From positions 59,024,001-59,088,000 of the forward strand of contig CM060731.1 of assembly GCA_030704615.1 (NCBI GenBank): a stretch of DNA of 64,000 bases, in the 5' to 3' direction. Below, one piece after another: positions 1-64,000 of this stretch. The notes beneath the pieces are model-generated. The model saw only the letters and a program-made list of their open reading frames with translations. It had not been told where the DNA came from and did not search any database. Origin of the DNA: Takakia lepidozioides (lineage: Eukaryota > Plantae > Bryophyta). How positions within the stretch are numbered: the first letter of the stretch is position 1; each line of letters starts with the position of its first letter. Both the position numbers and the translations under genes were made by a program.

Positions 1-55
1 TGGTGAAAGATCCACCACAACAACAACAGGTCCTGAAGGACCAGCACCAGCAAGG

Positions 56-1685
56 GTGCCAGCACCTATCAGTGGGCAAAAGGTAGGGCCACAGATGGCG
101 TTACAACCAACACGGGCAAAACCACATTTTCCAATATATTCAGGAAAAGGGGATCCCAATGTACACATTAGCCAATTTGAGCACATGTGTATAGTGAACA
201 ATGAGAATGACGATGATGCCAAGATGAGATTGTTTCCTTGTTCACTTATCAAAAAAGCAAGTGAATGGTATGCAAGATTCCCTGATAATCATTTTCTAAC
301 CTGGAATGGCTTGAATACAACATTCCGAAATAGGTTCAGGACAAGTAAAACTGAGGATGAAGTGTATGGAAGTTTACAACAGTTAAAGCAAAAGAAGCAT
401 GAAACTGTTGAGGAGTATATGGAAAAGATGGAATTGATGATGAAAAAGCTGGCTGCAGTACCAGCACCAGGTTTACAGAAGACTTGGTTTGTGAGTGGAC
501 TAAGACTAGAGTTGCAAAAGAAAGTGGATATGTTACCCCATAATACAGTGGAGGAGGCATTTGAAACTGCAAACAAAATTGAGCAATTGGGAATGCTCAG
601 GAGAGAGAAAAGGGATGATGAGGACTCTGAGGATGAGTCAGATGAAGAAGAAGAGCAAGAACTAAAAAGAAAGAGTAAGAGAAAGGAGAAGTTGAAGAGG
701 GATAACTATGAAAAAAAAATTGGAAGAAATCTTGAAGAAGTATGCCACAGAGGCTGCAACACATTGGAGGAAGGGTGTATGGTGTGCAAAGTGCCAGAAT
801 GAAGGCCATACCACCACAGAATGCCACATGAAGGAGAAACACTGTACTATCTGTAAAATGGATAACCATTCTACTGAGAATTGTTACTACAACAGAAGGA
901 CAGCTGCAAGAGAACCTAGGCAAGTAAGGGTGCATCAGGTGCAGCCCCAGCCAAGAAGAAACAATGATCAGGACCACTATGGTAGGTCTGGTGGTTATAA
1001 CAATGGCATGGAAGGGAGAGGTAATTCAAGGGGGAATTACCAAGGAAATTCCAGAGGCAACTATCAGGGTAATCCAAGGGGGAATTACCAGCCCGGGAAT
1101 CAGGATTATAGAAATAATCCAAGAACAGACCAAGGGCGAGGACCCAATGGTGAAGAGCTATGTCACTATTGTAATCAGCCAGGACATCGCAAGGCAGCCT
1201 GTTCATTCTGGATAAGACACCAGAATGAGATGAGAGCTCCTGTGAATGAGGGCCCAGTGGTGGCAGCTCACATGGTTAGGCCATGTGTTGTACCAGAAGT
1301 AAGTACAATGATAATAACAAGAAGCAAAGCCAAACTAATACCTCCAGTAGTTGAGGAAGATGATGATAATGAAGGTGGCAGTGATATGCGTGAAGATGAT
1401 GAGGCTTGGAGAGATGAGAAGGAACTGCACAAGGAAGTGGCAGATACCATAAGGGAAATGCAGAAGAGTATTGATATTCCTATGGCAGATTCCTCTGATT
1501 CTGATGGAGAAGAAGAAGTGAGTGAGGATGAAAGGAAGAAAGAAGATGCAGACATGCAGAGTAATGAAGGGACTTTGGCTGAAGTAATATGCCAGACCAA
1601 AGCAGAGATTACCATTGGACAGCTATTGGCTGTGGCACCTTATTGTAGACACAAGTTGTATCAAGCAATCAATCGAATTGGCTAG
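56..1685 (+). pseudogene. gag: gag (capsid-like region plus CCHC zinc knuckles), frameshifted
   Basis: DPNVHISQF...MRLFPCSL...W; knuckles CAKCQNEGHTTTEC, CTICKMDNHSTENC, CHYCNQPGHRKAAC. Frameshift in the A-run near 711-719. Confidence 0.9.
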
Positions 1686-1715
1686 GAGACAGGAAACACA
1701 GACCTGAACAGCAAT

Positions 1716-2204
1716 GTGACCAGTTATAATGTGAAGCCGGAAGGGCGAGAAACAGTCATGGACTTTGATGATTCTATGCCAGTAATCCAATTGAGAATTG
1801 GAAGCACAGAACTAACTGATGTACTTATAGATGGAGGCTCAGGAGTAAATATCATGACAGACCAATTAAGAAAGAAGCTTGGTCTAAGTAACATGAAACC
1901 AGCCCCATTTACAGTAACAATGGCAGATCAAAGAAGTTTACAACCATTGGGATTAATAAGAGGAGTTAAGATACAGATACAGATACAGAAGATGATCTTT
2001 ATGATCACAGTAACTGTGTTGAAGATGGATGAAGTCATGGAGGCTTACTCCTTATTATTGGGACGTCCGTGGCTGAAACAGGCCAGGGTATTCCATGACT
2101 GGAATTCTCAGTTACTAACCGTGCATAATGGGATACACGAGATACAAATTATCACAAGGAAATCTAGTAGATTACCTGCTATGAGAAGACCTCGAGGGGT
2201 CTGA
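1716..2204 (+). pseudogene. retrotransposon aspartic protease
   Basis: VLIDGGSGVNIM catalytic motif and LLLGRPWL; flanked by in-frame stops. Confidence 0.88.
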
Positions 2205-2288
2205 GAGTATGACTGGAGAGGAGGACTGGATGAGGAGTAGGAAGCTACCCTGTTTGTTGCACACCCAGAGTGGGAGCAGGTTGCAGAG

Positions 2289-3595
2289 ATGCGGCTGGAA
2301 GGCCTAAGTTGTTTAAGGGGTATCTGCTGTGGTGTAGTGTCAGCAACACCAATTGAAGAGGAAACCAACAGTTACCCATCACATTTCTATGAAGAAAAAG
2401 AAGGAGAAATGGAAATCCTAGAGGAACCAGCCACTGTGAGTTTACAGGATGAAGTGGTGACTGGTTGGACAATCACAGCTGATGAGCAAGTGAGGGAAGT
2501 GAATGTGGGAACTAAAGAGGAACCGAGGATGGTGAAGGTAGAAGCTGATTTGGAGCCGGAATTCTTCGAAGAAGCTAAGAGTTTGTTCATCAAATACAGA
2601 GATGTATTTGCTTGGAGCTATGAGGATCTAAAAGGGATACCACCTGAAATCTGTCAGCATAAGATTGAACTGGAACCAAGGTCAGTACCAATCAAGCAGG
2701 CAAGGTACAGAATGAATCCCAACTACGCACAGAAGGTTGGAGAAGAGATCAAGAAGTTGGCTGAGGCTAAGTTTATATACCCAATAGAGTATACAACTTG
2801 GTTGTCACCCATTGTGATAGTTCCCAAGCAGAATGGTAAACTAAGAGTTTGTGTGAACTACAAGAAGCTGAATGCTTGTACGAAGAAAGATCCTTTCCCT
2901 TTGCCATTCATAGAAGCAGTATTGGACACTGTGGCAGGCCATGAGATGTACTCATTCATGGATGGCTTCAGTGGTTATAACCAAGTGCAAGTGGCAGAAG
3001 AAGACCAAGGAAAGACAGCTTTCATCACAGACTGGGGTGCTTATGCATACAAAGTCATGCCCTTTGGACTTTGTAATGCACCAGCAACCTTTCAGAGAGT
3101 GATAAGTGAATCTTTTCATGAGTATCTGGATGATTTCATGCAGGCATTCTTGGATGATTTCAGTGTGTACAGCTCTAAGAATGAGCACTTGCATAAATTG
3201 GAGTTATGTCTGGCCAGATGCAGGATGAGAGGTCTGGGCCTGAATCCAGAGAAGTGTACTTTCTGTGTGAACTCACGGGTGCTTCTGGGACACATTGTGT
3301 GTAAGAGGGGACTTCTTGTGGATCCCAGGAAAACAGAGGCCATTAAAGCCTCTCCACCACCAGTGAATGTTAAGAGTCTAAGGAGATTCCTTGGACAAAC
3401 CAGTTATTACAGAAGATTTGTCAGACGGTATGCACAGATAGCAACACAATTGAGCAAACTTCTGAAGAAAGATGCAGTGTTTGCATGGACACCTGAATGT
3501 CAACAGGTTTTTGAGGAACTTACATTGTCAGTAACAACTACACCTGTGCTGATTAATCCTCATTGGCAGGAAATATTTCATGTTCACTGTGATGC
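2289..3595 (+). pseudogene. reverse transcriptase, ending at the first residues of RNase H
   Basis: SPIVIVPK, DGFSGYNQ, MPFGLCNAPATFQR, AFLDDF, FLGQTSYYRRF; ends at FHVHCDA. Confidence 0.93.
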
Positions 3596-4430
3596 TGGGA
3601 CTAGACTTTGATGGACCGATTAACCCACCAGCCAAGAATACACGGAACAGGTATATAATTACAGCCACTGATTATACTACGAAGTGGGTGGAAGCTAAAG
3701 CTTTGAGGGACAACACAACCAAGTCCACAGCAACGTTCCTGTATGAGAACATACTTACACGATTTGGCTGTCCCTTGGAATTTATCAGTGATCAGGGAAG
3801 TCACTTCATTAATGAGACCATTGAATTATTGACTAAAGAGTTCATGATTGTGCATAGGAAGAGTACAACATATTACCCACAGGGTAATGGGCAACCAGAG
3901 GCTACCAACAAAATACTATGTACTATCTTGGCTAAGATAGTCAATGCAAACAGAATGGATTGGGATACAAAGCTGCTGACAGCTTTGTGGTCATACAAGA
4001 CTTCATATAAAGTCACCACTAAGTATACACCATTCCAATTAGTTTATGGTATGGAAGTACTTCCAGTGGAATTCCTGCTACCTACCATGAGAACGGAATG
4101 GGGAAAGAGAATGGAATTGCAAGATTCCATTAAGGTCAAGAAACATGAATTATACCATGTGGAAGAAGTACGTGCTGATGCAGCTGATAATATGACCAGA
4201 ATTCAGATGAAGAGAAAGGAACAGTTTGATGAAAGCAAGTTAAAGACTTTTAAGACGGGAGATTTGGTTCTATGGTTGCAGAAGAAAGGAAAGATTAAGC
4301 TTCTAAGCTTAAATCACCATGGAAAGGACCTTATGTCATACAAAAGATGTATGATAACAACACCGCCATGTTACAAACCATTAACAAAGAGATGTTGGGA
4401 AGAGTCAATGCCAATAAGTTGAAGGGGTAC
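3596..4430 (+). pseudogene. integrase core (rve), lacking the N-terminal HHCC finger
   Basis: GLDFDGP, TDYTTKWVEA, SDQGSHF, YYPQGNGQPEATNK; GPY-like C-terminus in a shifted frame. Confidence 0.9.
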
Positions 4431-4559
4431 AGTGGTATCCATGACAAACCATTGCAGCATGATTTGCATGTTGAAACGCAAAAGCAGCCACGGGCTGCAC
4501 CAGTGATACCAATGGAGTATGGAGCACTTGTCGCTAAGCCGAGCATATATGACCAGAGC

Positions 4560-4860
4560 GACACAGCCTATCACAGCCCATCACGACGTGACACAACCTA
4601 TCACAGCCCAGCAAGGCGCGACACAGCCTATCACAGCCCAGCATGGCGCGACACAGCCTATCATAGCCCATCACAACGTGACACAGCCTATCACAGCCTA
4701 GCGAGGCGCGACACAGCATATCACAGCCCAGCACGGAGCAATACAGCCTATCACAACCTACCACAGCGTGTCACAGCCTATCACAGCTTACCACAGTGCA
4801 ACACAGCGTATCACGGCGTATCACAGTATGACACAGCCTGTCACAGCTCAACACAGCCTA
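4560..4860 (+). repeat. minisatellite, 30-bp unit built from 10-bp ACACAGCCTA/TCACAGCCCA subunits (about 10 units)
   Basis: Visible periodicity acacagccta-tcacagccca-nnnnnnnnng; translates as DTAYHSPARR repeats. Confidence 0.9.
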
Positions 4861-5096
4861 CTAGGGTTACACAATCCATGGAATCAGTGAAAGGTGGACA
4901 TAGGATAACTTCAGGGAAATGGCCGGCGAAAGAAAGGACGGAAGCCAGTTTAGAAAGGGACACGTGGAAGTCAGGGCGCAACACACAGCTGAGAAGGAAG
5001 TGCAAGAACAGATGTCATCAAGAAAGAGGACAAGAATGGCTGTCAAAATACCTAATTAGCACGTCAATTTGGATGAATGGCGGGCCCATTAATGAA

Positions 5097-7123
5097 TACG
5101 GCACATGGCCTAACCATGTGAGCTGCCACCACTGGCCCCTCATTCACAGGAGCTCTCATCTTTTTCTGGTGTCTGATCCAGAATGGGCAGGCTGCCTTGC
5201 GATGGCCTGCCTGATTACAATAGTAACACAGTTCTTCCCCATTAGGTCCTCGCCCTTGGTCTGTTCTGGAATTGTTTCTATAATCCTGATTCCTTGGCTG
5301 GTAATTCCCTCTTGGATTACCCTGATAGTTGCCTCTGAAATTTCCTTGGTAATTCCCTCTTGAATTACCTCTCCTTTCCATGCCATTGTTATAACCACCA
5401 GGCCTACCATAGTGGTCCTGATCACAGTTTCTTCTTGGCTGGGGCTGCACTTGATGCACCCTTACTTGCCTAGGTTCTCTAGCTGTTGTCATTCTGTTGT
5501 AGTAACAATTCTCAGTAGAATGGTTATCCATTTTACAGATAGTACAGTGTTTCTCCTTCATGTGGCATTCAATGGTGGTATGGCCTTCATTCTGGCACTT
5601 TGCACACCATACACCCTTCCTCCAATGTGTTGCAGCCTCTGTGGCATACTTCTTCAAGATTTCTTCTAATCTTTTCTCATAGTTATCCCTCTTCAACTTC
5701 TCCTTCCTCTTACTCTTCCTTTTCAGCTCTTACTCTTCTTCCTCATCTGACTCATCCTCAGAGTCCTCACCATCCATTTTCTTTCTCCTGAGCATTCCCA
5801 ATTGCTCAATTCTATTCGCTGTTTCAAATGCCTCCTCCACTGTATTATGGGGTAACATATCCACTTTCTTTTGCAACTCTGGTCTTAGTCCACTCACAAA
5901 CCAAGTCTTCTGTAAACCTGGTGCTGGTACAGCAGCCAGCTTTTTCATCATCAATTCCATCTTTTCCATATACTCCTCAACAGTTTCATGCTTCTTTTGC
6001 TTTAACTGTTGTAAACTTCCATACACTTCATCCTCAGTTTTACTTGTCCTGAACCTATTTGGGAATGTTGTATTCAAGCCATTCCACGTTAGGAAATGAT
6101 TATCAGGGAATCTTGCATACCATTCGCTTGCTTTCTTTATAAGTGAACAAGGAAACAGTCTCATCTTGGCATCATCGCCATTCTCATTGTTCACTATACA
6201 CATGTGCTCAAATTGGCTAATGTGTACATCAGGATCCCCTTTTCTTGAATATATTGGAAAAGGTGGTTTTGCCCGTGTTGGTTGTAACGCCATCTTTGGC
6301 CCTACCTTCTGCCCACTGACAGATGCTGGCCCCCTTGCTGGTGCTAGTCCTTGAGGACTTGTTGTAGTTGTGGTGGATCTTCCACCCAGTGGTGGCCCCT
6401 GAGCACTCCCTACTACCGGCCCCACGATATTCACAGTATTCCCAGCTCCAGTTGCACTACTTCCCACACTCCCTGTCCCCCCAGAGCCAGATCCAGGCAG
6501 CCCGCCTGATCCCCCTGAGCCGACACCTTCGTTGGCCTGTGGTCCAAGTGCTCCACTTGATCCAGGTCCAACGGGTTGGGATGTCCTGGTTGTAGTCTCA
6601 ACCTCAGCTGTTGGGTCTACTTCTTCATACTCTTCCTCTTCCAATTTCTTCCCTCTGTTTTCATCCTCCAAGTTCTGCCCTTGGGTTTCTTCTTCACTCA
6701 TGTAACTAAACTGCAATGGTGTTGGAGAGTCTGAACTCTCCGTTGGCTCTGCCACATCCTCTCCTCCTTCTTCACCTTCCGTTTCAGAAACGAGAGTTCA
6801 TGCTTTTGGTGTTCCATGCCAACTCTTATCAAAGATTTCTGTCAAATCTTTATCCAGGGATGTACCTCAGATCTTTCACCTCGTGGTTGATCTTCTTCCC
6901 GTACCAATTCCCTTAATCTCTCTTGCAAAGAAAAAGAAGGAGTGGCATCCAACTCTAGTTCTTCCGGTATGGGTGATGTACTCTCTGATCTTAATGGTGT
7001 GAGAGGTCCAGATGATTCCCCTATGTCTATTCCTCTCTCCCAAAGATATGGATAATTAGCTTTCAGATAACTTTCTCTTTTTGCTGAATATCTCTGGAGT
7101 CTAGCTTCTCTTTCATCACTCAT
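5097..7123 (-). pseudogene. gag: gag of A' with long low-complexity N-terminus
   Basis: ORFs 5730-6755 and 5064-5696 are near-identical to copy A gag; 6842-7123 is probably a disrupted N-terminal extension. Confidence 0.85.
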
Positions 7124-7391
7124 GTCCCATGTCTTTCATTTCTTTAATGTGACAATAACCAAAACTCTCTTCTGTAGTATCTCTCGTATATGCCTGGGTT
7201 TCTTTCAAGCTTCAATGCACCCTTGGCTATACTAGAAGTCTCCGTTACCATATAACCATATGGCAAACAAGTCTGGAAAGCTGTTCTTGGTGTGAGTTTG
7301 ATCCATAGAATAGCCTTTGGAATCCAATTCTTCACCAATACAAGCTCTTCATGCATATGAGTATAAACATTCACCTTCCTTTCCTCACCAG

Positions 7392-8643
7392 TGTTGGTAA
7401 CCAACGTGCTCTTCCTCTACAGGCCACCTGATAAATCTTTATCACCCCTTTCTCCAGACCCCACTCAGGGTCAGCATCATGCACTCTCTTAAGAATGTTT
7501 TCTTTACAATCGTCTGGCAATTCCAAGAACCTCTAAAAGAATTGTTTGGACAATCTTTCCTTCTCAGTTTCACAGGGAATTTGATTCACATCAAATTCTT
7601 TAATTCTCCATCCACCATGATCCCACCAGATGCCTGTCACATCTGGCTGTTCATGACCCAGTTCCCCAATATGGTCGCCAAATGTCGAACAGCTTTTACT
7701 CACCCATCCCTTCGCTATCCGAGGTGGAAACTCCAAGATAGAAGTGTTGGATATTTCTAAGCACTCAGCCCGCTCAGTACAATCAGTCATGACCTACAGC
7801 TAGTGAATCATGGTTGTGCTTCCCATTTGTATTCCTTCTTGCCTTCATGTTATCAATTCACCTTATCTGATACTGAAGCATCAGATTGCTTCAGTATCTA
7901 CTTAATTCCAATTATTCATGCATTCATTTCACAGCTTCACTCATGTCACTCTACACAGTGTGCTTGTATCGAATAAGTATCAAATTATGATTTATCAGGT
8001 ATCAGGCCAATGCCATGGTGATTCTAATCTGCCCTATAGTTTCACTACAGCTTTGCATGTAACAAGCATCTACTGTTCATCTCTCCTCCTTCTCGTGCTC
8101 TCGTTCTTGCTCTCCGCCTGATCTCCTCTCCTACATGACCAAGAAGCGCTCCCCGTGAAGTGTCCTCTTTCCGTAGCCGCTCCCCTTATCTGCCCGCAAG
8201 CTGTTCTAACCACCTAACTAATTAACCGTCATCCCTGAAGTAACACGTTCCTTCTGCAGATGTCGTTCCCTCAAAGTCGTTCCCTGCTAATGATAACTGT
8301 TCCCCATGTACTGTGACAGGCTGTGTCAAGCTGTGCCGAGCTGTGACTGGCTGTGTAAGGCTGTGTCGGGTTGTGACTGGCTGTGTCGGCTGTGTCGGGC
8401 TGTGCGAAGCTGTGGCGGGCTGGGTCAGGCTGTGTCGGCTGTGACGGGCTGTGTCGGGCTGTGTCGGGCTGTGGCGGCTGTGACTGGCTGTGACGGGCTG
8501 TGTAAAGATGTGTCGGGCTGTGTAACCCCCCTTAAGCCTGCTGCTGCCACCCCTAAGGCTCTTGTTGGTCTCTGTCTGCGCAAAAATTAAGGGTACCCCA
8601 CAGAACCCGTAAAAGCGTCTAAGTCCCAAACAGCCCTCTAACA
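7392..8643 (-). repeat. putative 5' LTR of A'
   Basis: Minus strand TGTTA...CAACA, followed after 1 nt by TGGTGAGG (PBS-like, tRNA not assigned). No second copy in the window to confirm the inner boundary. Confidence 0.55.
8308..8525 (-). repeat. 10-bp-periodic ACACAGCC/TCACAGCC minisatellite inside the A' LTR
   Basis: Plus strand ctgtgtcggg/ctgtgactgg iterations. Confidence 0.88.
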
Positions 8644-10782
8644 GTACGGTGGTCTATCGAGGCTTTATCACATAAATCCTGAAACTTCCCCAAGAACTCT
8701 CTCCCTTGGTCCGTGAGTACCTCAGCTAGAGCACCGAATCGGCTAAGTACACGATCCAAGAATGCATACGCAGCCCCCTCACTAGCCTTGTCAGGCAACG
8801 GAACCAACTCAAATCCATTTGGAGAAGTGCTCCACCATCACCAACACATATCTGTGGCCCTGCAAAGTCAAGACTTCACCTATAGCCCAATCCCATTATG
8901 GGTAAAAGATGCAACTGTGGTGTAGGGACGTTGAATGAAGCATGCACCTTGTCACACACCATGCATCTAGCCACGAACTGTTGCACCTCTGTGTGCATAC
9001 CATGCCACCAATACTGCCCCTACAGTAAACTATAAGCGCGTCGCATTTTAAAATGCCCCAAATCCTCATGGGCATGTTGCACTAACCGTGTACGCTGTGT
9101 TGGGTGAGGCACAATCCTCACCCGACCATCTTCCCACACTTGAAGCAGGTATATCCCCTTCCACTTGAACCTCTTGGCTTGTTGTAGGATCCGATCCCTC
9201 TCATTGGCAGTCACACTAGCTGTCGTGTCTCCAGTGCGGAGGTAGTCCAATACAATTGAATCCTCATGTATATCTCTGGCACCACCTGACTCATCACTAA
9301 CCTCAGGGTCCTCAGACACTCCGCCTACAGTCATCCCTGTTGTAGGTCCAACCTAACCTCCCGATGCCAAGATACACAAAAATGCAGATGCATGCCATTC
9401 CGGCACCATCTCCTCGTCCGTCTCACCATGCCACCGAGCTCTAGTGTCATCTTACTGGCTCGTGCATGGATTGCAACTCAATCCATCCGCATCCCAATTG
9501 ACCAAACATGGTCAATGCACCACCTGAGAGTCGTACTCTTGGAGAATGAGTGCCCACCGTGCAAGCTTCCTTGTAAGCTTGTCTGACTCCATCAACCACT
9601 TGAGTGGCTAGTGATCCGTAACAAGGGTGAAGAGATTGTCGTATAGATAGCATCTGAAGTGTGTCATGGCCCACACTGCAGCTAAGCACTCCCCCTCATA
9701 TGAGCTATACTTAGACTCTATAGCATTGTTCGAGCGACTAGCATAAGCCACTACGAACTCTCTTCCCTCATCATCCACCTGTGTGAGCACCGCTCCAAGC
9801 CCCAGCATGCTCCAATCCGTATGCAACTGAAAGGGGCGCCCCTGGATAGGTCGTCTCAAGATGGACGCCGAGGTCAACCTCACTTTGAGATCCTGAAAAG
9901 CTCGCTCTTGCTCATCTTCCCACTACCACTCCTGGTCTACCTTGGTCAGCTTGGTTAGAGCCTTTGCAATAGCACTAAATCCCTTGATAAACCGTCGATA
10001 ATAGTTCGCCAACCCCATGAAAGCTCGAACTCGGCTCACGTCTGTGGGGCGTGGAATCCATGCAATGGCCTCTACTTTAGTCTGCTGTACCCCCAATCCT
10101 CCAGGATATATCATGTGGCCCAGATACTCAATCTGGTTGTGGAAGAACTTGCACTTCCCTAGATGTAACTTCAATCCGTGCGCTCTCAAGCGCTCAAATA
10201 CCACCTGAAGGTGTCTCTTATGCTCCTCCACCGTATCTCACTAAAGATGATGATATCATCTATGTAGCACCGGCAAAGTCCACCCCTACTAGAATCATGT
10301 CCATGATTCTCTGGAACTCTGCAAGAGCGTTTTTAAGCCCGAATGGTAAGAACCGCCCCTGATATAGGCAATCATTCTCGTGCTCATTGATTCCCCAGAA
10401 TGTCGTCTTCTGCTTGTCCGCCTCCTTGATCGACAATTGGTGATATCTGGACCGCTTGAGTTCAAAGTGCTAAAGACCTTAGCATGCCCAATGACATCAA
10501 AGATCTCTTCTGGTGTGGGCATGACATACTTATCGGACTTGGTCTGACGATTTACAGGCCGGTAATCACCGCACATACGTCTCTCCATCCAATTGTCATA
10601 GACATCATTCTTGGCTCGCATCACTATGGCTAAAGCATACTCTTATCCAGAGAGATCCACCAAACCAGCCTCCCAGAGATCTTGAGTCTTCATCTGAATC
10701 AAAGACCTCTCCATGTCACTGTATCTATAGGGTCTCCGAAAGATTGGCGTGTCAGTGGCCAATACAATAAGAATTTCCTGAC
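8644..10782 (-). pseudogene. pol (RT-RNase H-integrase) of host gypsy element H, degenerate
   Basis: RRMCGDYRPVN, YLGHMI, FMGLANYYRRFI, LHTDWS...VVAYASRS...ECLAAVWA...LVTDH, HAHEDLGHF, LTDQGREF; many stops and frameshifts. Confidence 0.9.
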
Positions 10783-11453
10783 TGTTAAGTGAAGCCTTGT
10801 GCTAAAATCTCATTTTAGATGACTTTTAGAACCAATTAATGGGAAGGCATGATTTATAGATAATATTAACACCAATTGATATGGGCTTTGAACTTGAGAC
10901 CTACTCGCGAATATGAGGTGTGAAAATAATTTAAAAACATTCCAAAAACTTTTGTTGTGTCAGGGATTGATCCTAAAATATCCAAGGAGTGAATTTGGAG
11001 GAAAAACAAATAAATTATTGGAATCCTGGAAATTAAAAGGTGCCAGAACAGAAAATTAAAGTGACCAATGAGAAGGAAGGAACCATTGGTATCTAAGAAA
11101 TAAAGCGTTGTCCCTTGAAAGAAAAGGATGAAAAAGAAGAAGGAGAGGAGGACAAAGAGGCGAAAGAGAGAGATGACTGAAGAATATGGATCAGAATAGG
11201 AATCAAGGAAGGAGACTAGATGAGGGGTGGTAGTATGAGAGACTATGATCTGAAACTATGAAGAAGGCTTAATTAGATAAAGGAAATAAATAGTAGCATA
11301 GGAAACAGGAAAACGATGGAGGAAGAACTATAAGATCTGTGATCATTTTCAATATTATAATAAAGTCAGTTTTCCATTCCCTTCGTTTTGTGAAATAAAT
11401 AAATAATTATGTACCATATACAATTCAGAAATGGAGGGAAAAATGGACAAACA
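10783..11453 (+). repeat. 5' LTR of B
   Basis: Direct repeat of 18278-18937, differing by two small indels and scattered substitutions; TG...CA ends. Confidence 0.96.
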
Positions 11454-11454
11454 T

Positions 11455-11472
11455 TGGTGCGTCTGCCGGGAG
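11455..11472 (+). promoter_or_regulatory. primer-binding site complementary to the 3' end of tRNA-Gly(TCC)
   Basis: TGGTGCGTCTGCCGGGAG, 1 nt after the LTR; complements ...CTCCCGGCAGACGCA-CCA, the plant tRNA-Gly(TCC) end as recalled. Confidence 0.85.
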
Positions 11473-11769
11473 CAGACTTTGTCTACTCTCCTAAGTTGAG
11501 TTTAAAGCTTTCTCTGATCTAGCTGAAAAGGATCAGGGTTATATTGCTCAAGTGAAAATAATAATAATAATAATGGAAACTCAAAATATATCTATTTTAT
11601 TTATTAAATGTGATATGTATTCTGGAGCTGACTATAAATGCTCTAAAGGATTTAAAAGATACTATAGTAGTTTCGGATTTCACAATGACAAGGAATCACT
11701 TAAACAACACAATTTTGGTGTCCAAAGATTTAAATTATGAAGCTGTTGCAAGAAGTCCCACATTCATAG

Positions 11770-12187
11770 AAGTTATTTGTTGATGGGGCTGCTCGTAATA
11801 ATCCAAGCCATGCAGCAATTGGTGTGGTTTTAATTGATCCGTTCGGTCTAATATATAAGCAATTAGCTGAGTATATTGGTTTCCCAATTTTCTAATAATG
11901 TGGCAGAATATATAGCTCTCATAAGGGGTTTGGAGGAAACGAAGCTTCATGGCATTTCTAGTGTTGAAATTAATACAGACTCTGAATTGGTCTACTGTCA
12001 AATCACTAGAGAGTATAATATTTATGATAGGAAACTTTGCCAATTGAACGAAGAAGTCCAGAAGTTGTTAAACTTATTTGACGCTGTCACAATAAAATGT
12101 ATTCCAAGGGAGGAAAACCACCTAGCAGACTCATTAGCAAACATAGTTTTGAATGCTAGAGTGGGGTTAGAAAGAGTGTTACATTGA
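11770..12187 (+). pseudogene. archaeal-type RNase HI (aRH) domain upstream of gag
   Basis: KLFVDGAARNNPSHAAIGVVL (11770-11880), frameshift, then NNVAEYIALIRGL...INTDSELV...IPREENHLADSLAN. D-E-D-D catalytic set present, with the aRH-type PREEN motif. Confidence 0.9.
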
Positions 12188-12457
12188 ATTCAGACTGCTG
12201 AATTATTGAGCGTCATGCCAAATGCAATCTCTTTAAACCAATTCCATAGTACTACATTTTATTATGACTTATGTCAGATTTAGCTAACACTTCTGGAAAT
12301 TCTAAAATTGATTTCCTTAATGAAGCTCGTTCAAGACATTTGACGCCAAGACAACTACGTGTCGAAATAAGAAGTAGATCTAGGCAGCTTGCGTTAGCAC
12401 GAGAAGAAGCCGAAAGGGAACGAAGAAGGATCCTAAGAACATCTGGACAACCAGAAG

Positions 12458-13786
12458 ATGAGGAACAACCTCAAAAATCTCTATCTCCTAGAATCCTTTT
12501 GCCTGCCTATTAATTTGAATATTAATACCTCAAATGTTAATGTCCCGGCCAACCCAAATCCTAGTGTAATTAATATTGTACCACCTATCATGGCTGCCCA
12601 ACAAGCCGCGGCAGGTTTGCCTATCGTCATTCCAGTTAATACAGCTGCACCACCTAATATAGTAAGGGATATACCGTTATTTTATGGTTTAGTTACCGAG
12701 GATGCTGACCAACACATTCAAATTTTTTTACATGTGTGTGCAGTCAGCCTTGTAGTAGAGGATGCCCATAAAATGATGGTTTTTCCTTATACTTTACAAG
12801 GGCAGGCTGACGCATGGTATTATAGACAAGCTGCAGCCACATTCGCCACTTGGCCAGATTTACGCGTTGCGTTCCAATTGGAATTTAATGCTGTAAAAAA
12901 CCCCCAAAGTGCAATGATGGAATTATCTCAGGTTAGACAAGGTATTGATGAGACAGTCGAAAATTACGCTAATAGGTTAAAAGACCTAGCAAGAAAATAA
13001 ACAACATTGAATTTAGATCAGATGGTTTTGAAATTATTTTTTATTCAAGGGCTGAAATATGAACATCAAATTCATGTAAGGTCAGCTAATCCAGCGACTT
13101 TGACTGATGCCATTGCCAGAGCAATATTATATGATCGTGCCATAAGAAGCACAAGGGTAAATCCCATGGTTAATGCAATGCAACCTTCTATAGTACCTAT
13201 GGGGTCCACCAATATGGTAGGATTTAATGGAGGACAGTTCAATGGTGTTAATAATCAACAATCCAAGCATATTTGAACCCATCCCTTAAATGTTCTGCCA
13301 CCCTCTAGACCTTTTGATTCTCTTAGTCAAGCAATTACTCTACCTCCAAAGCACGAGGAAACACATTGGGAGGGCTTAAGGGACTGGATGAATACCGTCA
13401 CCGAGAATTTAAAATCTGTAAATCAGAATATGGTTTTTATGCTTAAAACGCAAAATTTAATGGGAGGTAGGCCTGTGCAATCAAATGAGAAAAATCAGCT
13501 CATTTGTACCACATGCAATGGGAGAAATCATACTGCGCAAATTTGTAAAGCCCATGTCATATGTGGCTATTGCCATAGACCTCACCATTATGAGTCAGAA
13601 TGCTTTCGTAAACAAAAGGATGAAGCGACAAGAAATAGAGCTCAACCTGGTCAACATCCTAACCCGCATAGTCCTGTTCAAATCGTAAGAAAGAATATTT
13701 TAACGCGGGACAAGGGTGCTTCTTCTTTCAGGTGTGAATTTAATTATGGTCGAAAAATCTTCATCTGTACCGAAGGACGGGATTAG
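12458..13786 (+). pseudogene. gag: gag of B with two CCHC knuckles
   Basis: EDADQHIQIF...FPYTLQGQADAWY, QGIDETVENY, FIQGL; CTTCNGRNHTAQIC and CGYCHRPHHYESEC; internal stops. Confidence 0.88.
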
Positions 13787-14834
13787 GTCTAAAGTAAGAA
13801 ATAACACACAGGAAGTGTGGGAAGTAAGTACTCGGTCTAAAGTCAAAAACCTCGTTAAACAACCTGAGCCTGTCCCTGATGATGAAGATGAAACTAATGA
13901 AGAAATTAATGACTTTGGTATACCCAAGCACTCTCCTAATGAACAAGATCATAAAAATAATCTGGTCAAGGAAAAGAATATTGTAGAAGAACACCTGCCT
14001 AAAGTCAATCGACCAAAGACTGTCACTTTTGCTGACCAGAATCAAGAGTTCAAAAGGAAAGAAGAAGAACTTCCGATAAAGAAATATGCAAAACCTTATA
14101 GTGTATTAGAAGACTTGGCAGAAAATAAGGCCAATATTATGTTATCCCAGTTTATAACTATTTGTCCAGCTATTCAAAAAGAATTAATATTGGGTCTAGT
14201 AAGAAAACGTAAACCAGTAAGGGTTATAAGAGCGTTGGATTCAGCCATTATAGATAGAGATTGCCCTAAGGTAAATTGTATTGTGAATGAACTGGAAGTA
14301 TCTGGAGCCTTGGTTGATGCAGGGTCGGGGATAAATGTGATGACTTTAGTAGCCATGAAAGAACTAGGGTTGAAATTGCATGGACCGTCTCCTTACTCAT
14401 TGAGAATGGCTAATTACACTTCCGTGAAACCAGAAGGTATCATAATGAATGTAGAAATATTGGTGGCTGGTCAAATCACTAAAACCCACTTTTATGTGTT
14501 AAGAGTAGATAATCCTCGTTGCGGATATTTACTTCTTTTAGGAAGGCCTTGGCTTCGAGAGACTTACGTTGTAGTACATATTCCTAGAGGCATTCTAGCC
14601 ATAGGCAAGGGTCCAAAAAGAGTGGCAGTGGATGCTTATCCCCAATTAACTACTGAATCAAACCAGTTAAGTGAGCTGGAATATTTTAAAAGTGAATCAG
14701 ATGAATATGATAGTTCCGACGAAGAATTGATGTATAATGAAACAAAAATGGTTTTACCAGAAGAGTTCAAGGGAGTTCTGGATGTGTTGTTTTCAGAAGA
14801 ACTTGAGATTTTAGATGGAGTCGATGGTTTTTGA
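13716..14834 (+). pseudogene. aspartic protease region of B
   Basis: ALVDAGSGINVM and LLLGRPWL. Confidence 0.87.
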
Positions 14835-14976
14835 GAGTACTAAGGAAGAAATCTCTGACAAGCTGGAAGTACAAACTAAAAGTTTGAAACCAGATGTTAT
14901 TGAGCTAAATATAGGTACTGAAGGAGAGAGTAAATCAATTAGACTAAATAAAGAACTTGCAATTAATGAAGTCAAT

Positions 14977-15350
14977 AGAGTTATCCGTAAAGTGAGCCTA
15001 AGTTTGGTACCTTGTTTGGACCCGAGTTACGGGTTTCATCCCGAATTTGAGTTAATCCGTAAAGTGCAGAAAACTGAGCACGAAGTCAGAAAAGAGGGCA
15101 CCAAATTATAAACTGGGGATGAGGGCAACAGCTGCTCAAACCGAGCTCGTGAGCTCTGACCGCCTCCGCCTCAACGACTAACAAAACTCGGCACCAAACT
15201 CCTGCAACCCCCATTTTCCTAGTCCTGACAGTTTGGTCCCGTGTTTTTTTCTAGTCGTACCGCTTGATCTTGAGTTTCGAGTTTCATACCGAGTTTTGGC
15301 CAAACTCAGGGTTCTCATGCCCGAGTTTGGGACCCTTTACGGATAACTCT
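14977..15350. mobile_element. MITE inserted in pol of B
   Basis: 16-bp TIR AGAGTTATCCGTAAAG / CTTTACGGATAACTCT; AAT on both sides (TA if the TIR is read 1 nt shorter). Removal restores ELAINEVN-EFTALCKEFQDIFAWSY. Confidence 0.88.
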
Positions 15351-16150
15351 AATGAGTTCACAGCTTTGTGTAAGGAATTTCAAGACATTTTTGCTTGGTC
15401 ATATACGGACTTAAAAGGAATACCACCAAGCATTGTGACACATAAAATTTCTTTAATGCCAGGAGCCAAGCCTATTCGGCAACGCCAAAGGAGGGTTAAT
15501 CATGTGCGCTTAGAAGCCTTACAAAAAGAGGTGATAAAATTAAGAGATAATGGTTTGATTTTTGAAGTAGATAATTCAGAATGGGTCTTGTCAGTGGTAG
15601 TTGTCCCGAAGAAAACATGGGGTTTAAGGGTTTGCATGGATTATAGATTTAAATAAGGTAACCAAAAAGGATTATTATCCATTACCTTTTATTGATCAAA
15701 TTTTAGACTCAGTGGCCGGGAAAGAATGTTATAGTTTTATGGACTGCTTTTCCGGGTACAACCAAATAGCTATTGAGGAGAGTGATAAATTAAAAACAAC
15801 ATTTTCCACTATTTGGGGTACTTTTGCTTACCACGTCATGCCCTTTGGTTTGTGTAATGCTCTTTGGACATACCAACGGATGATGAATAATGCTTTTCAA
15901 GAATATCTTAATGTTTTTGTAAGAATTTTTGTTGACGATTTATGTTGTTGCACTACTAAAAAGGAACACCTTAAAGCTTTAAGAAAATGCTTTGAAAAAT
16001 GTAGACTGTATAGCATAGCCCTAATCCTATGAAGTGTTCTTTTGGGGCTAGATATGGAGTTTTGCTAAGACACGTGATTAGCCAAAAAGGACTTCAGGTA
16101 GATCCAGCAAAAATTGAGTTAATAATGAAAATGCCACCACCAACTAAGCA
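15351..16150 (+). pseudogene. reverse transcriptase of B, C-terminally deleted
   Basis: FAWSYTDLKGIPP, DCFSGYNQI, MPFGLCNA, IFVDDL; stops at MKMPPPT. Confidence 0.9.
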
Positions 16151-16159
16151 ATTTTTTTA

Positions 16160-17379
16160 TCTACACTTAAGTACCCTGAAGGATTTACAAATCTTGAGCG
16201 ACAAAAACTATGCTTACAATCTGTCAAATTCAGCATTATTGCTGGAAAATTGTATCGAGAAGGTGTGGATGGGATGTAGAGGCGTTGTGTTATTTCCGAA
16301 GAAATTCCAGTAATTTTAGAAGCCTGTCACGATAGTTGTTGCGGAGGTCACTTTGAAGGACTAACTACAACCCAAAAGATTTTAAGAGCGGGGTATTGGT
16401 GGCCAAGTATGTTTAAAGACTCATTTGAGTATGTTCAAAAATGCGATACTTGTCAGCGGTTCACCGGTTCTTTTATTAAGAGTCAAACTAGACCGCTTGT
16501 GCCAATCATAGCTTTGCTTCCATTTGAAAAATGGGGCATAGATTTTATGGGTCCATTTCACCCTACCTCAAGTTCTAGAAAAAATTATATTCTGGTAGCC
16601 ACAGACTATTTTACAAAGTGGGTTGAGGCGATAGCTGTTAAGAAAGATGATGCCAAAACCACGGTTAATTTTTTATTTAATAATATCATCACCAAGTTTG
16701 GAGCCCCACATGAATTGGTCTCGGACAGAGGTTCACATTTTCTTAATGATGTGATAAGCAATCTTACAGAGACCTTTAGTATAAAACATAGGAAAAGTAC
16801 GCCTTATCACCCACAAGCTAATGGGTTAGCTGAGAGCATTAATAAAACGTTGGCTCAAATTTTACGAAAAAACTGTAGATACCAATAAAAGAGACTGGGA
16901 CTTAAATTATGAGGGGCAGTTTGGGCATATAACACTGCTATCAAAACTGTCACGGGTTTCACACCATATGCATTGGTCTATGGGACAGAGTGTGTGCTTC
17001 CTATAGAACATGAAATCCAGACCATTAGGACCGCCATGGCTCATGACTTACCACTAGATGACTCAGTGAAAGAACGGTTAATTATGTTATCTCAGTTGGA
17101 TGAATGGCGGACAACCACTCAACTGAATATAGAGACCCAACAAAAACAATGGAAAATCAGATTTGATAAGGGTCTCAAACCGGTATCGTGGGAACCAGGG
17201 GACTAATGATAATCGAACCCAGACAAAAGCTGTTTCCTAGTAAATTTTCACATAAATGGTTTGGTCCTTTCATAGTAGAGGAGGCTTTTAAAAACGGTTC
17301 TTTACAGTTAAAGGATAGTGACGGTATATTGTTTCTAACTAAGACGGCTGGAGAACAAGTGAAAAAATATTATGTGTAA
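16160..17379 (+). pseudogene. integrase of B
   Basis: CHDSCCGGHF, CDTCQR, WGIDFMGP, TDYFTKWVEA, SDRGSHF, YHPQANGLAES, KWFGPF. Confidence 0.92.
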
Positions 17380-18277
17380 TGTTTAACCATCCGGACTGTT
17401 CATAATCATCTTTCCAAGGTTTTTAGACTCCAATTTCTTAGAAGCTTCACTTAACATCATGATTTCAAGCGAAGGGGGTCTAATGATTTTTATTTTTTTT
17501 GGAGCAAATAGCTCATACCTTATTGCATTTATTTCAAGCAATCCAAGCATTCTTGCATTTACACTTAACGCACCACTTGGATAACTTTCCACGGGCTTAA
17601 AATAATTGGTTCTAACCCAATAACCTTATATTATGGTATTTATATTTATAAAGTACTACACAAGGATGATGCAACATACACAAGAGTCCATAATGGACCG
17701 TAGTATATCATGGGAAAAAGATTTGGGTGCATTTGTTTGATAATATGAGTATGAGAGTTTCAACCTTGCTCTCATCTGTTTTGGAAGAATAAACCCAAGC
17801 ATGCATCCTGGCATAAGCCGGTGGACAAGGGACCGGAGGGGATAACCTTTTCCGGATTATATCACTTCACTGCACTAAACCACTTTTAAAAGTTAAAGAG
17901 GGATGGTCACACACTTTGCTGTCATAACTTATAAAATATAAACGTGTAAAAATGTATTTTCTGCACAGCACAAGAATAATGCACAAAAGATAATGAGCAG
18001 AATATTTAAAAGACTTAAAAGTTCTTGTAAGTTAATGCAAATTACTGTCAAGGTTGGACAGTAAATCTTGGGTTCCAACAAAGTTCTTCTTACAGCGAGA
18101 ATGATCTCCTTGACTTTATAATGAGTGAATCATTTTATTCATATTTCCATAGTTATTTTACAAAGAAATTATTTGGGTATATATGATAATATTTTCATGT
18201 TATTATCTCTCTCACACTAACCAGGGATTCTGGGTTCGTCGTTAAGGGACTAACTGTATCGGTATGATCGCCAAAAA

Positions 18278-18937
18278 TGTTAAGTGAATTTACAGCCTTG
18301 TGCTAAAATCTCATTTTAGATGACTTTTAGAACCAATTAATGGGAAGGCATACACCAATTGATATGGGCTTTGAACTTGAGACCTACTCGCGAATATGAG
18401 GTGTGAAAGTAATTTAAAAACATTCCAAAAACTTTTGTTGTGTCAGGGATTGATCCTAAAATCTCCAAGGAGTGAATTTGGAGGAAAAACAAATAAATTA
18501 TTGGAGTCCTGGAAATTAAAAGGTGCCAGAATAGAAAATTAAAGTGACCAATGAGAAGGAAGGAACCATTGGTATCTAAGAAATAAAGCGTTGTCCCTTA
18601 AAAGAAAAGGATGAAAAAGAAGAAGGAGAGGAGGACAAGGAGGCGAAAGAGAGAGATGACTGAAGAATATGGATCAGAATAGGAATCAAGGAAGGAGACT
18701 AGATGAGGGGTGGTAGCATGAGAGACTATGATCTGAAACTATGAAGAAGGCTTAATTACATAAATGAAATAAATAGTAGCATATGAAACAGGAAAGCGAT
18801 GGAGGAAGAACTATAATAGCTGTGATCATTTTCAATATTATAATAAAGTCAGTTTTCCATTCCCTTCGTTTTGTGAAATAAATAAATAATTATGTAGCAT
18901 ATACAATTCAGAAATGGAGGGAAAATATGGACAAACA
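18278..18937 (+). repeat. 3' LTR of B
   Basis: Direct repeat of 10783-11453. Confidence 0.96.
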
Positions 18938-18942
18938 CTGAC

Positions 18943-20788
18943 CCTTCAGTGCACTCTTTGAAAACACTTGCCATGGCACTTAAAGCGACTGCCACAACAG
19001 CCACGAAATGTGCGACACCTCTGGTTGCAAACAATGCATCTGCGGCGTAAATGAGAACGCTCAACCATATGAAGGCACCACCAAATGTAGATGTGTAACC
19101 CTATTGTCATCCTCCTATCAGAGCCTCTGCAATCAACAACTGGAAGTGGGCATGAGTCAATGCCTTTCTGCCCAAAGAAGCCATGTTGCCTAGGGTCCCA
19201 ACCAAGTAGCTATCACTACTTGACTACCAATTGTTGTCTTTGAAGATATCTCTAAATCCCAGAGTATCCAAATCCACAGTGTCATCATAGATACCCAACT
19301 CACCAACAAATCCTGATGACTTTCCCAGCCCAATTCCAACTGTCTACATCATCCGTGTCCCCCTCATATGTCATAGGATCATCACCACGGTCCTCATCAT
19401 CAGAAAAATTCATGAATGTCAATGTCATCCATCAAGTGTTGTGAGCACATATCACCTCTACCATTGAGGACCAACTTTCCCCTTTTGTCACTTGTGCTAT
19501 CCCCAAACAAAGTACTAGTGGGCGGGCCAAGCAAATTATCACATTGCCCAATCTAAAGTGTCCTCAAATCTCCATTGGGATCCACCCATTCATGAGACTC
19601 ACCACAAACCACATGTTGTTTGAGTACTCTAACAGGTACAGCAGGCCTGATCAGACGTGTTTGAGATCTACCAGCAGATATGCTAGCCAGATCTACTCTC
19701 TTTGGCATATGAGACACCCCAAGGTCAAACAAATTGCAAGAAGGACTACAATCCGATTGGGATTCCTCCACAGCAACACATTTTCCCTTTTCAGGATCAC
19801 TAGAATTGGAATGAACACCTCTCTCTCTCAACAGGAAATGGTGCTAAGAGAGGATGTCAAGGCACTACTACCTTCAAATGCAAGAGGGTGCTGCAAACTC
19901 AAACATCTAGGCTCAAAATGTATCAGGCCAGTTGGGGGCTGTTCCAAGGTACTCAGTTGACCAAATCACTGAACCCTGTGCTAGACCCCTCAACTCTCCG
20001 AGCTCTCTAACCAAGTCTCCTTGCAACTTGACGCCTAAAGTGATACCTAAGCTCACTAGGTGTACTGGGACTAAAACTCAAAAGACTTACACCAGGTGGG
20101 GGCTGGAGAGACACCAAGAACTCCTGGCCTAAGCACCCTCTAATGAAAGCCCTATCACTCTCACTTGCACCCAATCCTACAGCCCACCCATCAAAATATA
20201 TGCAGGCCCACATTGTACAATGTAGGAAGAGCCTCTGGAGCAACAACATTGATGGGCAATCACGGCATGGTGTGATTGCACACCACACCAACAAAAAACT
20301 AGAAAACCCTGAAAAAAAACCCAAATTGCAAGCTATCCGAGCACCCACTTACCCATAACAGAAAATCAAGAGCAAAAGAAGAAGACACAGGAAAAGAAGA
20401 TGAAGATGGTGTCCCAAACTACCCCTTTATGAAGTACAGCCAACATGCAAGCCAAAGAACAATGTACACTGAAGCAGGAAATGGGGGTTAGTGAGTTCAG
20501 TCCTCACAAACCATGATTTGTGGGCAATGGGGTTGCTCTTCACACTGTTGAACAACCATGCAAAACCTGCAGAGAAGCACAAAACAAGCTTGGCATTAAC
20601 ACCCAAAAAATGCAATCCAAGCAAAAGCAAACCACAAGATTAGTAACTTATTGTGGCAGCCCAAGCAAACCAGAGAACATGAAGTACCTTAGCAAACAAC
20701 ATGCAGTAAAACCACATGAAAAGAGAACAACAATGTTCATGAGCAAACCAGATGAAATAGAAAGTTAGTTAGGGCTACTAACTCAACA
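18943..20788 (-). mobile_element. upstream remainder of host element H (degenerate)
   Basis: Coding-like sequence continues across the CTGAC TSD (ALSAMASVFKECTEG / QEILIVLATDTPIFRRPYRY). Possible LTR start TGTTGAGTTAG at 20788 on the minus strand; outer boundary uncertain. Confidence 0.5.
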
Positions 20789-21013
20789 ACGCTACTGTGT
20801 GAGCGTGTGAGCGTATGCTCACACAATGGTGATGTGGCGTGAGCATACACTCACGTCGCTGACATGGCGCTAATGCTGACATGGCGTGAGCCTGGCCCAG
20901 GTCGTGCCACATCACCACAAAGAAGGTGGTGGGCCTATAACCGTGAGCCTACAACTGGGGATTTCATCACATGAAGGTGAAACGGGTTAAGGGTTTCGGG
21001 CGTCCGGAGAGTT

Positions 21014-21162
21014 CAACCTTGTATTAACACGAGGTTGATTTCCTAGAACTCAAACCAACCTTGTGTTAACACGAGGTTGTTTTCCTAGAACTGAAATCAA
21101 CCTTGTGTTAACACAAGGTTGATTTGGAGAACTTCAAATCAACCTCGTGTAACACGAGGTTG
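21014..21162. repeat. four 23-24-bp palindromes (CAACCTYGTGTTAACACRAGGTTG) at 42-bp spacing
   Basis: Copies start at 21014, 21056, 21098 (perfect) and 21140. Confidence 0.9.
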
Positions 21163-21365
21163 ATTTCCGAGAATGTCCATTTGAAGGAAGTTTGTTGTGT
21201 TTGCAAATGAACAGAGGAGGACAAACGAATGCGACATATTTGTTGCCCCACGCATTGGGAAGATGTTAGAGGACATACACTGAGAGACACTGGACTTCAA
21301 CACTCATTCCATTACAAGTAGTAGTCAAGGAAAACACAGATTTCTTCATATCAAGTGCATGCTGT

Positions 21366-22700
21366 CTATGTGCTTGTATCCCGCTGTAGAAGTGTGTTGA
21401 CTTCGTTGAAACTCATAGTAGCTTGGTGAATGAAGAAGTCGCGCTTTGGATCACAAACCATTCTTCTCAAGAAGACGAAATAAAGATGTTTGCGCGATAT
21501 GAATTTCCCTCTCTTTCCCAAACTACTTGAAAGCATACCAACAAAATTAGGACAGGTGCAATTGGGAAAATTGGAAATAGTGATGTCATACGTCCTGTAC
21601 TGCAGGGCAGATGCGGATGTGATCATGGTGTAGACCCGACCATACCCCAGATCAGGCACTTCCATTGTTCCTGCAACACGAGCGTGAAGCATTATCGCGG
21701 ACTCGACCTTGCCAAAGTGTTCTGCAGTTGGTGGGAATCGTCGAACCAGCTTCCCATTCCGTCTGGTTGGCCACAAGTGAGCATCAGGAGGAGGTACCCG
21801 TGAATTGCTTGAACTTGAAGCACCTCCACGTGTAATGGATTGTCTGGCGAGGGAGAAACCCACCTCCTCCAGCATTGCGATCTCTTGGTGATTGAGACCT
21901 GTGCCCATCTTCATAGGCCAAACGCTTGGTGGAGGAGGCTTCATCACCACGGAGGGTCGCACAGTCCCACGCACACATCTCCCGCAATCGTCATTGTAGA
22001 ACCAGAACTTGTGGTTCTTTGCCTCTCTTTGTCCATAAGGGAGAAACAAACCAGTGAATGTAGGAGCTGCAGTGCGTTGTTTGCCTCTGGATATTAAAGA
22101 CGTGCACTTTTCATGATTGGTGGCCCTGATCGCCGTGCATTTGACACGAGATGCAGCACTTGTGCTTTCTATATGTCAAACCTCGTCCAAGCACATGGAC
22201 TCCATCATATCCGGCACCATGTTCTATTCTTCAACCATTGCAATAAGAGTACTGCTTGATGCTGGGGTCTGGTCTGGGGCTGAATGGCCCTCGCCTGTGG
22301 ATGTTCCACAATTCCATTTTTAATCCAAGGGAGCACGTGGCGTGGAGAAGTTGACCCTGTCTGCCCTATGGGAATCTACATCCGAATCGGGAGGGAAGAC
22401 CCGAATCTCTCTTCGCCTTCCAGATGGGGAACTCTAGACACAAGAGGGGTGCCATCCGCACATATACTCACTGCCCTTGCTATTTTGTTGGGATCCCCCG
22501 ATCTTCTTGTCGCCCGTAACATCAACTCGTTCATGTCGGGGCCTTTGCCACCAATGCCACCCTTCAAGAATGACCTGTATCTGGTTTGTTGTTGGAGAGC
22601 ACGGATCAGGTCATCGGCCGTGGCCGCATACAAATCTCTTCCCCTTTTACCGGATGCAACCAGGCATTGTGCACTGCCTAGGGGGTGCACTCCAGCCAAT
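21366..22700 (-). pseudogene. C-terminal part of a transposase-like protein with a SWIM zinc finger
   Basis: NFPNCTCPNF...ISRKHLYFVF (SWIM, third Cys changed to R). Upstream Cys-rich segment SRVKC...EKC...FWFYNDDCGRC, plus DSHRADRVNFS. Several frameshifts. Confidence 0.6.
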
Positions 22701-23036
22701 ATGTACCAGCCACGTGCGTGTACACGAGGGGGTATTTTAAACCCCTCCATATACAACATTATACATATAGAGGGAGGTTTAAATCACCTTAAATATAATC
22801 TTACAGGAGGGGATAAATGAATTTCAGTGGTAGTCTAGTGGTAAGGACGTAGATTGTGTCGCAACGCACCGCGGGATCAAATCGCGATGCACTGTTTTTT
22901 TTTGCTTTTCTTTTTTTTCTTTTCTCCCCGCAATCTGTCTCCCGCGGGCTCTCTTTTCCCTCCTCTCCCGCGCCCCTTCCGCGCCAGCTTGGTCTTAGCA
23001 GGCCATGTTTCAATCTCTTCCTGCTCAATCTCACCG

Positions 23037-23220
23037 TGGGTAGATGGTCAACTGGAAACAACAGCGGTAGCAGCGCATTGATAGAACAAGGCACTGCTAA
23101 TTAAGGTACTTTCTTCAACGCATTTCACCCTGTTTTCCCTGTTAGCAGAGTCGTCCCTAATTTTTCATGTTGAATTCTGCAAGTTAGCTCGTTGGTGGAT
23201 CTATGGTGGTTTTGGAGTGA
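23037..23220 (+). repeat. dispersed repeat (GGGTAGATGGTCAACTGG...), also at about 31416-31545 and 48125-48298
   Basis: Same sequence seen at three loci, with shorter matches near 31655 and 48693. Confidence 0.8.
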
Positions 23221-23479
23221 TTTTGTGCTCCCTGCACCTTCTTCTTCAACATATTTCAGTCAGGTTTGCCCTCGTATCATTAGGGTTTAGGGTGTTTGCT
23301 GGAAGAACTTCGTGCCATCAGTATCAGCTGCTAGTAGCAAGGCTGAGGATGTATTCATGATTTTTCCACAGGCAGGGAGGGGGCTGCTATTTCATGAGCG
23401 GCATGAGCATGAGCGGAAAAAAAAAAAACATGAGCAGACCATTGTGTGTCCACGGAAATAGGGTTAGGAGGCACGAAAA

Positions 23480-24030
23480 TAGGGTCATGTCTCCATGCCC
23501 ATACTTGCCACAATGCCCACATTGCAACTGTGTAGGCTGTGCATGTGCCGACCCTTTGCCTCCCTCTGGGCAATCCTTCTTGACATGGGGTCCTCCACAT
23601 GTCCAGCACACCACATCCGCCCGTTGTTGGCCAACAAATGAAGGGAGAGACCCCTGCATGTGAGGTCCTCTCTGCCCTTCTCTGAGCTTCATCTGAGCCC
23701 CCTTGTTGCCTTGAGCACGTTGAGGTAGTGGTTGGCTAGGAGCACCACTACCCCGTGGTGTCTCTTTAGCAAATCCCACCATGACCACTCGTTCCTCCAC
23801 CATGTTGAGCTCTATCCGCTCTGCCAGCAAAAACACATTTGCTAAGGTGGGTTGGGCCGCTTGTAGGAGAGTTGCATCCCGCACCCTTCTCCTCAACTCC
23901 TTGTCCAATATCCCATACCAGAATTGGATTGCTTGAGCTTCCGTAACCCCTTGGGTTACATTTATCAAGCGCCTCATGCGAGTGAAAGCCTCCCTCAAGC
24001 TCTCGGTCGGCTTCCGTTGGAATAGCCGGA
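23480..24030 (-). pseudogene. gag: gag fragment with zinc knuckles
   Basis: ETDRELEG/LREAFTRM...WYGILDKELRRRV; CWTCGGPHVKKDC, CGHCGKYGH. Confidence 0.75.
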
Positions 24031-24639
24031 ATGGGCACTACTCTCCTACACCCTCCGAGGAACTTGCCCCACCTTCTTCCTCATCCCCCTCATCCCCCTC
24101 ATCCTCCGAGCTCTGTGATGCATCAGTTCCACTATGCCTCTCAAAAATCCCGTCCTCTTGGGGGACTGTCCACCTCACCTCCTGGGAATCTTCTGCATCT
24201 TCTCCCCCACTTTCCTCAGCTGAATCCAAGACAAATCTACGAGCTTGACGGGCTCTAATAGCTGCTGCCTCCTCCCTCATCTTCATTTTCTTGAGGCTTG
24301 CCTCGTCTAAAATCTGCTGTACACGACTAGGTTCAGAACACCTCCTAATGGACACCGAAGCAAGCCGGGCAACATAAGTAGGAAGGATGTAGTCCCTTTC
24401 TGGACTAGGCATGAAATCCCCCCTGGCAAAAAAATGCACGTTCCTCCTGCCCATGAACTGCGGTGTAGACGTCCCTCCTACAGTACTTGACATCCTACAG
24501 TAAGAACAAATCCACTTGAAGAATGTCAATACCAGCAGAAGCAAAAATGTTCTTTCAATGAAATAAAAGAGCGAGGGGAGGTGCCTCACAAAACCAGGAG
24601 GCAACTTACAATGCGACCACTCACTCGTAAACCATTTTC

Positions 24640-25076
24640 GGCACCATTTTCCTAGGTTGGGCCCGAAAATGGCTAAGTCCCAAAACTGACTGAGCGCGGA
24701 ACTAGAAAAATGGCGCCGAATTTCCGGTTGCGGTTCCAGCCACCCTAGGGACTTAGCCATTTTCGGGGCCCTGAACTGGAAAAATGGCGCCATTTTTCCA
24801 TTTCGGGGCTGAAAATGGCTAAGGCCCAGATCTGACTGGGCCCGGAACTGGAAAAATGGCGCCGAATTTCCGATTTTGCTGCCAGCCACCCTAGGGACTT
24901 ACCCATTTTCGGGGGCTTAAACTGGAAAAATGGCGCAATTTTTCCATTTCGGGGCCAAAAATGGCTAAGTCCCAGATCTGACTGGGCCCGGAACTGGAAA
25001 AATGGCGCCGAATTTCCGATTTTGGTGCCAGTCAGATCTGGGACTTAGCCATTTTCGGCCCCGAACCGGAAAAATG

Positions 25077-25150
<74 letters not shown>

Positions 25151-26174
25151 TAAATTTAAAAATTTATCGGCGCCATTTTTCCAGTTCGGGGCCGAAAATG
25201 GCTAAGTCCCAGATCTGACTGGGCCCAGAACCGAAAAAATGGCGCCGAATTTCCGATTTTGCTGCCAGCCACCCTAAGGACTTAGCCATTTTCGGCCCCG
25301 AACTGGAAAAATGGCGCCATTTTTCCAGTTCGGGGCCAAAAATGGCTAAGTCCTTAGGATGGCTGGGCGCGGAACTGGAAAAATGGCGCCGAATTTCCGG
25401 TTGCGGTTCTAGCCACCCTAGGGACTTACCCATTTTCAGGGGCTTGAACTGGAAAAATGGCGCCATTTTTCCATTTCGGGGCCAAAAATGGCTAAGTCCC
25501 AGATCTGACTAGGCCCGGAACTGGAAAAATGGCGCCGAATTTCCGATTTTGGTGCCAGTCAGATCTGGGACTTAGCCATTTTCGGCTCCGAACTGAAAAT
25601 GGCGGTTTTTTTTTTTTTATTTTTATTTAATTTTTCTCTGTTCGGGGCCGAAAATGGCTAAGTCCCAGATCTGACTGGGCCCGGAATTGGAAAAATGGCG
25701 CCGAATTTCCGATTTTGCTGCCAGCCACCCTAGGGACAGCCATTTTCGGCCCCGAACTGGAAAAATGACGCCATTTTTCCAGTTCGGGGCCGAAAATGGC
25801 TAAGTCCCAGATCTGATAGGGCGCGGAACTGGAAAAATGGCGCCGAATTTCCGATTTTGCTGCCAGCCACCCTAAGGACTTAGCCATTTTCGGCCCCGAA
25901 CTGGAAAAATGGCGCCATTTTTCCAGTTCGGGGCCGAAAATGGCTAAGTCCCAGATCTGACTGGGCCCAGAACTGGAAAAATGGCGCCGAATTTCCGATT
26001 TTGGTGCCAGTCAGATCTGGGACTTAGCCGTTTTCGGCCCCGAACTGGAAAAATAGCGTTTTGTTTTTTTTTGTTTTTTTTTTCCGGCGCCATTTTTCCA
26101 GTTCGGGGCCAAAAATGGCTAAGTCCCAGATCTGATTGGCACCAAAATCGGAAATTCGGCGCCATTTTTCCAGT
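24640..26174. repeat. foldback-type array I: nested inverted repeats around GGAAAAATGGCGCC, with poly-T spacers
   Basis: Repeated arms AATGGCTAAGTCCCAGATCTGACTGG / CCAGTCAGATCTGGGACTTAGCCATT; T-rich spacers near 25080, 25605 and 26060. Confidence 0.9.
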
Positions 26175-27050
26175 CATGCAGGTAACCCGAAGAGCGGATG
26201 GATGGAAATCCGGCGCCGGATTTCCATCCTCCAGGTAAGTCAGCGCTGCAAATTTCTGTCACGCAGGTTACTTGTGAGCGGATGGATGGAAATCCGGCGC
26301 ATGATTTCCATCCGCCAGGTACAAAATTTCCGTCATGCAGGTAATTCGGAGCGCGGATGGATGGAAATCCGGCGACGGATTTCCATCCTCCAGGTAAGTC
26401 GGCGCGCAAAATTTCCGTCATGCAGGTAATTCGAAGAGCGGATGGATGGAAATCCGGCGCCGGATTTCCATCCGCCAGCTAAGTCGGCGCGCAAAATTTC
26501 CGTCGTGCAGGTAATTCGAAGAGCGGATGGATGGAAATCCGGCGCCAGATTTCCATCCGCAAGGTAGGTCGGCGCGCAAAATTTTCATCATGCAGGTAAT
26601 TCGGAGCGCGGATGGATGGGAATCCGGCGCCGGATTTCTATCCTGCAGGTAAGTCGGCGCTGCAAATTTCCGTCATGCAGGTAATTTGAAGAGCGGATGG
26701 ATGGAAATCCGGCGCCGAATTTCGATCCTGTAGGTAACTCGGAGCGCCGAATTTCCGTCAGGCAGGTAATTCGGAGGGCGGATGGATGGAAATCCGGCGC
26801 CGAATTTTCATCCTGCAGATAACTCGGAGCGCCGAATTTCCGTCATGCAGGTAATTCAGAGAGCGGATGGATTAAAATCCGGTGCCGAATTTCCATCCTG
26901 CAAGTAATTTGGAGCCCGGATGGACGGAAATCCGGCGCCGAATTTCCATCCAGCAGGTACTTTGGATCGCTACTGGATGGAAATTCGGCGCCGAATTTCC
27001 ATCCGCCAAGTAAGTCGAAGCGCCGAATTACCATCCTGCAGGTAATTCTG
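26175..27050 (+). repeat. array II: 85-bp tandem repeat, each unit with a 30-bp palindrome
   Basis: Unit starts at 26334, 26419, 26504, 26589, 26674; core GGATGGAAATCCGGCGCCGGATTTCCATCC. Confidence 0.92.
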
Positions 27051-27149
27051 AGCGTGGCCGCTAGGTTTTTGGTCTAAAAAGACACTAAACCTCTAGTTTT
27101 TTGGCTGAAGTCCACTTTTAGACACGTTTTTCAGGGAATTCTCGACTGC

Positions 27150-28320
27150 TAGGGGGGAATCCGAACGGCCCCGGACGGAAATTCGGCGCCGTTTTTCCAT
27201 CCTGGGAGGTTTTTATGTCGGCCTATTTTCAGCCAGACCCCCTGACACGACTTCCTTTGGGGGGGCCCGGATGGAAATTCGGCGCCGAATTTCCATTCGG
27301 GGGATGCTCTCTGTCGGACAGGTGCCGGCCTCTCCGCCCGAAGCGACTTCATCCGGGCGTCCTCTGTTGGAAATTCGGTGCCGAATTTCCGTCCGGGGGT
27401 TGTAATTTGACGACCAGGTGCTGCCCTCTCCCCCCGAGCCGGTTGTATTCGAACAACCCCGGATGGAAATTCGGCGCCGTTTTTCCATCCGGAGAGGTTT
27501 TTATGTCGGCCACTTTTCGGCCTGACCCCCCGACAAGACTTCCTTTGTGGGGGCCCGGATGGAAATTCGGCGCTGAATTTCCATCCGGGAGATGCTCTCT
27601 GTCGGACAGGTGCCGGCCTCTCCGCCCGAGGCGACTTCATCCGGGCGTCCCCTGTTGGATATTCGGTGCCGAATTTCCGTCCGGGGGTTGTAATGTGACG
27701 GCCAGGTGCCGACCTCTCCCCCCGATCCGACTGCATCCGAACGGCCCCGAATGGAAATTCGGCGTTGTTTTTCCATTCGGGGAGGTTTTTATGTCGGCCA
27801 GTTTTCGGCCTGACCCCTCGACAGGACTTCCTTTGGGGGGGCCCGGACGGAAATTCGGCGCCGAATTTCCATCCGGGGGATGCTCTCTGTCGGACAGGTG
27901 TCGGCCTCTCCGCCCGAGGCGACTTCATCCGGGCGTCCCCTGTTGGATATTCGGTGCCAATTTTCCGTCCGGGGGTTGTAATGTGACGGCCAGGTGCCGG
28001 CCTCTCCCCCCGGGCCGACTGCATCTGAACGGCCCCGGATGGAAATTTGGCGCCGTTTTTCCATCCGGGGAGGTTTTTATGTCGGCCAGTTTTTGGCCTA
28101 ACCCCCCAACAGGACTTCCTTTGGGGGGCCCGGATGGAAATTCGGGTCTGAATTTCCATCCGGGGGATGTTCTCTGTCGGACAGGTGCCGGCCTCTCTGC
28201 CCGAGGCGACTTCAACCGGGCGGCCCCTGTTGGATCTTCGGTGCCGAATTTCCATCCGGGGGTAGTAATGTGACGGCCCGGTGCCGGCTTCTCCCCTTCA
28301 GCCGACATCATCCGGACGGC
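27150..28320 (+). repeat. array III: 288-bp GC-rich tandem repeat, about 4 copies
   Basis: Repeated 91-aa ORFs offset by 288 bp (27213, 27501, 27789); three GGAAATTCGGCGCCGAATTTCC-like sites per unit. Confidence 0.92.
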
Positions 28321-28419
28321 CCCCCACTTTCTGACTGCATACCGTTGGCAGTTATTGCGCAAAGACCAGGGGCCGCATTCCGGAGACAAGGTTCATTAAC
28401 ACTCTGACTGTGGATTTTT

Positions 28420-29240
28420 GAGATAGTTGGCTCCCTGGATTTGGATCAGGCTTTGTCGCACGGACAAATCGGCACTGCATCCCCCTTCTACCAGGGAGCT
28501 TGCCCGCACGCCATCCTGGCTGTCTTGAGTGCACATCTCCCATGGCGGAAAACCCGAGCGCTACAGTGTACTGCCCTCCTCACGAGCATAGAGCTTCATT
28601 TCCGTGCAGAGGGGACATCTGCCGTGTGATGGAGAAATATCTGTGCGTTCGATACCACCTGAAACCGGGGTCGGTTTTTTTGGAGGAGGAAAAGAAGGAC
28701 TCAAACGACGTTGTTGTCGAGAGTATTGTTGTGCTCCACGATGATTTCGGCGATGGCAGGGAATGACGAGTTCCACCATCAAACAGCGTCATATACAAGG
28801 CTGTTGGGGACTTCATTTGCCCGCCAAATGCACCTTCTATCCTAGCGCCTTCCACGAAACAATCCGCGAATCAGAGTGTGGGTACCTCAAAGAGAGAAGT
28901 CCGCAACGAAGTAAATCCAGAGCCGAACCCATCAATGAAGACGAGCGAGAACCGGGTTGTTCACAACCTGTCCGACTCAGACGAGGTCATGGAAGTTCCG
29001 AGATCGACCTGGAGATCAGGCAAGTCCTCAATAGACGTCAGTGGACGAGGGAGTCATATTCCCAGCACGAGCACTTCAGTTCAATCCATTCTTGAAATTC
29101 TGCGAGGGCTTCACATGGAGGGACACCGCTCGGAGCTGGCCGGGCTGGACTACAGCAAGTTCGCAATTAAATCGGTTACATGCTTTCCCGCAGACGTCGA
29201 CGGTAATATCTTCTTTGAATTCCCTCCTCGGGCGGCCTTG
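28420..29240 (+). pseudogene. fragment of an uncharacterised, probably transposon-encoded protein
   Basis: Coding-like frames 28500-28766 and 28878-29297 (LDYSKFAIKSVTCFPADVDGNIFFEFPP), lying between palindrome arrays. Confidence 0.35.
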
Positions 29241-29499
29241 CGAGAGGGCCTTCGGGACACGCCATTGCTTCGAAGAGGCCAACAGCCGATGCGTTGAGCG
29301 TGAACGAGCTGCACAAACTCCTCCTTAGGGATTCCAGAAATCATTGATGGGGCAAAGGGAATCCTCCATATGGATATTTTCAATTGCATTTTCATGTATT
29401 AGACTTTTTTTTGCAGTGTAATGAAATGCACCCCAAAACTCCTGGAATGAGGCAATACTCCATTCAAACTGAGATCCAACAGAAGCAGTTGTGGGGCCA

Positions 29500-29900
29500 T
29501 TTCTGGAAAAATGGCGCCGAATTTCTCTATTTTGGGCCGAAAACTGGCTATGTCCCAACATGCACTGGTCTGGATGTGTCTGGAAAAATGGCGCCGAATT
29601 TCCCTATTTTGGGCCGAAAACTGGCTAAGTCCGAACATGCACGGGAACGATGTCTGGAAAAATGGCGCCGAATTTCCAGTTACATGACCCAAAACTGCCC
29701 AACATCTGTGCAATCCCCGGCACACCATGTACCGAAATTCGGCGCCACATTTCCAAATTTTGGGCTTAAACACCTGTCATGAGGGGACCGATAGCCGCGG
29801 AATTCGGCACCATTTTTCGCCAGAGAGACCTATTACCGCGAAATACATCGCGGATTTTTTCCGGTTACGGACCCTATTACCGTGAAATTCGGCGCCATTT
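29500..29900. repeat. array IV: dispersed GGAAAAATGGCGCCGAATTT units
   Basis: Copies near 29505, 29582 and 29656; inverted copies near 29735, 29800 and 29884. Confidence 0.8.
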
Positions 29901-31689
29901 TTGCACATTCGCTGGGAATTGGCATGAGCGGAAGACGAAATATCATGAGCACAACTCTCAAAACTACAATTTTCCCTTCAAGGTGCCGAATAATATATTT
30001 GTTTTTTCTGACACATTGCATTAAATTAATGTTTTATAATGTTTTTTATTTTCGAAATCTGTACTTCTGCTCATGAAAACCGATTGTCTTGCTACTCCGC
30101 TCATGTCGCTCATGCCGCTCATGCTCATGAAATAGCTAACCTCGGCAGGGATAGCTGAGGACCAGGGATAGAGGGGTGAATGCACGGTTGACTGGACCAA
30201 AATGAACGTTACCAGCACAGTTTTAGATGACTGCAATTGATGATGTCATCAATTGAAATTGAATTAACTCATTAAAACCAGCAAATATATATGTCATTGA
30301 ATTCCTAGCTTCAATACGCACCCATAGAATCCGATAAGAAATTACTCCGCTATGGACTTTTGAACATTATCATTGTGGACTGTTACCGGAATGAATGGAA
30401 TTACAATGGACTCAAGTTCTCATATGTGCCATAAGTGAATTCCATTAAAATTTGGACATAAGGTGGTCATTTTGGTCCCATCATAGGTATGGATTTGAAG
30501 TGACAAAATCATTTGTCATTTGACTCGTATGGACCCATATATGTCAAACAAATAGGCATTTTTTGAAAAGTCTATAACTCATCTTGTTTTTTGGATTTTG
30601 GGTGTCATTTGTTTTCTAGAAGTATAAAAACCTATAATCTTCAATGACTAGGTGTCATATTGAATTTTTTTAGTAAACTCTAATTTTTAGTTTTTCATAA
30701 TTTCTCTAAATAATAGACTAAAATGTTTAATGAATTATATCTTTAATAAGATATACCTTGTAGCCTGACACGACCTTCACCTGGGGATCATACATTGAAC
30801 AATATCCGGGTCTCAGCCCGACTCTCAGCCCCAGCACCCAAACATTGGCACTGATGGAAGAAACGGATCTACTTCAAGGAAAGATGTCTGGCCAAGGTCT
30901 CTGGATCAAGGAGCCTCCCCCAGATCAGCCACCAACCAACAACAGGGCACTTATCAGATCAAGACAATTCATAAACGTAGCATTCACCCTGCTCTATGCC
31001 AGACTGGAGACAGAGGGAAAAGAAGCAAATGAGCAGATGGAGCTCCAGCGCGCACTGGAACCCCCTCGCCCCTCCTACAATCCTCAGAGCACTTCTCCTC
31101 TGTCAACGTCCTCGGACTCCAATCACAACTCTACACCAGACGAGCATGGCGTAGCGCAGCCTCCACCCCAGAATCATCCCACTCAGTCTTTACTAAATAT
31201 GTTCAGTATATCATTATCTATCATTAAAAAAAACATTTTGGGATAGTATCCTCAACTTTTGTTTTTTGGTCATGGACTTTCATGGAGCAGGATCTGCCGT
31301 TTTTGGTCCACTCAACCCTGCAACTGCCCAGAAGTCCAGATTCATCCAAGAGGGCCGGATTTCAAACACAAGTTTCTTTCTGCTTCTCTGTGGATCAATA
31401 GCTACAAGCAATCGCGTGGGTAGATGGTCAACTGGAAACAGCAGCGGCAGCAGTGCAATTGATAGAACAAGGTGCTGCTAATGAAGGTACCTTCTTCAAC
31501 ACATTTCAGCCTGTTTTTCCCTGTTATCAGAGTTTTTCCCTGTTTTTGCCTGAAGGAGCAGGGTATGTGGGTCCAGATTCATCCACAAGGGTTGGACTTC
31601 AGGCTCCAGATTATCTTGATTCCATGTGGGTCAGTAGCTACAAGAAACCTGCATGGGTAGATGATAAACTAAAGGCAGCAGCTGTAGCA

Positions 31690-31905
31690 GCACAGATGAT
31701 AAAATCAGGCGCCTCAACCATGACCACAACTTCTGAAAGAGGATCAAGAGAGGGAGTCCACAATGCCTCTTCTGGCACTTCTGGGCATGTGAAGATACTT
31801 TGTGCGGCAGACAACCTGACAGAGGCTCTACAGATTATAAACCAAGGAGGCATTTCAGCAGATTCAGATATGTATGTATGTCTCTTGCTTAAGTGCATCA
31901 AGATG
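31690..31905 (+). pseudogene. N-terminal fragment of a PPR-like protein
   Basis: KILCAADNLTEALQII.QGGISADSDMYVCLLLKCIK resembles the first motifs of plant PLS-class PPR proteins; abruptly truncated. Confidence 0.5.
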
Positions 31906-31923
31906 GAAGGTCTCGAAGCTCAC

Positions 31924-33432
31924 CTTCTCTTTCGCCTCCACACATGCCGTTGAGAGGTGATGCAGTTTCTCCAATTGCATGGTCGGCTGCATGGCCCGAG
32001 AATAGTGTTTTGCAATCTCGGGGATGAAGTCCTTTCCAAGTGCCGGATCTGCAATTGCCACCAGCTTCACAAGCTTTGACTTGTATTTGGTTCTGGACTT
32101 GACACCGGCTTCCTTCAAGTGCTCAGTCAATGACTGCAGCGTTTTGACCTGCCCCTCACTTTCCATGAAGAAGCGTTTGGCATGGGCCAAATCCAGCTTG
32201 ATGTTTGACTGCCAACAAAAACATGCAGAAGCGTTACATTCGATTCATGTGGAAACATTACTGAAAATTGGGGAAGGATGAGCAGAGGGAAATTGGAGGA
32301 CGGCTTACTTCGTATATCACCTCCACCATTCCATCCATAGTGAGACGATACCATGTCCGGTCTGTTTTTGCAACGGCTTTCTGAATGAGCTCGGGCTCCA
32401 GCATTTCCGCAAACATCTGCGGATCAGTGAGACCAGTTTTCCTCACCCTGTACAGCATGTGTGCCATGTGGGTATGCACGTACGCATTTTCAGTGACCCT
32501 GCAAGGCACACTCTCCAGTTCAGTACACGGAAGCACGGAAACAAACCAGAATGGAAACCGAAATGCGGCACCGCATTTCGAACGTGCTAGGGAGGGTATG
32601 AGTATCTTACGAGTTGAGGTCCGCCATGGCATTCTTGAGCAGGGAGGAGTCTGCCGCCTTCACCTTGAGGATGACACACTCCACCATGTAATGCCAGCCA
32701 ATGTGCTTGGCATGGTTCTGCTTGATGTACTCCCACCAGGCGAGAAGTCGGTGATTCCCGTCCCACACAAAGAACATTTTACCCGACATATGGCCGAAGT
32801 CGGGATCACCCTTCAGCGTCGCCTCGAATTCGTGGTTGCGAGTGTGCCAGTGGGTATCCCACGTTGACAATTCATCGGCAGTGGGTCCACGAGTTTCGCC
32901 GTCCTCATTCTCAATGGAAACGTAAAACGCTGCCAATCCCAGACGGTACCCTTCTCGAAATGCGAACTTGAGCTTATCCACATCTCCGGGAAGGGCCTGC
33001 CTGACGATGGGAAGGGAGACCATGCGACAGAGTGGGATTCGAAGAGTCCGCTGGAATACCCTGCTGCCCAGAACTCTGCCAATGCTACTGTGTGTCTCCT
33101 CCAACATTTTATCCGCTGCACTTTTGAAATCCTCCGGAGACATGTCTGTAGGTGCCGGTAGTGGCTGAGCAGCTGGAGCATCCTCAACTGGAGCTGCACT
33201 CTGGGGCCTGTCTGCGGGCAATTCTGCCATTGCAGAGGCCTCCTCCGGGCCTGCTTGCTCATTGGTGGTGAGGTCTTGCTGCGAAAGTTGAGCGGCAGCA
33301 CCCTCCTCCGGTACCAAATCGAGATCAACGGTCGATCCCATTGCCTTCGCTGTAGCAGAGTCGGCCCCAACATCTGCAGGCGGGAAATCCTCCAGGAACT
33401 GAGCTTCAGCTCGTGGAAGCGGTTTTGCGGGA
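31924..33432 (-). CDS. partial spliced gene encoding a ParB/Sulfiredoxin-fold domain protein
   Basis: Open frame with FFVWDGNHRLLAW. GT-AG introns 32499-32610 and 32209-32308 both splice in frame; a third donor GTGAG lies at 31923. 5' end runs into the gap; 3' exons missing. Confidence 0.72.
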
Positions 33433-33932
33433 NNNNNNNNNNNNNNNNNNNNNNNNNNNNNNNNNNNNNNNNNNNNNNNNNNNNNNNNNNNNNNNNNNNN
33501 NNNNNNNNNNNNNNNNNNNNNNNNNNNNNNNNNNNNNNNNNNNNNNNNNNNNNNNNNNNNNNNNNNNNNNNNNNNNNNNNNNNNNNNNNNNNNNNNNNNN
33601 NNNNNNNNNNNNNNNNNNNNNNNNNNNNNNNNNNNNNNNNNNNNNNNNNNNNNNNNNNNNNNNNNNNNNNNNNNNNNNNNNNNNNNNNNNNNNNNNNNNN
33701 NNNNNNNNNNNNNNNNNNNNNNNNNNNNNNNNNNNNNNNNNNNNNNNNNNNNNNNNNNNNNNNNNNNNNNNNNNNNNNNNNNNNNNNNNNNNNNNNNNNN
33801 NNNNNNNNNNNNNNNNNNNNNNNNNNNNNNNNNNNNNNNNNNNNNNNNNNNNNNNNNNNNNNNNNNNNNNNNNNNNNNNNNNNNNNNNNNNNNNNNNNNN
33901 NNNNNNNNNNNNNNNNNNNNNNNNNNNNNNNN
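33433..33932. other. assembly gap (500 N)
   Basis: Run of n. Confidence 1.
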
Positions 33933-36900
33933 CGCAACACACACACACGCATATATATATTCATGACTCCGGCCGGAGCTAGCATAAATAAGAGCCTCTT
34001 CCCCTTGCGGGTACTGCCCCCTTTCAAAGCTGCGCAACATAGTGCATAGTCCAAACTCCCGGGAATGGGGAAATTTCGCTCTCAGAAGTCACAAAGGGAA
34101 TTTCCTAGCACTATTGCTCCGATCTTTCAATGTAGTCCAGGGAACGGAGAAACTTTGCTCGAAACTTTGCTCCGGGGAATTTATATCTACAGAGGGAATT
34201 TTCGAGTAGTGCGTTACGTCCGGTCCAATCTTTCAATGTGTGGATGTAATGTTTCGTACTGCCCCCAATCCACCACCCACTTTCGATCAGTTAGAAGTTG
34301 GAACTTACAAGATGTTGCATTGGACAATCAAGATTTTTCTGACAGGGATGAAAATGGGGGAGAAAAGGGAAGTTTGTGAAGAGAGGAGTCCCGTGCAGAA
34401 GGGCGTTAGAAGTAAAGATAATGATAACAATGCTCTGCCCTTCATTAATATCTCCCAGTCTCTTGGCATTGGAGCTGCTAAACGGCTACAATTGCCTTTA
34501 TTGCACTCTGCACATCTTCCCCTAATTTTCAGGTCCCCACACCCAAACCCGCAATAAAGGGACCATCCAGAAATTAATGTAATAAATATACAAATAGGTA
34601 TTGGTCTTGCAGATCATGAGAATTCTTACAATCTGCAATGTGGGTATTTCAAGTCGCAATATTGGGTCATCTGCTATGCAATTTCCAACAAGAACCAGAC
34701 TGCTCCATGTTTTCGACGGGTGCGGAGTGTGTTCGTCATGGAAGAGATTTGGTCGGAGCGACTTGCGACCGATAATAATTTACGGGTTGTATTGACGCAC
34801 TCGCAATAAAATGACCGGATGAATTGAGTGGCAATAGGGGACGGATGACAATTGATGCCCTAGCACTTTTGTGCAGGACAGGATACAGCTCAGTGACACT
34901 CATTGACTGCACTTTCCTCTAACTAAAATTGACTTGATAGCAGAAATGAACCTCCCTCCCTTCCACTGAAATAAAACAAAACCGAAAACAAAAAAAAAAG
35001 CGGTATCCGGGCCTGCACTGTGTCACAGTTTGGAACAGGAAAATAAGATGTACATAGGTCTTTGTTTCAGTATATGACCTGGAGGATAGCAGGAACAGTG
35101 TCATTAAGACTGGCAAGTACATGTGCAGGGACACAAACACTCTGGAGCTATGACAGACAGTCCATGGTGCAAACGAAGCACCCTATGTAGCAGCCTTTAC
35201 TACTCTGAGCTCCTCTCTATCAGATTTGACGAGGTAGGTACATAGTCATCCTGACAACCAGCTGAGCTCCAATCTGTAGGCTATACAGCCTACCCAGTTG
35301 TGAAACCTGGAAGAAGAAGGACAGCACACCCGAGCACAATCTGACATGGATGGTACTTGAAGGAGATCATGGCCTTTTGGGTTCCTATTCTCTCTGCCAT
35401 GGCATGTCTGGCTTCTTTGCTACATACGGGAATCTGGTGTTGTTGAGGAGCAGGCCAGACTGGCCACTGCAAGGTGGGTCTAAATATATGGAGTAATGCC
35501 AAAGTCTGGCAATGGAACCACTCACTGTTCTTCTTCCTGCACTGCTGCGCGCTGCTCAAAGATTGAAGCTGCGACACATGAGCTGCTTGTCTATTGCAGG
35601 CACTTGTCTCTCGTGTCGTGCTTGCTGCCTATGGATAACAATTATCCCTTAACTTACTTACCCCACACGTTTGAGAGAATGGCTCCAGTGAGCCTTCCAG
35701 GCTGACGTTTGAAGAAACTTCCCTTTAACTTATTATCGGTGAGGGCTTTTAATATGGGCAAAAGATTTGAAATACCCAGCAAAGCATTCACCTTGAGGCT
35801 CGTAATCTCTATTCCATTCATTTCTGTGGGGCTTTTAATGCAAGCTGAAACTTAATTCTGAAAGTAGCCATGACTACTGATCATGTAGGTACTACTGAGA
35901 ATAAACCCCATAGAGGGCTCCATTACTATTTCAAATCGGTCTGATCAGTCTGGTGTGCAGTGTGCACTACTGTGAGTAAATTGACACAAGCATATCTTTG
36001 CCTGACAGAGTAATGTATACTTACTTGGGATTGTGTGAGAGACTTCCGCAAGGCTGACAGCTGTTCACAGTCAAGGATGGATCAGTTAGTTAGTAAATGA
36101 GAATTAGTTCGTTGTGAAGACTCGGATGGGATCCAGCTGTTGGATATTATATTACTAGATGACATTGAATATTAAATGTGCAACTAGGGTTTCCCTTAGT
36201 TCAAGTCTATCTATAGCAATCAGCTGACCATTTAACTCCATGCAGTTAGTTAGGATTAAATTCTTCTTGGCAAGGCTAGCACTACCTAATAATTCAGTTG
36301 ATTAAGTTCAGGGTGGGCCCTCTAGGTACTCATTCACCAACAATTGTCAGTCAATCTCTGATTGAATGCAATGGCAAAGGCTAATGCCTAGACACCCAGT
36401 AACTCCGTCTGCCAATTCTTCAATCATTCCCAGGCTGCTTCCTGATGGTGACCGAGCTCATAAGGATGTGAATTGCACGGCAAGGATTCGCATTCTCAGT
36501 GGTGCTTTGGGATGTGTGTCCATGCCAAGATGCTGCAAAGGTGCCCAGCGGCAGGCCCATCTTTTCAAGCATGCTTGCACTTAGCCTACTACGTCTACCC
36601 TTCGTGTTCTGCTTGCCTGCTGTCTTGGAGATTATTATTTGCCTGAAGCGCCTTTTCTACACCTACTGTGTTCTAGTATTGGCAACTTTTCACTTCACTT
36701 CCAGAAAGCTTTTGGTGCAATGGACAGAGGCTAATATGCGTGTGCTTAGCTCTGCATTCAAAACTTGCCTCCCTCCTATGAGATGGAGAAAGGAAGATTG
36801 ACGTCTAGAAGTCGTGGAAATGGAGGACCCACATGAGCAACCGTCTGTTTGTTTGTTTCCCTATTGTCAAACTGCAATGCTTAGCGGCCAGCTGCCCTCT

Positions 36901-37664
36901 GGATACAGTTGGACTGGTTTTGGAGACGCGGGTATGTCGTTGACGCCGCAATCTCTCGACGACTCGTCAATGCGAAGGGCCCACCATCCCACTTGTTTTT
37001 GCTTTTGACTGCGGCCTATCGTTGGACGTCAAACCTCCTTTCCTTTTCCTGTTATACTCTACTCAAGTCTTGGACTATTTACTCCTATAATTGGGCTTGG
37101 ACTTTCCAGATTTGACAGTGTCCAGACACGGGGAGCAGTGTGGTTTTTGACAGGTAGCCCTACCTTTTTTGTGACAGGTTAATTTTTTTTTTTACTTTCA
37201 CTGTGACAGGCAACTTTCAGAAAATGCCTTTCACATGACAGGTCTACAAGATTTTGACCTTTCACACAACCATGCCATATGAAATTAAAAATTAAAAATG
37301 AAAAGAAGTGTGTAGTTTGAAGTGTGAACTTCTTACACATCTTTGGGGGCTCAATCACTTAGACTATGTTGCTTGCTGGACCTTGGAAGACTCCTGGATC
37401 ATGCGCACCACACCTATAAAAGTGCAAATTGTTGGGGTCCTAATTATAAGTGCCCATCACAATATGTCCAACGGAGCGCGGAGGGGCTTGGACAACCAGT
37501 CTTTACATGTAGGCAAGGCACAAAACCAAAAGGCAAGGTATGCCATAGTGCTTGGGTCAACAATTGATTTTTAGACTAGGTACATTTTTGGCCTTAAAAG
37601 AGGATTGATGGTGTAAGGGTAAAGGCATCAGTGGCTATCAATAGCTGCATCCCCAAACTACTAC

Positions 37665-38400
37665 TGTCGCGCACCTCACTTCGGTAAGCTCCCCTTCAAG
37701 TCATAGTTACTCGCTTTGATGCGCGCGCCTAACTCCCAAACTGGCCGCCGGACCACCTCGGAGCTTCGCCTGCTCACCGGAACATAACGGTCCCCCTTTG
37801 CTCCTCCACAAGACCCTCTCTCACTTTGGGCCTAGTGGAAATTCGCTTTGGTTGTTGGCAGTCCGGAACAGCTCCCCACACCTTGGTCGCTTTTCGGCTC
37901 GCACGCTTACTCACTAGTTTTTGGTCACCAACGGGCTTGCACCGTTCTCGGGGTTACTACTCCATATATATACTTTTGTGACTGTCCACGGGGGTTTCAC
38001 AAATAATCCAGTCATTTTATGGCGAATCACACGAAGACCCTCTATTCCCGGTGATGAGTCGCGGTGAGTATTGGCCCACCCACCACGGCCCCATTGGACC
38101 GTGATAAGTCCCAAGACTCCCCACGACTCCCACCGCAAGGTCTTCCCCCCATGGTGAGTCCTATGCCACCCCCACTAAGACTCACTAAGCTACCACCACC
38201 CCTCGTGGAACCACCTCTACCGCAACCCGGTGTGCGGGGCTCCACCTAGTGAGCGCCTCCGCCTCCTTGAGTGCCTTGGGCACTCAAGGGTGCTTCAGCC
38301 CCCGTACCTATTGTTGTCACTGCCCCCACCACAGGAGCAGCCCTTCTTGTGTCCCGACCCCCTGCCCTAAAGGCAAAGGGCCGCGACAACTACGTAGATT
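37665..38400 (+). mobile_element. probable truncated LTR element: LTR-like 37665-38001 plus Pro-rich leader
   Basis: TGTCGCG...GTTTCACA with an internal TATATATA, then Pro-rich ORF 38064-38249. No second LTR or TSD. Confidence 0.35.
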
Positions 38401-38978
38401 GTTGCGAACTTAAGGCCCAAGTGCATGTTTCTTGAAGTAAATTTTGAGCGCTAGATGACTAAAGTTGCCATTTCACAACCCGGAGCAGTATATAAGAACC
38501 AGTGTTTTCTGCCTAGGCGAAACCTTAAAATTTTAAAATAGAATATCATAAATTCCCAATTTTCCATGGATGAAATCGCCAAACTTCTACAAAGATAATA
38601 TAACAAAGGATGATATAAATAGATGAAAGTACATATGAAGATGATTCTATCTAAATTTCAATGGATGAACATAATATATAACTATTTCTTGTAAAACTTA
38701 ATAGCCATTCGTGCTATTTTTCAAATTTAAGAAAAAAATCACCGATGAGAACGCTTCGAAGATCAAAATCATCAAAATTCAGCTAGCTAATCTTGGGATT
38801 ATATTCTTCTAATAAACATAAATGACGTGCTCGAGCGTGTAACCAAAGCAGCTAGAATCAAATACATATTGCAAAACAATGGTCAGGACTTCATACCTAT
38901 CACCTGAAATGTGGGTAAGTTAGCCATGTTAAGGTTTATGATAAAGATCTACAAACCACACAGCTCATGGGCCAATGT

Positions 38979-39461
38979 TGTAAGATGGAGTATTCCACCT
39001 GTTGCAGATACTCTTCTGTTCGTTGGCTGGATGAAAAAGCAGGATGGTTGGTGAAGCTAATTAAATGTGCCTAATGTTAGCCTAGGCCCTTGTCTTATTC
39101 CAACAGTAACCTAATCTAACAGGGTGGCTGTTGATGTGTGGAAGAAACTTAAAACAATCCTGGCAGCCAATAAGAGACCACCATTTGTCATTTCAGATTA
39201 GCCTTTTCCTTAATATAAAAAGCGGCTGGCTTATGCCAAACGCAAGATGTTTTGGGTGATGATAAGAGTGTACCTGGATGAGCCTGTTGTTTTGGATGTG
39301 TTGCACTTGATGCCCCTGCATGTGATTTGATTGGCCCACCTGTGGGGCTCCTCTAGCAAGGGATCCTTCCCATTTAGCTTGGCGTGCTTTACTGGCTAAC
39401 TTCCCCGCTTCAGCGCCCAAACTCGTAGAGGATAAGGGAATATCCCCCGGATATAGAAATT
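38979..39461 (+). repeat. 5' LTR of C (ends ...GAAATT, not CA)
   Basis: Direct repeat of 51702-52192. Confidence 0.93.
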
Positions 39462-39472
39462 TGGTGGAGATG
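39462..39472 (+). promoter_or_regulatory. primer-binding site complementary to tRNA-Ala
   Basis: TGGTGGAGATG directly after the LTR; complements the ...CATCTCCA-CCA end of tRNA-Ala as recalled. Confidence 0.75.
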
Positions 39473-39662
39473 GAGGACATTGCGAGAATTGTATCTGACG
39501 GCTCGGGTGTTCTAGGAATGATAACCTAGGTTTGATCTGGCTATGGTGCAACGACGGCAATACGGGAGATCTAGGAAAATGCGGCTCAATCCACCCTGCG
39601 CAATCATATGCTTCACCCTGTGTATGTTGTTGCTGCTAGTGTTGTGTCTTCCTACCTTGTGA

Positions 39663-40513
39663 GTGAACACTGTGTGCGCGGCAGCCATGGCATCCAGCTC
39701 GAGCAATGCTGTTTCCTTTGAGGTTGAGGACGATTCGTTTGAAGCTGTTTTTCTGGGTGTTGTACTTGACCTGACGTTGCCTGAGGTGCTGAAGCCTTAC
39801 GAAGGAGAGCCACCTGTGAGAGGGGATGCAAAGACGTGCATTCTGAAGGCGGGAAGTGCGAACAGCGTCGCAAGATCGCTGAAGCCAAGCAGGGTGCTTT
39901 TGCTGGCAGATTGCTGCAGAGGCTGCATACGAGAGAGATAGCCAAGCGCTTACCTCGCGCAGTAACACGTGAACGACTTGGATAGGGCAAGCTACTTACT
40001 TGGCCGCAGATTGGCGTTCCCAAGTTTGTTGTTACCCGAGATCGTACCCACAATCTTGAGAACTTTTTGCACCCCAAGGTTCCCAGCGGCTACCGTTTTT
40101 GGGAGCTCGTTCGTGGAGGAAGTGCGGCGGCGCTGACAAATATTCGCCCTGCCTGGACTGCTGACCAGCCTGCTAACGATTTTTCGTGGGAACAATCCGT
40201 TACTAGTGTCCCGCAGCACTTGTTTTGTTTCTCTTCTCGGGACATTGTGATCTTCCCTGGTGAAAGTTTTAATCAAGAGACCATTGGGCTTTGCTACGTC
40301 CAGGTTCCTACTGAGAAATATCCTTTACACTCGTTGGTGATCAAGGAGAAGGTGGTGCGTACGGTGACCCGCATTACATTCTGGTTAAAGGTAGCCCCAA
40401 CACTCTGGCATTTGCAGAGACAGGCAGTCTATCTCAGTCACAACCACCGCTTCATTTCTTCCTACGCTGGCACGGATTGGGAGAAGAGCATGTTACATCC
40501 TAGTGATAGGTGA
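39663..40513 (+). pseudogene. extra ORF of unknown function upstream of gag in C
   Basis: Coding-like frames 39663-39941 and about 39990-40513; no retroelement motif recognised. Confidence 0.45.
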
Positions 40514-40609
40514 TTCTCCATGGACGATTTTTGTTGCTCTACTGAATGCTCACAAGAGCTAAATCTAAACTTTTAGAGAATCAAACCAGTAAGATGGGAG
40601 AGGTGAAGG

Positions 40610-42100
40610 ATGCTTGTGAACGAATTTTTGAAGCCAGTGAGCCTAGTACTGAGTTCACTGCGGGTGGGACACTTGTGCCATGCGATGCGTCTTATTTCTG
40701 ACTGTCCTGCTTTGTTGGAATTGCTCCTTGCTAAATGTGCTCAGAATGTAGTTGTGCCTGCAAGATCCCATGAGACCCGCATGACGAAGCAACCTTATCC
40801 GGAATACAAGGTGGGGCAAAACTTTGGATAATTTTCTCACTTTTTTTTAGATGAGTGTGAAGATGAATGCAGTCCCACCTACTTTTGTCACAAATGCATT
40901 TCGTTTTTGTCTCAAGGGAGAGGCCCTAGAACTCTTTGAGGCCACTATCAAAGATCTGGGGGATGTGCCCTGGCCTGAAGCTAAAGGTTTGGCTGAACAG
41001 TTATTTCACGAAGAAAAGTTGTTTGATTATTGTGTACCTGAGAGACGTACAAGGAAGGGGAAAGTATACATAAGTACTATACTGATATATGTCAAGGACG
41101 AGAACATGACAAAACACAAACAAGAGATCAGACTAGAGGTACAAGACTAGACAAGAAATCAAGGTCGGCGTGGTCGAATACATGGTAGGTGAACATGAAT
41201 CAAGATGATCTTTATAACAATGGACAATAGTACAAAATATTGGAACTCGACTCGGATACTGGAATGCTGGAAACTGGACTGGATACTGGAAGCTGGACTG
41301 GAGTACTGGAGTTGGAACAAGAGTAGCTTGAACTTGTGTTGGCGAGACTGAAGAGTGTCCAGTCTCGCCTCCTATATATACTGGCTATTAAGAAGCTTCC
41401 CCGAGAAGCTTCCACTATGGAGGTTTCTTGCTGGAGAAGTTTCCTCCAAAAGGAAGCTTCCTGAGTAGTTTCCCAAGTTATTCTTGGTAATTTGGTAAAC
41501 TCTCGGTAACTTGGTAAGTAATGATAAATCATGGTAGATCATGGTAAATCATGGTAAATCATAGTAAGTCATGATAACTTTTGATAATATGGTAACTTCT
41601 GGTATTTACTCCTGGTAAGTTCCTCTGGGCTATGTCCGTGACAATATACGTACAGCTGTGTATAAGATTGTTCTTGTTCTCTCGGAAATGCCATTGGCCA
41701 TTAAACTTGGGTTCATCCAAGAACTGCCTCCTGCAGAGCAAGTATATCTGCAACGAAATAAGTACTCCACCGAAAAAGAAATGGTTCGGTTAATTGAAGA
41801 ACGCTTGCGCACTAAAGCAGCTAAACGGGGAGTTGTACCCAAAATTCAACCTACTCACATGATGAGTGATGTATCAGAACTGGTGATGAGCACTAACAAG
41901 GGAGGAAACGGTTCGACTTGAATTACAGGCCTTTAAGACTGATGCTCGCTGGCAAGCCCCATCAAATTTCAACCAGAGTGGTGGCAACAGGGGACGTACT
42001 AATACTGGTGTTGGTTATCAAAGTACTGCAGCATGTTATATTTGCAAAGGCAAGGATCATGTCACCAGATTTTGCCCTTACCAGGCTGATCTGTCAAGTA
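40610..42100 (+). pseudogene. gag: gag of C, interrupted at 41031-41643
   Basis: NAFRFCLKGEALELF, FIQELPP, knuckle CYICKGKDHVTRFC near 42030-42076. Confidence 0.7.
41031..41643. mobile_element. solo-LTR-like insertion in gag of C
   Basis: TG...CA ends (TGTGTACC...CCGTGACA), internal TATATATA, short CTGGA and ATCATGGTA repeats; TSD imperfect. Confidence 0.6.
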
Positions 42101-42245
42101 TGATTGAAAACTTTGAAAGGGAAAAAGAAAAAAAGGGTAAGGCTCGTTTAAACGAATAGGGTCACGTGCGAATGAAGGGACAAGTAATCGTGGAGTTAAA
42201 CCTTCAAAACCCCTAACTACTGTTCTTGTTTCTGACACTTTCAAG

Positions 42246-42660
42246 TTGCTACATACTGAAGTGCTTAAACCCAGGAAGAAGCTGCGTATACACCCACTAC
42301 TTACTCAATGTCATGTAGGCCATTTGTCTTTTTCCTGCATAGTTGACACTGGGTGCACGGTTTTTGCTGTTCCATTACATGTAATCCAGGTGTTGGGTTT
42401 GAAACTGGTACCTGCCAAAGGGCTAGAAGTTACTATAGCTGATGGCACCAAGTATGAACCTTTAGGGCTTGTAACCTTGCCCATTGGAATAGCTGGACAG
42501 GTGGTCACAGTGACTGGTATTGTCACTATGGGAGAGCAATTTTCTGATTGGCTTGGATTGGATGAGGGAAGCCAGGGCAGAAATCAACTTACACACTAAT
42601 GTCATGACCTTGAGTGGCAATGGTACCAGACATACTATCAATCTGAACTCTGTCCCTATC
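42246..42660 (+). pseudogene. aspartic protease of C
   Basis: CIVDTGCT; after a frameshift, FLIGLDWM. Confidence 0.82.
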
Positions 42661-42860
42661 ATGGCTGGGAGTTCTACTCGACATCTCATTCAGATGAAGG
42701 CTGTTGCTCAAGAGGTTCGCCAAAGAGCTGGTAATTCATACAACTGGACCAGATTCTTTAATTTTAATAGTGACACAACCACTACCCTCCTCCAATGGCA
42801 TTTGCCTGAACCAGGTAAGAAGACTGGAGCCCCTCTTCCTGTTTCCAGCAATTCAGTACT

Positions 42861-43140
42861 TTGAGGGCTCCTCATGATATTGATTTGCCTGCAATGTCCC
42901 AAATCTTGGCTCCCACTGGCCTGGCTTTTATTTATCTTAAGGACATGTATATGGAAATCGAAGGCTGGAAGAAGTTGTCCTTGCATAAACACTGTTTGGT
43001 GGCTTCTGGGGTTTTGGACAGAGGGTACAGAGGAGAAATCAAATTACTCCTTGCTAATCCTGAGCGTATGATGGTCAAAATCAAGAAAGGTCAGGTTATG
43101 GCTCGACTCACTGCCTTGCCCTTGACTACGATTCAATCTA
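42861..43140 (+). pseudogene. dUTPase-like domain between protease and RT
   Basis: LRAPHDIDLP...ILAPTGL...VASGVLDRGYRGEIKLLLAN...IKKGQVMARL matches trimeric dUTPase motifs 3 and 4. Confidence 0.82.
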
Positions 43141-43319
43141 TAGAGGCTGATCTCAATTTTCATGACATTGGTCTTATAGATAGCCCTTTGGACAGACTTG
43201 TTGCCATGACCAATATTGTTGCAATCAGTGATGACACTATTCTCACCTTAGAGCAAGAGGAGCACTTTGCCCAAGTGCTGGCAGAAATCCATGTGGGTGA
43301 TATAACCAAGGTTCAACTA

Positions 43320-44642
43320 GCTAAATTGCATGCTTTGATCCGTAGGAACTTGTCTGTATTCAGTCGAGGGTCTCATGATCTTGGTAGAACCAATGTTTTG
43401 AAACACGAGATTATCACTAATGGGCATCTTGTCAAGCAATATGCCTATCTTGAATCTGTCCATGAGAGGGCAGTAGTTCAAGATGAAATTAAGAAAATGT
43501 TGAATGCTGGTGTCATCCGCCCCTCTGTGGCACCTTGGGCCAGCCCGATTGTATTGGTAGCCAAAAAGGATGGTTCCACCAGGTTTTGTGTCGACTTCAG
43601 ACGGCCCATGACTAAGAAAGATGTGTACCATTTGCCAAGAATTAATGAGACCCTAGATCAGCTTAGTGGTGCCACCATTTTTTCTTCCCTTTGACCTAGC
43701 TTCTAGCTTTTGGCAAGTCCCTCTCACATAAGCATCTAAAGAAAAAACTGCTTTTACATGCAGATATGACATGTATCAATACGAGACCATGCCATTCGGA
43801 CTCTTCAATGCCACGACAACTTTCCAAAGAAATCTGAGTCCGAATCTGAGATGGGAATGTGCATTGGTATACATTGACGACATTAATATTTATTCTGCTA
43901 CTTTCGATTCTCACCTCATTGACCTGCAGCGTGTGTTATGTCGTCTCAGAGCTGCAGGTCTCAAGGTTAAAGCCAAAAAATGCGATTTTTGCATGGCAGA
44001 GCTCAAATTTCTTGGCCACATCCTTTGTGGGGAAGGCATCAAACCTGATGTTAGCAAAATCCAGGCAGTATGAGACTTCCCAGTTCCACGTGACAAGCAT
44101 TGTGTCCGTGCATTCCTTGGCCTTGCCTCCTATTATAGACGTTTTATCCTCCATTTTGCTAACATGGCTGGTCCCTTGTTCAGGCTTCTATGCAAGGATG
44201 TTCGCTTTCACTGGGGCATACCTGAAACCAACTTTGAACAGCTGAAGATAGCCCTCGCAACTACTCCAGTGTTGGTTTTTCCATACTTCTCTCTCCCTTT
44301 TCTTTTGCAAACAGATGCCAGTGACATGGTTGTTTCTGCAGTTCTCAGCCAAGTGCGAGATGGTAGAGAACATGTTGTTGCTTACGCATCTAGGCGGCTT
44401 GAAAAGAATTATAGTATTACTGACAAGGAGGGGTTGGCCGTCATTTTTGGTGTAAAACACTTCAGGCAGTACCTGCATGGTTGTTATTTCACCGTGGAGA
44501 CAGATCATCTACCTCTCAAAGCCCTTAAAACTCCTCGAGAATTGTCCGACAGACTGGCTAGATGGTCTTTACTTCTTCAGGGCTTTGAATTTGACATTGT
44601 TTACAAGAAAATGAAGGAAAACAGCAACGTTGATGCGCTTAC
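43320..44642 (+). pseudogene. RT and RNase H of C
   Basis: PWASPIVLVAKKDGSTRFCVDFR, MPFGL, VYIDDI, LQTDAS, VVAYASR, KEGLAVIF, ETDH, NVDALT. Confidence 0.93.
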
Positions 44643-47600
44643 TCGGGGAGAAACCAAACACTAGAAGCATTCGTGTCTTTTCCGAATTGACTGCATGTCC
44701 AAAACCACTGAGGGAACAACTTTGAGATGTTTGTTACTACTGCACAGTCGTAACGGATAAATTCACATTTCTAATGGCGGATAGAAGTTGCATCAATGAC
44801 TCCGCAGTCGGCACAATATTCGCGGCGATTTAATTCAATTACGTAAATTGTTTTTTTTTTAAAAACAGCAATTACAAGTGGTTTTAAGCACTAGAGAACG
44901 ACTCTTAACAACTAGGCGTTCATTGCACACCCTATTCAAAAATGGAATTTTTATAAGTGCTCCACATGGCTCATGACGTGGAACATTTTAATGTATTTTA
45001 GGGCTTGTGTGGCTCGTAGAGATTGTTCTAATCGTCGGATGTAAAATGATCTAAGGGTGGAAGAGTAACTTTGTCCTTTGCCTGAATTTGTCTAAGTGTT
45101 GGGAGAGGGATGGAGGCTTGAGAGAGAGACGAACAAGTGATGCGAGAAGGACGAAGACCAAATCGAGGCCCAGGTCCTGTTGTTGCAAGCGTTTATGGCG
45201 TCAAGGGCGCATTATGTGCAAATGTGGGCTCTTGGCTCCCCTTTGTACCATGATTTGGTATTCTTCCTATGATCACAAGGTTCTTGGGGTAATCAGCTTG
45301 GTCTTAGCAACCCATATTTTAATCTCTGCCCGCTCAGCTGCACCGTGGTGGTTCTTACGAACCAATCCCACATTACCTGACTAGAGATACAAGCAACATG
45401 CACAAGAGGTCTTCTTGGGTTCATGGTCAGTCTAATCCGCAATGGGTCATGACACAAGGTAGAGGACAATGTGGTGAGGGCACCTTCTTCTTCGAGCTAT
45501 TTCAGCCTGTTTTGCCGAGATGTAGTGTCGTGGAGTGCGATGCTTGCAGGGTATGCACAACAGGGACGTGGGATGGAGGCTTTGGAGACCTATGAAGTTG
45601 CGAAGGGAGAGTTTGATAACATGGCTGAACAAGATGTTGTCTCAAGGAACATGCCGAATCTCGCAAGATATGGCTAGCATGTGTGCGGGATGAGGGCATT
45701 GGAGACATATGAGCAAATGTTGAGAAGAGGTGCAGCCTGACCGGGTCACGTTCATTTGTGTTTGCAATGCATGTGCAAACCTGGCAGCCCTGGAGACTTG
45801 GTAAAGGGCAAAGAGGTCCATCGTGACATTGTCAAAGCTAGAACTTCACCAGATGTAACAATACCTCGTCGACATGTATGCCAAACGTGGGAGCATTCCC
45901 TTGTGGACAAGGACTGTTAAACAATATGGCTGAGCGAAATGTGGTGTGGTGGAACGTGATGATTGTAGGACATGCACAACATGGGCGGGGATTGCGGGTT
46001 TTGGAGACCTATGAGCAAATGATGTGGGTCTAGGGGGTGAAGCCCGAGCACATTACCTTTGTTTGTGTTTGTAGTGCATGTGCGAGCCTGTTGGAGAAGG
46101 GCAAAGAGGTCCATGGTTGCATCGTCAAAGCTGGAATTGTGGTAGATGTCATTCTGAACATGAATACCCTTCTAGATAGGGAGTGTTCAACAATATGGCT
46201 GAGCGAAATGTGGTGTCGTGGAAAGTGATTATCGCAGGACATGCACAACAGGGGCGGGGATTGCAAGTTTTGGAGACCTATGAGCAGTTGATGTGGGAGG
46301 GGGTGAAGTCCGACCACATTACGTTCAGAGAGTTCAAATGCCTCTCCACCATGACCTTGTTTAGCTAACCATGTCTTGCTGATGTTGTTGTCTTGCACTT
46401 GAGCTGTTTTTGGACACTGGCTGGAACATCCACAAGGCAGCTCTGCTCGAGAGAGAAATCAGCTTGAATGCAGGGGCAGATTTTGAGATCACAATTGCCA
46501 CTCAAAACGTTGTTCTTTGCACCGGCATGGCATGTCAGCATGCATATTAGCCCAAACACATTACTCCGTGAGCCTTCCACTGCCGGAGTGTGCCCATTCA
46601 AGCCAGATCTTCGAAACGCAGGGATGGAACGGGGTTTTGAAACCAGCATTGCCTAATTGGATACCCAATTCAGCTCCGCATCTTGGTCCATTAATCTGCT
46701 GCACATTGTGAAGTTTTCTGCCCGTTCACCGCAAGTTGAAGAAGGAGTATTCTTAAAACATGGGTACTCATAATCTGAAAATGGCTCCAGCTTATGTTGC
46801 TTGAGTGCGAATATGAGTGTGGTTGGCTTGGCAGCTTTACATCTGGTCGATCCCACTCGATATGATGAACAGGTTCAGCTTTACTTCTCTCACACAAAAG
46901 ACGCTGCCAAGATGGGGTTTGCTGCCCTACCGTCATTGTTCTGGGGTGCAACATACAATTAATCTGGCCCATGGCGAGGGGCCTTGCCTTCCACCAATCA
47001 TCTGTAAGTCCTGTGAAACTGTTTTTGTGGCAGTTTGTAAGCAGTGGGCAACGATGGTGGGCTGTTGTGGGATTTGATGAACTCAATGCTGTGTACTGAC
47101 AGCAACCCCTCATCTCTTATGCAAGCATTCAACAAGCCAAGTTGACTGCAGAGCATATTCAGCCCCCCACGTTTCTAGTTGCCTAATGTTCTTCATCTCC
47201 TGGGCAGAGCATTTTCCAGGGTCTCCATCTGTGATGACACACTATCTTCTCATGTAGTTCAGCTTCTGGTCTTGCTCTTGTTTGCACCACCCCAATGAAG
47301 GGCACTTCGCACCTGCTTGATTCTCTCTATATGGTTGTCTTGGGTCTTGGCAGGGTTTCCCACAACCGCCTTTCCTTTTCAGACTGCCAGTCATCAGCCT
47401 CTTTCTCCAATGCTTCACTTTCTTCCCAAGTGAAGTGCTCTCCTCTTTTATGCTTCAACGTCCCTGCAGGTGTCTTTTCCTTCATCTCCCGTGGTGCTTT
47501 CGAATGAATGAGCACTGATTTACATCTGTTGGCAACACTTACGGTGTCCCTTTCCTTGCATGCCACTGCAGGCCCGCATTGACTTTCTTGGCAGGGAAGT

Positions 47601-49390
47601 CTCCTCCTTCTCCCTCATTTTCTGGCTCTGTTGGTGCCCCACTCACCATGCTATCAGGGCTGCACTTATTTTGTGGTGTTGCGCCAGCCAAGGGCGATCT
47701 TTCACTGGTCCGATTGTTGGCAACAGCTGATTGGAGTCTTCTTGGCAGACTCTCCCACGAGCTCCCATCAATTTCAGGCATCAGGTTTTCTACCCTGCCC
47801 TTCCACTTTTCATAAGCGAGGTGCCTGTCTTCCTCCCTTTCACTCTTCAGCCTCTCAGGCAGATTTTTCTTCATGCGATTGCTGCTCCCATACTTCCAGT
47901 CCTTGTTTAATTCTCTCCAGCCATCACCCTCAGATTTGACAAGGTGCTTCCTAGAACAAGTCTAGGCTGTCATCGTCAACTGCTAGCAACAAGGCAAGGT
48001 TGTATGCATGATTCGTGCGAGGCATGGATAGTTGAAGGAGCAAGGATAGAGTGTGGGTGCAGATTCACCCAAGAGGGCCAGACTTCAAGCTCCAGATTAA
48101 CTATGAAGCTACAAAAAGCCTGCATGGGTAGATGGTCAACTGGCAGCAACGGCACAATTGATAAAATCAGACATTGTTAATGAAGGCATCTTCTTCAGCA
48201 CATTTCACCCTGTTTTTCCCTCTTATTAGAATCGGTCCAAAATTTCCATGTTGAATTATGCAAGTTAACTGGTTGAGTGAATCTAGTTTGGAGTGACTTT
48301 GACATGATACTGCTATGTGACAACAGGAAAGTATCAAAAAACAAGTAACAGACATGAGGAGAAGCTGTGGAATGAATACTTTTCTGCCCCCAGTCAATGA
48401 TGGGACAACCGAGGCAAAAAGGTGAATGCCTGCTACATTTCAGAGAGTAGCAGACGCAATTGAGCATAGGAACTAGTGTGATAAGCTAAGTTGGGTGTTT
48501 TCTAGAACAAATGTAGGTTGTCATTGTCAGCTACTAGCAGCAAGGCAAGGATGAATGCATGATTTGTGCAGGGGCATGGATAGCTGAAGGAGCAGGGATA
48601 GAGTGTGGTCCAGATTCATCCTAGAGTGCCAAATTTCAAGCAAAAGATTTACCTATGATTCCCTGTGGATCAATAACTACAAGAAACCTCCATGGGTAGA
48701 TGGTCTATTCCGTGGAACTCACTGAAGTCTTGCATTATGAGGATAAGAACTGCTTGACTTACACGAGGCCTTGACCCTTAGGCAATCCCCAGAGCAGCAA
48801 TAGCTTTTGGGCTACTTTTTTACTTTGTGTTTTTCATTTTGTCCCATAAGCTCTTTGAGCTTTCCGCAGATGTAATAAAGTACCATTTTGTTTCATTTCA
48901 TTCATTTTCATTTCATTTTGTTTCATGGCATGTCTTTCATTGTTTGTGCATTTCTAATGCATGATTAGTTCTCTTGTATGGCATTACTAGTCGACTCACT
49001 ACAAACACCAAAACTCCAAAGCATGAATCACTATGAATGATTGTTCCAGTAATTTCGAGCACTTCATGTAAAGTAGTAAAGCAGTGGTTGCGCCAACTTC
49101 CGCAGTTGCAATTGCCACTGGGCATGTAGCACTGCAAGTTATGTGGTCTACTACCACGTGGCGCCCCGGGCCCGTGGCCACGTGGCAGCAGTGGTGCTCG
49201 TCGTGGCGCCGCCACGTCGGCATCCACATCGTCGTCCACGTCCGCGTCCATGTGTCACCGCGCTTCAGTGAGTCGGTCCACTCATCCGGAGGGAAAAAGT
49301 CAAAGTCAGCCCAAAAGGTCAGACACACGGGCGGCCCGCCTGGTTACGCCACGTGGTTCTTCAGCATTAATCGCATTAATCGCTGAGTAG
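44643..49390 (+). mobile_element. about 4.75-kb insertion carrying host gene fragments (possibly Helitron-like)
   Basis: Separates RH from IN; candidate 5' TC and 3' hairpin (49361-49386) plus GTAG; no clear TSD. Boundaries tentative. Confidence 0.35.
45515..46330 (+). pseudogene. PLS-class PPR gene fragments
   Basis: RDVVSWSAMLAGYAQQGRGMEALETY, GVKPEHITFVCVCSACASL.EKGKEVHGCIVKAG, FNNMAERNVVSWKVIIAGHAQQG; frameshifted. Confidence 0.85.
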
Positions 49391-50189
49391 TTGTTCGCGC
49401 GTCTGCGTCCTTTACCACTCCAATCATTGGATGTCCAACCCAACTACCATGTCTGTTGTAACTAGTCTGTTGTAACTTCCAGTCGATCCCAGTTTTTTGA
49501 CTTTTACGACTCAAAATGAGTCGTTACCCCAGTGGTAAATGACACGAATGCTTCTAGTGAAAACACATGTTCCTTATACAACCCTAGATGACTTGGCTCG
49601 CATGCAGAATCCTGATCGTTTGCTGCCTGATTCACATCCATGTGTATCCTTTTTTAGTTTGATGGATGAGTTACCCTATGTCATTACACCTGCTAGGCAT
49701 TTCATCACTTTTGATGTTCATTGAGATGGTCACTTTGGTACTTGCGTGTCTGGACTGGTCCTCTTTGCTTGATCAATGTTGCCTGGTTACTCCAGCAGTC
49801 TCTTCTTCTTCTTCATGGCCATGTATTTTTTATGGTTACTTCCCTTAGGACTTGTACTTCATGCCCAGTCTACTATCATAAGTAAGCCTGATTTAGATGC
49901 GATGCAAGGTTATATTATTTGAAGACCACAGGGGCGGACACTTCTGATTACCTGCTATTAACCCACTGTTTCTTTGGCTCTGTGCATGATAGGCATGGAT
50001 GACTCCCTGTTCGCAGCCCTTCTCCACAAGTGCAATGCCGGCACACAACTCCCAGGTATTTCCAAGACACTTCAAAGGCAAGTTAACTATCACCTTCCCT
50101 GTCATGTGGAATGTGAAGGTAAATTGTTGAAGAACATTGTCTTGGATGGCCTTATCAAAACCGTGGAGGTTCCTAATAGGAGCTCAATT

Positions 50190-51250
50190 TCAGAGTTGCT
50201 TGAATTATATCATGCCTCACCCTTTGCTGGTCACCTTGGTGTGACCAAAACTTTCAAACGTTTGCAATAACTGTATACCTGGAAGGGTATGCATCAGGAT
50301 GTTGCCTCATTTGTTTCTAAGTGTGTTGAATGTCATGCCCAGACATTGCTTCCTCGAGCTCGCGCTTCATTACCCATGCAACCTATACCTGTCACTGGCC
50401 TCTTTGACAGGGTGGGCTTAGATCTTGTGGGACCTCTTAAACTCACCGAGAAGGGTCACTCCTACATAGCCGTGGCCACTGACTATTTCTCTAAATGGGT
50501 TGAGTTCCAACGTTTGGTCGCGAAGGATGAAGATTAAGTTGCATAGTTTTTCTTTGATGAAATCATTCTAAGGCATGCATGTCATCTTGAAATACTTACC
50601 GATCAGAGTACCGAGTTCTGCAATCAGCTGATGTAGATGATATGCTTCAATCTTGGGGTAAAACACCGCACCACGGCGCCTTATCATCCCTAGTGCAACG
50701 GTCTGACTGAGCGATTCAATAAGACCATGTGTTCCATGTTGGAGAAGAATGGTTCTCTGTTGGGTGATTGGGATGTGGCTCTTCCAGTTTTGATTTTCGC
50801 TTATAGGACATATGTTCATGCAAGTACCGGGTATACACCCTTTGAGCTAGTATATGGCAGACTTGCTTGCAGCCTTTTACATGACACTCCGCTGATTCCA
50901 GTCACTAATACTGACCCCATTGATTGGGATTCATTCTTGGTTGAGATGACTGCTAAAAGGCAAAAGCTCCAATCTTCTGCCAAAACTAACATAACCAAGG
51001 CCCAGGGAATTCAGGCTCGCAATTATAACCGGAGTGTGTGTTATTCTGAAGAATTTCTGCAGGGTCAATCTGTGTGTGTGCGGCTCCAACAAGGGAAGAT
51101 CATTTCCAAGGCTTCCAAGCGTATCGAGGGCCCCTATCTGATTGTGGGAATCTTGCGCGGTAGACAGTTTAAGCTGCTCCCTCAACATCCCTTTGTCCCT
51201 CCTCTTTCCCACACTGTCCATCTTGATTCTCTTGTGCATTGCAAATTAGT
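50190..51250 (+). pseudogene. integrase of C
   Basis: YHASPFAGHLG, CVECH, VGLDLVGP, TDYFSKWVE, TDQSTEF, NGLTERFNKT, IEGPY. Confidence 0.92.
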
Positions 51251-51701
51251 TTTTGATCTCACTTGTATTAATGTCGAGGGCCGTCGTGTTATTCTAAGTC
51301 TAGCCGTGCTGCATGAGTGCAGATCATAAGTTCCTGCTTTTTGCTTTTAAACTTGGCTATGTGCAGTGGTGGAGCTGCATCAGTTTTGTGTGGCTTGGCT
51401 TGACTTCACCAGCTAGCTTTAGTGTTTTTGCATAGACATCTGATTGTGAGAGACGATGAGAGCTAAGGAATTGTTCTTATGAGCTTGCATCAATTATATG
51501 GTTTGGGGATTTTCCTGTTGGGGGTTTTGTCCTTCACCCACTTTGTAGGATAAGGTTTTCCCCAAAGGTTTTTTCTCCCCTCTCCTATTGGATGCCTAGT
51601 CCTTCTTTTGAATTTGAAATTTGGCTTGGTGGGCCTTGCATTGGTAAAATTTCCGAAGCTCGCTGGAGCTCACTCCTCCTGGTGTGGGCGGGTCTTACAT
51701 A

Positions 51702-52201
51702 TGTAAGATGGAGTATTCCACCTGTTGCAGATACTCTTCTGTTCGTTGGCTAGATGAAAAAGCAGGGTGGTTGGTGAAGCTAATTAAATGTGCCTAATGT
51801 TAGCCTAGGCCCTTGTCTCATTCCAACAGTAACCTAATCTGACAGGGTGGCTGCTGATGTGTGGAAGAAACTTAAAACAATCATGGCAGCCAATAAGAGA
51901 CCACCATTTGCCATTTCAGATTAGCCCTTTCCTTAATATAAAAAGCGGCTGACTTATGCCAAACGCAAGATGTTTTAGGTGATGATAAGAGTGTACCTGG
52001 ATGAGCATGCTGTTTTGGATGTGTTGCACTTGATGCCCCTGCATGTGAGCATGTGATTTGATTGGCCCACTTGTGGGGCTCCTCTAGCAAGGGATCCTTC
52101 CCATTTAGCTTGGCGTGCTTTACTAGCTAACTTCCCCGCTTCAGCACCCAAACTCGTAGAGGATAAAGGAATATCCCCCGGGTAGAGAAATTGGTCTTAC
52201 A
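51702..52201 (+). repeat. 3' LTR of C with extra terminal GGTCTTACA
   Basis: Matches the 5' LTR up to GAAATT (52192); 52193-52201 is absent from the 5' LTR. Confidence 0.93.
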
Positions 52202-55059
52202 ATGTAGCTTTCATTGAAGGTAGAACCCAAGACCCCCTGAAGATAAAGATAAAGATAAGTTTCTTTAACGTCGAGTGAATTTACTGAGCCTACTGCTCAA
52301 CACACAGGCCATCGAGGGCCCAATGGACGGTTTGAAGGCACATGTTGAAGGATTGAACCCGGGATCACCTAGGCCTGAAGAGTAAGCCAACCTACAGGCC
52401 TGCATGCAACACGCAACTGACAGCCCACAATTCAGGCCCTTGAGGAGGGGGAAAAATAACCCCCTTTCATTTATGGGCCATGGAGGCACATCGGATGATA
52501 CGCCACAAACAATCCCCACAGGGAGCAGGGCAGCGGCTTTGAACCTTGAACCACCAAGGTGACGCATTGTGCACTTAACTTACCAGCCGATGTGCTTGTA
52601 CATTTCCTTTGTAATTTTTACCTTTCTTTTGACAGGCCATTTTCTTTTTTGCCTTTCTCTGTGACAGGCAATTTTTTGTTTTTGCCTTTCTTTTGACAGG
52701 CCGTTTTTCTTTTTTTCTTTTTTTTTCCTGTCAAATGCCTTGTGACAGGTGCAAAATCAGCCTTGACCGGGAGGGACAAGACTTCTGATAAAGAATGGCC
52801 CATGGCTTGAGCACCTTGAGCTGGGTCATCTGGCCTTCACCATAGTTTTGATTCGACAAAAAGGCCATTGGATAATGTGGATGATGGCCCTTGAAGAAGA
52901 AAGAAATCGTAGCTTAGCAATCCACAATTATTCTTCATAGTTTTCAATGATGTTTTGGCTGTCGGTTTCTTCGCACTTCATTCAAGAGCCCATTTCAAAA
53001 ACCCAGTGTTGTGCGAAAGCGTGTAGGTAGGTCCCCTAGCTGAAAGCAAACACAACAAGGACTGTTACCACCAACATGTGAGAAACACAGATCGGTTCAA
53101 CAACGATCACAGTTGGCATCCTGTACTACTATGTACTATGTGAGAGATTCATTCAAACCTTACTTGATAGGGGGACTTCAACTGAAGCCCCTCCAGACTC
53201 TAAAGTGACGATTTCCAACACGTTCTTCACATTAAAATGTCAAGCGACATTGTAGGGTTTAAAGTTCCAACGTTCAAACTTTCACACCAGAGAGCTCTGT
53301 TACCTATGTCAGTCAAGAGAAGAATATGGGGGGATTGATGATAGTACTAGAGCGCCCGGTGATCAGTGATAGCTTTGAACTTGAAAGAAGATAGACAAGT
53401 CCTGGCAATTTGAATCTCGACCCAGAAAGAAGATGAACGAATTTGAATTGTTGTCCCAAAATAGGTCCTGACTTCATTCTGTACGCAGAAGGGTATAAGC
53501 CAGGAGTCGTCTGCGCACGACACGTCACATACCATAGGGGGCGCGTTTTTAGTTCGTCCACAGCCTCTGCACTATCAATGTTTGGTTTCTTGCTCATTGT
53601 TGGGCCCACTACTTCATGATAGCCAGTTGCTGATCAGCTATTTATATGCCTGTTCATGTGCACTGGCTCAAGTAAATGGCAGTTCCCTGATTTTTGGTAA
53701 TCAACTTCTAAGTATTCGCTGCATGCATCCAGAGTGTGACTGATGTACTCTGGGCATCAAGTCAGCTCATTTCCTGACTGAATGCGCAGTTGCTGCTTGT
53801 GTGGCACTGTGTTCAGAAAGATGATGAGCGGAATTGGGACTCTAGAATGCTGTCGATCAATTTTAGCAGGCTGGGTACCTGGAGGAATATTATTTGCAAC
53901 CCCGGAGCGTCATAGCCATGTCGTGACATCTCAATGTTAAGTTTCAAAGTTGAATCTTGATCCAGCTGTGTATCATGCACTGTTAAGGATGTCGTGTGAC
54001 GAAGCTTTTCATACAGATGGGCTATTCGCTGAAGCTTCGCTGGGAAAAAACTGCTCGGAAATTGAGAGTCGCAACGTGCCTACAATTTTAGTCTAAAGTT
54101 GGACTTTGCTGTTTTGCGACAGGTGTACTGAACCCCTACGAAGTCAAAAGTACAGTGGAAGAGCCCCACAGTGCACACAGTTACAATCGGGATCGAAATT
54201 AAACTAGTCGAGCATGCCCACAATTCAAGTAGTGCCTATGCTAATTCCACGATCACCGCCGGAACCCAGCTGATCAGTTGAGGGTCATCGACTTTACATG
54301 AGGAGAAAATGACATCGTGCTGAACTGACAAGTTGAAGTCAAAATCTGTCGCTTGCAGCAGATTTAGACACAAATTAGTTAGGTACTACCTCGATGGAGA
54401 ACAGCCATAGCAACATCAACAGAACTGGGCAGAAGATAATGAAGGTTACTGTTCTCTCCCTCGTTCTTTCCCACAAATCTGGCGAAAATCACGGAAAGAC
54501 GGTAGACAGAACTGGGGATGATTGCAAGGAGCAGCGATAAGACGTGGGAGACTACGAAGATTTCTCAGGGAGGAGGGCAATTCACGCGCAAGAGAAACCA
54601 GCCAGGGGGGTTGCTAGCCATCGGGAAAAAGAGCGTCGTGAGCTCGGGTCTCCCGCCCTTGTTCACGCATTCCTGGAGCATCCCCACCCTTACACTGAAC
54701 CCAGCACGCCAACGGAACTTTCAGGGTATGTGGGCGGGAAAACGTGCACCGAACCCTATATCCCACAAAAATCGGGGCACTGCATATTGTTCCGTGCCCC
54801 GAACCCCAGCGCCATATTCAGGGCCCGAATACGCCCCTGAATCCAAGTGAACGTGACCAGCCCCATGTCTAGCGCGTGCGTGTCCGCATCTTGGTAGCGA
54901 CCACCCCCCTTCCTTCCTGCCAATGGGAGGCCAGGTGTGCGGAGATAGGCTGGGCAATTCAGGGGCAAGGGTGTGCCAGAGTGGGGGCTGCCTCGCCACA
55001 GAACCTAATTTTGGCATTACAGGGAGTCTTTGGGGCTCAAGGGTGGGATACTCTTAAAG

Positions 55060-55407
55060 GGTGGAACGGCCTCATCAACTGACCCTCCCCTATGTGTAGA
55101 GGTTTTGTTCCTTGAGTTATGATACCATATTGAGGAAAGAGGATTGTATAGAAGCTTTCCACCCAACCATAGAAGCACACAGCATAAACAACTTATTTGT
55201 GGCTTCACCCCAGCAGTAGTAACTTAGTAAGTAGTAAGAGACAAGGGGCCTCTCCTTTATATACCCTCATAGGGCGGTGGGACCCTTCTAAAAGGCCCTT
55301 GGACACATGTCACCCCTAAAAACCTCTTACCCAAATTTGGCGCATGAACCATCCCAATTTTAATACTTCTCACATTGTACCTTCTTCTTACTTACCCCCT
55401 TACATCA
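55060..55407 (-). mobile_element. LTR end, tRNA-Met-type PBS, very short internal region and PPT (TRIM-like junction)
   Basis: Minus strand ...TCCTCA-ATA-TGGTATCA (55120-55127) ... TAGGGGAGGG-TCAGT-TGATGAGG. Confidence 0.45.
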
Positions 55408-55553
55408 CGGTTATTAATGCAAATCCTTGGTTAGCTTACCATAAGCCTCGCTTTGTAATTCTTGGACCACTATCTAATATGTAATTCCTGGACCACTCTC
55501 TAATGCAGAGGGCCCACACAAAACTTAGGGGACTTACGGTGTCTCTTGATCCC

Positions 55554-55724
55554 TATATATATATATATGACGACTCCAGAAGGAAGCATAAATTATGGAG
55601 TCTCTTCACCCCCAAAGGGTTACTACCTTCCGCAGGAAGGTCCTTCGTGACACCAATCGGTGGATTGAACCCACAACCACTTCCGAGGTGGTATGTGCCC
55701 ATTACCATTGGGCTACAACTTGGT
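55554..55724 (-). mobile_element. tRNA-derived SINE; further copies at about 56194-56334 and 56660-56752
   Basis: Minus-strand box A TAGCCCAATGG and box B GGTTCAATCC, TA-rich tail; three related copies. Confidence 0.7.
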
Positions 55725-55733
55725 TGTATTGAC

Positions 55734-56642
55734 CAGTGTTGTGCGGGTTCTGCCTTTTTAAGGAACCCGCCGGGTCCGGGTGCGGATTTTTTTTCGGAGC
55801 CAAGTCTGGGTCCGGATCCGGGTTTTTGAAATTTGGAAAATCCGGGTCCGGGTTTGTCAACACGGACTCGGGTCAGGGTCCGGGTAGTTGTTGGGAAATA
55901 CGGGTTCGGATCCGGGTCCTAATTTATTGATTAAATAAATTAGAAAAATAAGATTAATTAGGGATAAAATTATTTCTGGCTGGAAAAAACTTTAAATCCT
56001 AATAATAAATTTTATTTTAAGAGACATTCCTTCAAAATATACCATGAATATGAATATGTATACCACGAATAAGAATTAAAATAGAAGTTTGAGTTCCATT
56101 TTCTGTTTTTCAATATCAATTCTTTAAATATGTTAAGAATAGGAATATGCCTCAAGGGTAGATCACTATAGCATGGATGTGTGGGATCTGGCCTAATAAT
56201 AATATATGATGCCTCCTTTGGGAGGTGTAAATTATGGTCCCATATGGCACAACTTTGTGACACCACTCTGTGGATTGAACCCACAATCGCTTTTGAGGTG
56301 GTATGTGGGCATTACCACTGGGCTACAACGTGGTGGGGTTGGCTGCTGCTGTGGCCTATTGCTGCTGGTCCCCTCCACACATATGACAAAATCTACCAAA
56401 TCTAAGGTGGACCACGCATGCCCCATCTAAATTTAAGACCTAAATTTAAGACCCAGACCCTGACCCACTACATTGGCCCGCGGGTAGTGGGTTTAACGGG
56501 TTCTGGACCCAGCGGGCGGGTCCGGTTCGGGTTCATTTTAACCCGGGTAGGCTCCGGGATTTTTGTGATAGCACGGGTCCGGGTAACCCGGATCTTAACC
56601 AGCCAGGTACCCGGCTTCAAAACCCGGACCCGCACAACACTG
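55734..56642. mobile_element. non-autonomous hAT-like TIR element
   Basis: 15-bp TIR CAGTGTTGTGCGGGT / ACCCGCACAACACTG; dense subterminal CCGGGT/ACCCGG motifs; degenerate 8-bp TSD (GTATTGAC vs GTCTTTGAC). Confidence 0.78.
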
Positions 56643-59600
56643 GTCTTTGACCCCCCAAGGATTATTGACTTCCATAGGAAAGTGAACACCTTTGCTACAA
56701 TTGCCCACGGCTTCCGAGGTGATATGTGCCCATTATAAGTCAACTACAACTTTGTTGTCCAAACTTTACATACAACAAACACTAGGGCTACGTTTTTTAT
56801 TGGAAATATATTTTATGTAAAAAATACTATGAGCAACGTCTAACATGAGGTCGTTTTGAGTCATGGTACCTTTGGGTCTGTTTGAGTCTTTTTGGGGGCT
56901 ATGGATGCAGTCGATGGTACATGATGAATAGTCTATTGATAAGGTGATGGTAATGAAGGAGATGAGGTGCAACGTTGATACTTGATGGGTGGTAGTGTCA
57001 ACCTTGGCTTCTATGGTTTGTGTCATCCGGCCTTCTTCTATGTAACCCTTCCAAATCTATTTTAAACTTGGCCAAATTTGGACTTGGTCACATTTCGAGA
57101 CCAAATGTGAGTTATACCAAGTGGAGTTACACTCCCTGCCGTGTAACCTCAAGTGGAATTACACTCCCCACTGGGTAACCCGTCTGGAATTTACACTCCA
57201 TCTCTCAAGAGAGGTCGGGGATAGTTTTGCCTGTTTGCAATAATAATTTTTTTACGTGTCTTCGTTACGCCGGCTTCTGCCGGAGTCTTCTCTCTCTCTT
57301 TTATGTATTAATGGTGTTGATAATCATTTCATTTTTAATATGATTTTGTTTGATTTTATTTATGTGTGACTATAATGTATTTAATATTCTACATTTTTAA
57401 TAGTCCAAAATATAGACGAGAGATAAAGATACAATATTAAGGGTTTTGATGTTTTATTAACTATTACCAGGATCACATTTATATGTCATATTATAAAACA
57501 ATTAGTAAATTGAAATGTGTTTATCACAAAATCAAAGTAATTTGGAAGTGCTATAGCATTTACATTGAATATGTGAAGAAACGAAAGAAAGATAAAGTTT
57601 CTTTAACGTCCAATGAAAGAAAGAAAGAAATATTATAGCAGATTTAACAAAAATAATCAATTATCCAGCAAGGTCAAAACTTGGAAGCTAAGATTCAAAT
57701 CCTTGATAATCTCTTCTACGCTCTTCCGCGAGGACTTAGCCTATTTGACATGGCGATCCTACTTCCAAGATATAGAGTCAAAAAAATCTGATGTTGAACA
57801 TATGTTGCAACTGACCCCACCATCTGAATTTAACGAATTCATCTGGAGAGCTTAAGGTAGGGATGCCAAACTCACCCAGACGAGCCGCATTGGCTGTTTT
57901 GGAGCATGCTGACATGCACTCCTTAAGCCCGCCGCCCCCCCCCCCCCCCCCACTTGAATGGATTCTAACGACTTAGCCTGGCTGGGATTATCAACCCATT
58001 GTGTAGATGTGTACCCAGGGAATAATGCAACAAAGCATGGTTGTTTTAACCTCAGAGATGATCCCTCTACAACGGAAAATTTTAGTGAGACCCTGATGTT
58101 GGCCTTAAAAAATGGTGCCATAACAAATCTTAACCAAAAATCCCCAAATTTGGTCAGAAAATCTGAGTAGGTGTCCTTGAGAATCTGAAAATTTACAGAT
58201 CCATCAAAGCGAAAAAAAACATCTCCGAACGTCGTTTTGCATTGAACCATCGTGTATGAAGTCTGTTATTTCTTTGGAAAAAATCCTAATTGTGGTGTTT
58301 TGTGGATCTTTGATCTCAAGCCACTGGATTACTAATCTTTGGAGTCACTTCCAACTAAATCTACATCATCGGTTTAGCCAACGCCTCGCTTCGAAGTCGT
58401 CCCGACTTGTCATTGGTCCGATGCAGCAAACTATTGTTTTGTGATATTCCATCATTATAAAGAAAAATATATCAATAATTTTGTCATGCTACTATCATCT
58501 ATGTGGACCTATGCCTAGACAAGAGAAAATGGAGACCAAATAGGTTGCAAGTCCAATAAACAGAACTGTCTCTCATATTGTGACAGATCCAATATGTTGT
58601 TATTGGTATCGACTTGACAACCTAGAATTTGTTCTTGGCCAATCTTGGCATTCCAACCACAAGAGAGCCAAGAACACTGTAGTGTGAAAAAGAAATGACA
58701 TAAATTTCTTCTAATGCATACATGTTTAGATGTATAACCAGACAACTAGGTCTAAGCTCATGACATAATCTCAAGTAATGTTATCTCTGCAGCTTCTTAC
58801 GGTCATCTTGCAGATGTCAGAAATTCATCTCCATGGTCATCTCAGTCACCGTCTAATTTCCTAAATGCTTTATCAACGATTTTTGAATAACTAACAAATT
58901 GTAATGTTTTGGCAATGCAACATTTAAACTGTTTGCCTAAGGATAAAAGAACGACCGAAAAAAAACATGTAGCCATAAGGTCACAGAAATTGGTCTTTCA
59001 CAGACCACTACAATTCTGGTCTACAACCCTCAATTAAGTGTTTCAAAATTGCGACGTTTTGGGTATGACGACAGTGCAATAGCCTATCGTCACAATCCAC
59101 GTCTGTGGTCGAGGGTCACAGACCTCATCTGCAACCTATCTACAACGGCTGAGCTGTCGCCAATCCCCCCTATACACTATAGTGCCCCCCTCCACCCCCC
59201 TCAACCCCCCGGATTAGTTTAAGGGCCAACGCCTTCCACATCCATCTACAAACACTGCCCCACCCCCCGTGTTGACTACGTCTCTCTCATCTTCAGAAGA
59301 CGACGTTAAGGCTTGAAGGGGGTGCAATGTTGTCATGGAGAGAAGCAGATAACTATTTTACATGTTTTGGAGTTAAGACACACAAGGGACTTCATAGAAA
59401 ACAAAATCTTTACTGAAGGCTCTGGCTGTTTTCAACAAAAGTATTGGGTTGCAGCTATAACTCTGGCTGCATGGAAACTAGGCTCTGAAATGAAACATCA
59501 TGGCCTGGCTTTGATGGATCAGAAGATAGACCTTGTCTGATAACAAACATTCTTCAAGGCTCTCATATCACTGTGATTTCATTGCATGATATGGGATAGG

Positions 59601-60703
59601 GGTTTCTGAGTTCCTTTCTTTAACTGGCAGAGCTTTTATGAGGCCCTGGAATACCACTCCAGACCCATATCTGCTTGAGGGTACTCCGCCCTGTGTTTTA
59701 TGTTGTTAGAAGTCTTGCCTATGACTTGGCACTGAAGCACCTTCAGACCTGGCCCCATCATAATTTTGATTTTCAAGACTTGCTTGCTGGTAGGTGTTGT
59801 GTGCTTCTTACCTTCTACCTTGGCAGGGTTTTGATCATGAAGTCCTGGAATTCCATTCCAGACCTGCAGCTCCTTACAAAGACTCAAATAAGCCATGTCA
59901 TTGCATGTAATGTTTGCTCATATGTTTGCAATGCTATGATATCTTCAGGCTGGCTGTTTTTTTAGGAAGGTGACTTCTTCAAAAACTGGATTCTAAAACA
60001 GTAACCTTTATGGTTCAGCAAGTAGCCTAGCATGGCAGTTTTAAATACTTCTTCATGGCCTAAACCTGGTCATGATACACCTTGCTAGGTGTAGAGATAT
60101 TCTTACTTAGATAAAAACTAAGCAAGAATGACACTTGTTGCTTGAAGGGCTTGGTTCTGGAGATTAGCTCCAGACCTGCAATCTGGTTTCTGAAATGAAG
60201 GTACAATCTGCAAGTATAAGGGGAATTTTTTTATCAAACCATGGTGCTTTCATGATATAATTGACTTGGAATTTTGAGTTACTTATTTTTTACCCTGGCA
60301 GAGCTGTTTATGAGGCCCTGGAATACCAATCCAGGCCTGCATATGCGTGAAAAAACTCAGCCCCGTTTCTACTTTATGAATCTTGCATGTGTCTTGGCAC
60401 TGATAGATCAGTTTCAAGCTAACACAGGATGCCTTTTTAGGAAGATGAATGGCTCAAGAACTGGAGTATGTAAAGCTTGACACATGTCAATAAAAAATTA
60501 GGAATCATTATGTCAACAGGCAAATGCTTAAGACATGTATGGCTTGCTGTTTCAATTGCAATTTAAAATACTATGTGCTTGGCTCTCGAGATTTATCTCC
60601 AGACCTGCAATCTGGTTTTTGAAATGATGTTACAATCGGCAAGTATGGTGGTGATCGTTGTATGTCAAACTATGGTGCTTTCATAATATGATTGACCAAG
60701 AAT

Positions 60704-61138
60704 CCCACCCTCCCACCCTTATTTTTCAGATACCCTGAAATGTAATGGGATATTCAAATGAGATGGTAAACATGGAAGTGGTTGTTAGATGGTGCCCTGT
60801 AAAGGGCTGCTTTGTCTTTCAATGACAATGACCTTAGTGGTCTTGTCCATGTCTTGACATGACATGTATATCTTCCCTCTCTCTTTTTAAAATTTTCTAC
60901 CCCCTCTCTCCCTCTGTGGGTTTTTTTTTTGTGAGCAGCACACAAGAGAAGAGAGAGAGAGAGAGAGAGAAGATACTCATGTCATGTCAAGACATGGACA
61001 AGACCCACTAGGGTCATTGTTCATTAAAGACATAAATAGCCCATAAACAGGGCACCATCTAACATTTCCATTCTTGTCATGACTTCCCAATTGATTTCAC
61101 CCAATCATTCATGATAAAAGAGGGTGGGATGGTGGGGT
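60704..61138. repeat. long inverted repeat (foldback MITE-like)
   Basis: Core arms TGTTAGATGGTGCCCTGT...CATGTCTTGACATGACATG (from 60783) and their reverse complement (to 61064); weaker outer arms. Confidence 0.82.
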
Positions 61139-61229
61139 TTGTTTACGTACAGGTCATGACAACAAGACAAGCATATAAGCAAGCATCTTGTGTACTGAAA
61201 AATCAGATTGCTGCAGCATGTTCAAATTC

Positions 61230-61900
61230 TTGTAAGTAACCCAAGACATGCACCATACAAGGCTCCTTGGGTAGGTAAGAACAGCCTGCCCTGCTGCAGA
61301 TTCAAGGTATTTCATACAAGCACCTTGAAGGACCAACCTGCAACTTACCAGATTTCAAACATGCAACCAAGTAATCTTCTTGGGCATGACAAAACATATT
61401 GCAGCTTCACTCTTTGCCATTTGTAAGTACCCCAAGACATGCATCATGCAAGGCTCCTTGGGTAGGTAAAAACAACCTGTTCTACTACAGATTCAGGATA
61501 TGTTCATACAAGTACCTTGAAGGACCAGCCTGCAATGAATCAGATTTCAAGCATGCAACCAAGTAAACTTCTTGGGCAAGACAAACCATATTGCAGCTTC
61601 ACACTTGGCCAATTGTAAGTACCCCAAGACATGCATCGTGCAAGGCCTCTTGGGTAGGTAAGAACACCCTGCCATTGAACAGATTCAAGACCTGTGTACA
61701 CAAGCATCTTGATGGACCAACCTGCAATTTATCAGACTTCAAACATGCAACCAAGTGACCCACTTGGGCATGACAAGACAGACTGCAACTTCATTCTACA
61801 CCATGTACAGTTGCCCCAATATATGCATCATGTAAGACATTTTGGCATGGAAGAAAGGCCTGCCATGTTACAGCTTCAAGATATGGACACACATACACTT
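61230..61900 (+). repeat. about 191-bp tandem repeat, about 3.5 diverged copies
   Basis: TTGTAAGTA.CCCAAGACATGCA at 61230, 61421, 61613 and about 61803. Confidence 0.85.
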
Positions 61901-62781
61901 TGAGTGCCCGAGACCAAGCCCACTTGGCCAAAAAAATAAATCATACAATGCAGGTGGCTGTTCACATGGCAAAATGAGGTAACTAATCCTCTATCATTTG
62001 TATTGTGTGAAGTTGTTATGACCTCTCAGAGAAGATGTTTTAGCACTCGGTTTTGGCAGGTCTGACAGTCCTACCATGTGTTTACCATGTAAAATTTCCT
62101 ACTCTGGTATTTGCAGGGAGGAGGTGATGATGAGGAAGAGTAGCAGGCTGGTCAGCAAACAAGAGCAAAATCAACTAGTTAGTAACTGGGTACATCCTCC
62201 CAGAAACTATGGAACATGTACATCTATGTTGATCTGGATATTCCTAGTCCTCACACACTCTTATAAGGCCCACCCCTGAAAAGGGGCTTTAAGCAGATGT
62301 GGGCTCTTAGTTACGCTGGCTGTGGCCAGTCTCCTCTTTTGAATGGGTATTGAACTCCTTGGTAGGTTTTCCCCCCGTACTTTGCTCAGTAAATCACTGG
62401 ATGCCAAACTTTGTTTTCCCTTCTCTCAAGTTGGTTTTACTATAACTTCGCTCAGTCTCGTGTCAAATTCCAATTCTGAGGGCAGAATTAGAGCTTACCA
62501 CCACTGTTTCCCAGGAGGCTAATGCCATGTTTTGCAAAAAGAACCTCAATATACTCATTCCACATCAAATCTAGGCCTGAAAGAGGCATGTCATTGCCTT
62601 ATCAGGCTGCCATCTTTAAAAAAAACCAGGCCTCCTCTTCCTTAGAACTTATCAGCCACTGATGCCTTTACCCTTAAACGATCATTCCTCTTTTAAGGCC
62701 AAAATTGTATAAGTCTGAAAATCCACAGGCAATGCTGTCAAAGATTCAAGACAGGGTAAGATTCAGATGGGGGATGCTGAA

Positions 62782-63200
62782 GCGTGAGCACGTGAGCGCG
62801 TGAGCGCAGCCACGCTCACGCCACATCAGCAGTTCTTGCCACCTAGGCGGCCGCATCTGACTCCATGTCATCACACCCTGCCAGCTTGGTAGATGCCACG
62901 TCACGGCAGGTTGACGTCATTTCCATAGGCAGCGACCTATAACCGAGGGCCGAAAAGGTGGAAGGGGGTCCATAGCCGCGGAATTGCGCATTCGGCTCAA
63001 AGGGAACATATGTGGGCGATGTTGTTGAATGATTATGTTTGCAGAGACCGTATATACAATGGTTGTGGATGAATTCATGAGGATGATAGACAGTGAATGT
63101 GGATGCCACGTTGCGAATGAGGATGGATGTGGATGAGTAGTTATGGATGAATGTGGATGAAATCCAATGGATGAATGAGAGAGGATGAATGAGCAATGAG
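62782..63200 (+). repeat. transposon-terminus-like GTGAGC iterations followed by a GGATGA-rich tract; related to 20797-20950
   Basis: GTGAGCGYGTGAGCG...GCTCAC and CCTATAACCG at both loci. Confidence 0.5.
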
Positions 63201-64000
63201 AGAATCCCTCATGAAGCACATGATAAGATTTAACCAATGTCTGCCATATGGGGAAAGGTCGACCTATGAAACCTATGTAGAATAAGACAACACAGCAGAT
63301 GCCAGGCACATATTCCATTCTTTGATATTTTCCCACTGGTTACTGGAGCATTTTCCATGTGCAGCACGCTTCACTTTTGTTTTAATCTTCAGTGTCGACA
63401 CCTAGTGAGCCATTTGAGTACCACACTGGAGGAATGCACCATATCTCCACACTGAAGTGGCTGTGGACTATCAATGCGACCTAGCCGCCTTGCTAGTGAG
63501 GTACAATGTGCTAATATCTGTCGATAGAGCACCAACATTTTCAAGCTTATTCATTAGTTGTAAGCATACCCATTAAAGTTGTGCATGAGGAGTTCGAGGT
63601 CTTTCACATTGTGGAACAATATCATGACGAAACCACTTGGCAGCACATGCATACTCTTCTTGTTTTACCCATAACCAATTGTAGGCATCAGTGTCGTGCC
63701 CTTCATCTAGCGCTGAAGCCAATAGTGCATACATAATGCAGCCATAAGGCTTGCACCTAAAACGTGTGCTCAAAATGACTAAGTGAAGACATAATGTACA
63801 CTGCAGCAATCCTCAGGGATTACGGTAGACATCACCTCAAAGACTGCTGCTGGTATCTCAACATACCAAAATCAGATTGCCCATGGTATGAGTTGCAGAC
63901 ACGGAACCAGAACGACAATGCCAAGTCCTTGGCTCCTCTAACAGACAGGGAACTGCATGACAGAAACCTACGAAACCTCGCTGAGAAGGAACCTGCAGCC

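What the first reader, a model, noticed from the sequence alone, without database searches (positions are those of the whole stretch)
11685..12187. Archaeal-type RNase H placed between PBS and gag in gypsy element B
Seen: a full aRH domain with D-E-D-D residues and the PREEN signature, with one internal frameshift, lying inside the LTRs but 5' of gag as a separate ORF. Established: Tat/Ogre/Retand elements carry aRH within pol, next to RT, RH or IN. Inference: a pre-gag stand-alone aRH would be a further architecture or an independent capture, with the enzyme expressed separately from the polyprotein.
Basis: partly seen in the sequence, partly recalled or inferred. Interest (0 to 1): 0.78.

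Follow-up and report, generated by a model that had tools for sequence, protein, structure and literature searches.

The report
Dead pre-capsid RNase H Tat retrotransposon
This is a broken copy of a plant jumping gene that carries an archaeal-type RNA-degrading enzyme as a separate small gene in front of its capsid gene, a layout already described in mosses and a spikemoss, where the free enzyme likely replaces the element's own RNase H.

Summary
An archaeal-type RNase HI with D-E-D-D and PREEN lies between the PBS and gag of a gypsy element with paired LTRs and a 5-bp TSD. Two corrections: the in-frame start is 11737, not 11685, and there is an in-frame stop as well as the frameshift.

The domain belongs to the family and is not a nested insert. 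Public contigs tile across PBS, aRH and gag, lack the frameshift, and keep the aRH stop codon and the spacer before gag.

It is Tat structure #4 (aRH.GAG.PR.RT.RH.INT; 'pre-capsid'), reported from four mosses and Selaginella tamariscina (PMC10508981, PMC13468544). RT and integrase trees place the element beside fern Tat-like elements; one of these has a degenerate native RNase H. That is where moss Tat B sits in the published tree, but no Tat B reference could be included.

This copy is dead: it has many frameshifts, a MITE, and lacks about 225 codons covering the RT thumb and native RH. Differences among copies look neutral. One loose end: no polypurine tract precedes the 3' LTR, and a tRNA-end-like sequence stands there instead.

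The parts
10778..10782 (.). 5-bp target-site duplication (left); the element is inserted into the RT region of an older minus-strand gypsy element
   Evidence: Same 5-mer at 18938-18942; flank RT/RH hits; contigs have loose ends behind 10782 that run on like the right flank
10783..11453 (+). 5' LTR (TG...CA), 671 nt
   Evidence: 15 substitutions in 653 aligned columns against the 3' LTR, K2P 0.023, plus three indels
11455..11472 (+). Primer-binding site beginning TGG (tRNA-Gly by recall; identity not tested)
   Evidence: Sequence directly
11473..11736 (+). AT-rich leader (29% GC) with five upstream ATGs
11737..12187 (+). Archaeal-type RNase HI ORF (about 150 codons); broken here by an in-frame stop at 11767-11769 and a frameshift near 11890; D 11782, E 11906, D 11978, D 12128, PREEN 12104; stop at 12185-12187
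12188..12270 (+). 83-nt spacer between the aRH stop and the probable gag ATG; no gaps in the listed contigs; no unusual fold
   Evidence: z -0.29 for 12150-12300
12271..13786 (+). gag (Retrotrans_gag, zinc-knuckle-like end), in pieces in this copy
   Evidence: PF03732 1.3e-9; tblastn with relatives; length differences in contigs
13704..14975 (+). pol 5' part with aspartic protease
   Evidence: Asp_protease_2 0.0087, below Pfam cutoff; blastp 1.8e-32 to P0006
14978..15349 (.). Nested MITE-like insertion with terminal inverted repeats and a TA duplication; very high contig depth; skipped by family contigs
   Evidence: (joints 14973-15351 and 14975-15354; depth about 10,000 against about 200)
15352..16148 (+). 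Reverse transcriptase, frameshifted, ending before the thumb
   Evidence: RVT_1 7.7e-17
16145..16154 (+). Deletion junction: about 225 codons (RT thumb, connection, native RNase H) are missing relative to three relatives
   Evidence: P0012 1366-1590, P0031 579-803 and P0039 1300-1524 have no match
16154..17379 (+). Integrase (H2C2 zinc finger, rve core, C-terminal part), with stops and frameshifts
   Evidence: PF17921 4.4e-15, PF00665 1.6e-14
18265..18277 (+). Position of the polypurine tract, which is absent; the sequence ends in CCA plus four A, reading as an inverted PBS-like site on the minus strand (tRNA-Arg by recall only)
   Evidence: At most 8 purines in any 13-nt window tested within the last 25 nt; no run of 10 or more purines after 17712
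18278..18937 (+). 3' LTR (TG...CA)
18938..18942 (.). 5-bp target-site duplication (right)

Best explanation
This is a dead copy of a Ty3/gypsy retrotransposon that carries an archaeal-type RNase H in its own reading frame between the primer site and gag, likely a member of the moss Tat B lineage (published structure #4), in whose active ancestor the free enzyme would have degraded the RNA template during reverse transcription in place of a likely degenerate native RNase H.

Shown here: the domain and its D-E-D-D residues; its position inside the LTRs; the separate frame and stop shared by the family contigs; the RT and INT position; the breaks in this copy.

Inferred: Tat B membership (by topology, without reference sequences); degeneration of the native RH (from the clade, since the region is deleted here); expression of aRH as a free protein of about 17 kDa from the first long ORF of the genomic RNA, and its non-covalent entry into the particle. 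Also inferred is that Gag and Gag-Pol are made by re-initiation or from a spliced or internally started RNA, because the gag ATG is the 17th ATG after the PBS, which makes plain scanning unlikely.
For: - Archaeal-type RNase HI hits and four catalytic residues.
- LTRs, TSD and PBS.
- No inverted repeats of 8 nt or more flank the aRH, only three 7-nt direct matches, and its GC (37%) matches the other genes (36-40%).
- Contigs of three runs of one sample cover 30, 30 and 29 of 30 bins of 11430-12620 with no joint. All depth at the frameshift lacks it in all three. The aRH stop and spacer frame are unchanged in the listed contigs, including one from a second study.
- Depth over aRH is similar to gag and pol (not a copy number).
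- RT tree: window plus P0271 and two Adiantum proteins, SH-aLRT 96. P0278 has a degenerate native RH.
- INT tree: window plus P0004 and three Adiantum proteins 98/92. That group is sister (93/96) to a clade of intact-RH relatives that holds a Marchantia element and P0002, whose cluster includes a Sphagnum protein. This fits the published order ((D,C),B),Z2 as read from the text layout of Fig. S1.
- The paper reports native RH degraded in all aRH-bearing Tat structures.
Against: - No Tat B or Tat C sequence was available, so placement is by proxy. Labelling the Adiantum proteins as Tat D is my inference; no aRH was found in them.
- The native RH is deleted in this copy and could not be checked for degeneration.
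- Of 21 listed differences between the window and the contigs within aRH, 6 are synonymous, 14 non-synonymous and 1 makes a stop. About 27% synonymous is expected by chance, so there is no sign of purifying selection among present copies.
- That the in-frame stop is private to this copy is inferred, not shown: one unlisted difference is shared by the contigs overlapping 11755-11775.
- One contig of run X2 joins the aRH at 11801 to other DNA.
- No close aRH relative was found: best identity 49% among 150 listed.
- The aRH tree does not group it with angiosperm Tat aRH and is unresolved.
- The host is unknown from the window: no host gene was found among 85 ORFs scanned.
Confidence: 0.85

Rival explanations
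1. Independent capture: a lineage without aRH (Z1, Z2, Phygy-like) picked up a prokaryotic or host RNase HI into its 5' region separately from Tat B/C and kept its own active RH.
For: The top INT hits by score have an intact native RH. The aRH is closer by identity to stand-alone RNase HI proteins (45-49%) than to angiosperm Tat aRH (33-40%).
Against: In both trees the element leaves the intact-RH groups and joins the Adiantum clade with support. The paper also found aRH phylogeny uninformative. Structure #4 is already known at this place in the tree.
Confidence: 0.07
2. The family has lost its native RH altogether and relies on the upstream aRH alone, or is a non-autonomous derivative that spreads with the deletion.
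For: RT is joined directly to the pre-integrase region in this copy.
Against: The deletion also removes the RT thumb, which an autonomous element needs (established knowledge). Contigs lack several of this copy's frameshifts in gag, RT and INT, which points to an intact progenitor. Whether contigs share the deletion was not visible in the cut tables.
Confidence: 0.05
3. The aRH is a passenger or nested insert in this copy, or in a recently rearranged subfamily, with no role in replication.
For: It is broken twice here, and differences among copies look neutral.
Against: No flanking repeats. It is present without a skipping joint in the family contigs, which lack the frameshift. All four catalytic residues are kept. 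The same layout recurs in five other species.
Confidence: 0.03

Closest known systems
Tat structure #4 / 'pre-capsid' elements: Tat B of mosses (Cplu_2, Cpur_2, Psch_2, Scan_2) and Tat C Stam_3 of Selaginella tamariscina (PMC10508981, whole text and supplement read; PMC13468544, passages read)
   Same: [quoted passage not shown]
   Different: LTR 671 nt against 256-356 nt in the four moss representatives (776 nt in Stam_3). This copy lacks the native RH and RT thumb. PBS type and the absence of a PPT are not discussed in the text I read.
TatI/TatII, TatIII, Ogre, Retand (Neumann et al. 2019, PMC6317226, passages read; Ustyantsev et al. 2015, PMC4408406, passages read)
   Same: Carry an archaeal-type RNase H in addition to the gypsy RH.
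   Different: Their aRH lies between PR and RT, after INT, or between RH and INT. They fall in a different branch of my RT and INT trees.
Archaeal-type RNase HI (PDB 4e19, 2ehg/3aly, 3hst, 3u3g)
   Same: Sequence-level homology and catalytic residues.
   Different: These are cellular or environmental enzymes; here the domain is a retrotransposon ORF.

Membership tests
Ty3/gypsy LTR retrotransposon | Paired TG...CA LTRs, TSD, PBS, order gag-PR-RT-(RH)-INT | tested here: met
   (RH deleted in this copy)
Ty3/gypsy LTR retrotransposon | Polypurine tract just before the 3' LTR (usual, not strictly defining) | tested here: not met
   not checked in other copies
Tat, structure #4 (Tat B/C) | Archaeal-type RNase H with D-E-D-D | tested here: met
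Tat, structure #4 (Tat B/C) | [quoted passage not shown] | tested here: met
   Stop 12185-12187 and the 83-nt spacer frame unchanged in the listed contigs
Tat, structure #4 (Tat B/C) | RT/INT phylogeny within the non-seed-plant Tat branch (A-D, Z2) | tested here: met
   By proxy only: RT 96 SH-aLRT (90 of 151 rows), INT 98/92 (61 of 129 rows) with Adiantum elements
Tat B specifically | Monophyly with Cplu_2, Cpur_2, Psch_2, Scan_2 | not testable with these tools
   The reference sequences are on GitHub, not in the supplement PDF
Tat, structure #4 (Tat B/C) | Native gypsy RH present but catalytically degenerate | tested here: inconclusive
   Region deleted in this copy; degenerate in the sister protein P0278
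Tat B specifically | Host is a moss | tested here: inconclusive
   No host gene among 85 ORFs scanned; earlier unchecked AI notes on this genome say 'likely a moss'
Functional aRH ORF in the family | Intact frame under purifying selection in sister copies | tested here: inconclusive
   Frameshift absent from contigs and stop probably absent; 6 synonymous of 21 differences, as expected without selection

The most novel reading that the evidence does not exclude
This lineage has given up the polypurine tract and primes its second DNA strand with a second host tRNA at an inverted site before the 3' LTR. Its RNase H then no longer needs to cut a PPT precisely, so it could leave the polyprotein and work as a free, generic archaeal-type enzyme. 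That would explain how structure #4 can function, a question the describing paper leaves open.
Probability: 0.1. Interest if true: 0.72.

Novelty: new member of a known kind. Interest (0 to 1): 0.2.

Why it matters
As it stands, little: it adds one more decayed, apparently low-copy family to a rare but published architecture. The open question attached to that architecture is how a separately encoded RNase H reaches the reverse-transcription complex (raised in PMC10508981). This locus narrows it slightly by showing that the aRH stop and the 83-nt spacer before gag are shared by the copies seen, so aRH is not fused to Gag. It would matter more if the host is not a moss or Selaginella, or if the missing polypurine tract proves to be a conserved feature linked to the free enzyme.

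Tried and rejected
- No whole genome is held for this window, so full-length sister copies could not be read.
- Homologue search with the 3' aRH piece: 5 candidates, none at E 1e-10 or better; uninformative.
- Representative search: 6454 proteins at E 0.001 or better, best 150 listed, none above 49% identity. Of 40 of these scanned, all 40 hit RVT_3 and 1 had integrase and RT-RH domains.
- Metagenome scan: 5 loci, 0 of 5 with any match to the element's gag, PR, RT or INT pieces; rejected as unrelated cellular RNase HI genes.
- No second aRH elsewhere in the window.
- aRH tree of 56 rows and 89 columns: no supported group holds the window sequence.
- Sequencing runs: no RNA holder listed. Run X6 (RNA by guess) covered only the flank and the MITE. 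Neither says anything about expression.
- Paper search with four short primer-site motifs returned only unrelated papers among the 25 listed. A search on PPT, plus-strand priming, tRNA-Arg and moss listed 4 papers; none deals, by its listing, with a tRNA site in place of the PPT.
- PMC3864347 is not held.
- Folding the spacer showed no unusual structure. The promoter scan was on 11 bases with a bacterial model and is meaningless here.
- Rejected: 11685 as the start codon; a nested insert with its own TSD; an aRH-Gag fusion.
- No structure or complex prediction was run, since the fold is clear from PDB sequence matches.

Full report
Observation. The element runs from 10783 to 18937. It has TG...CA LTRs that differ at 15 of 653 aligned columns (K2P 0.023), a 5-bp TSD, and a TGG-starting PBS at 11455. 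With plant substitution rates recalled at about 1e-8 per site per year, that is roughly one million years. It sits in the RT region of an older gypsy element on the other strand. Between the PBS and gag lies an RNase H. Its 3' piece matches Pfam RVT_3 at 9.3e-17, and all six PDB matches are RNase H/HI entries or Rv2228c, which I recall as the archaeal-type clade. The 5' piece matches three of the same entries weakly. The catalytic codons are D 11782, E 11906, D 11978 and D 12128, with PREEN at 12104.

Is it part of the family? No genome was available, so I laid public contigs on the locus. Three runs of one sample cover 30, 30 and 29 of 30 bins of 11430-12620 with no joint that skips the aRH, and several variant contigs overlap at some places. 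In all three runs, all depth at the frameshift lacks it. One unlisted difference is common to the contigs that overlap 11755-11775, the stretch that holds the in-frame stop, so the stop is probably private too; this is inferred. The aRH stop at 12185-12187 and the frame of the 83-nt spacer are unchanged in the listed contigs, including one from a second study (X5). The contigs also lack the frameshift near 12507, which puts the start of gag at ATG 12271. The aRH is therefore a separate ORF of about 150 codons and is not fused to Gag. No inverted repeats and only three 7-nt direct matches flank it, and its GC content matches the other genes. Against a simple picture: one X2 contig joins 11801 to other DNA. 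The 21 listed differences inside aRH are 6 synonymous, 14 non-synonymous and 1 stop, about what chance gives (27% synonymous). The copies seen look like decaying copies and give no evidence of selection. The contigs may include the sample the window came from, and their depth is not a copy number.

The rest of the element. The order is aRH, gag, protease, RT, integrase. A 372-nt TA-flanked MITE-like insert lies before RT and is skipped by family contigs. About 225 codons covering the RT thumb, connection and native RNase H are missing relative to three relatives. Because the thumb is gone too, I read this as damage to this copy. Whether other copies share it was not visible in the cut tables. 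There is no polypurine tract before the 3' LTR. The last 13 nt end in CCA and four A, which on the other strand reads like a primer site; by recall it matches the end of a plant tRNA-Arg, and the 5' PBS a tRNA-Gly. I could not test either identity or its conservation. Two earlier unchecked AI notes describe plant gypsy clades with an inverted tRNA site in place of the PPT. They are leads only.

Phylogeny. The best INT hits by score (55-61% identity) have an intact native RH, which at first suggested a lineage without aRH. The trees say otherwise. In the RT tree (90 of 151 rows; unnamed rows under 55% identity thinned to every third; 126 columns), the window groups at SH-aLRT 96 with P0271 and two Adiantum proteins. 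One of these, P0278, has a degenerate native RH. In the INT tree (61 of 129 rows), it groups at 98/92 with P0004 and three Adiantum proteins. That group is sister (93/96) to a clade holding a Marchantia element and P0002, whose cluster includes a Sphagnum protein. This fits the order ((fern D, Selaginella C), moss B), Z2 as read from the text layout of Fig. S1 of PMC10508981, and the window takes the place of B. No real Tat B sequence was in the trees, and calling the Adiantum proteins Tat D is my inference; no aRH was found in them. The aRH itself has no close relative (best 49%) and its tree is unresolved, as the paper also found.

What is known. [quoted passage not shown] They find the native RH degraded in all aRH-bearing structures and ask how an aRH outside pol can work. 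PMC13468544 names it 'pre-capsid' and also credits Wang et al. 2021, which I did not see (passages). A further search found only the 2023 paper. The sequence data of the 2023 paper are on GitHub and were not seen; they would settle membership.

How it most likely works. In the active ancestor, the genomic RNA from the 5' LTR would be primed by a tRNA at the PBS. RT would copy it, and RNase H activity would come from the free aRH protein, with the native RH likely reduced to a tether. The aRH is the first long ORF after the leader but has five ATGs before it, and the gag ATG is the 17th ATG after the PBS. Gag and Gag-Pol therefore more likely come from re-initiation or from a spliced or internally started RNA than from plain scanning; the spacer shows no special fold. 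Entry of aRH into the particle would be non-covalent. All of this expression and packaging account is inferred; no RNA data bear on it. This copy itself cannot make aRH, RT or integrase.

Verdict. The feature is real and family-wide, the architecture is known, and this copy is dead. New member of a known kind, interest 0.2. The boldest reading not excluded links the free RNase H to loss of the PPT and priming by a second tRNA (probability 0.1).

Noticed in passing
window 18265-18277: No polypurine tract before the 3' LTR; a tRNA-3'-end-like sequence with CCA plus four A stands there (an inverted PBS-like site). Similar cases appear in earlier unchecked notes e1-10618115 and e1-10597906.
   Followed up: partly
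window 16145-16154: Deletion of about 225 codons (RT thumb, connection, native RNase H) in this copy; not checked in other copies.
   Followed up: partly
window 14978-15349: TA-flanked MITE-like element with terminal inverted repeats; contig depth about 50 times that of the retrotransposon; also matched by contigs of run X6.
   Followed up: partly
window 38979-52192 (dUTPase in the ORF 42819-43694): A second gypsy element with LTRs of about 485 nt has a dUTPase domain (Pfam 3.9e-10) between protease and RT, and PPR-like repeats at 45.5-46.3 kb (PPR by eye only) in a long stretch between RH and integrase.
   Followed up: no
window 2-6386: A gypsy-like element whose gag region is duplicated as 1.29-kb inverted repeats at 94% identity; it also lacks most of the RH and the start of the integrase.
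   Followed up: no
window 8646-10782 and from 18938 onward: An older minus-strand gypsy element (RT, RH, integrase remnants) interrupted by this insertion; very high contig depth at 10600-10782.
   Followed up: partly
window 24621-28323: Satellite-like arrays with periods of about 144-146, 85 and 96/288 nt, partly in inverted arrangement.
   Followed up: no
window 33433-33932: A 500-N assembly gap.
   Followed up: no

Follow-up and report, generated by a model that had tools for sequence, protein, structure and literature searches.

The window, that is, the whole 64-kb stretch of Takakia lepidozioides DNA that was analysed, holds between positions 38979 and 52201 a retrotransposon with long terminal repeats (LTRs) that is flanked by ATGT on both sides. 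Its layout can be written A1-PBS-internal-PPT-B1-TA-A2-B2, in which A is the repeat running from TGTAAGA to GAAATT and B is the 9-mer GGTCTTACA. The features are, in order of position:

38975..38978, + strand: left target-site duplication (TSD), ATGT, 4 bp, recognized by its sequence match with the right one
38979..39461, + strand: 5' LTR, unit A, 483 bp, with a TGTAAGA start and a GAAATT end, without terminal CA
39462..39473, + strand: primer binding site (PBS), starting with TGG and adjoining the 5' LTR without spacer
39663..42159, + strand: broken upstream open reading frames (ORFs) and likely gag region, from the ORFs
42141..42596, + strand: aspartic protease fragment (PF13975, E 7e-4, a weak match below the cut-off)
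42861..43133, + strand: dUTPase between protease and reverse transcriptase (PF00692, E 4e-10)
43302..44658, + strand: reverse transcriptase and RNase H, disrupted by stop codons and frameshifts
44659..49559, no strand assigned: nested CACTA-type DNA element with PPR fragments, 19-bp terminal inverted repeats and a 3-bp AAA duplication
50175..51329, + strand: integrase interrupted by stops, with PF17921 matches and a visible zinc-binding domain and D, D, E residues
51680..51690, + strand: atypical G-rich tract at the polypurine tract (PPT) position, assigned by position
51691..51699, + strand: B1, GGTCTTACA, repeating the right-hand tip inside the element
51693..51708, no strand assigned: perfect 16-bp palindrome TCTTACA-TA-TGTAAGA, resembling an LTR-LTR junction with a 2-bp spacer
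51702..52192, + strand: 3' copy of unit A, 491 bp, with a TATA-like motif at 51937
52152..52201, + strand: putative composite right attachment site, the last 41 bp of U5 plus B2, from the inverted-repeat comparison
52193..52201, + strand: B2, GGTCTTACA, right terminus with a CA end
52202..52205, + strand: right TSD, ATGT, equal to 38975-38978

The outer ends are regular, with TG at 38979, CA at 52201 and ATGT present twice, a 4-bp match that has a chance probability of about 0.005. The LTRs themselves depart from the canonical rule of two coextensive TG...CA repeats: the 5' LTR lacks the last 9 bp and its GAAATT end passes straight into TGGTGGAGATGG at 39462. The 9-mer GGTCTTACA is found in only two places in the 64 kb, at 51691 and 52193, and the chance of meeting it at a fixed site is 4e-6. 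Between the two LTRs there are 18 mismatched columns out of 483 and one 8-bp indel; their K2P distance is 0.0385. An earlier, sequence-only reading had pointed out the 5' LTR that runs without CA into the PBS, the succession of GAAATT, GGTCTTACA and ATGT on the 3' side, and the perfect palindrome; all three are found exactly at the positions it gave. It had also placed the internal 9-mer behind a PPT-like tract, and here the 9-mer and the G-richness hold while the purine character does not, since purines make up only 9 of the 14 letters at 51680-51693, a tract lying 11 bp before the TG. Position alone makes this tract the likely plus-strand primer. A hairpin role for the palindrome was considered and found no support (z from -1.3 to -1.9, with the 3' end unpaired).

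Judged by its predicted enzymes, the element is a decayed Ty3/gypsy retrotransposon. A Pfam scan of 13 ORFs gave the domain order protease-dUTPase-RT-RNaseH-integrase and no tyrosine recombinase match among these ORFs, and neither a chromodomain nor an extra RNase H was matched in the element. The gag-like region at 39663..42159 gave no significant match in the Pfam scan and carries a CCHC-type motif in frame (41890-42159). The 4.9-kb CACTA-type element is a later insertion with no part in the mechanism, and without it the retrotransposon measures about 8.3 kb. Taken by themselves, the PPR fragments and the types of element present suggest that the host is probably a non-seed plant. The PBS presumably belongs to tRNA-Ala; no tRNA gene pairing with it was found in the window. 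The closest proteins are P0124 (59%), P0125 (56%) and P0142 (55%), and P0125 has the PR-dUTPase-RT-RH order in common with the element. In a quick tree, built from 61 of 62 chosen rows with one 196-aa piece from the element and no labelled Selgy or Phygy references among them, this piece and the three proteins form one clade (SH-aLRT 98). Named protein matches, at about 45-55%, come from algal, fungal and animal elements, and a dUTPase between PR and RT has been described in a fungal gypsy element (PMC2864245). The window contains a second LTR element (10783-18937), which is canonical, with TG...CA ends, a 5-bp TSD and a PBS located one base after the CA.

Other copies of the family and the origin of the two LTRs

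The segment 51640-52226 was compared with 146 contigs (run X3) and 174 contigs (run X4), from four contig sets that go back to a single sample, which may itself have supplied the assembly, and in which contigs are not equivalent to loci. Among the loose-end rows listed (12 of 74), the LTR is left at 52192 straight into PBS letters in 5 of the 146 contigs (X3) and 8 of the 174 (X4); the first 12 PBS letters are the same at all these contig ends, and the letters further downstream differ from the window. Contigs that start at the TG (51702) next to unrelated flanks number 6 (X3) and 7 (X4), with a flank agreement of 0.49-0.51. Reading through B2 into flanks other than that of the window was seen in two X3 contigs among the matches listed, and no match combining B2 with a foreign flank is among those listed for X4. 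On the PPT side, position 51683 is covered by 12-13 contigs of other copies that have one common difference there, and each run has 6 contigs in which B1 starts with a different letter. PPT-B-TA-LTR is bridged by diverged contigs, one of which covers 51653-51760 without a gap and with 16 differing letters. By depth arithmetic, the fraction of LTR-end depth that continues into B2 would be 29-34% (X3) and 57-68% (X4), a weak measure because contig depth is not copy number. Tandem-LTR (go-back) joints are absent from the 4 and 2 joints listed, and loose ends at 51699 from the 24 of 480 and 12 of 74 matches listed; both are weak negative results. The permuted layout is thus real and family-wide in the contigs examined. 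The sequence-only reading had allowed for other copies with TCTTACA before the PBS, or without GGTCTTACA upstream of the 3' LTR; what the contigs present is the direct LTR-PBS passage (5 in X3, 8 in X4) and an ungapped PPT-B-TA-LTR bridge. A deletion through TGGT microhomology that is private to the window copy is refuted because these 5 and 8 contigs of other copies share the LTR-PBS junction, and is also rejected on the T count, since it would leave two T's before GG where the 5' junction has three.

The LTRs also record how they were made. At 19 LTR sites the letter of the 3' LTR is the minority one among contigs; the 5' LTR agrees with it at 10 of these, carries the majority letter at 8 and a different one at the last, as counted from 34 LTR rows among the 40 listed, with 102 further rows outside these. 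Eight sites private to the 3' LTR differ in 80-100% of the read depth. The rare letters common to both LTRs call for one template, and the 80-100% difference at the private sites means that there are no fixed 5' and 3' LTR lineages. On these letters, both LTRs were regenerated by reverse transcription from one template.

Searches for relatives elsewhere had a limited yield. An exact 27-base LTR pattern had no match in metagenome contigs, and a protein-based locus search had none in viral contigs. The same kind of search found 20 loci with 26-52% identity in metagenomes, and none of the 7 metagenome loci of at least 4 kb that were examined provided a usable pair of LTR ends. In genome contigs, it found one distant locus with canonical ends and CA before the PBS (L021), which serves as an outgroup control only. 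None of these searches gave a relative from the element's own clade together with its flanks.

A putative right attachment site and the proposed route of integration

An observation new in this analysis is that the inverted repeat in U5 comes into register only when exactly 9 bases, those of B, are added. Comparing the last 41 bases of U5 with the inverted left end at 449 offsets gave the highest score, 20 matches of 41, at offset 9 (background mean 10.4, sd 2.7 over the 449 offsets). This best offset is the length of B, and the first 50 bp of the LTR recur, inverted and imperfectly, as the U5 end plus B2. For the U5 of the 5' LTR, 31 offsets were compared; the top value was 19 of 41, and offset 11 gave 17. 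Of the 43 positions beyond the 7-bp core, U5+B2 agrees with the inverted left end at 20 and PPT+B1 at 6. The shuffle p values are 0.53, 0.087, 0.069, 0.016, 0.017, 0.006 and 0.003 for 15-50 bp, uncorrected for the seven lengths, and the length of the inverted repeat was picked after the data were seen. Retroviral attachment sites are described as imperfect inverted repeats of 12-20 bp (PMC1180852), longer than B alone. Because U5 is in register only with the 9-base B added, a full right attachment site would exist only after head-to-tail joining; the repeat thus suggests that this site is assembled only once the cDNA ends are joined. Such a composite site could explain why the junction palindrome would be cut instead of the one on the PPT side. 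The inverted-repeat signal may also be a relic of a canonical ancestor and not a working signal, and an ancestor with B at the U5 end is the likely origin of the permuted layout.

Because tRNA priming makes the minus strand start at the PBS, the cDNA terminates on the right where the U5 of the 5' LTR ends. This right end is GAAATT without CA, and therefore B cannot arrive there by canonical copying. B is available from B1 only, which is copied to the left end, and therefore B2 needs the left end to be joined to the right end. We consider it very likely that head-to-tail joining precedes integration, whichever way the joint is made and with a jump of the reverse transcriptase included. More specifically, the family probably integrates only after its ends have been joined into a circle or dimer, with integrase cutting at CA-TA-TG. 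In detail, the plus strand would start at 51691 and yield a reverse-transcribed LTR of the form B-TA-A, so that the linear cDNA would start with GGTCTTACATA and end with GAAATT. This linear cDNA would not yet end in ...GAAATTGGTCTTACA, an end that would arise through the head-to-tail junction. Blunt joining of the cDNA ends would place GAAATT directly before GGTCTTACA-TA-TGTAAGA, and the joined form would most likely be a 2-LTR circle whose junction has GAAATT abutting GGTCTTACATATGTAAGA. Integrase would nick after CA on each strand of the junction palindrome, so that two CA-3' ends result, each with a 5' overhang of 2 nt as in normally processed ends, and strand transfer would yield the 4-bp TSD and the observed permuted layout. 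A 2-LTR circle would carry two palindromes, of which the junction-side one would be preferred over the PPT-side one; from a PPT-side cut or from a 1-LTR circle, dead-end products with a PPT-B terminus would result, and none of these is among the matches listed, a weak negative result. The sequence-only reading, a 2-LTR circle cut at an internal palindrome, is supported, with the U5 register as an independent line in its favour, the circle and the cut being what we infer from the layout. As 2-LTR circles are minor, end-joining products in the elements studied (bioRxiv 10.1101/2022.09.25.509424, PMC7197481, PMC12786077), with those of HMS-Beagle reported at 6.4% of eccDNA reads (bioRxiv 10.1101/2022.09.25.509424), efficient joining needs an explanation of its own.

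The genomic sequence is the same for a covalent 2-LTR circle, a head-to-tail dimer and an end-to-end jump of the reverse transcriptase. In the jump, the plus strand, once at the U5 end, would change template to the minus-strand 3' end and go on to copy B-TA, creating a junction without host ligation or a closed circle, where integrase would then cut. It predicts the same layout and would explain the exact 9-base junction as well as the absence of tandem-LTR joints among those listed. Against it, no microhomology fits, GGT pairing predicting three T's at the 3' junction where two are seen, and end-to-end jumping by LTR-type reverse transcriptases is inefficient; we regard the jump as rather unlikely. 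Two variants were rejected: joining through GGT microhomology with the PBS, which gives the wrong T count, and a detour in which the reverse transcriptase copies B first, which would place B in the 5' LTR as well.

The remaining explanations dispense with joining. The source elements could be canonical, carrying B ahead of the PBS, in which case the asymmetric copies would be a derived subset that was repeatedly deleted or converted. The presence of TGGT at both the PBS and the U5/B2 junction fits this proposal, and since 12 of 74 loose ends were listed, canonical 5' LTRs could be among the other 62. We find it improbable: B is missing before the PBS in 5 and 8 contigs whose letters further downstream differ, the T count misfits a microhomology deletion, B1-TA beside the PPT is left unexplained, and a source without 5' B cannot yield canonical progeny with B2. 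Spread at the DNA level through the TG...CA ends, by cut-and-paste or copy-out and without reverse transcription of the ends, has its precedent type in Ginger- or composite-transposon-like models, and would agree with the imperfect terminal inverted repeat of about 50 bp and the 4-bp TSD. This very improbable route is already largely refuted, as only 18 of 483 columns separate the two LTRs yet 85 of the 146 and 94 of the 174 contigs are less than 95% alike, 10 of the 19 minority letters are common to both LTRs among the rows listed, 7 of the 8 private 3' letters show a read difference of 80-100% and the eighth one of 91%, where fixed lineages would give 50%, and the PBS is conserved across copies. 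Least credible of all is that B2 belongs to the host target, with the element inserted next to sites resembling GGTCTTACA and a 4-bp match that arose by chance: that chance is about 0.005 and some 5' flanks have letters in common, but B2 equals B1 and inverts the left end, U5 comes into register only if the 9-base B is included, and the flanks beyond B2 vary among contigs.

Significance and comparison with known systems

Circle integration was reportedly claimed for avian retroviruses in 1984. The role of 2-LTR circles as integration precursors is the subject of a long dispute, and they are generally called dead ends (PMC1180852, PMC12786077, PMC7197481). The question is hard to test in canonical elements because cleavage of the junction leaves no genomic trace there; with the cut that we propose, 9 bp away from the join, the route would be recorded in each insertion, and base-precise predictions follow for the cDNA ends, the junction and the cleavage site. 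In the literature searched, which excludes subscription journals and Repbase Reports, we found no description of such a layout in an integrase-encoding LTR retrotransposon. Families of this kind would be overlooked or wrongly trimmed by LTR finders that require both LTRs to read TG...CA.

Among the Ty3/gypsy elements, Selgy is described with a 4-bp TSD, a tRNA-Ala PBS in 90% and a size of 4.4-6.7 kb, and Phygy with an NCGN target, a tRNA-Trp PBS and a size range that covers about 8.3 kb (PMC6317226). Both are non-chromovirus elements of non-seed plants and resemble our element in the order PR-RT-RH-INT, the lack of a chromodomain and of an extra RNase H, and the 4-bp TSD. The element is like Selgy in its 4-bp TSD, would be like it in its PBS if this is of the presumed tRNA-Ala type, and is unlike it in size (about 8.3 kb), whereas it is like Phygy in size and differs in its TSD, which is ATGT and not NCGN, and in its PBS, which we take not to be of the tRNA-Trp type. 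Unlike both, it has in addition a dUTPase between PR and RT, no CA before the PBS and a B-TA palindrome beside the PPT.

The nearest biochemical parallel comes from foamy virus, whose integrase is reported to cleave its LTR-LTR palindrome in vitro, cutting both strands behind CA so that AT protrudes at the 5' ends (PMC1180852). That junction, a CA-NN-TG palindrome giving 2-nt 5' overhangs, is of the type proposed for the element (PMC1180852). As described, however, the foamy virus cut falls at the ligation point, restores a canonical provirus without genomic trace and coexists with direct integration of linear DNA. In the element, the proposed cut lies 9 bp from the join and leaves permuted LTRs, and the route appears obligatory.

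Split-direct-repeat retrotransposons with a tyrosine recombinase (YR) use a circular intermediate. Those known as Ngaro, PAT and TOC1 are described with the arrangement A1-[ORFs]-B1A2B2 (PMC8547959). This repeat layout is that of the element, in which B measures only 9 bp and a 2-bp TA spacer separates B1 from A2. Ngaro, PAT and TOC1 encode a tyrosine recombinase, whereas the element has a DDE integrase, a protease, a tRNA PBS, TG...CA ends and a 4-bp TSD.

Finally, in the copy-out/paste-in transposition described for the IS3, IS30, IS21 and IS256 families, the abutted ends in the circle junction are the integration substrate, as proposed here; there, the transposase makes the circle from DNA and there are no LTRs, whereas for the element we propose reverse transcription and end-joining (PMC3299598). 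If true, the proposed route would connect the integration of retroelements with the circle-junction chemistry of bacterial insertion sequences and with the split-repeat layout of YR elements. That the family represents a Ty3/gypsy lineage with an obligatory 2-LTR circle, whose split attachment site acts as a completion checkpoint in the style of IS circles, is to us an evenly balanced proposition.

Flanks and interior of the permuted-end element

The 3' flank of the decayed Ty3/gypsy element with permuted LTR ends (38979-52201) contains an 11-base stretch (within 52217-52229) similar to the letters that predominate in the 5' flanks of other family members. Next to this stretch, from about 52240, begins a repeat of very high copy number. 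The similarity could reflect a target preference or be a tie-breaking artefact arising from few contigs. The adjoining repeat (52240-52570) has a contig depth about 100 times that of the LTR and carries a short simple-repeat end; by resemblance, we take it to be the likely end of a SINE or LINE on the minus strand.

Inside the permuted-end element, broken ORFs lie after the PBS and upstream of the likely gag (39663-40513); they have no Pfam match and constitute a possible extra 5' ORF. A non-autonomous CACTA-type element with TIRs of 19 bp and the duplication AAA is nested further downstream (44659-49559). It encloses fragments of PPR genes as well as pieces that it has in common with 23035-23225 and 31334-31708, a content that is a Pack-type capture.

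Repeat arrays and assembly gap

Arrays with unit lengths of 85, 96 and 144 bp occupy 24600-29800 and include long perfect palindromes, the longest of 76 bp (25876-25951), around the common core GGCGCC; a DNA transposon may be their source, with the arrays as its subterminal repeats. The assembly gap of 500 bases (N, 33433-33932) lies about 5 kb upstream of the permuted-end element, clear of the junctions studied.

Other gypsy elements

The gypsy element at 10783-18937 is canonical, with TG...CA ends and a 5-bp TSD (CTGAC), and is inserted into a second gypsy element on the minus strand, with RT-RH-INT at about 8646-10768. Elsewhere, an inverted duplication of 1.3 kb (2-1287 and 5102-6386, arms 94% alike) encloses a gypsy gag-pol, and gag is present on both strands. 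The distant relative used as outgroup, L021 (155-8443 of its contig), is a complete young gypsy element of animal type, with LTRs 99.5% alike and canonical ends. Its contig is assigned to a bacterial MAG and is likely a eukaryotic contamination of that genome record.
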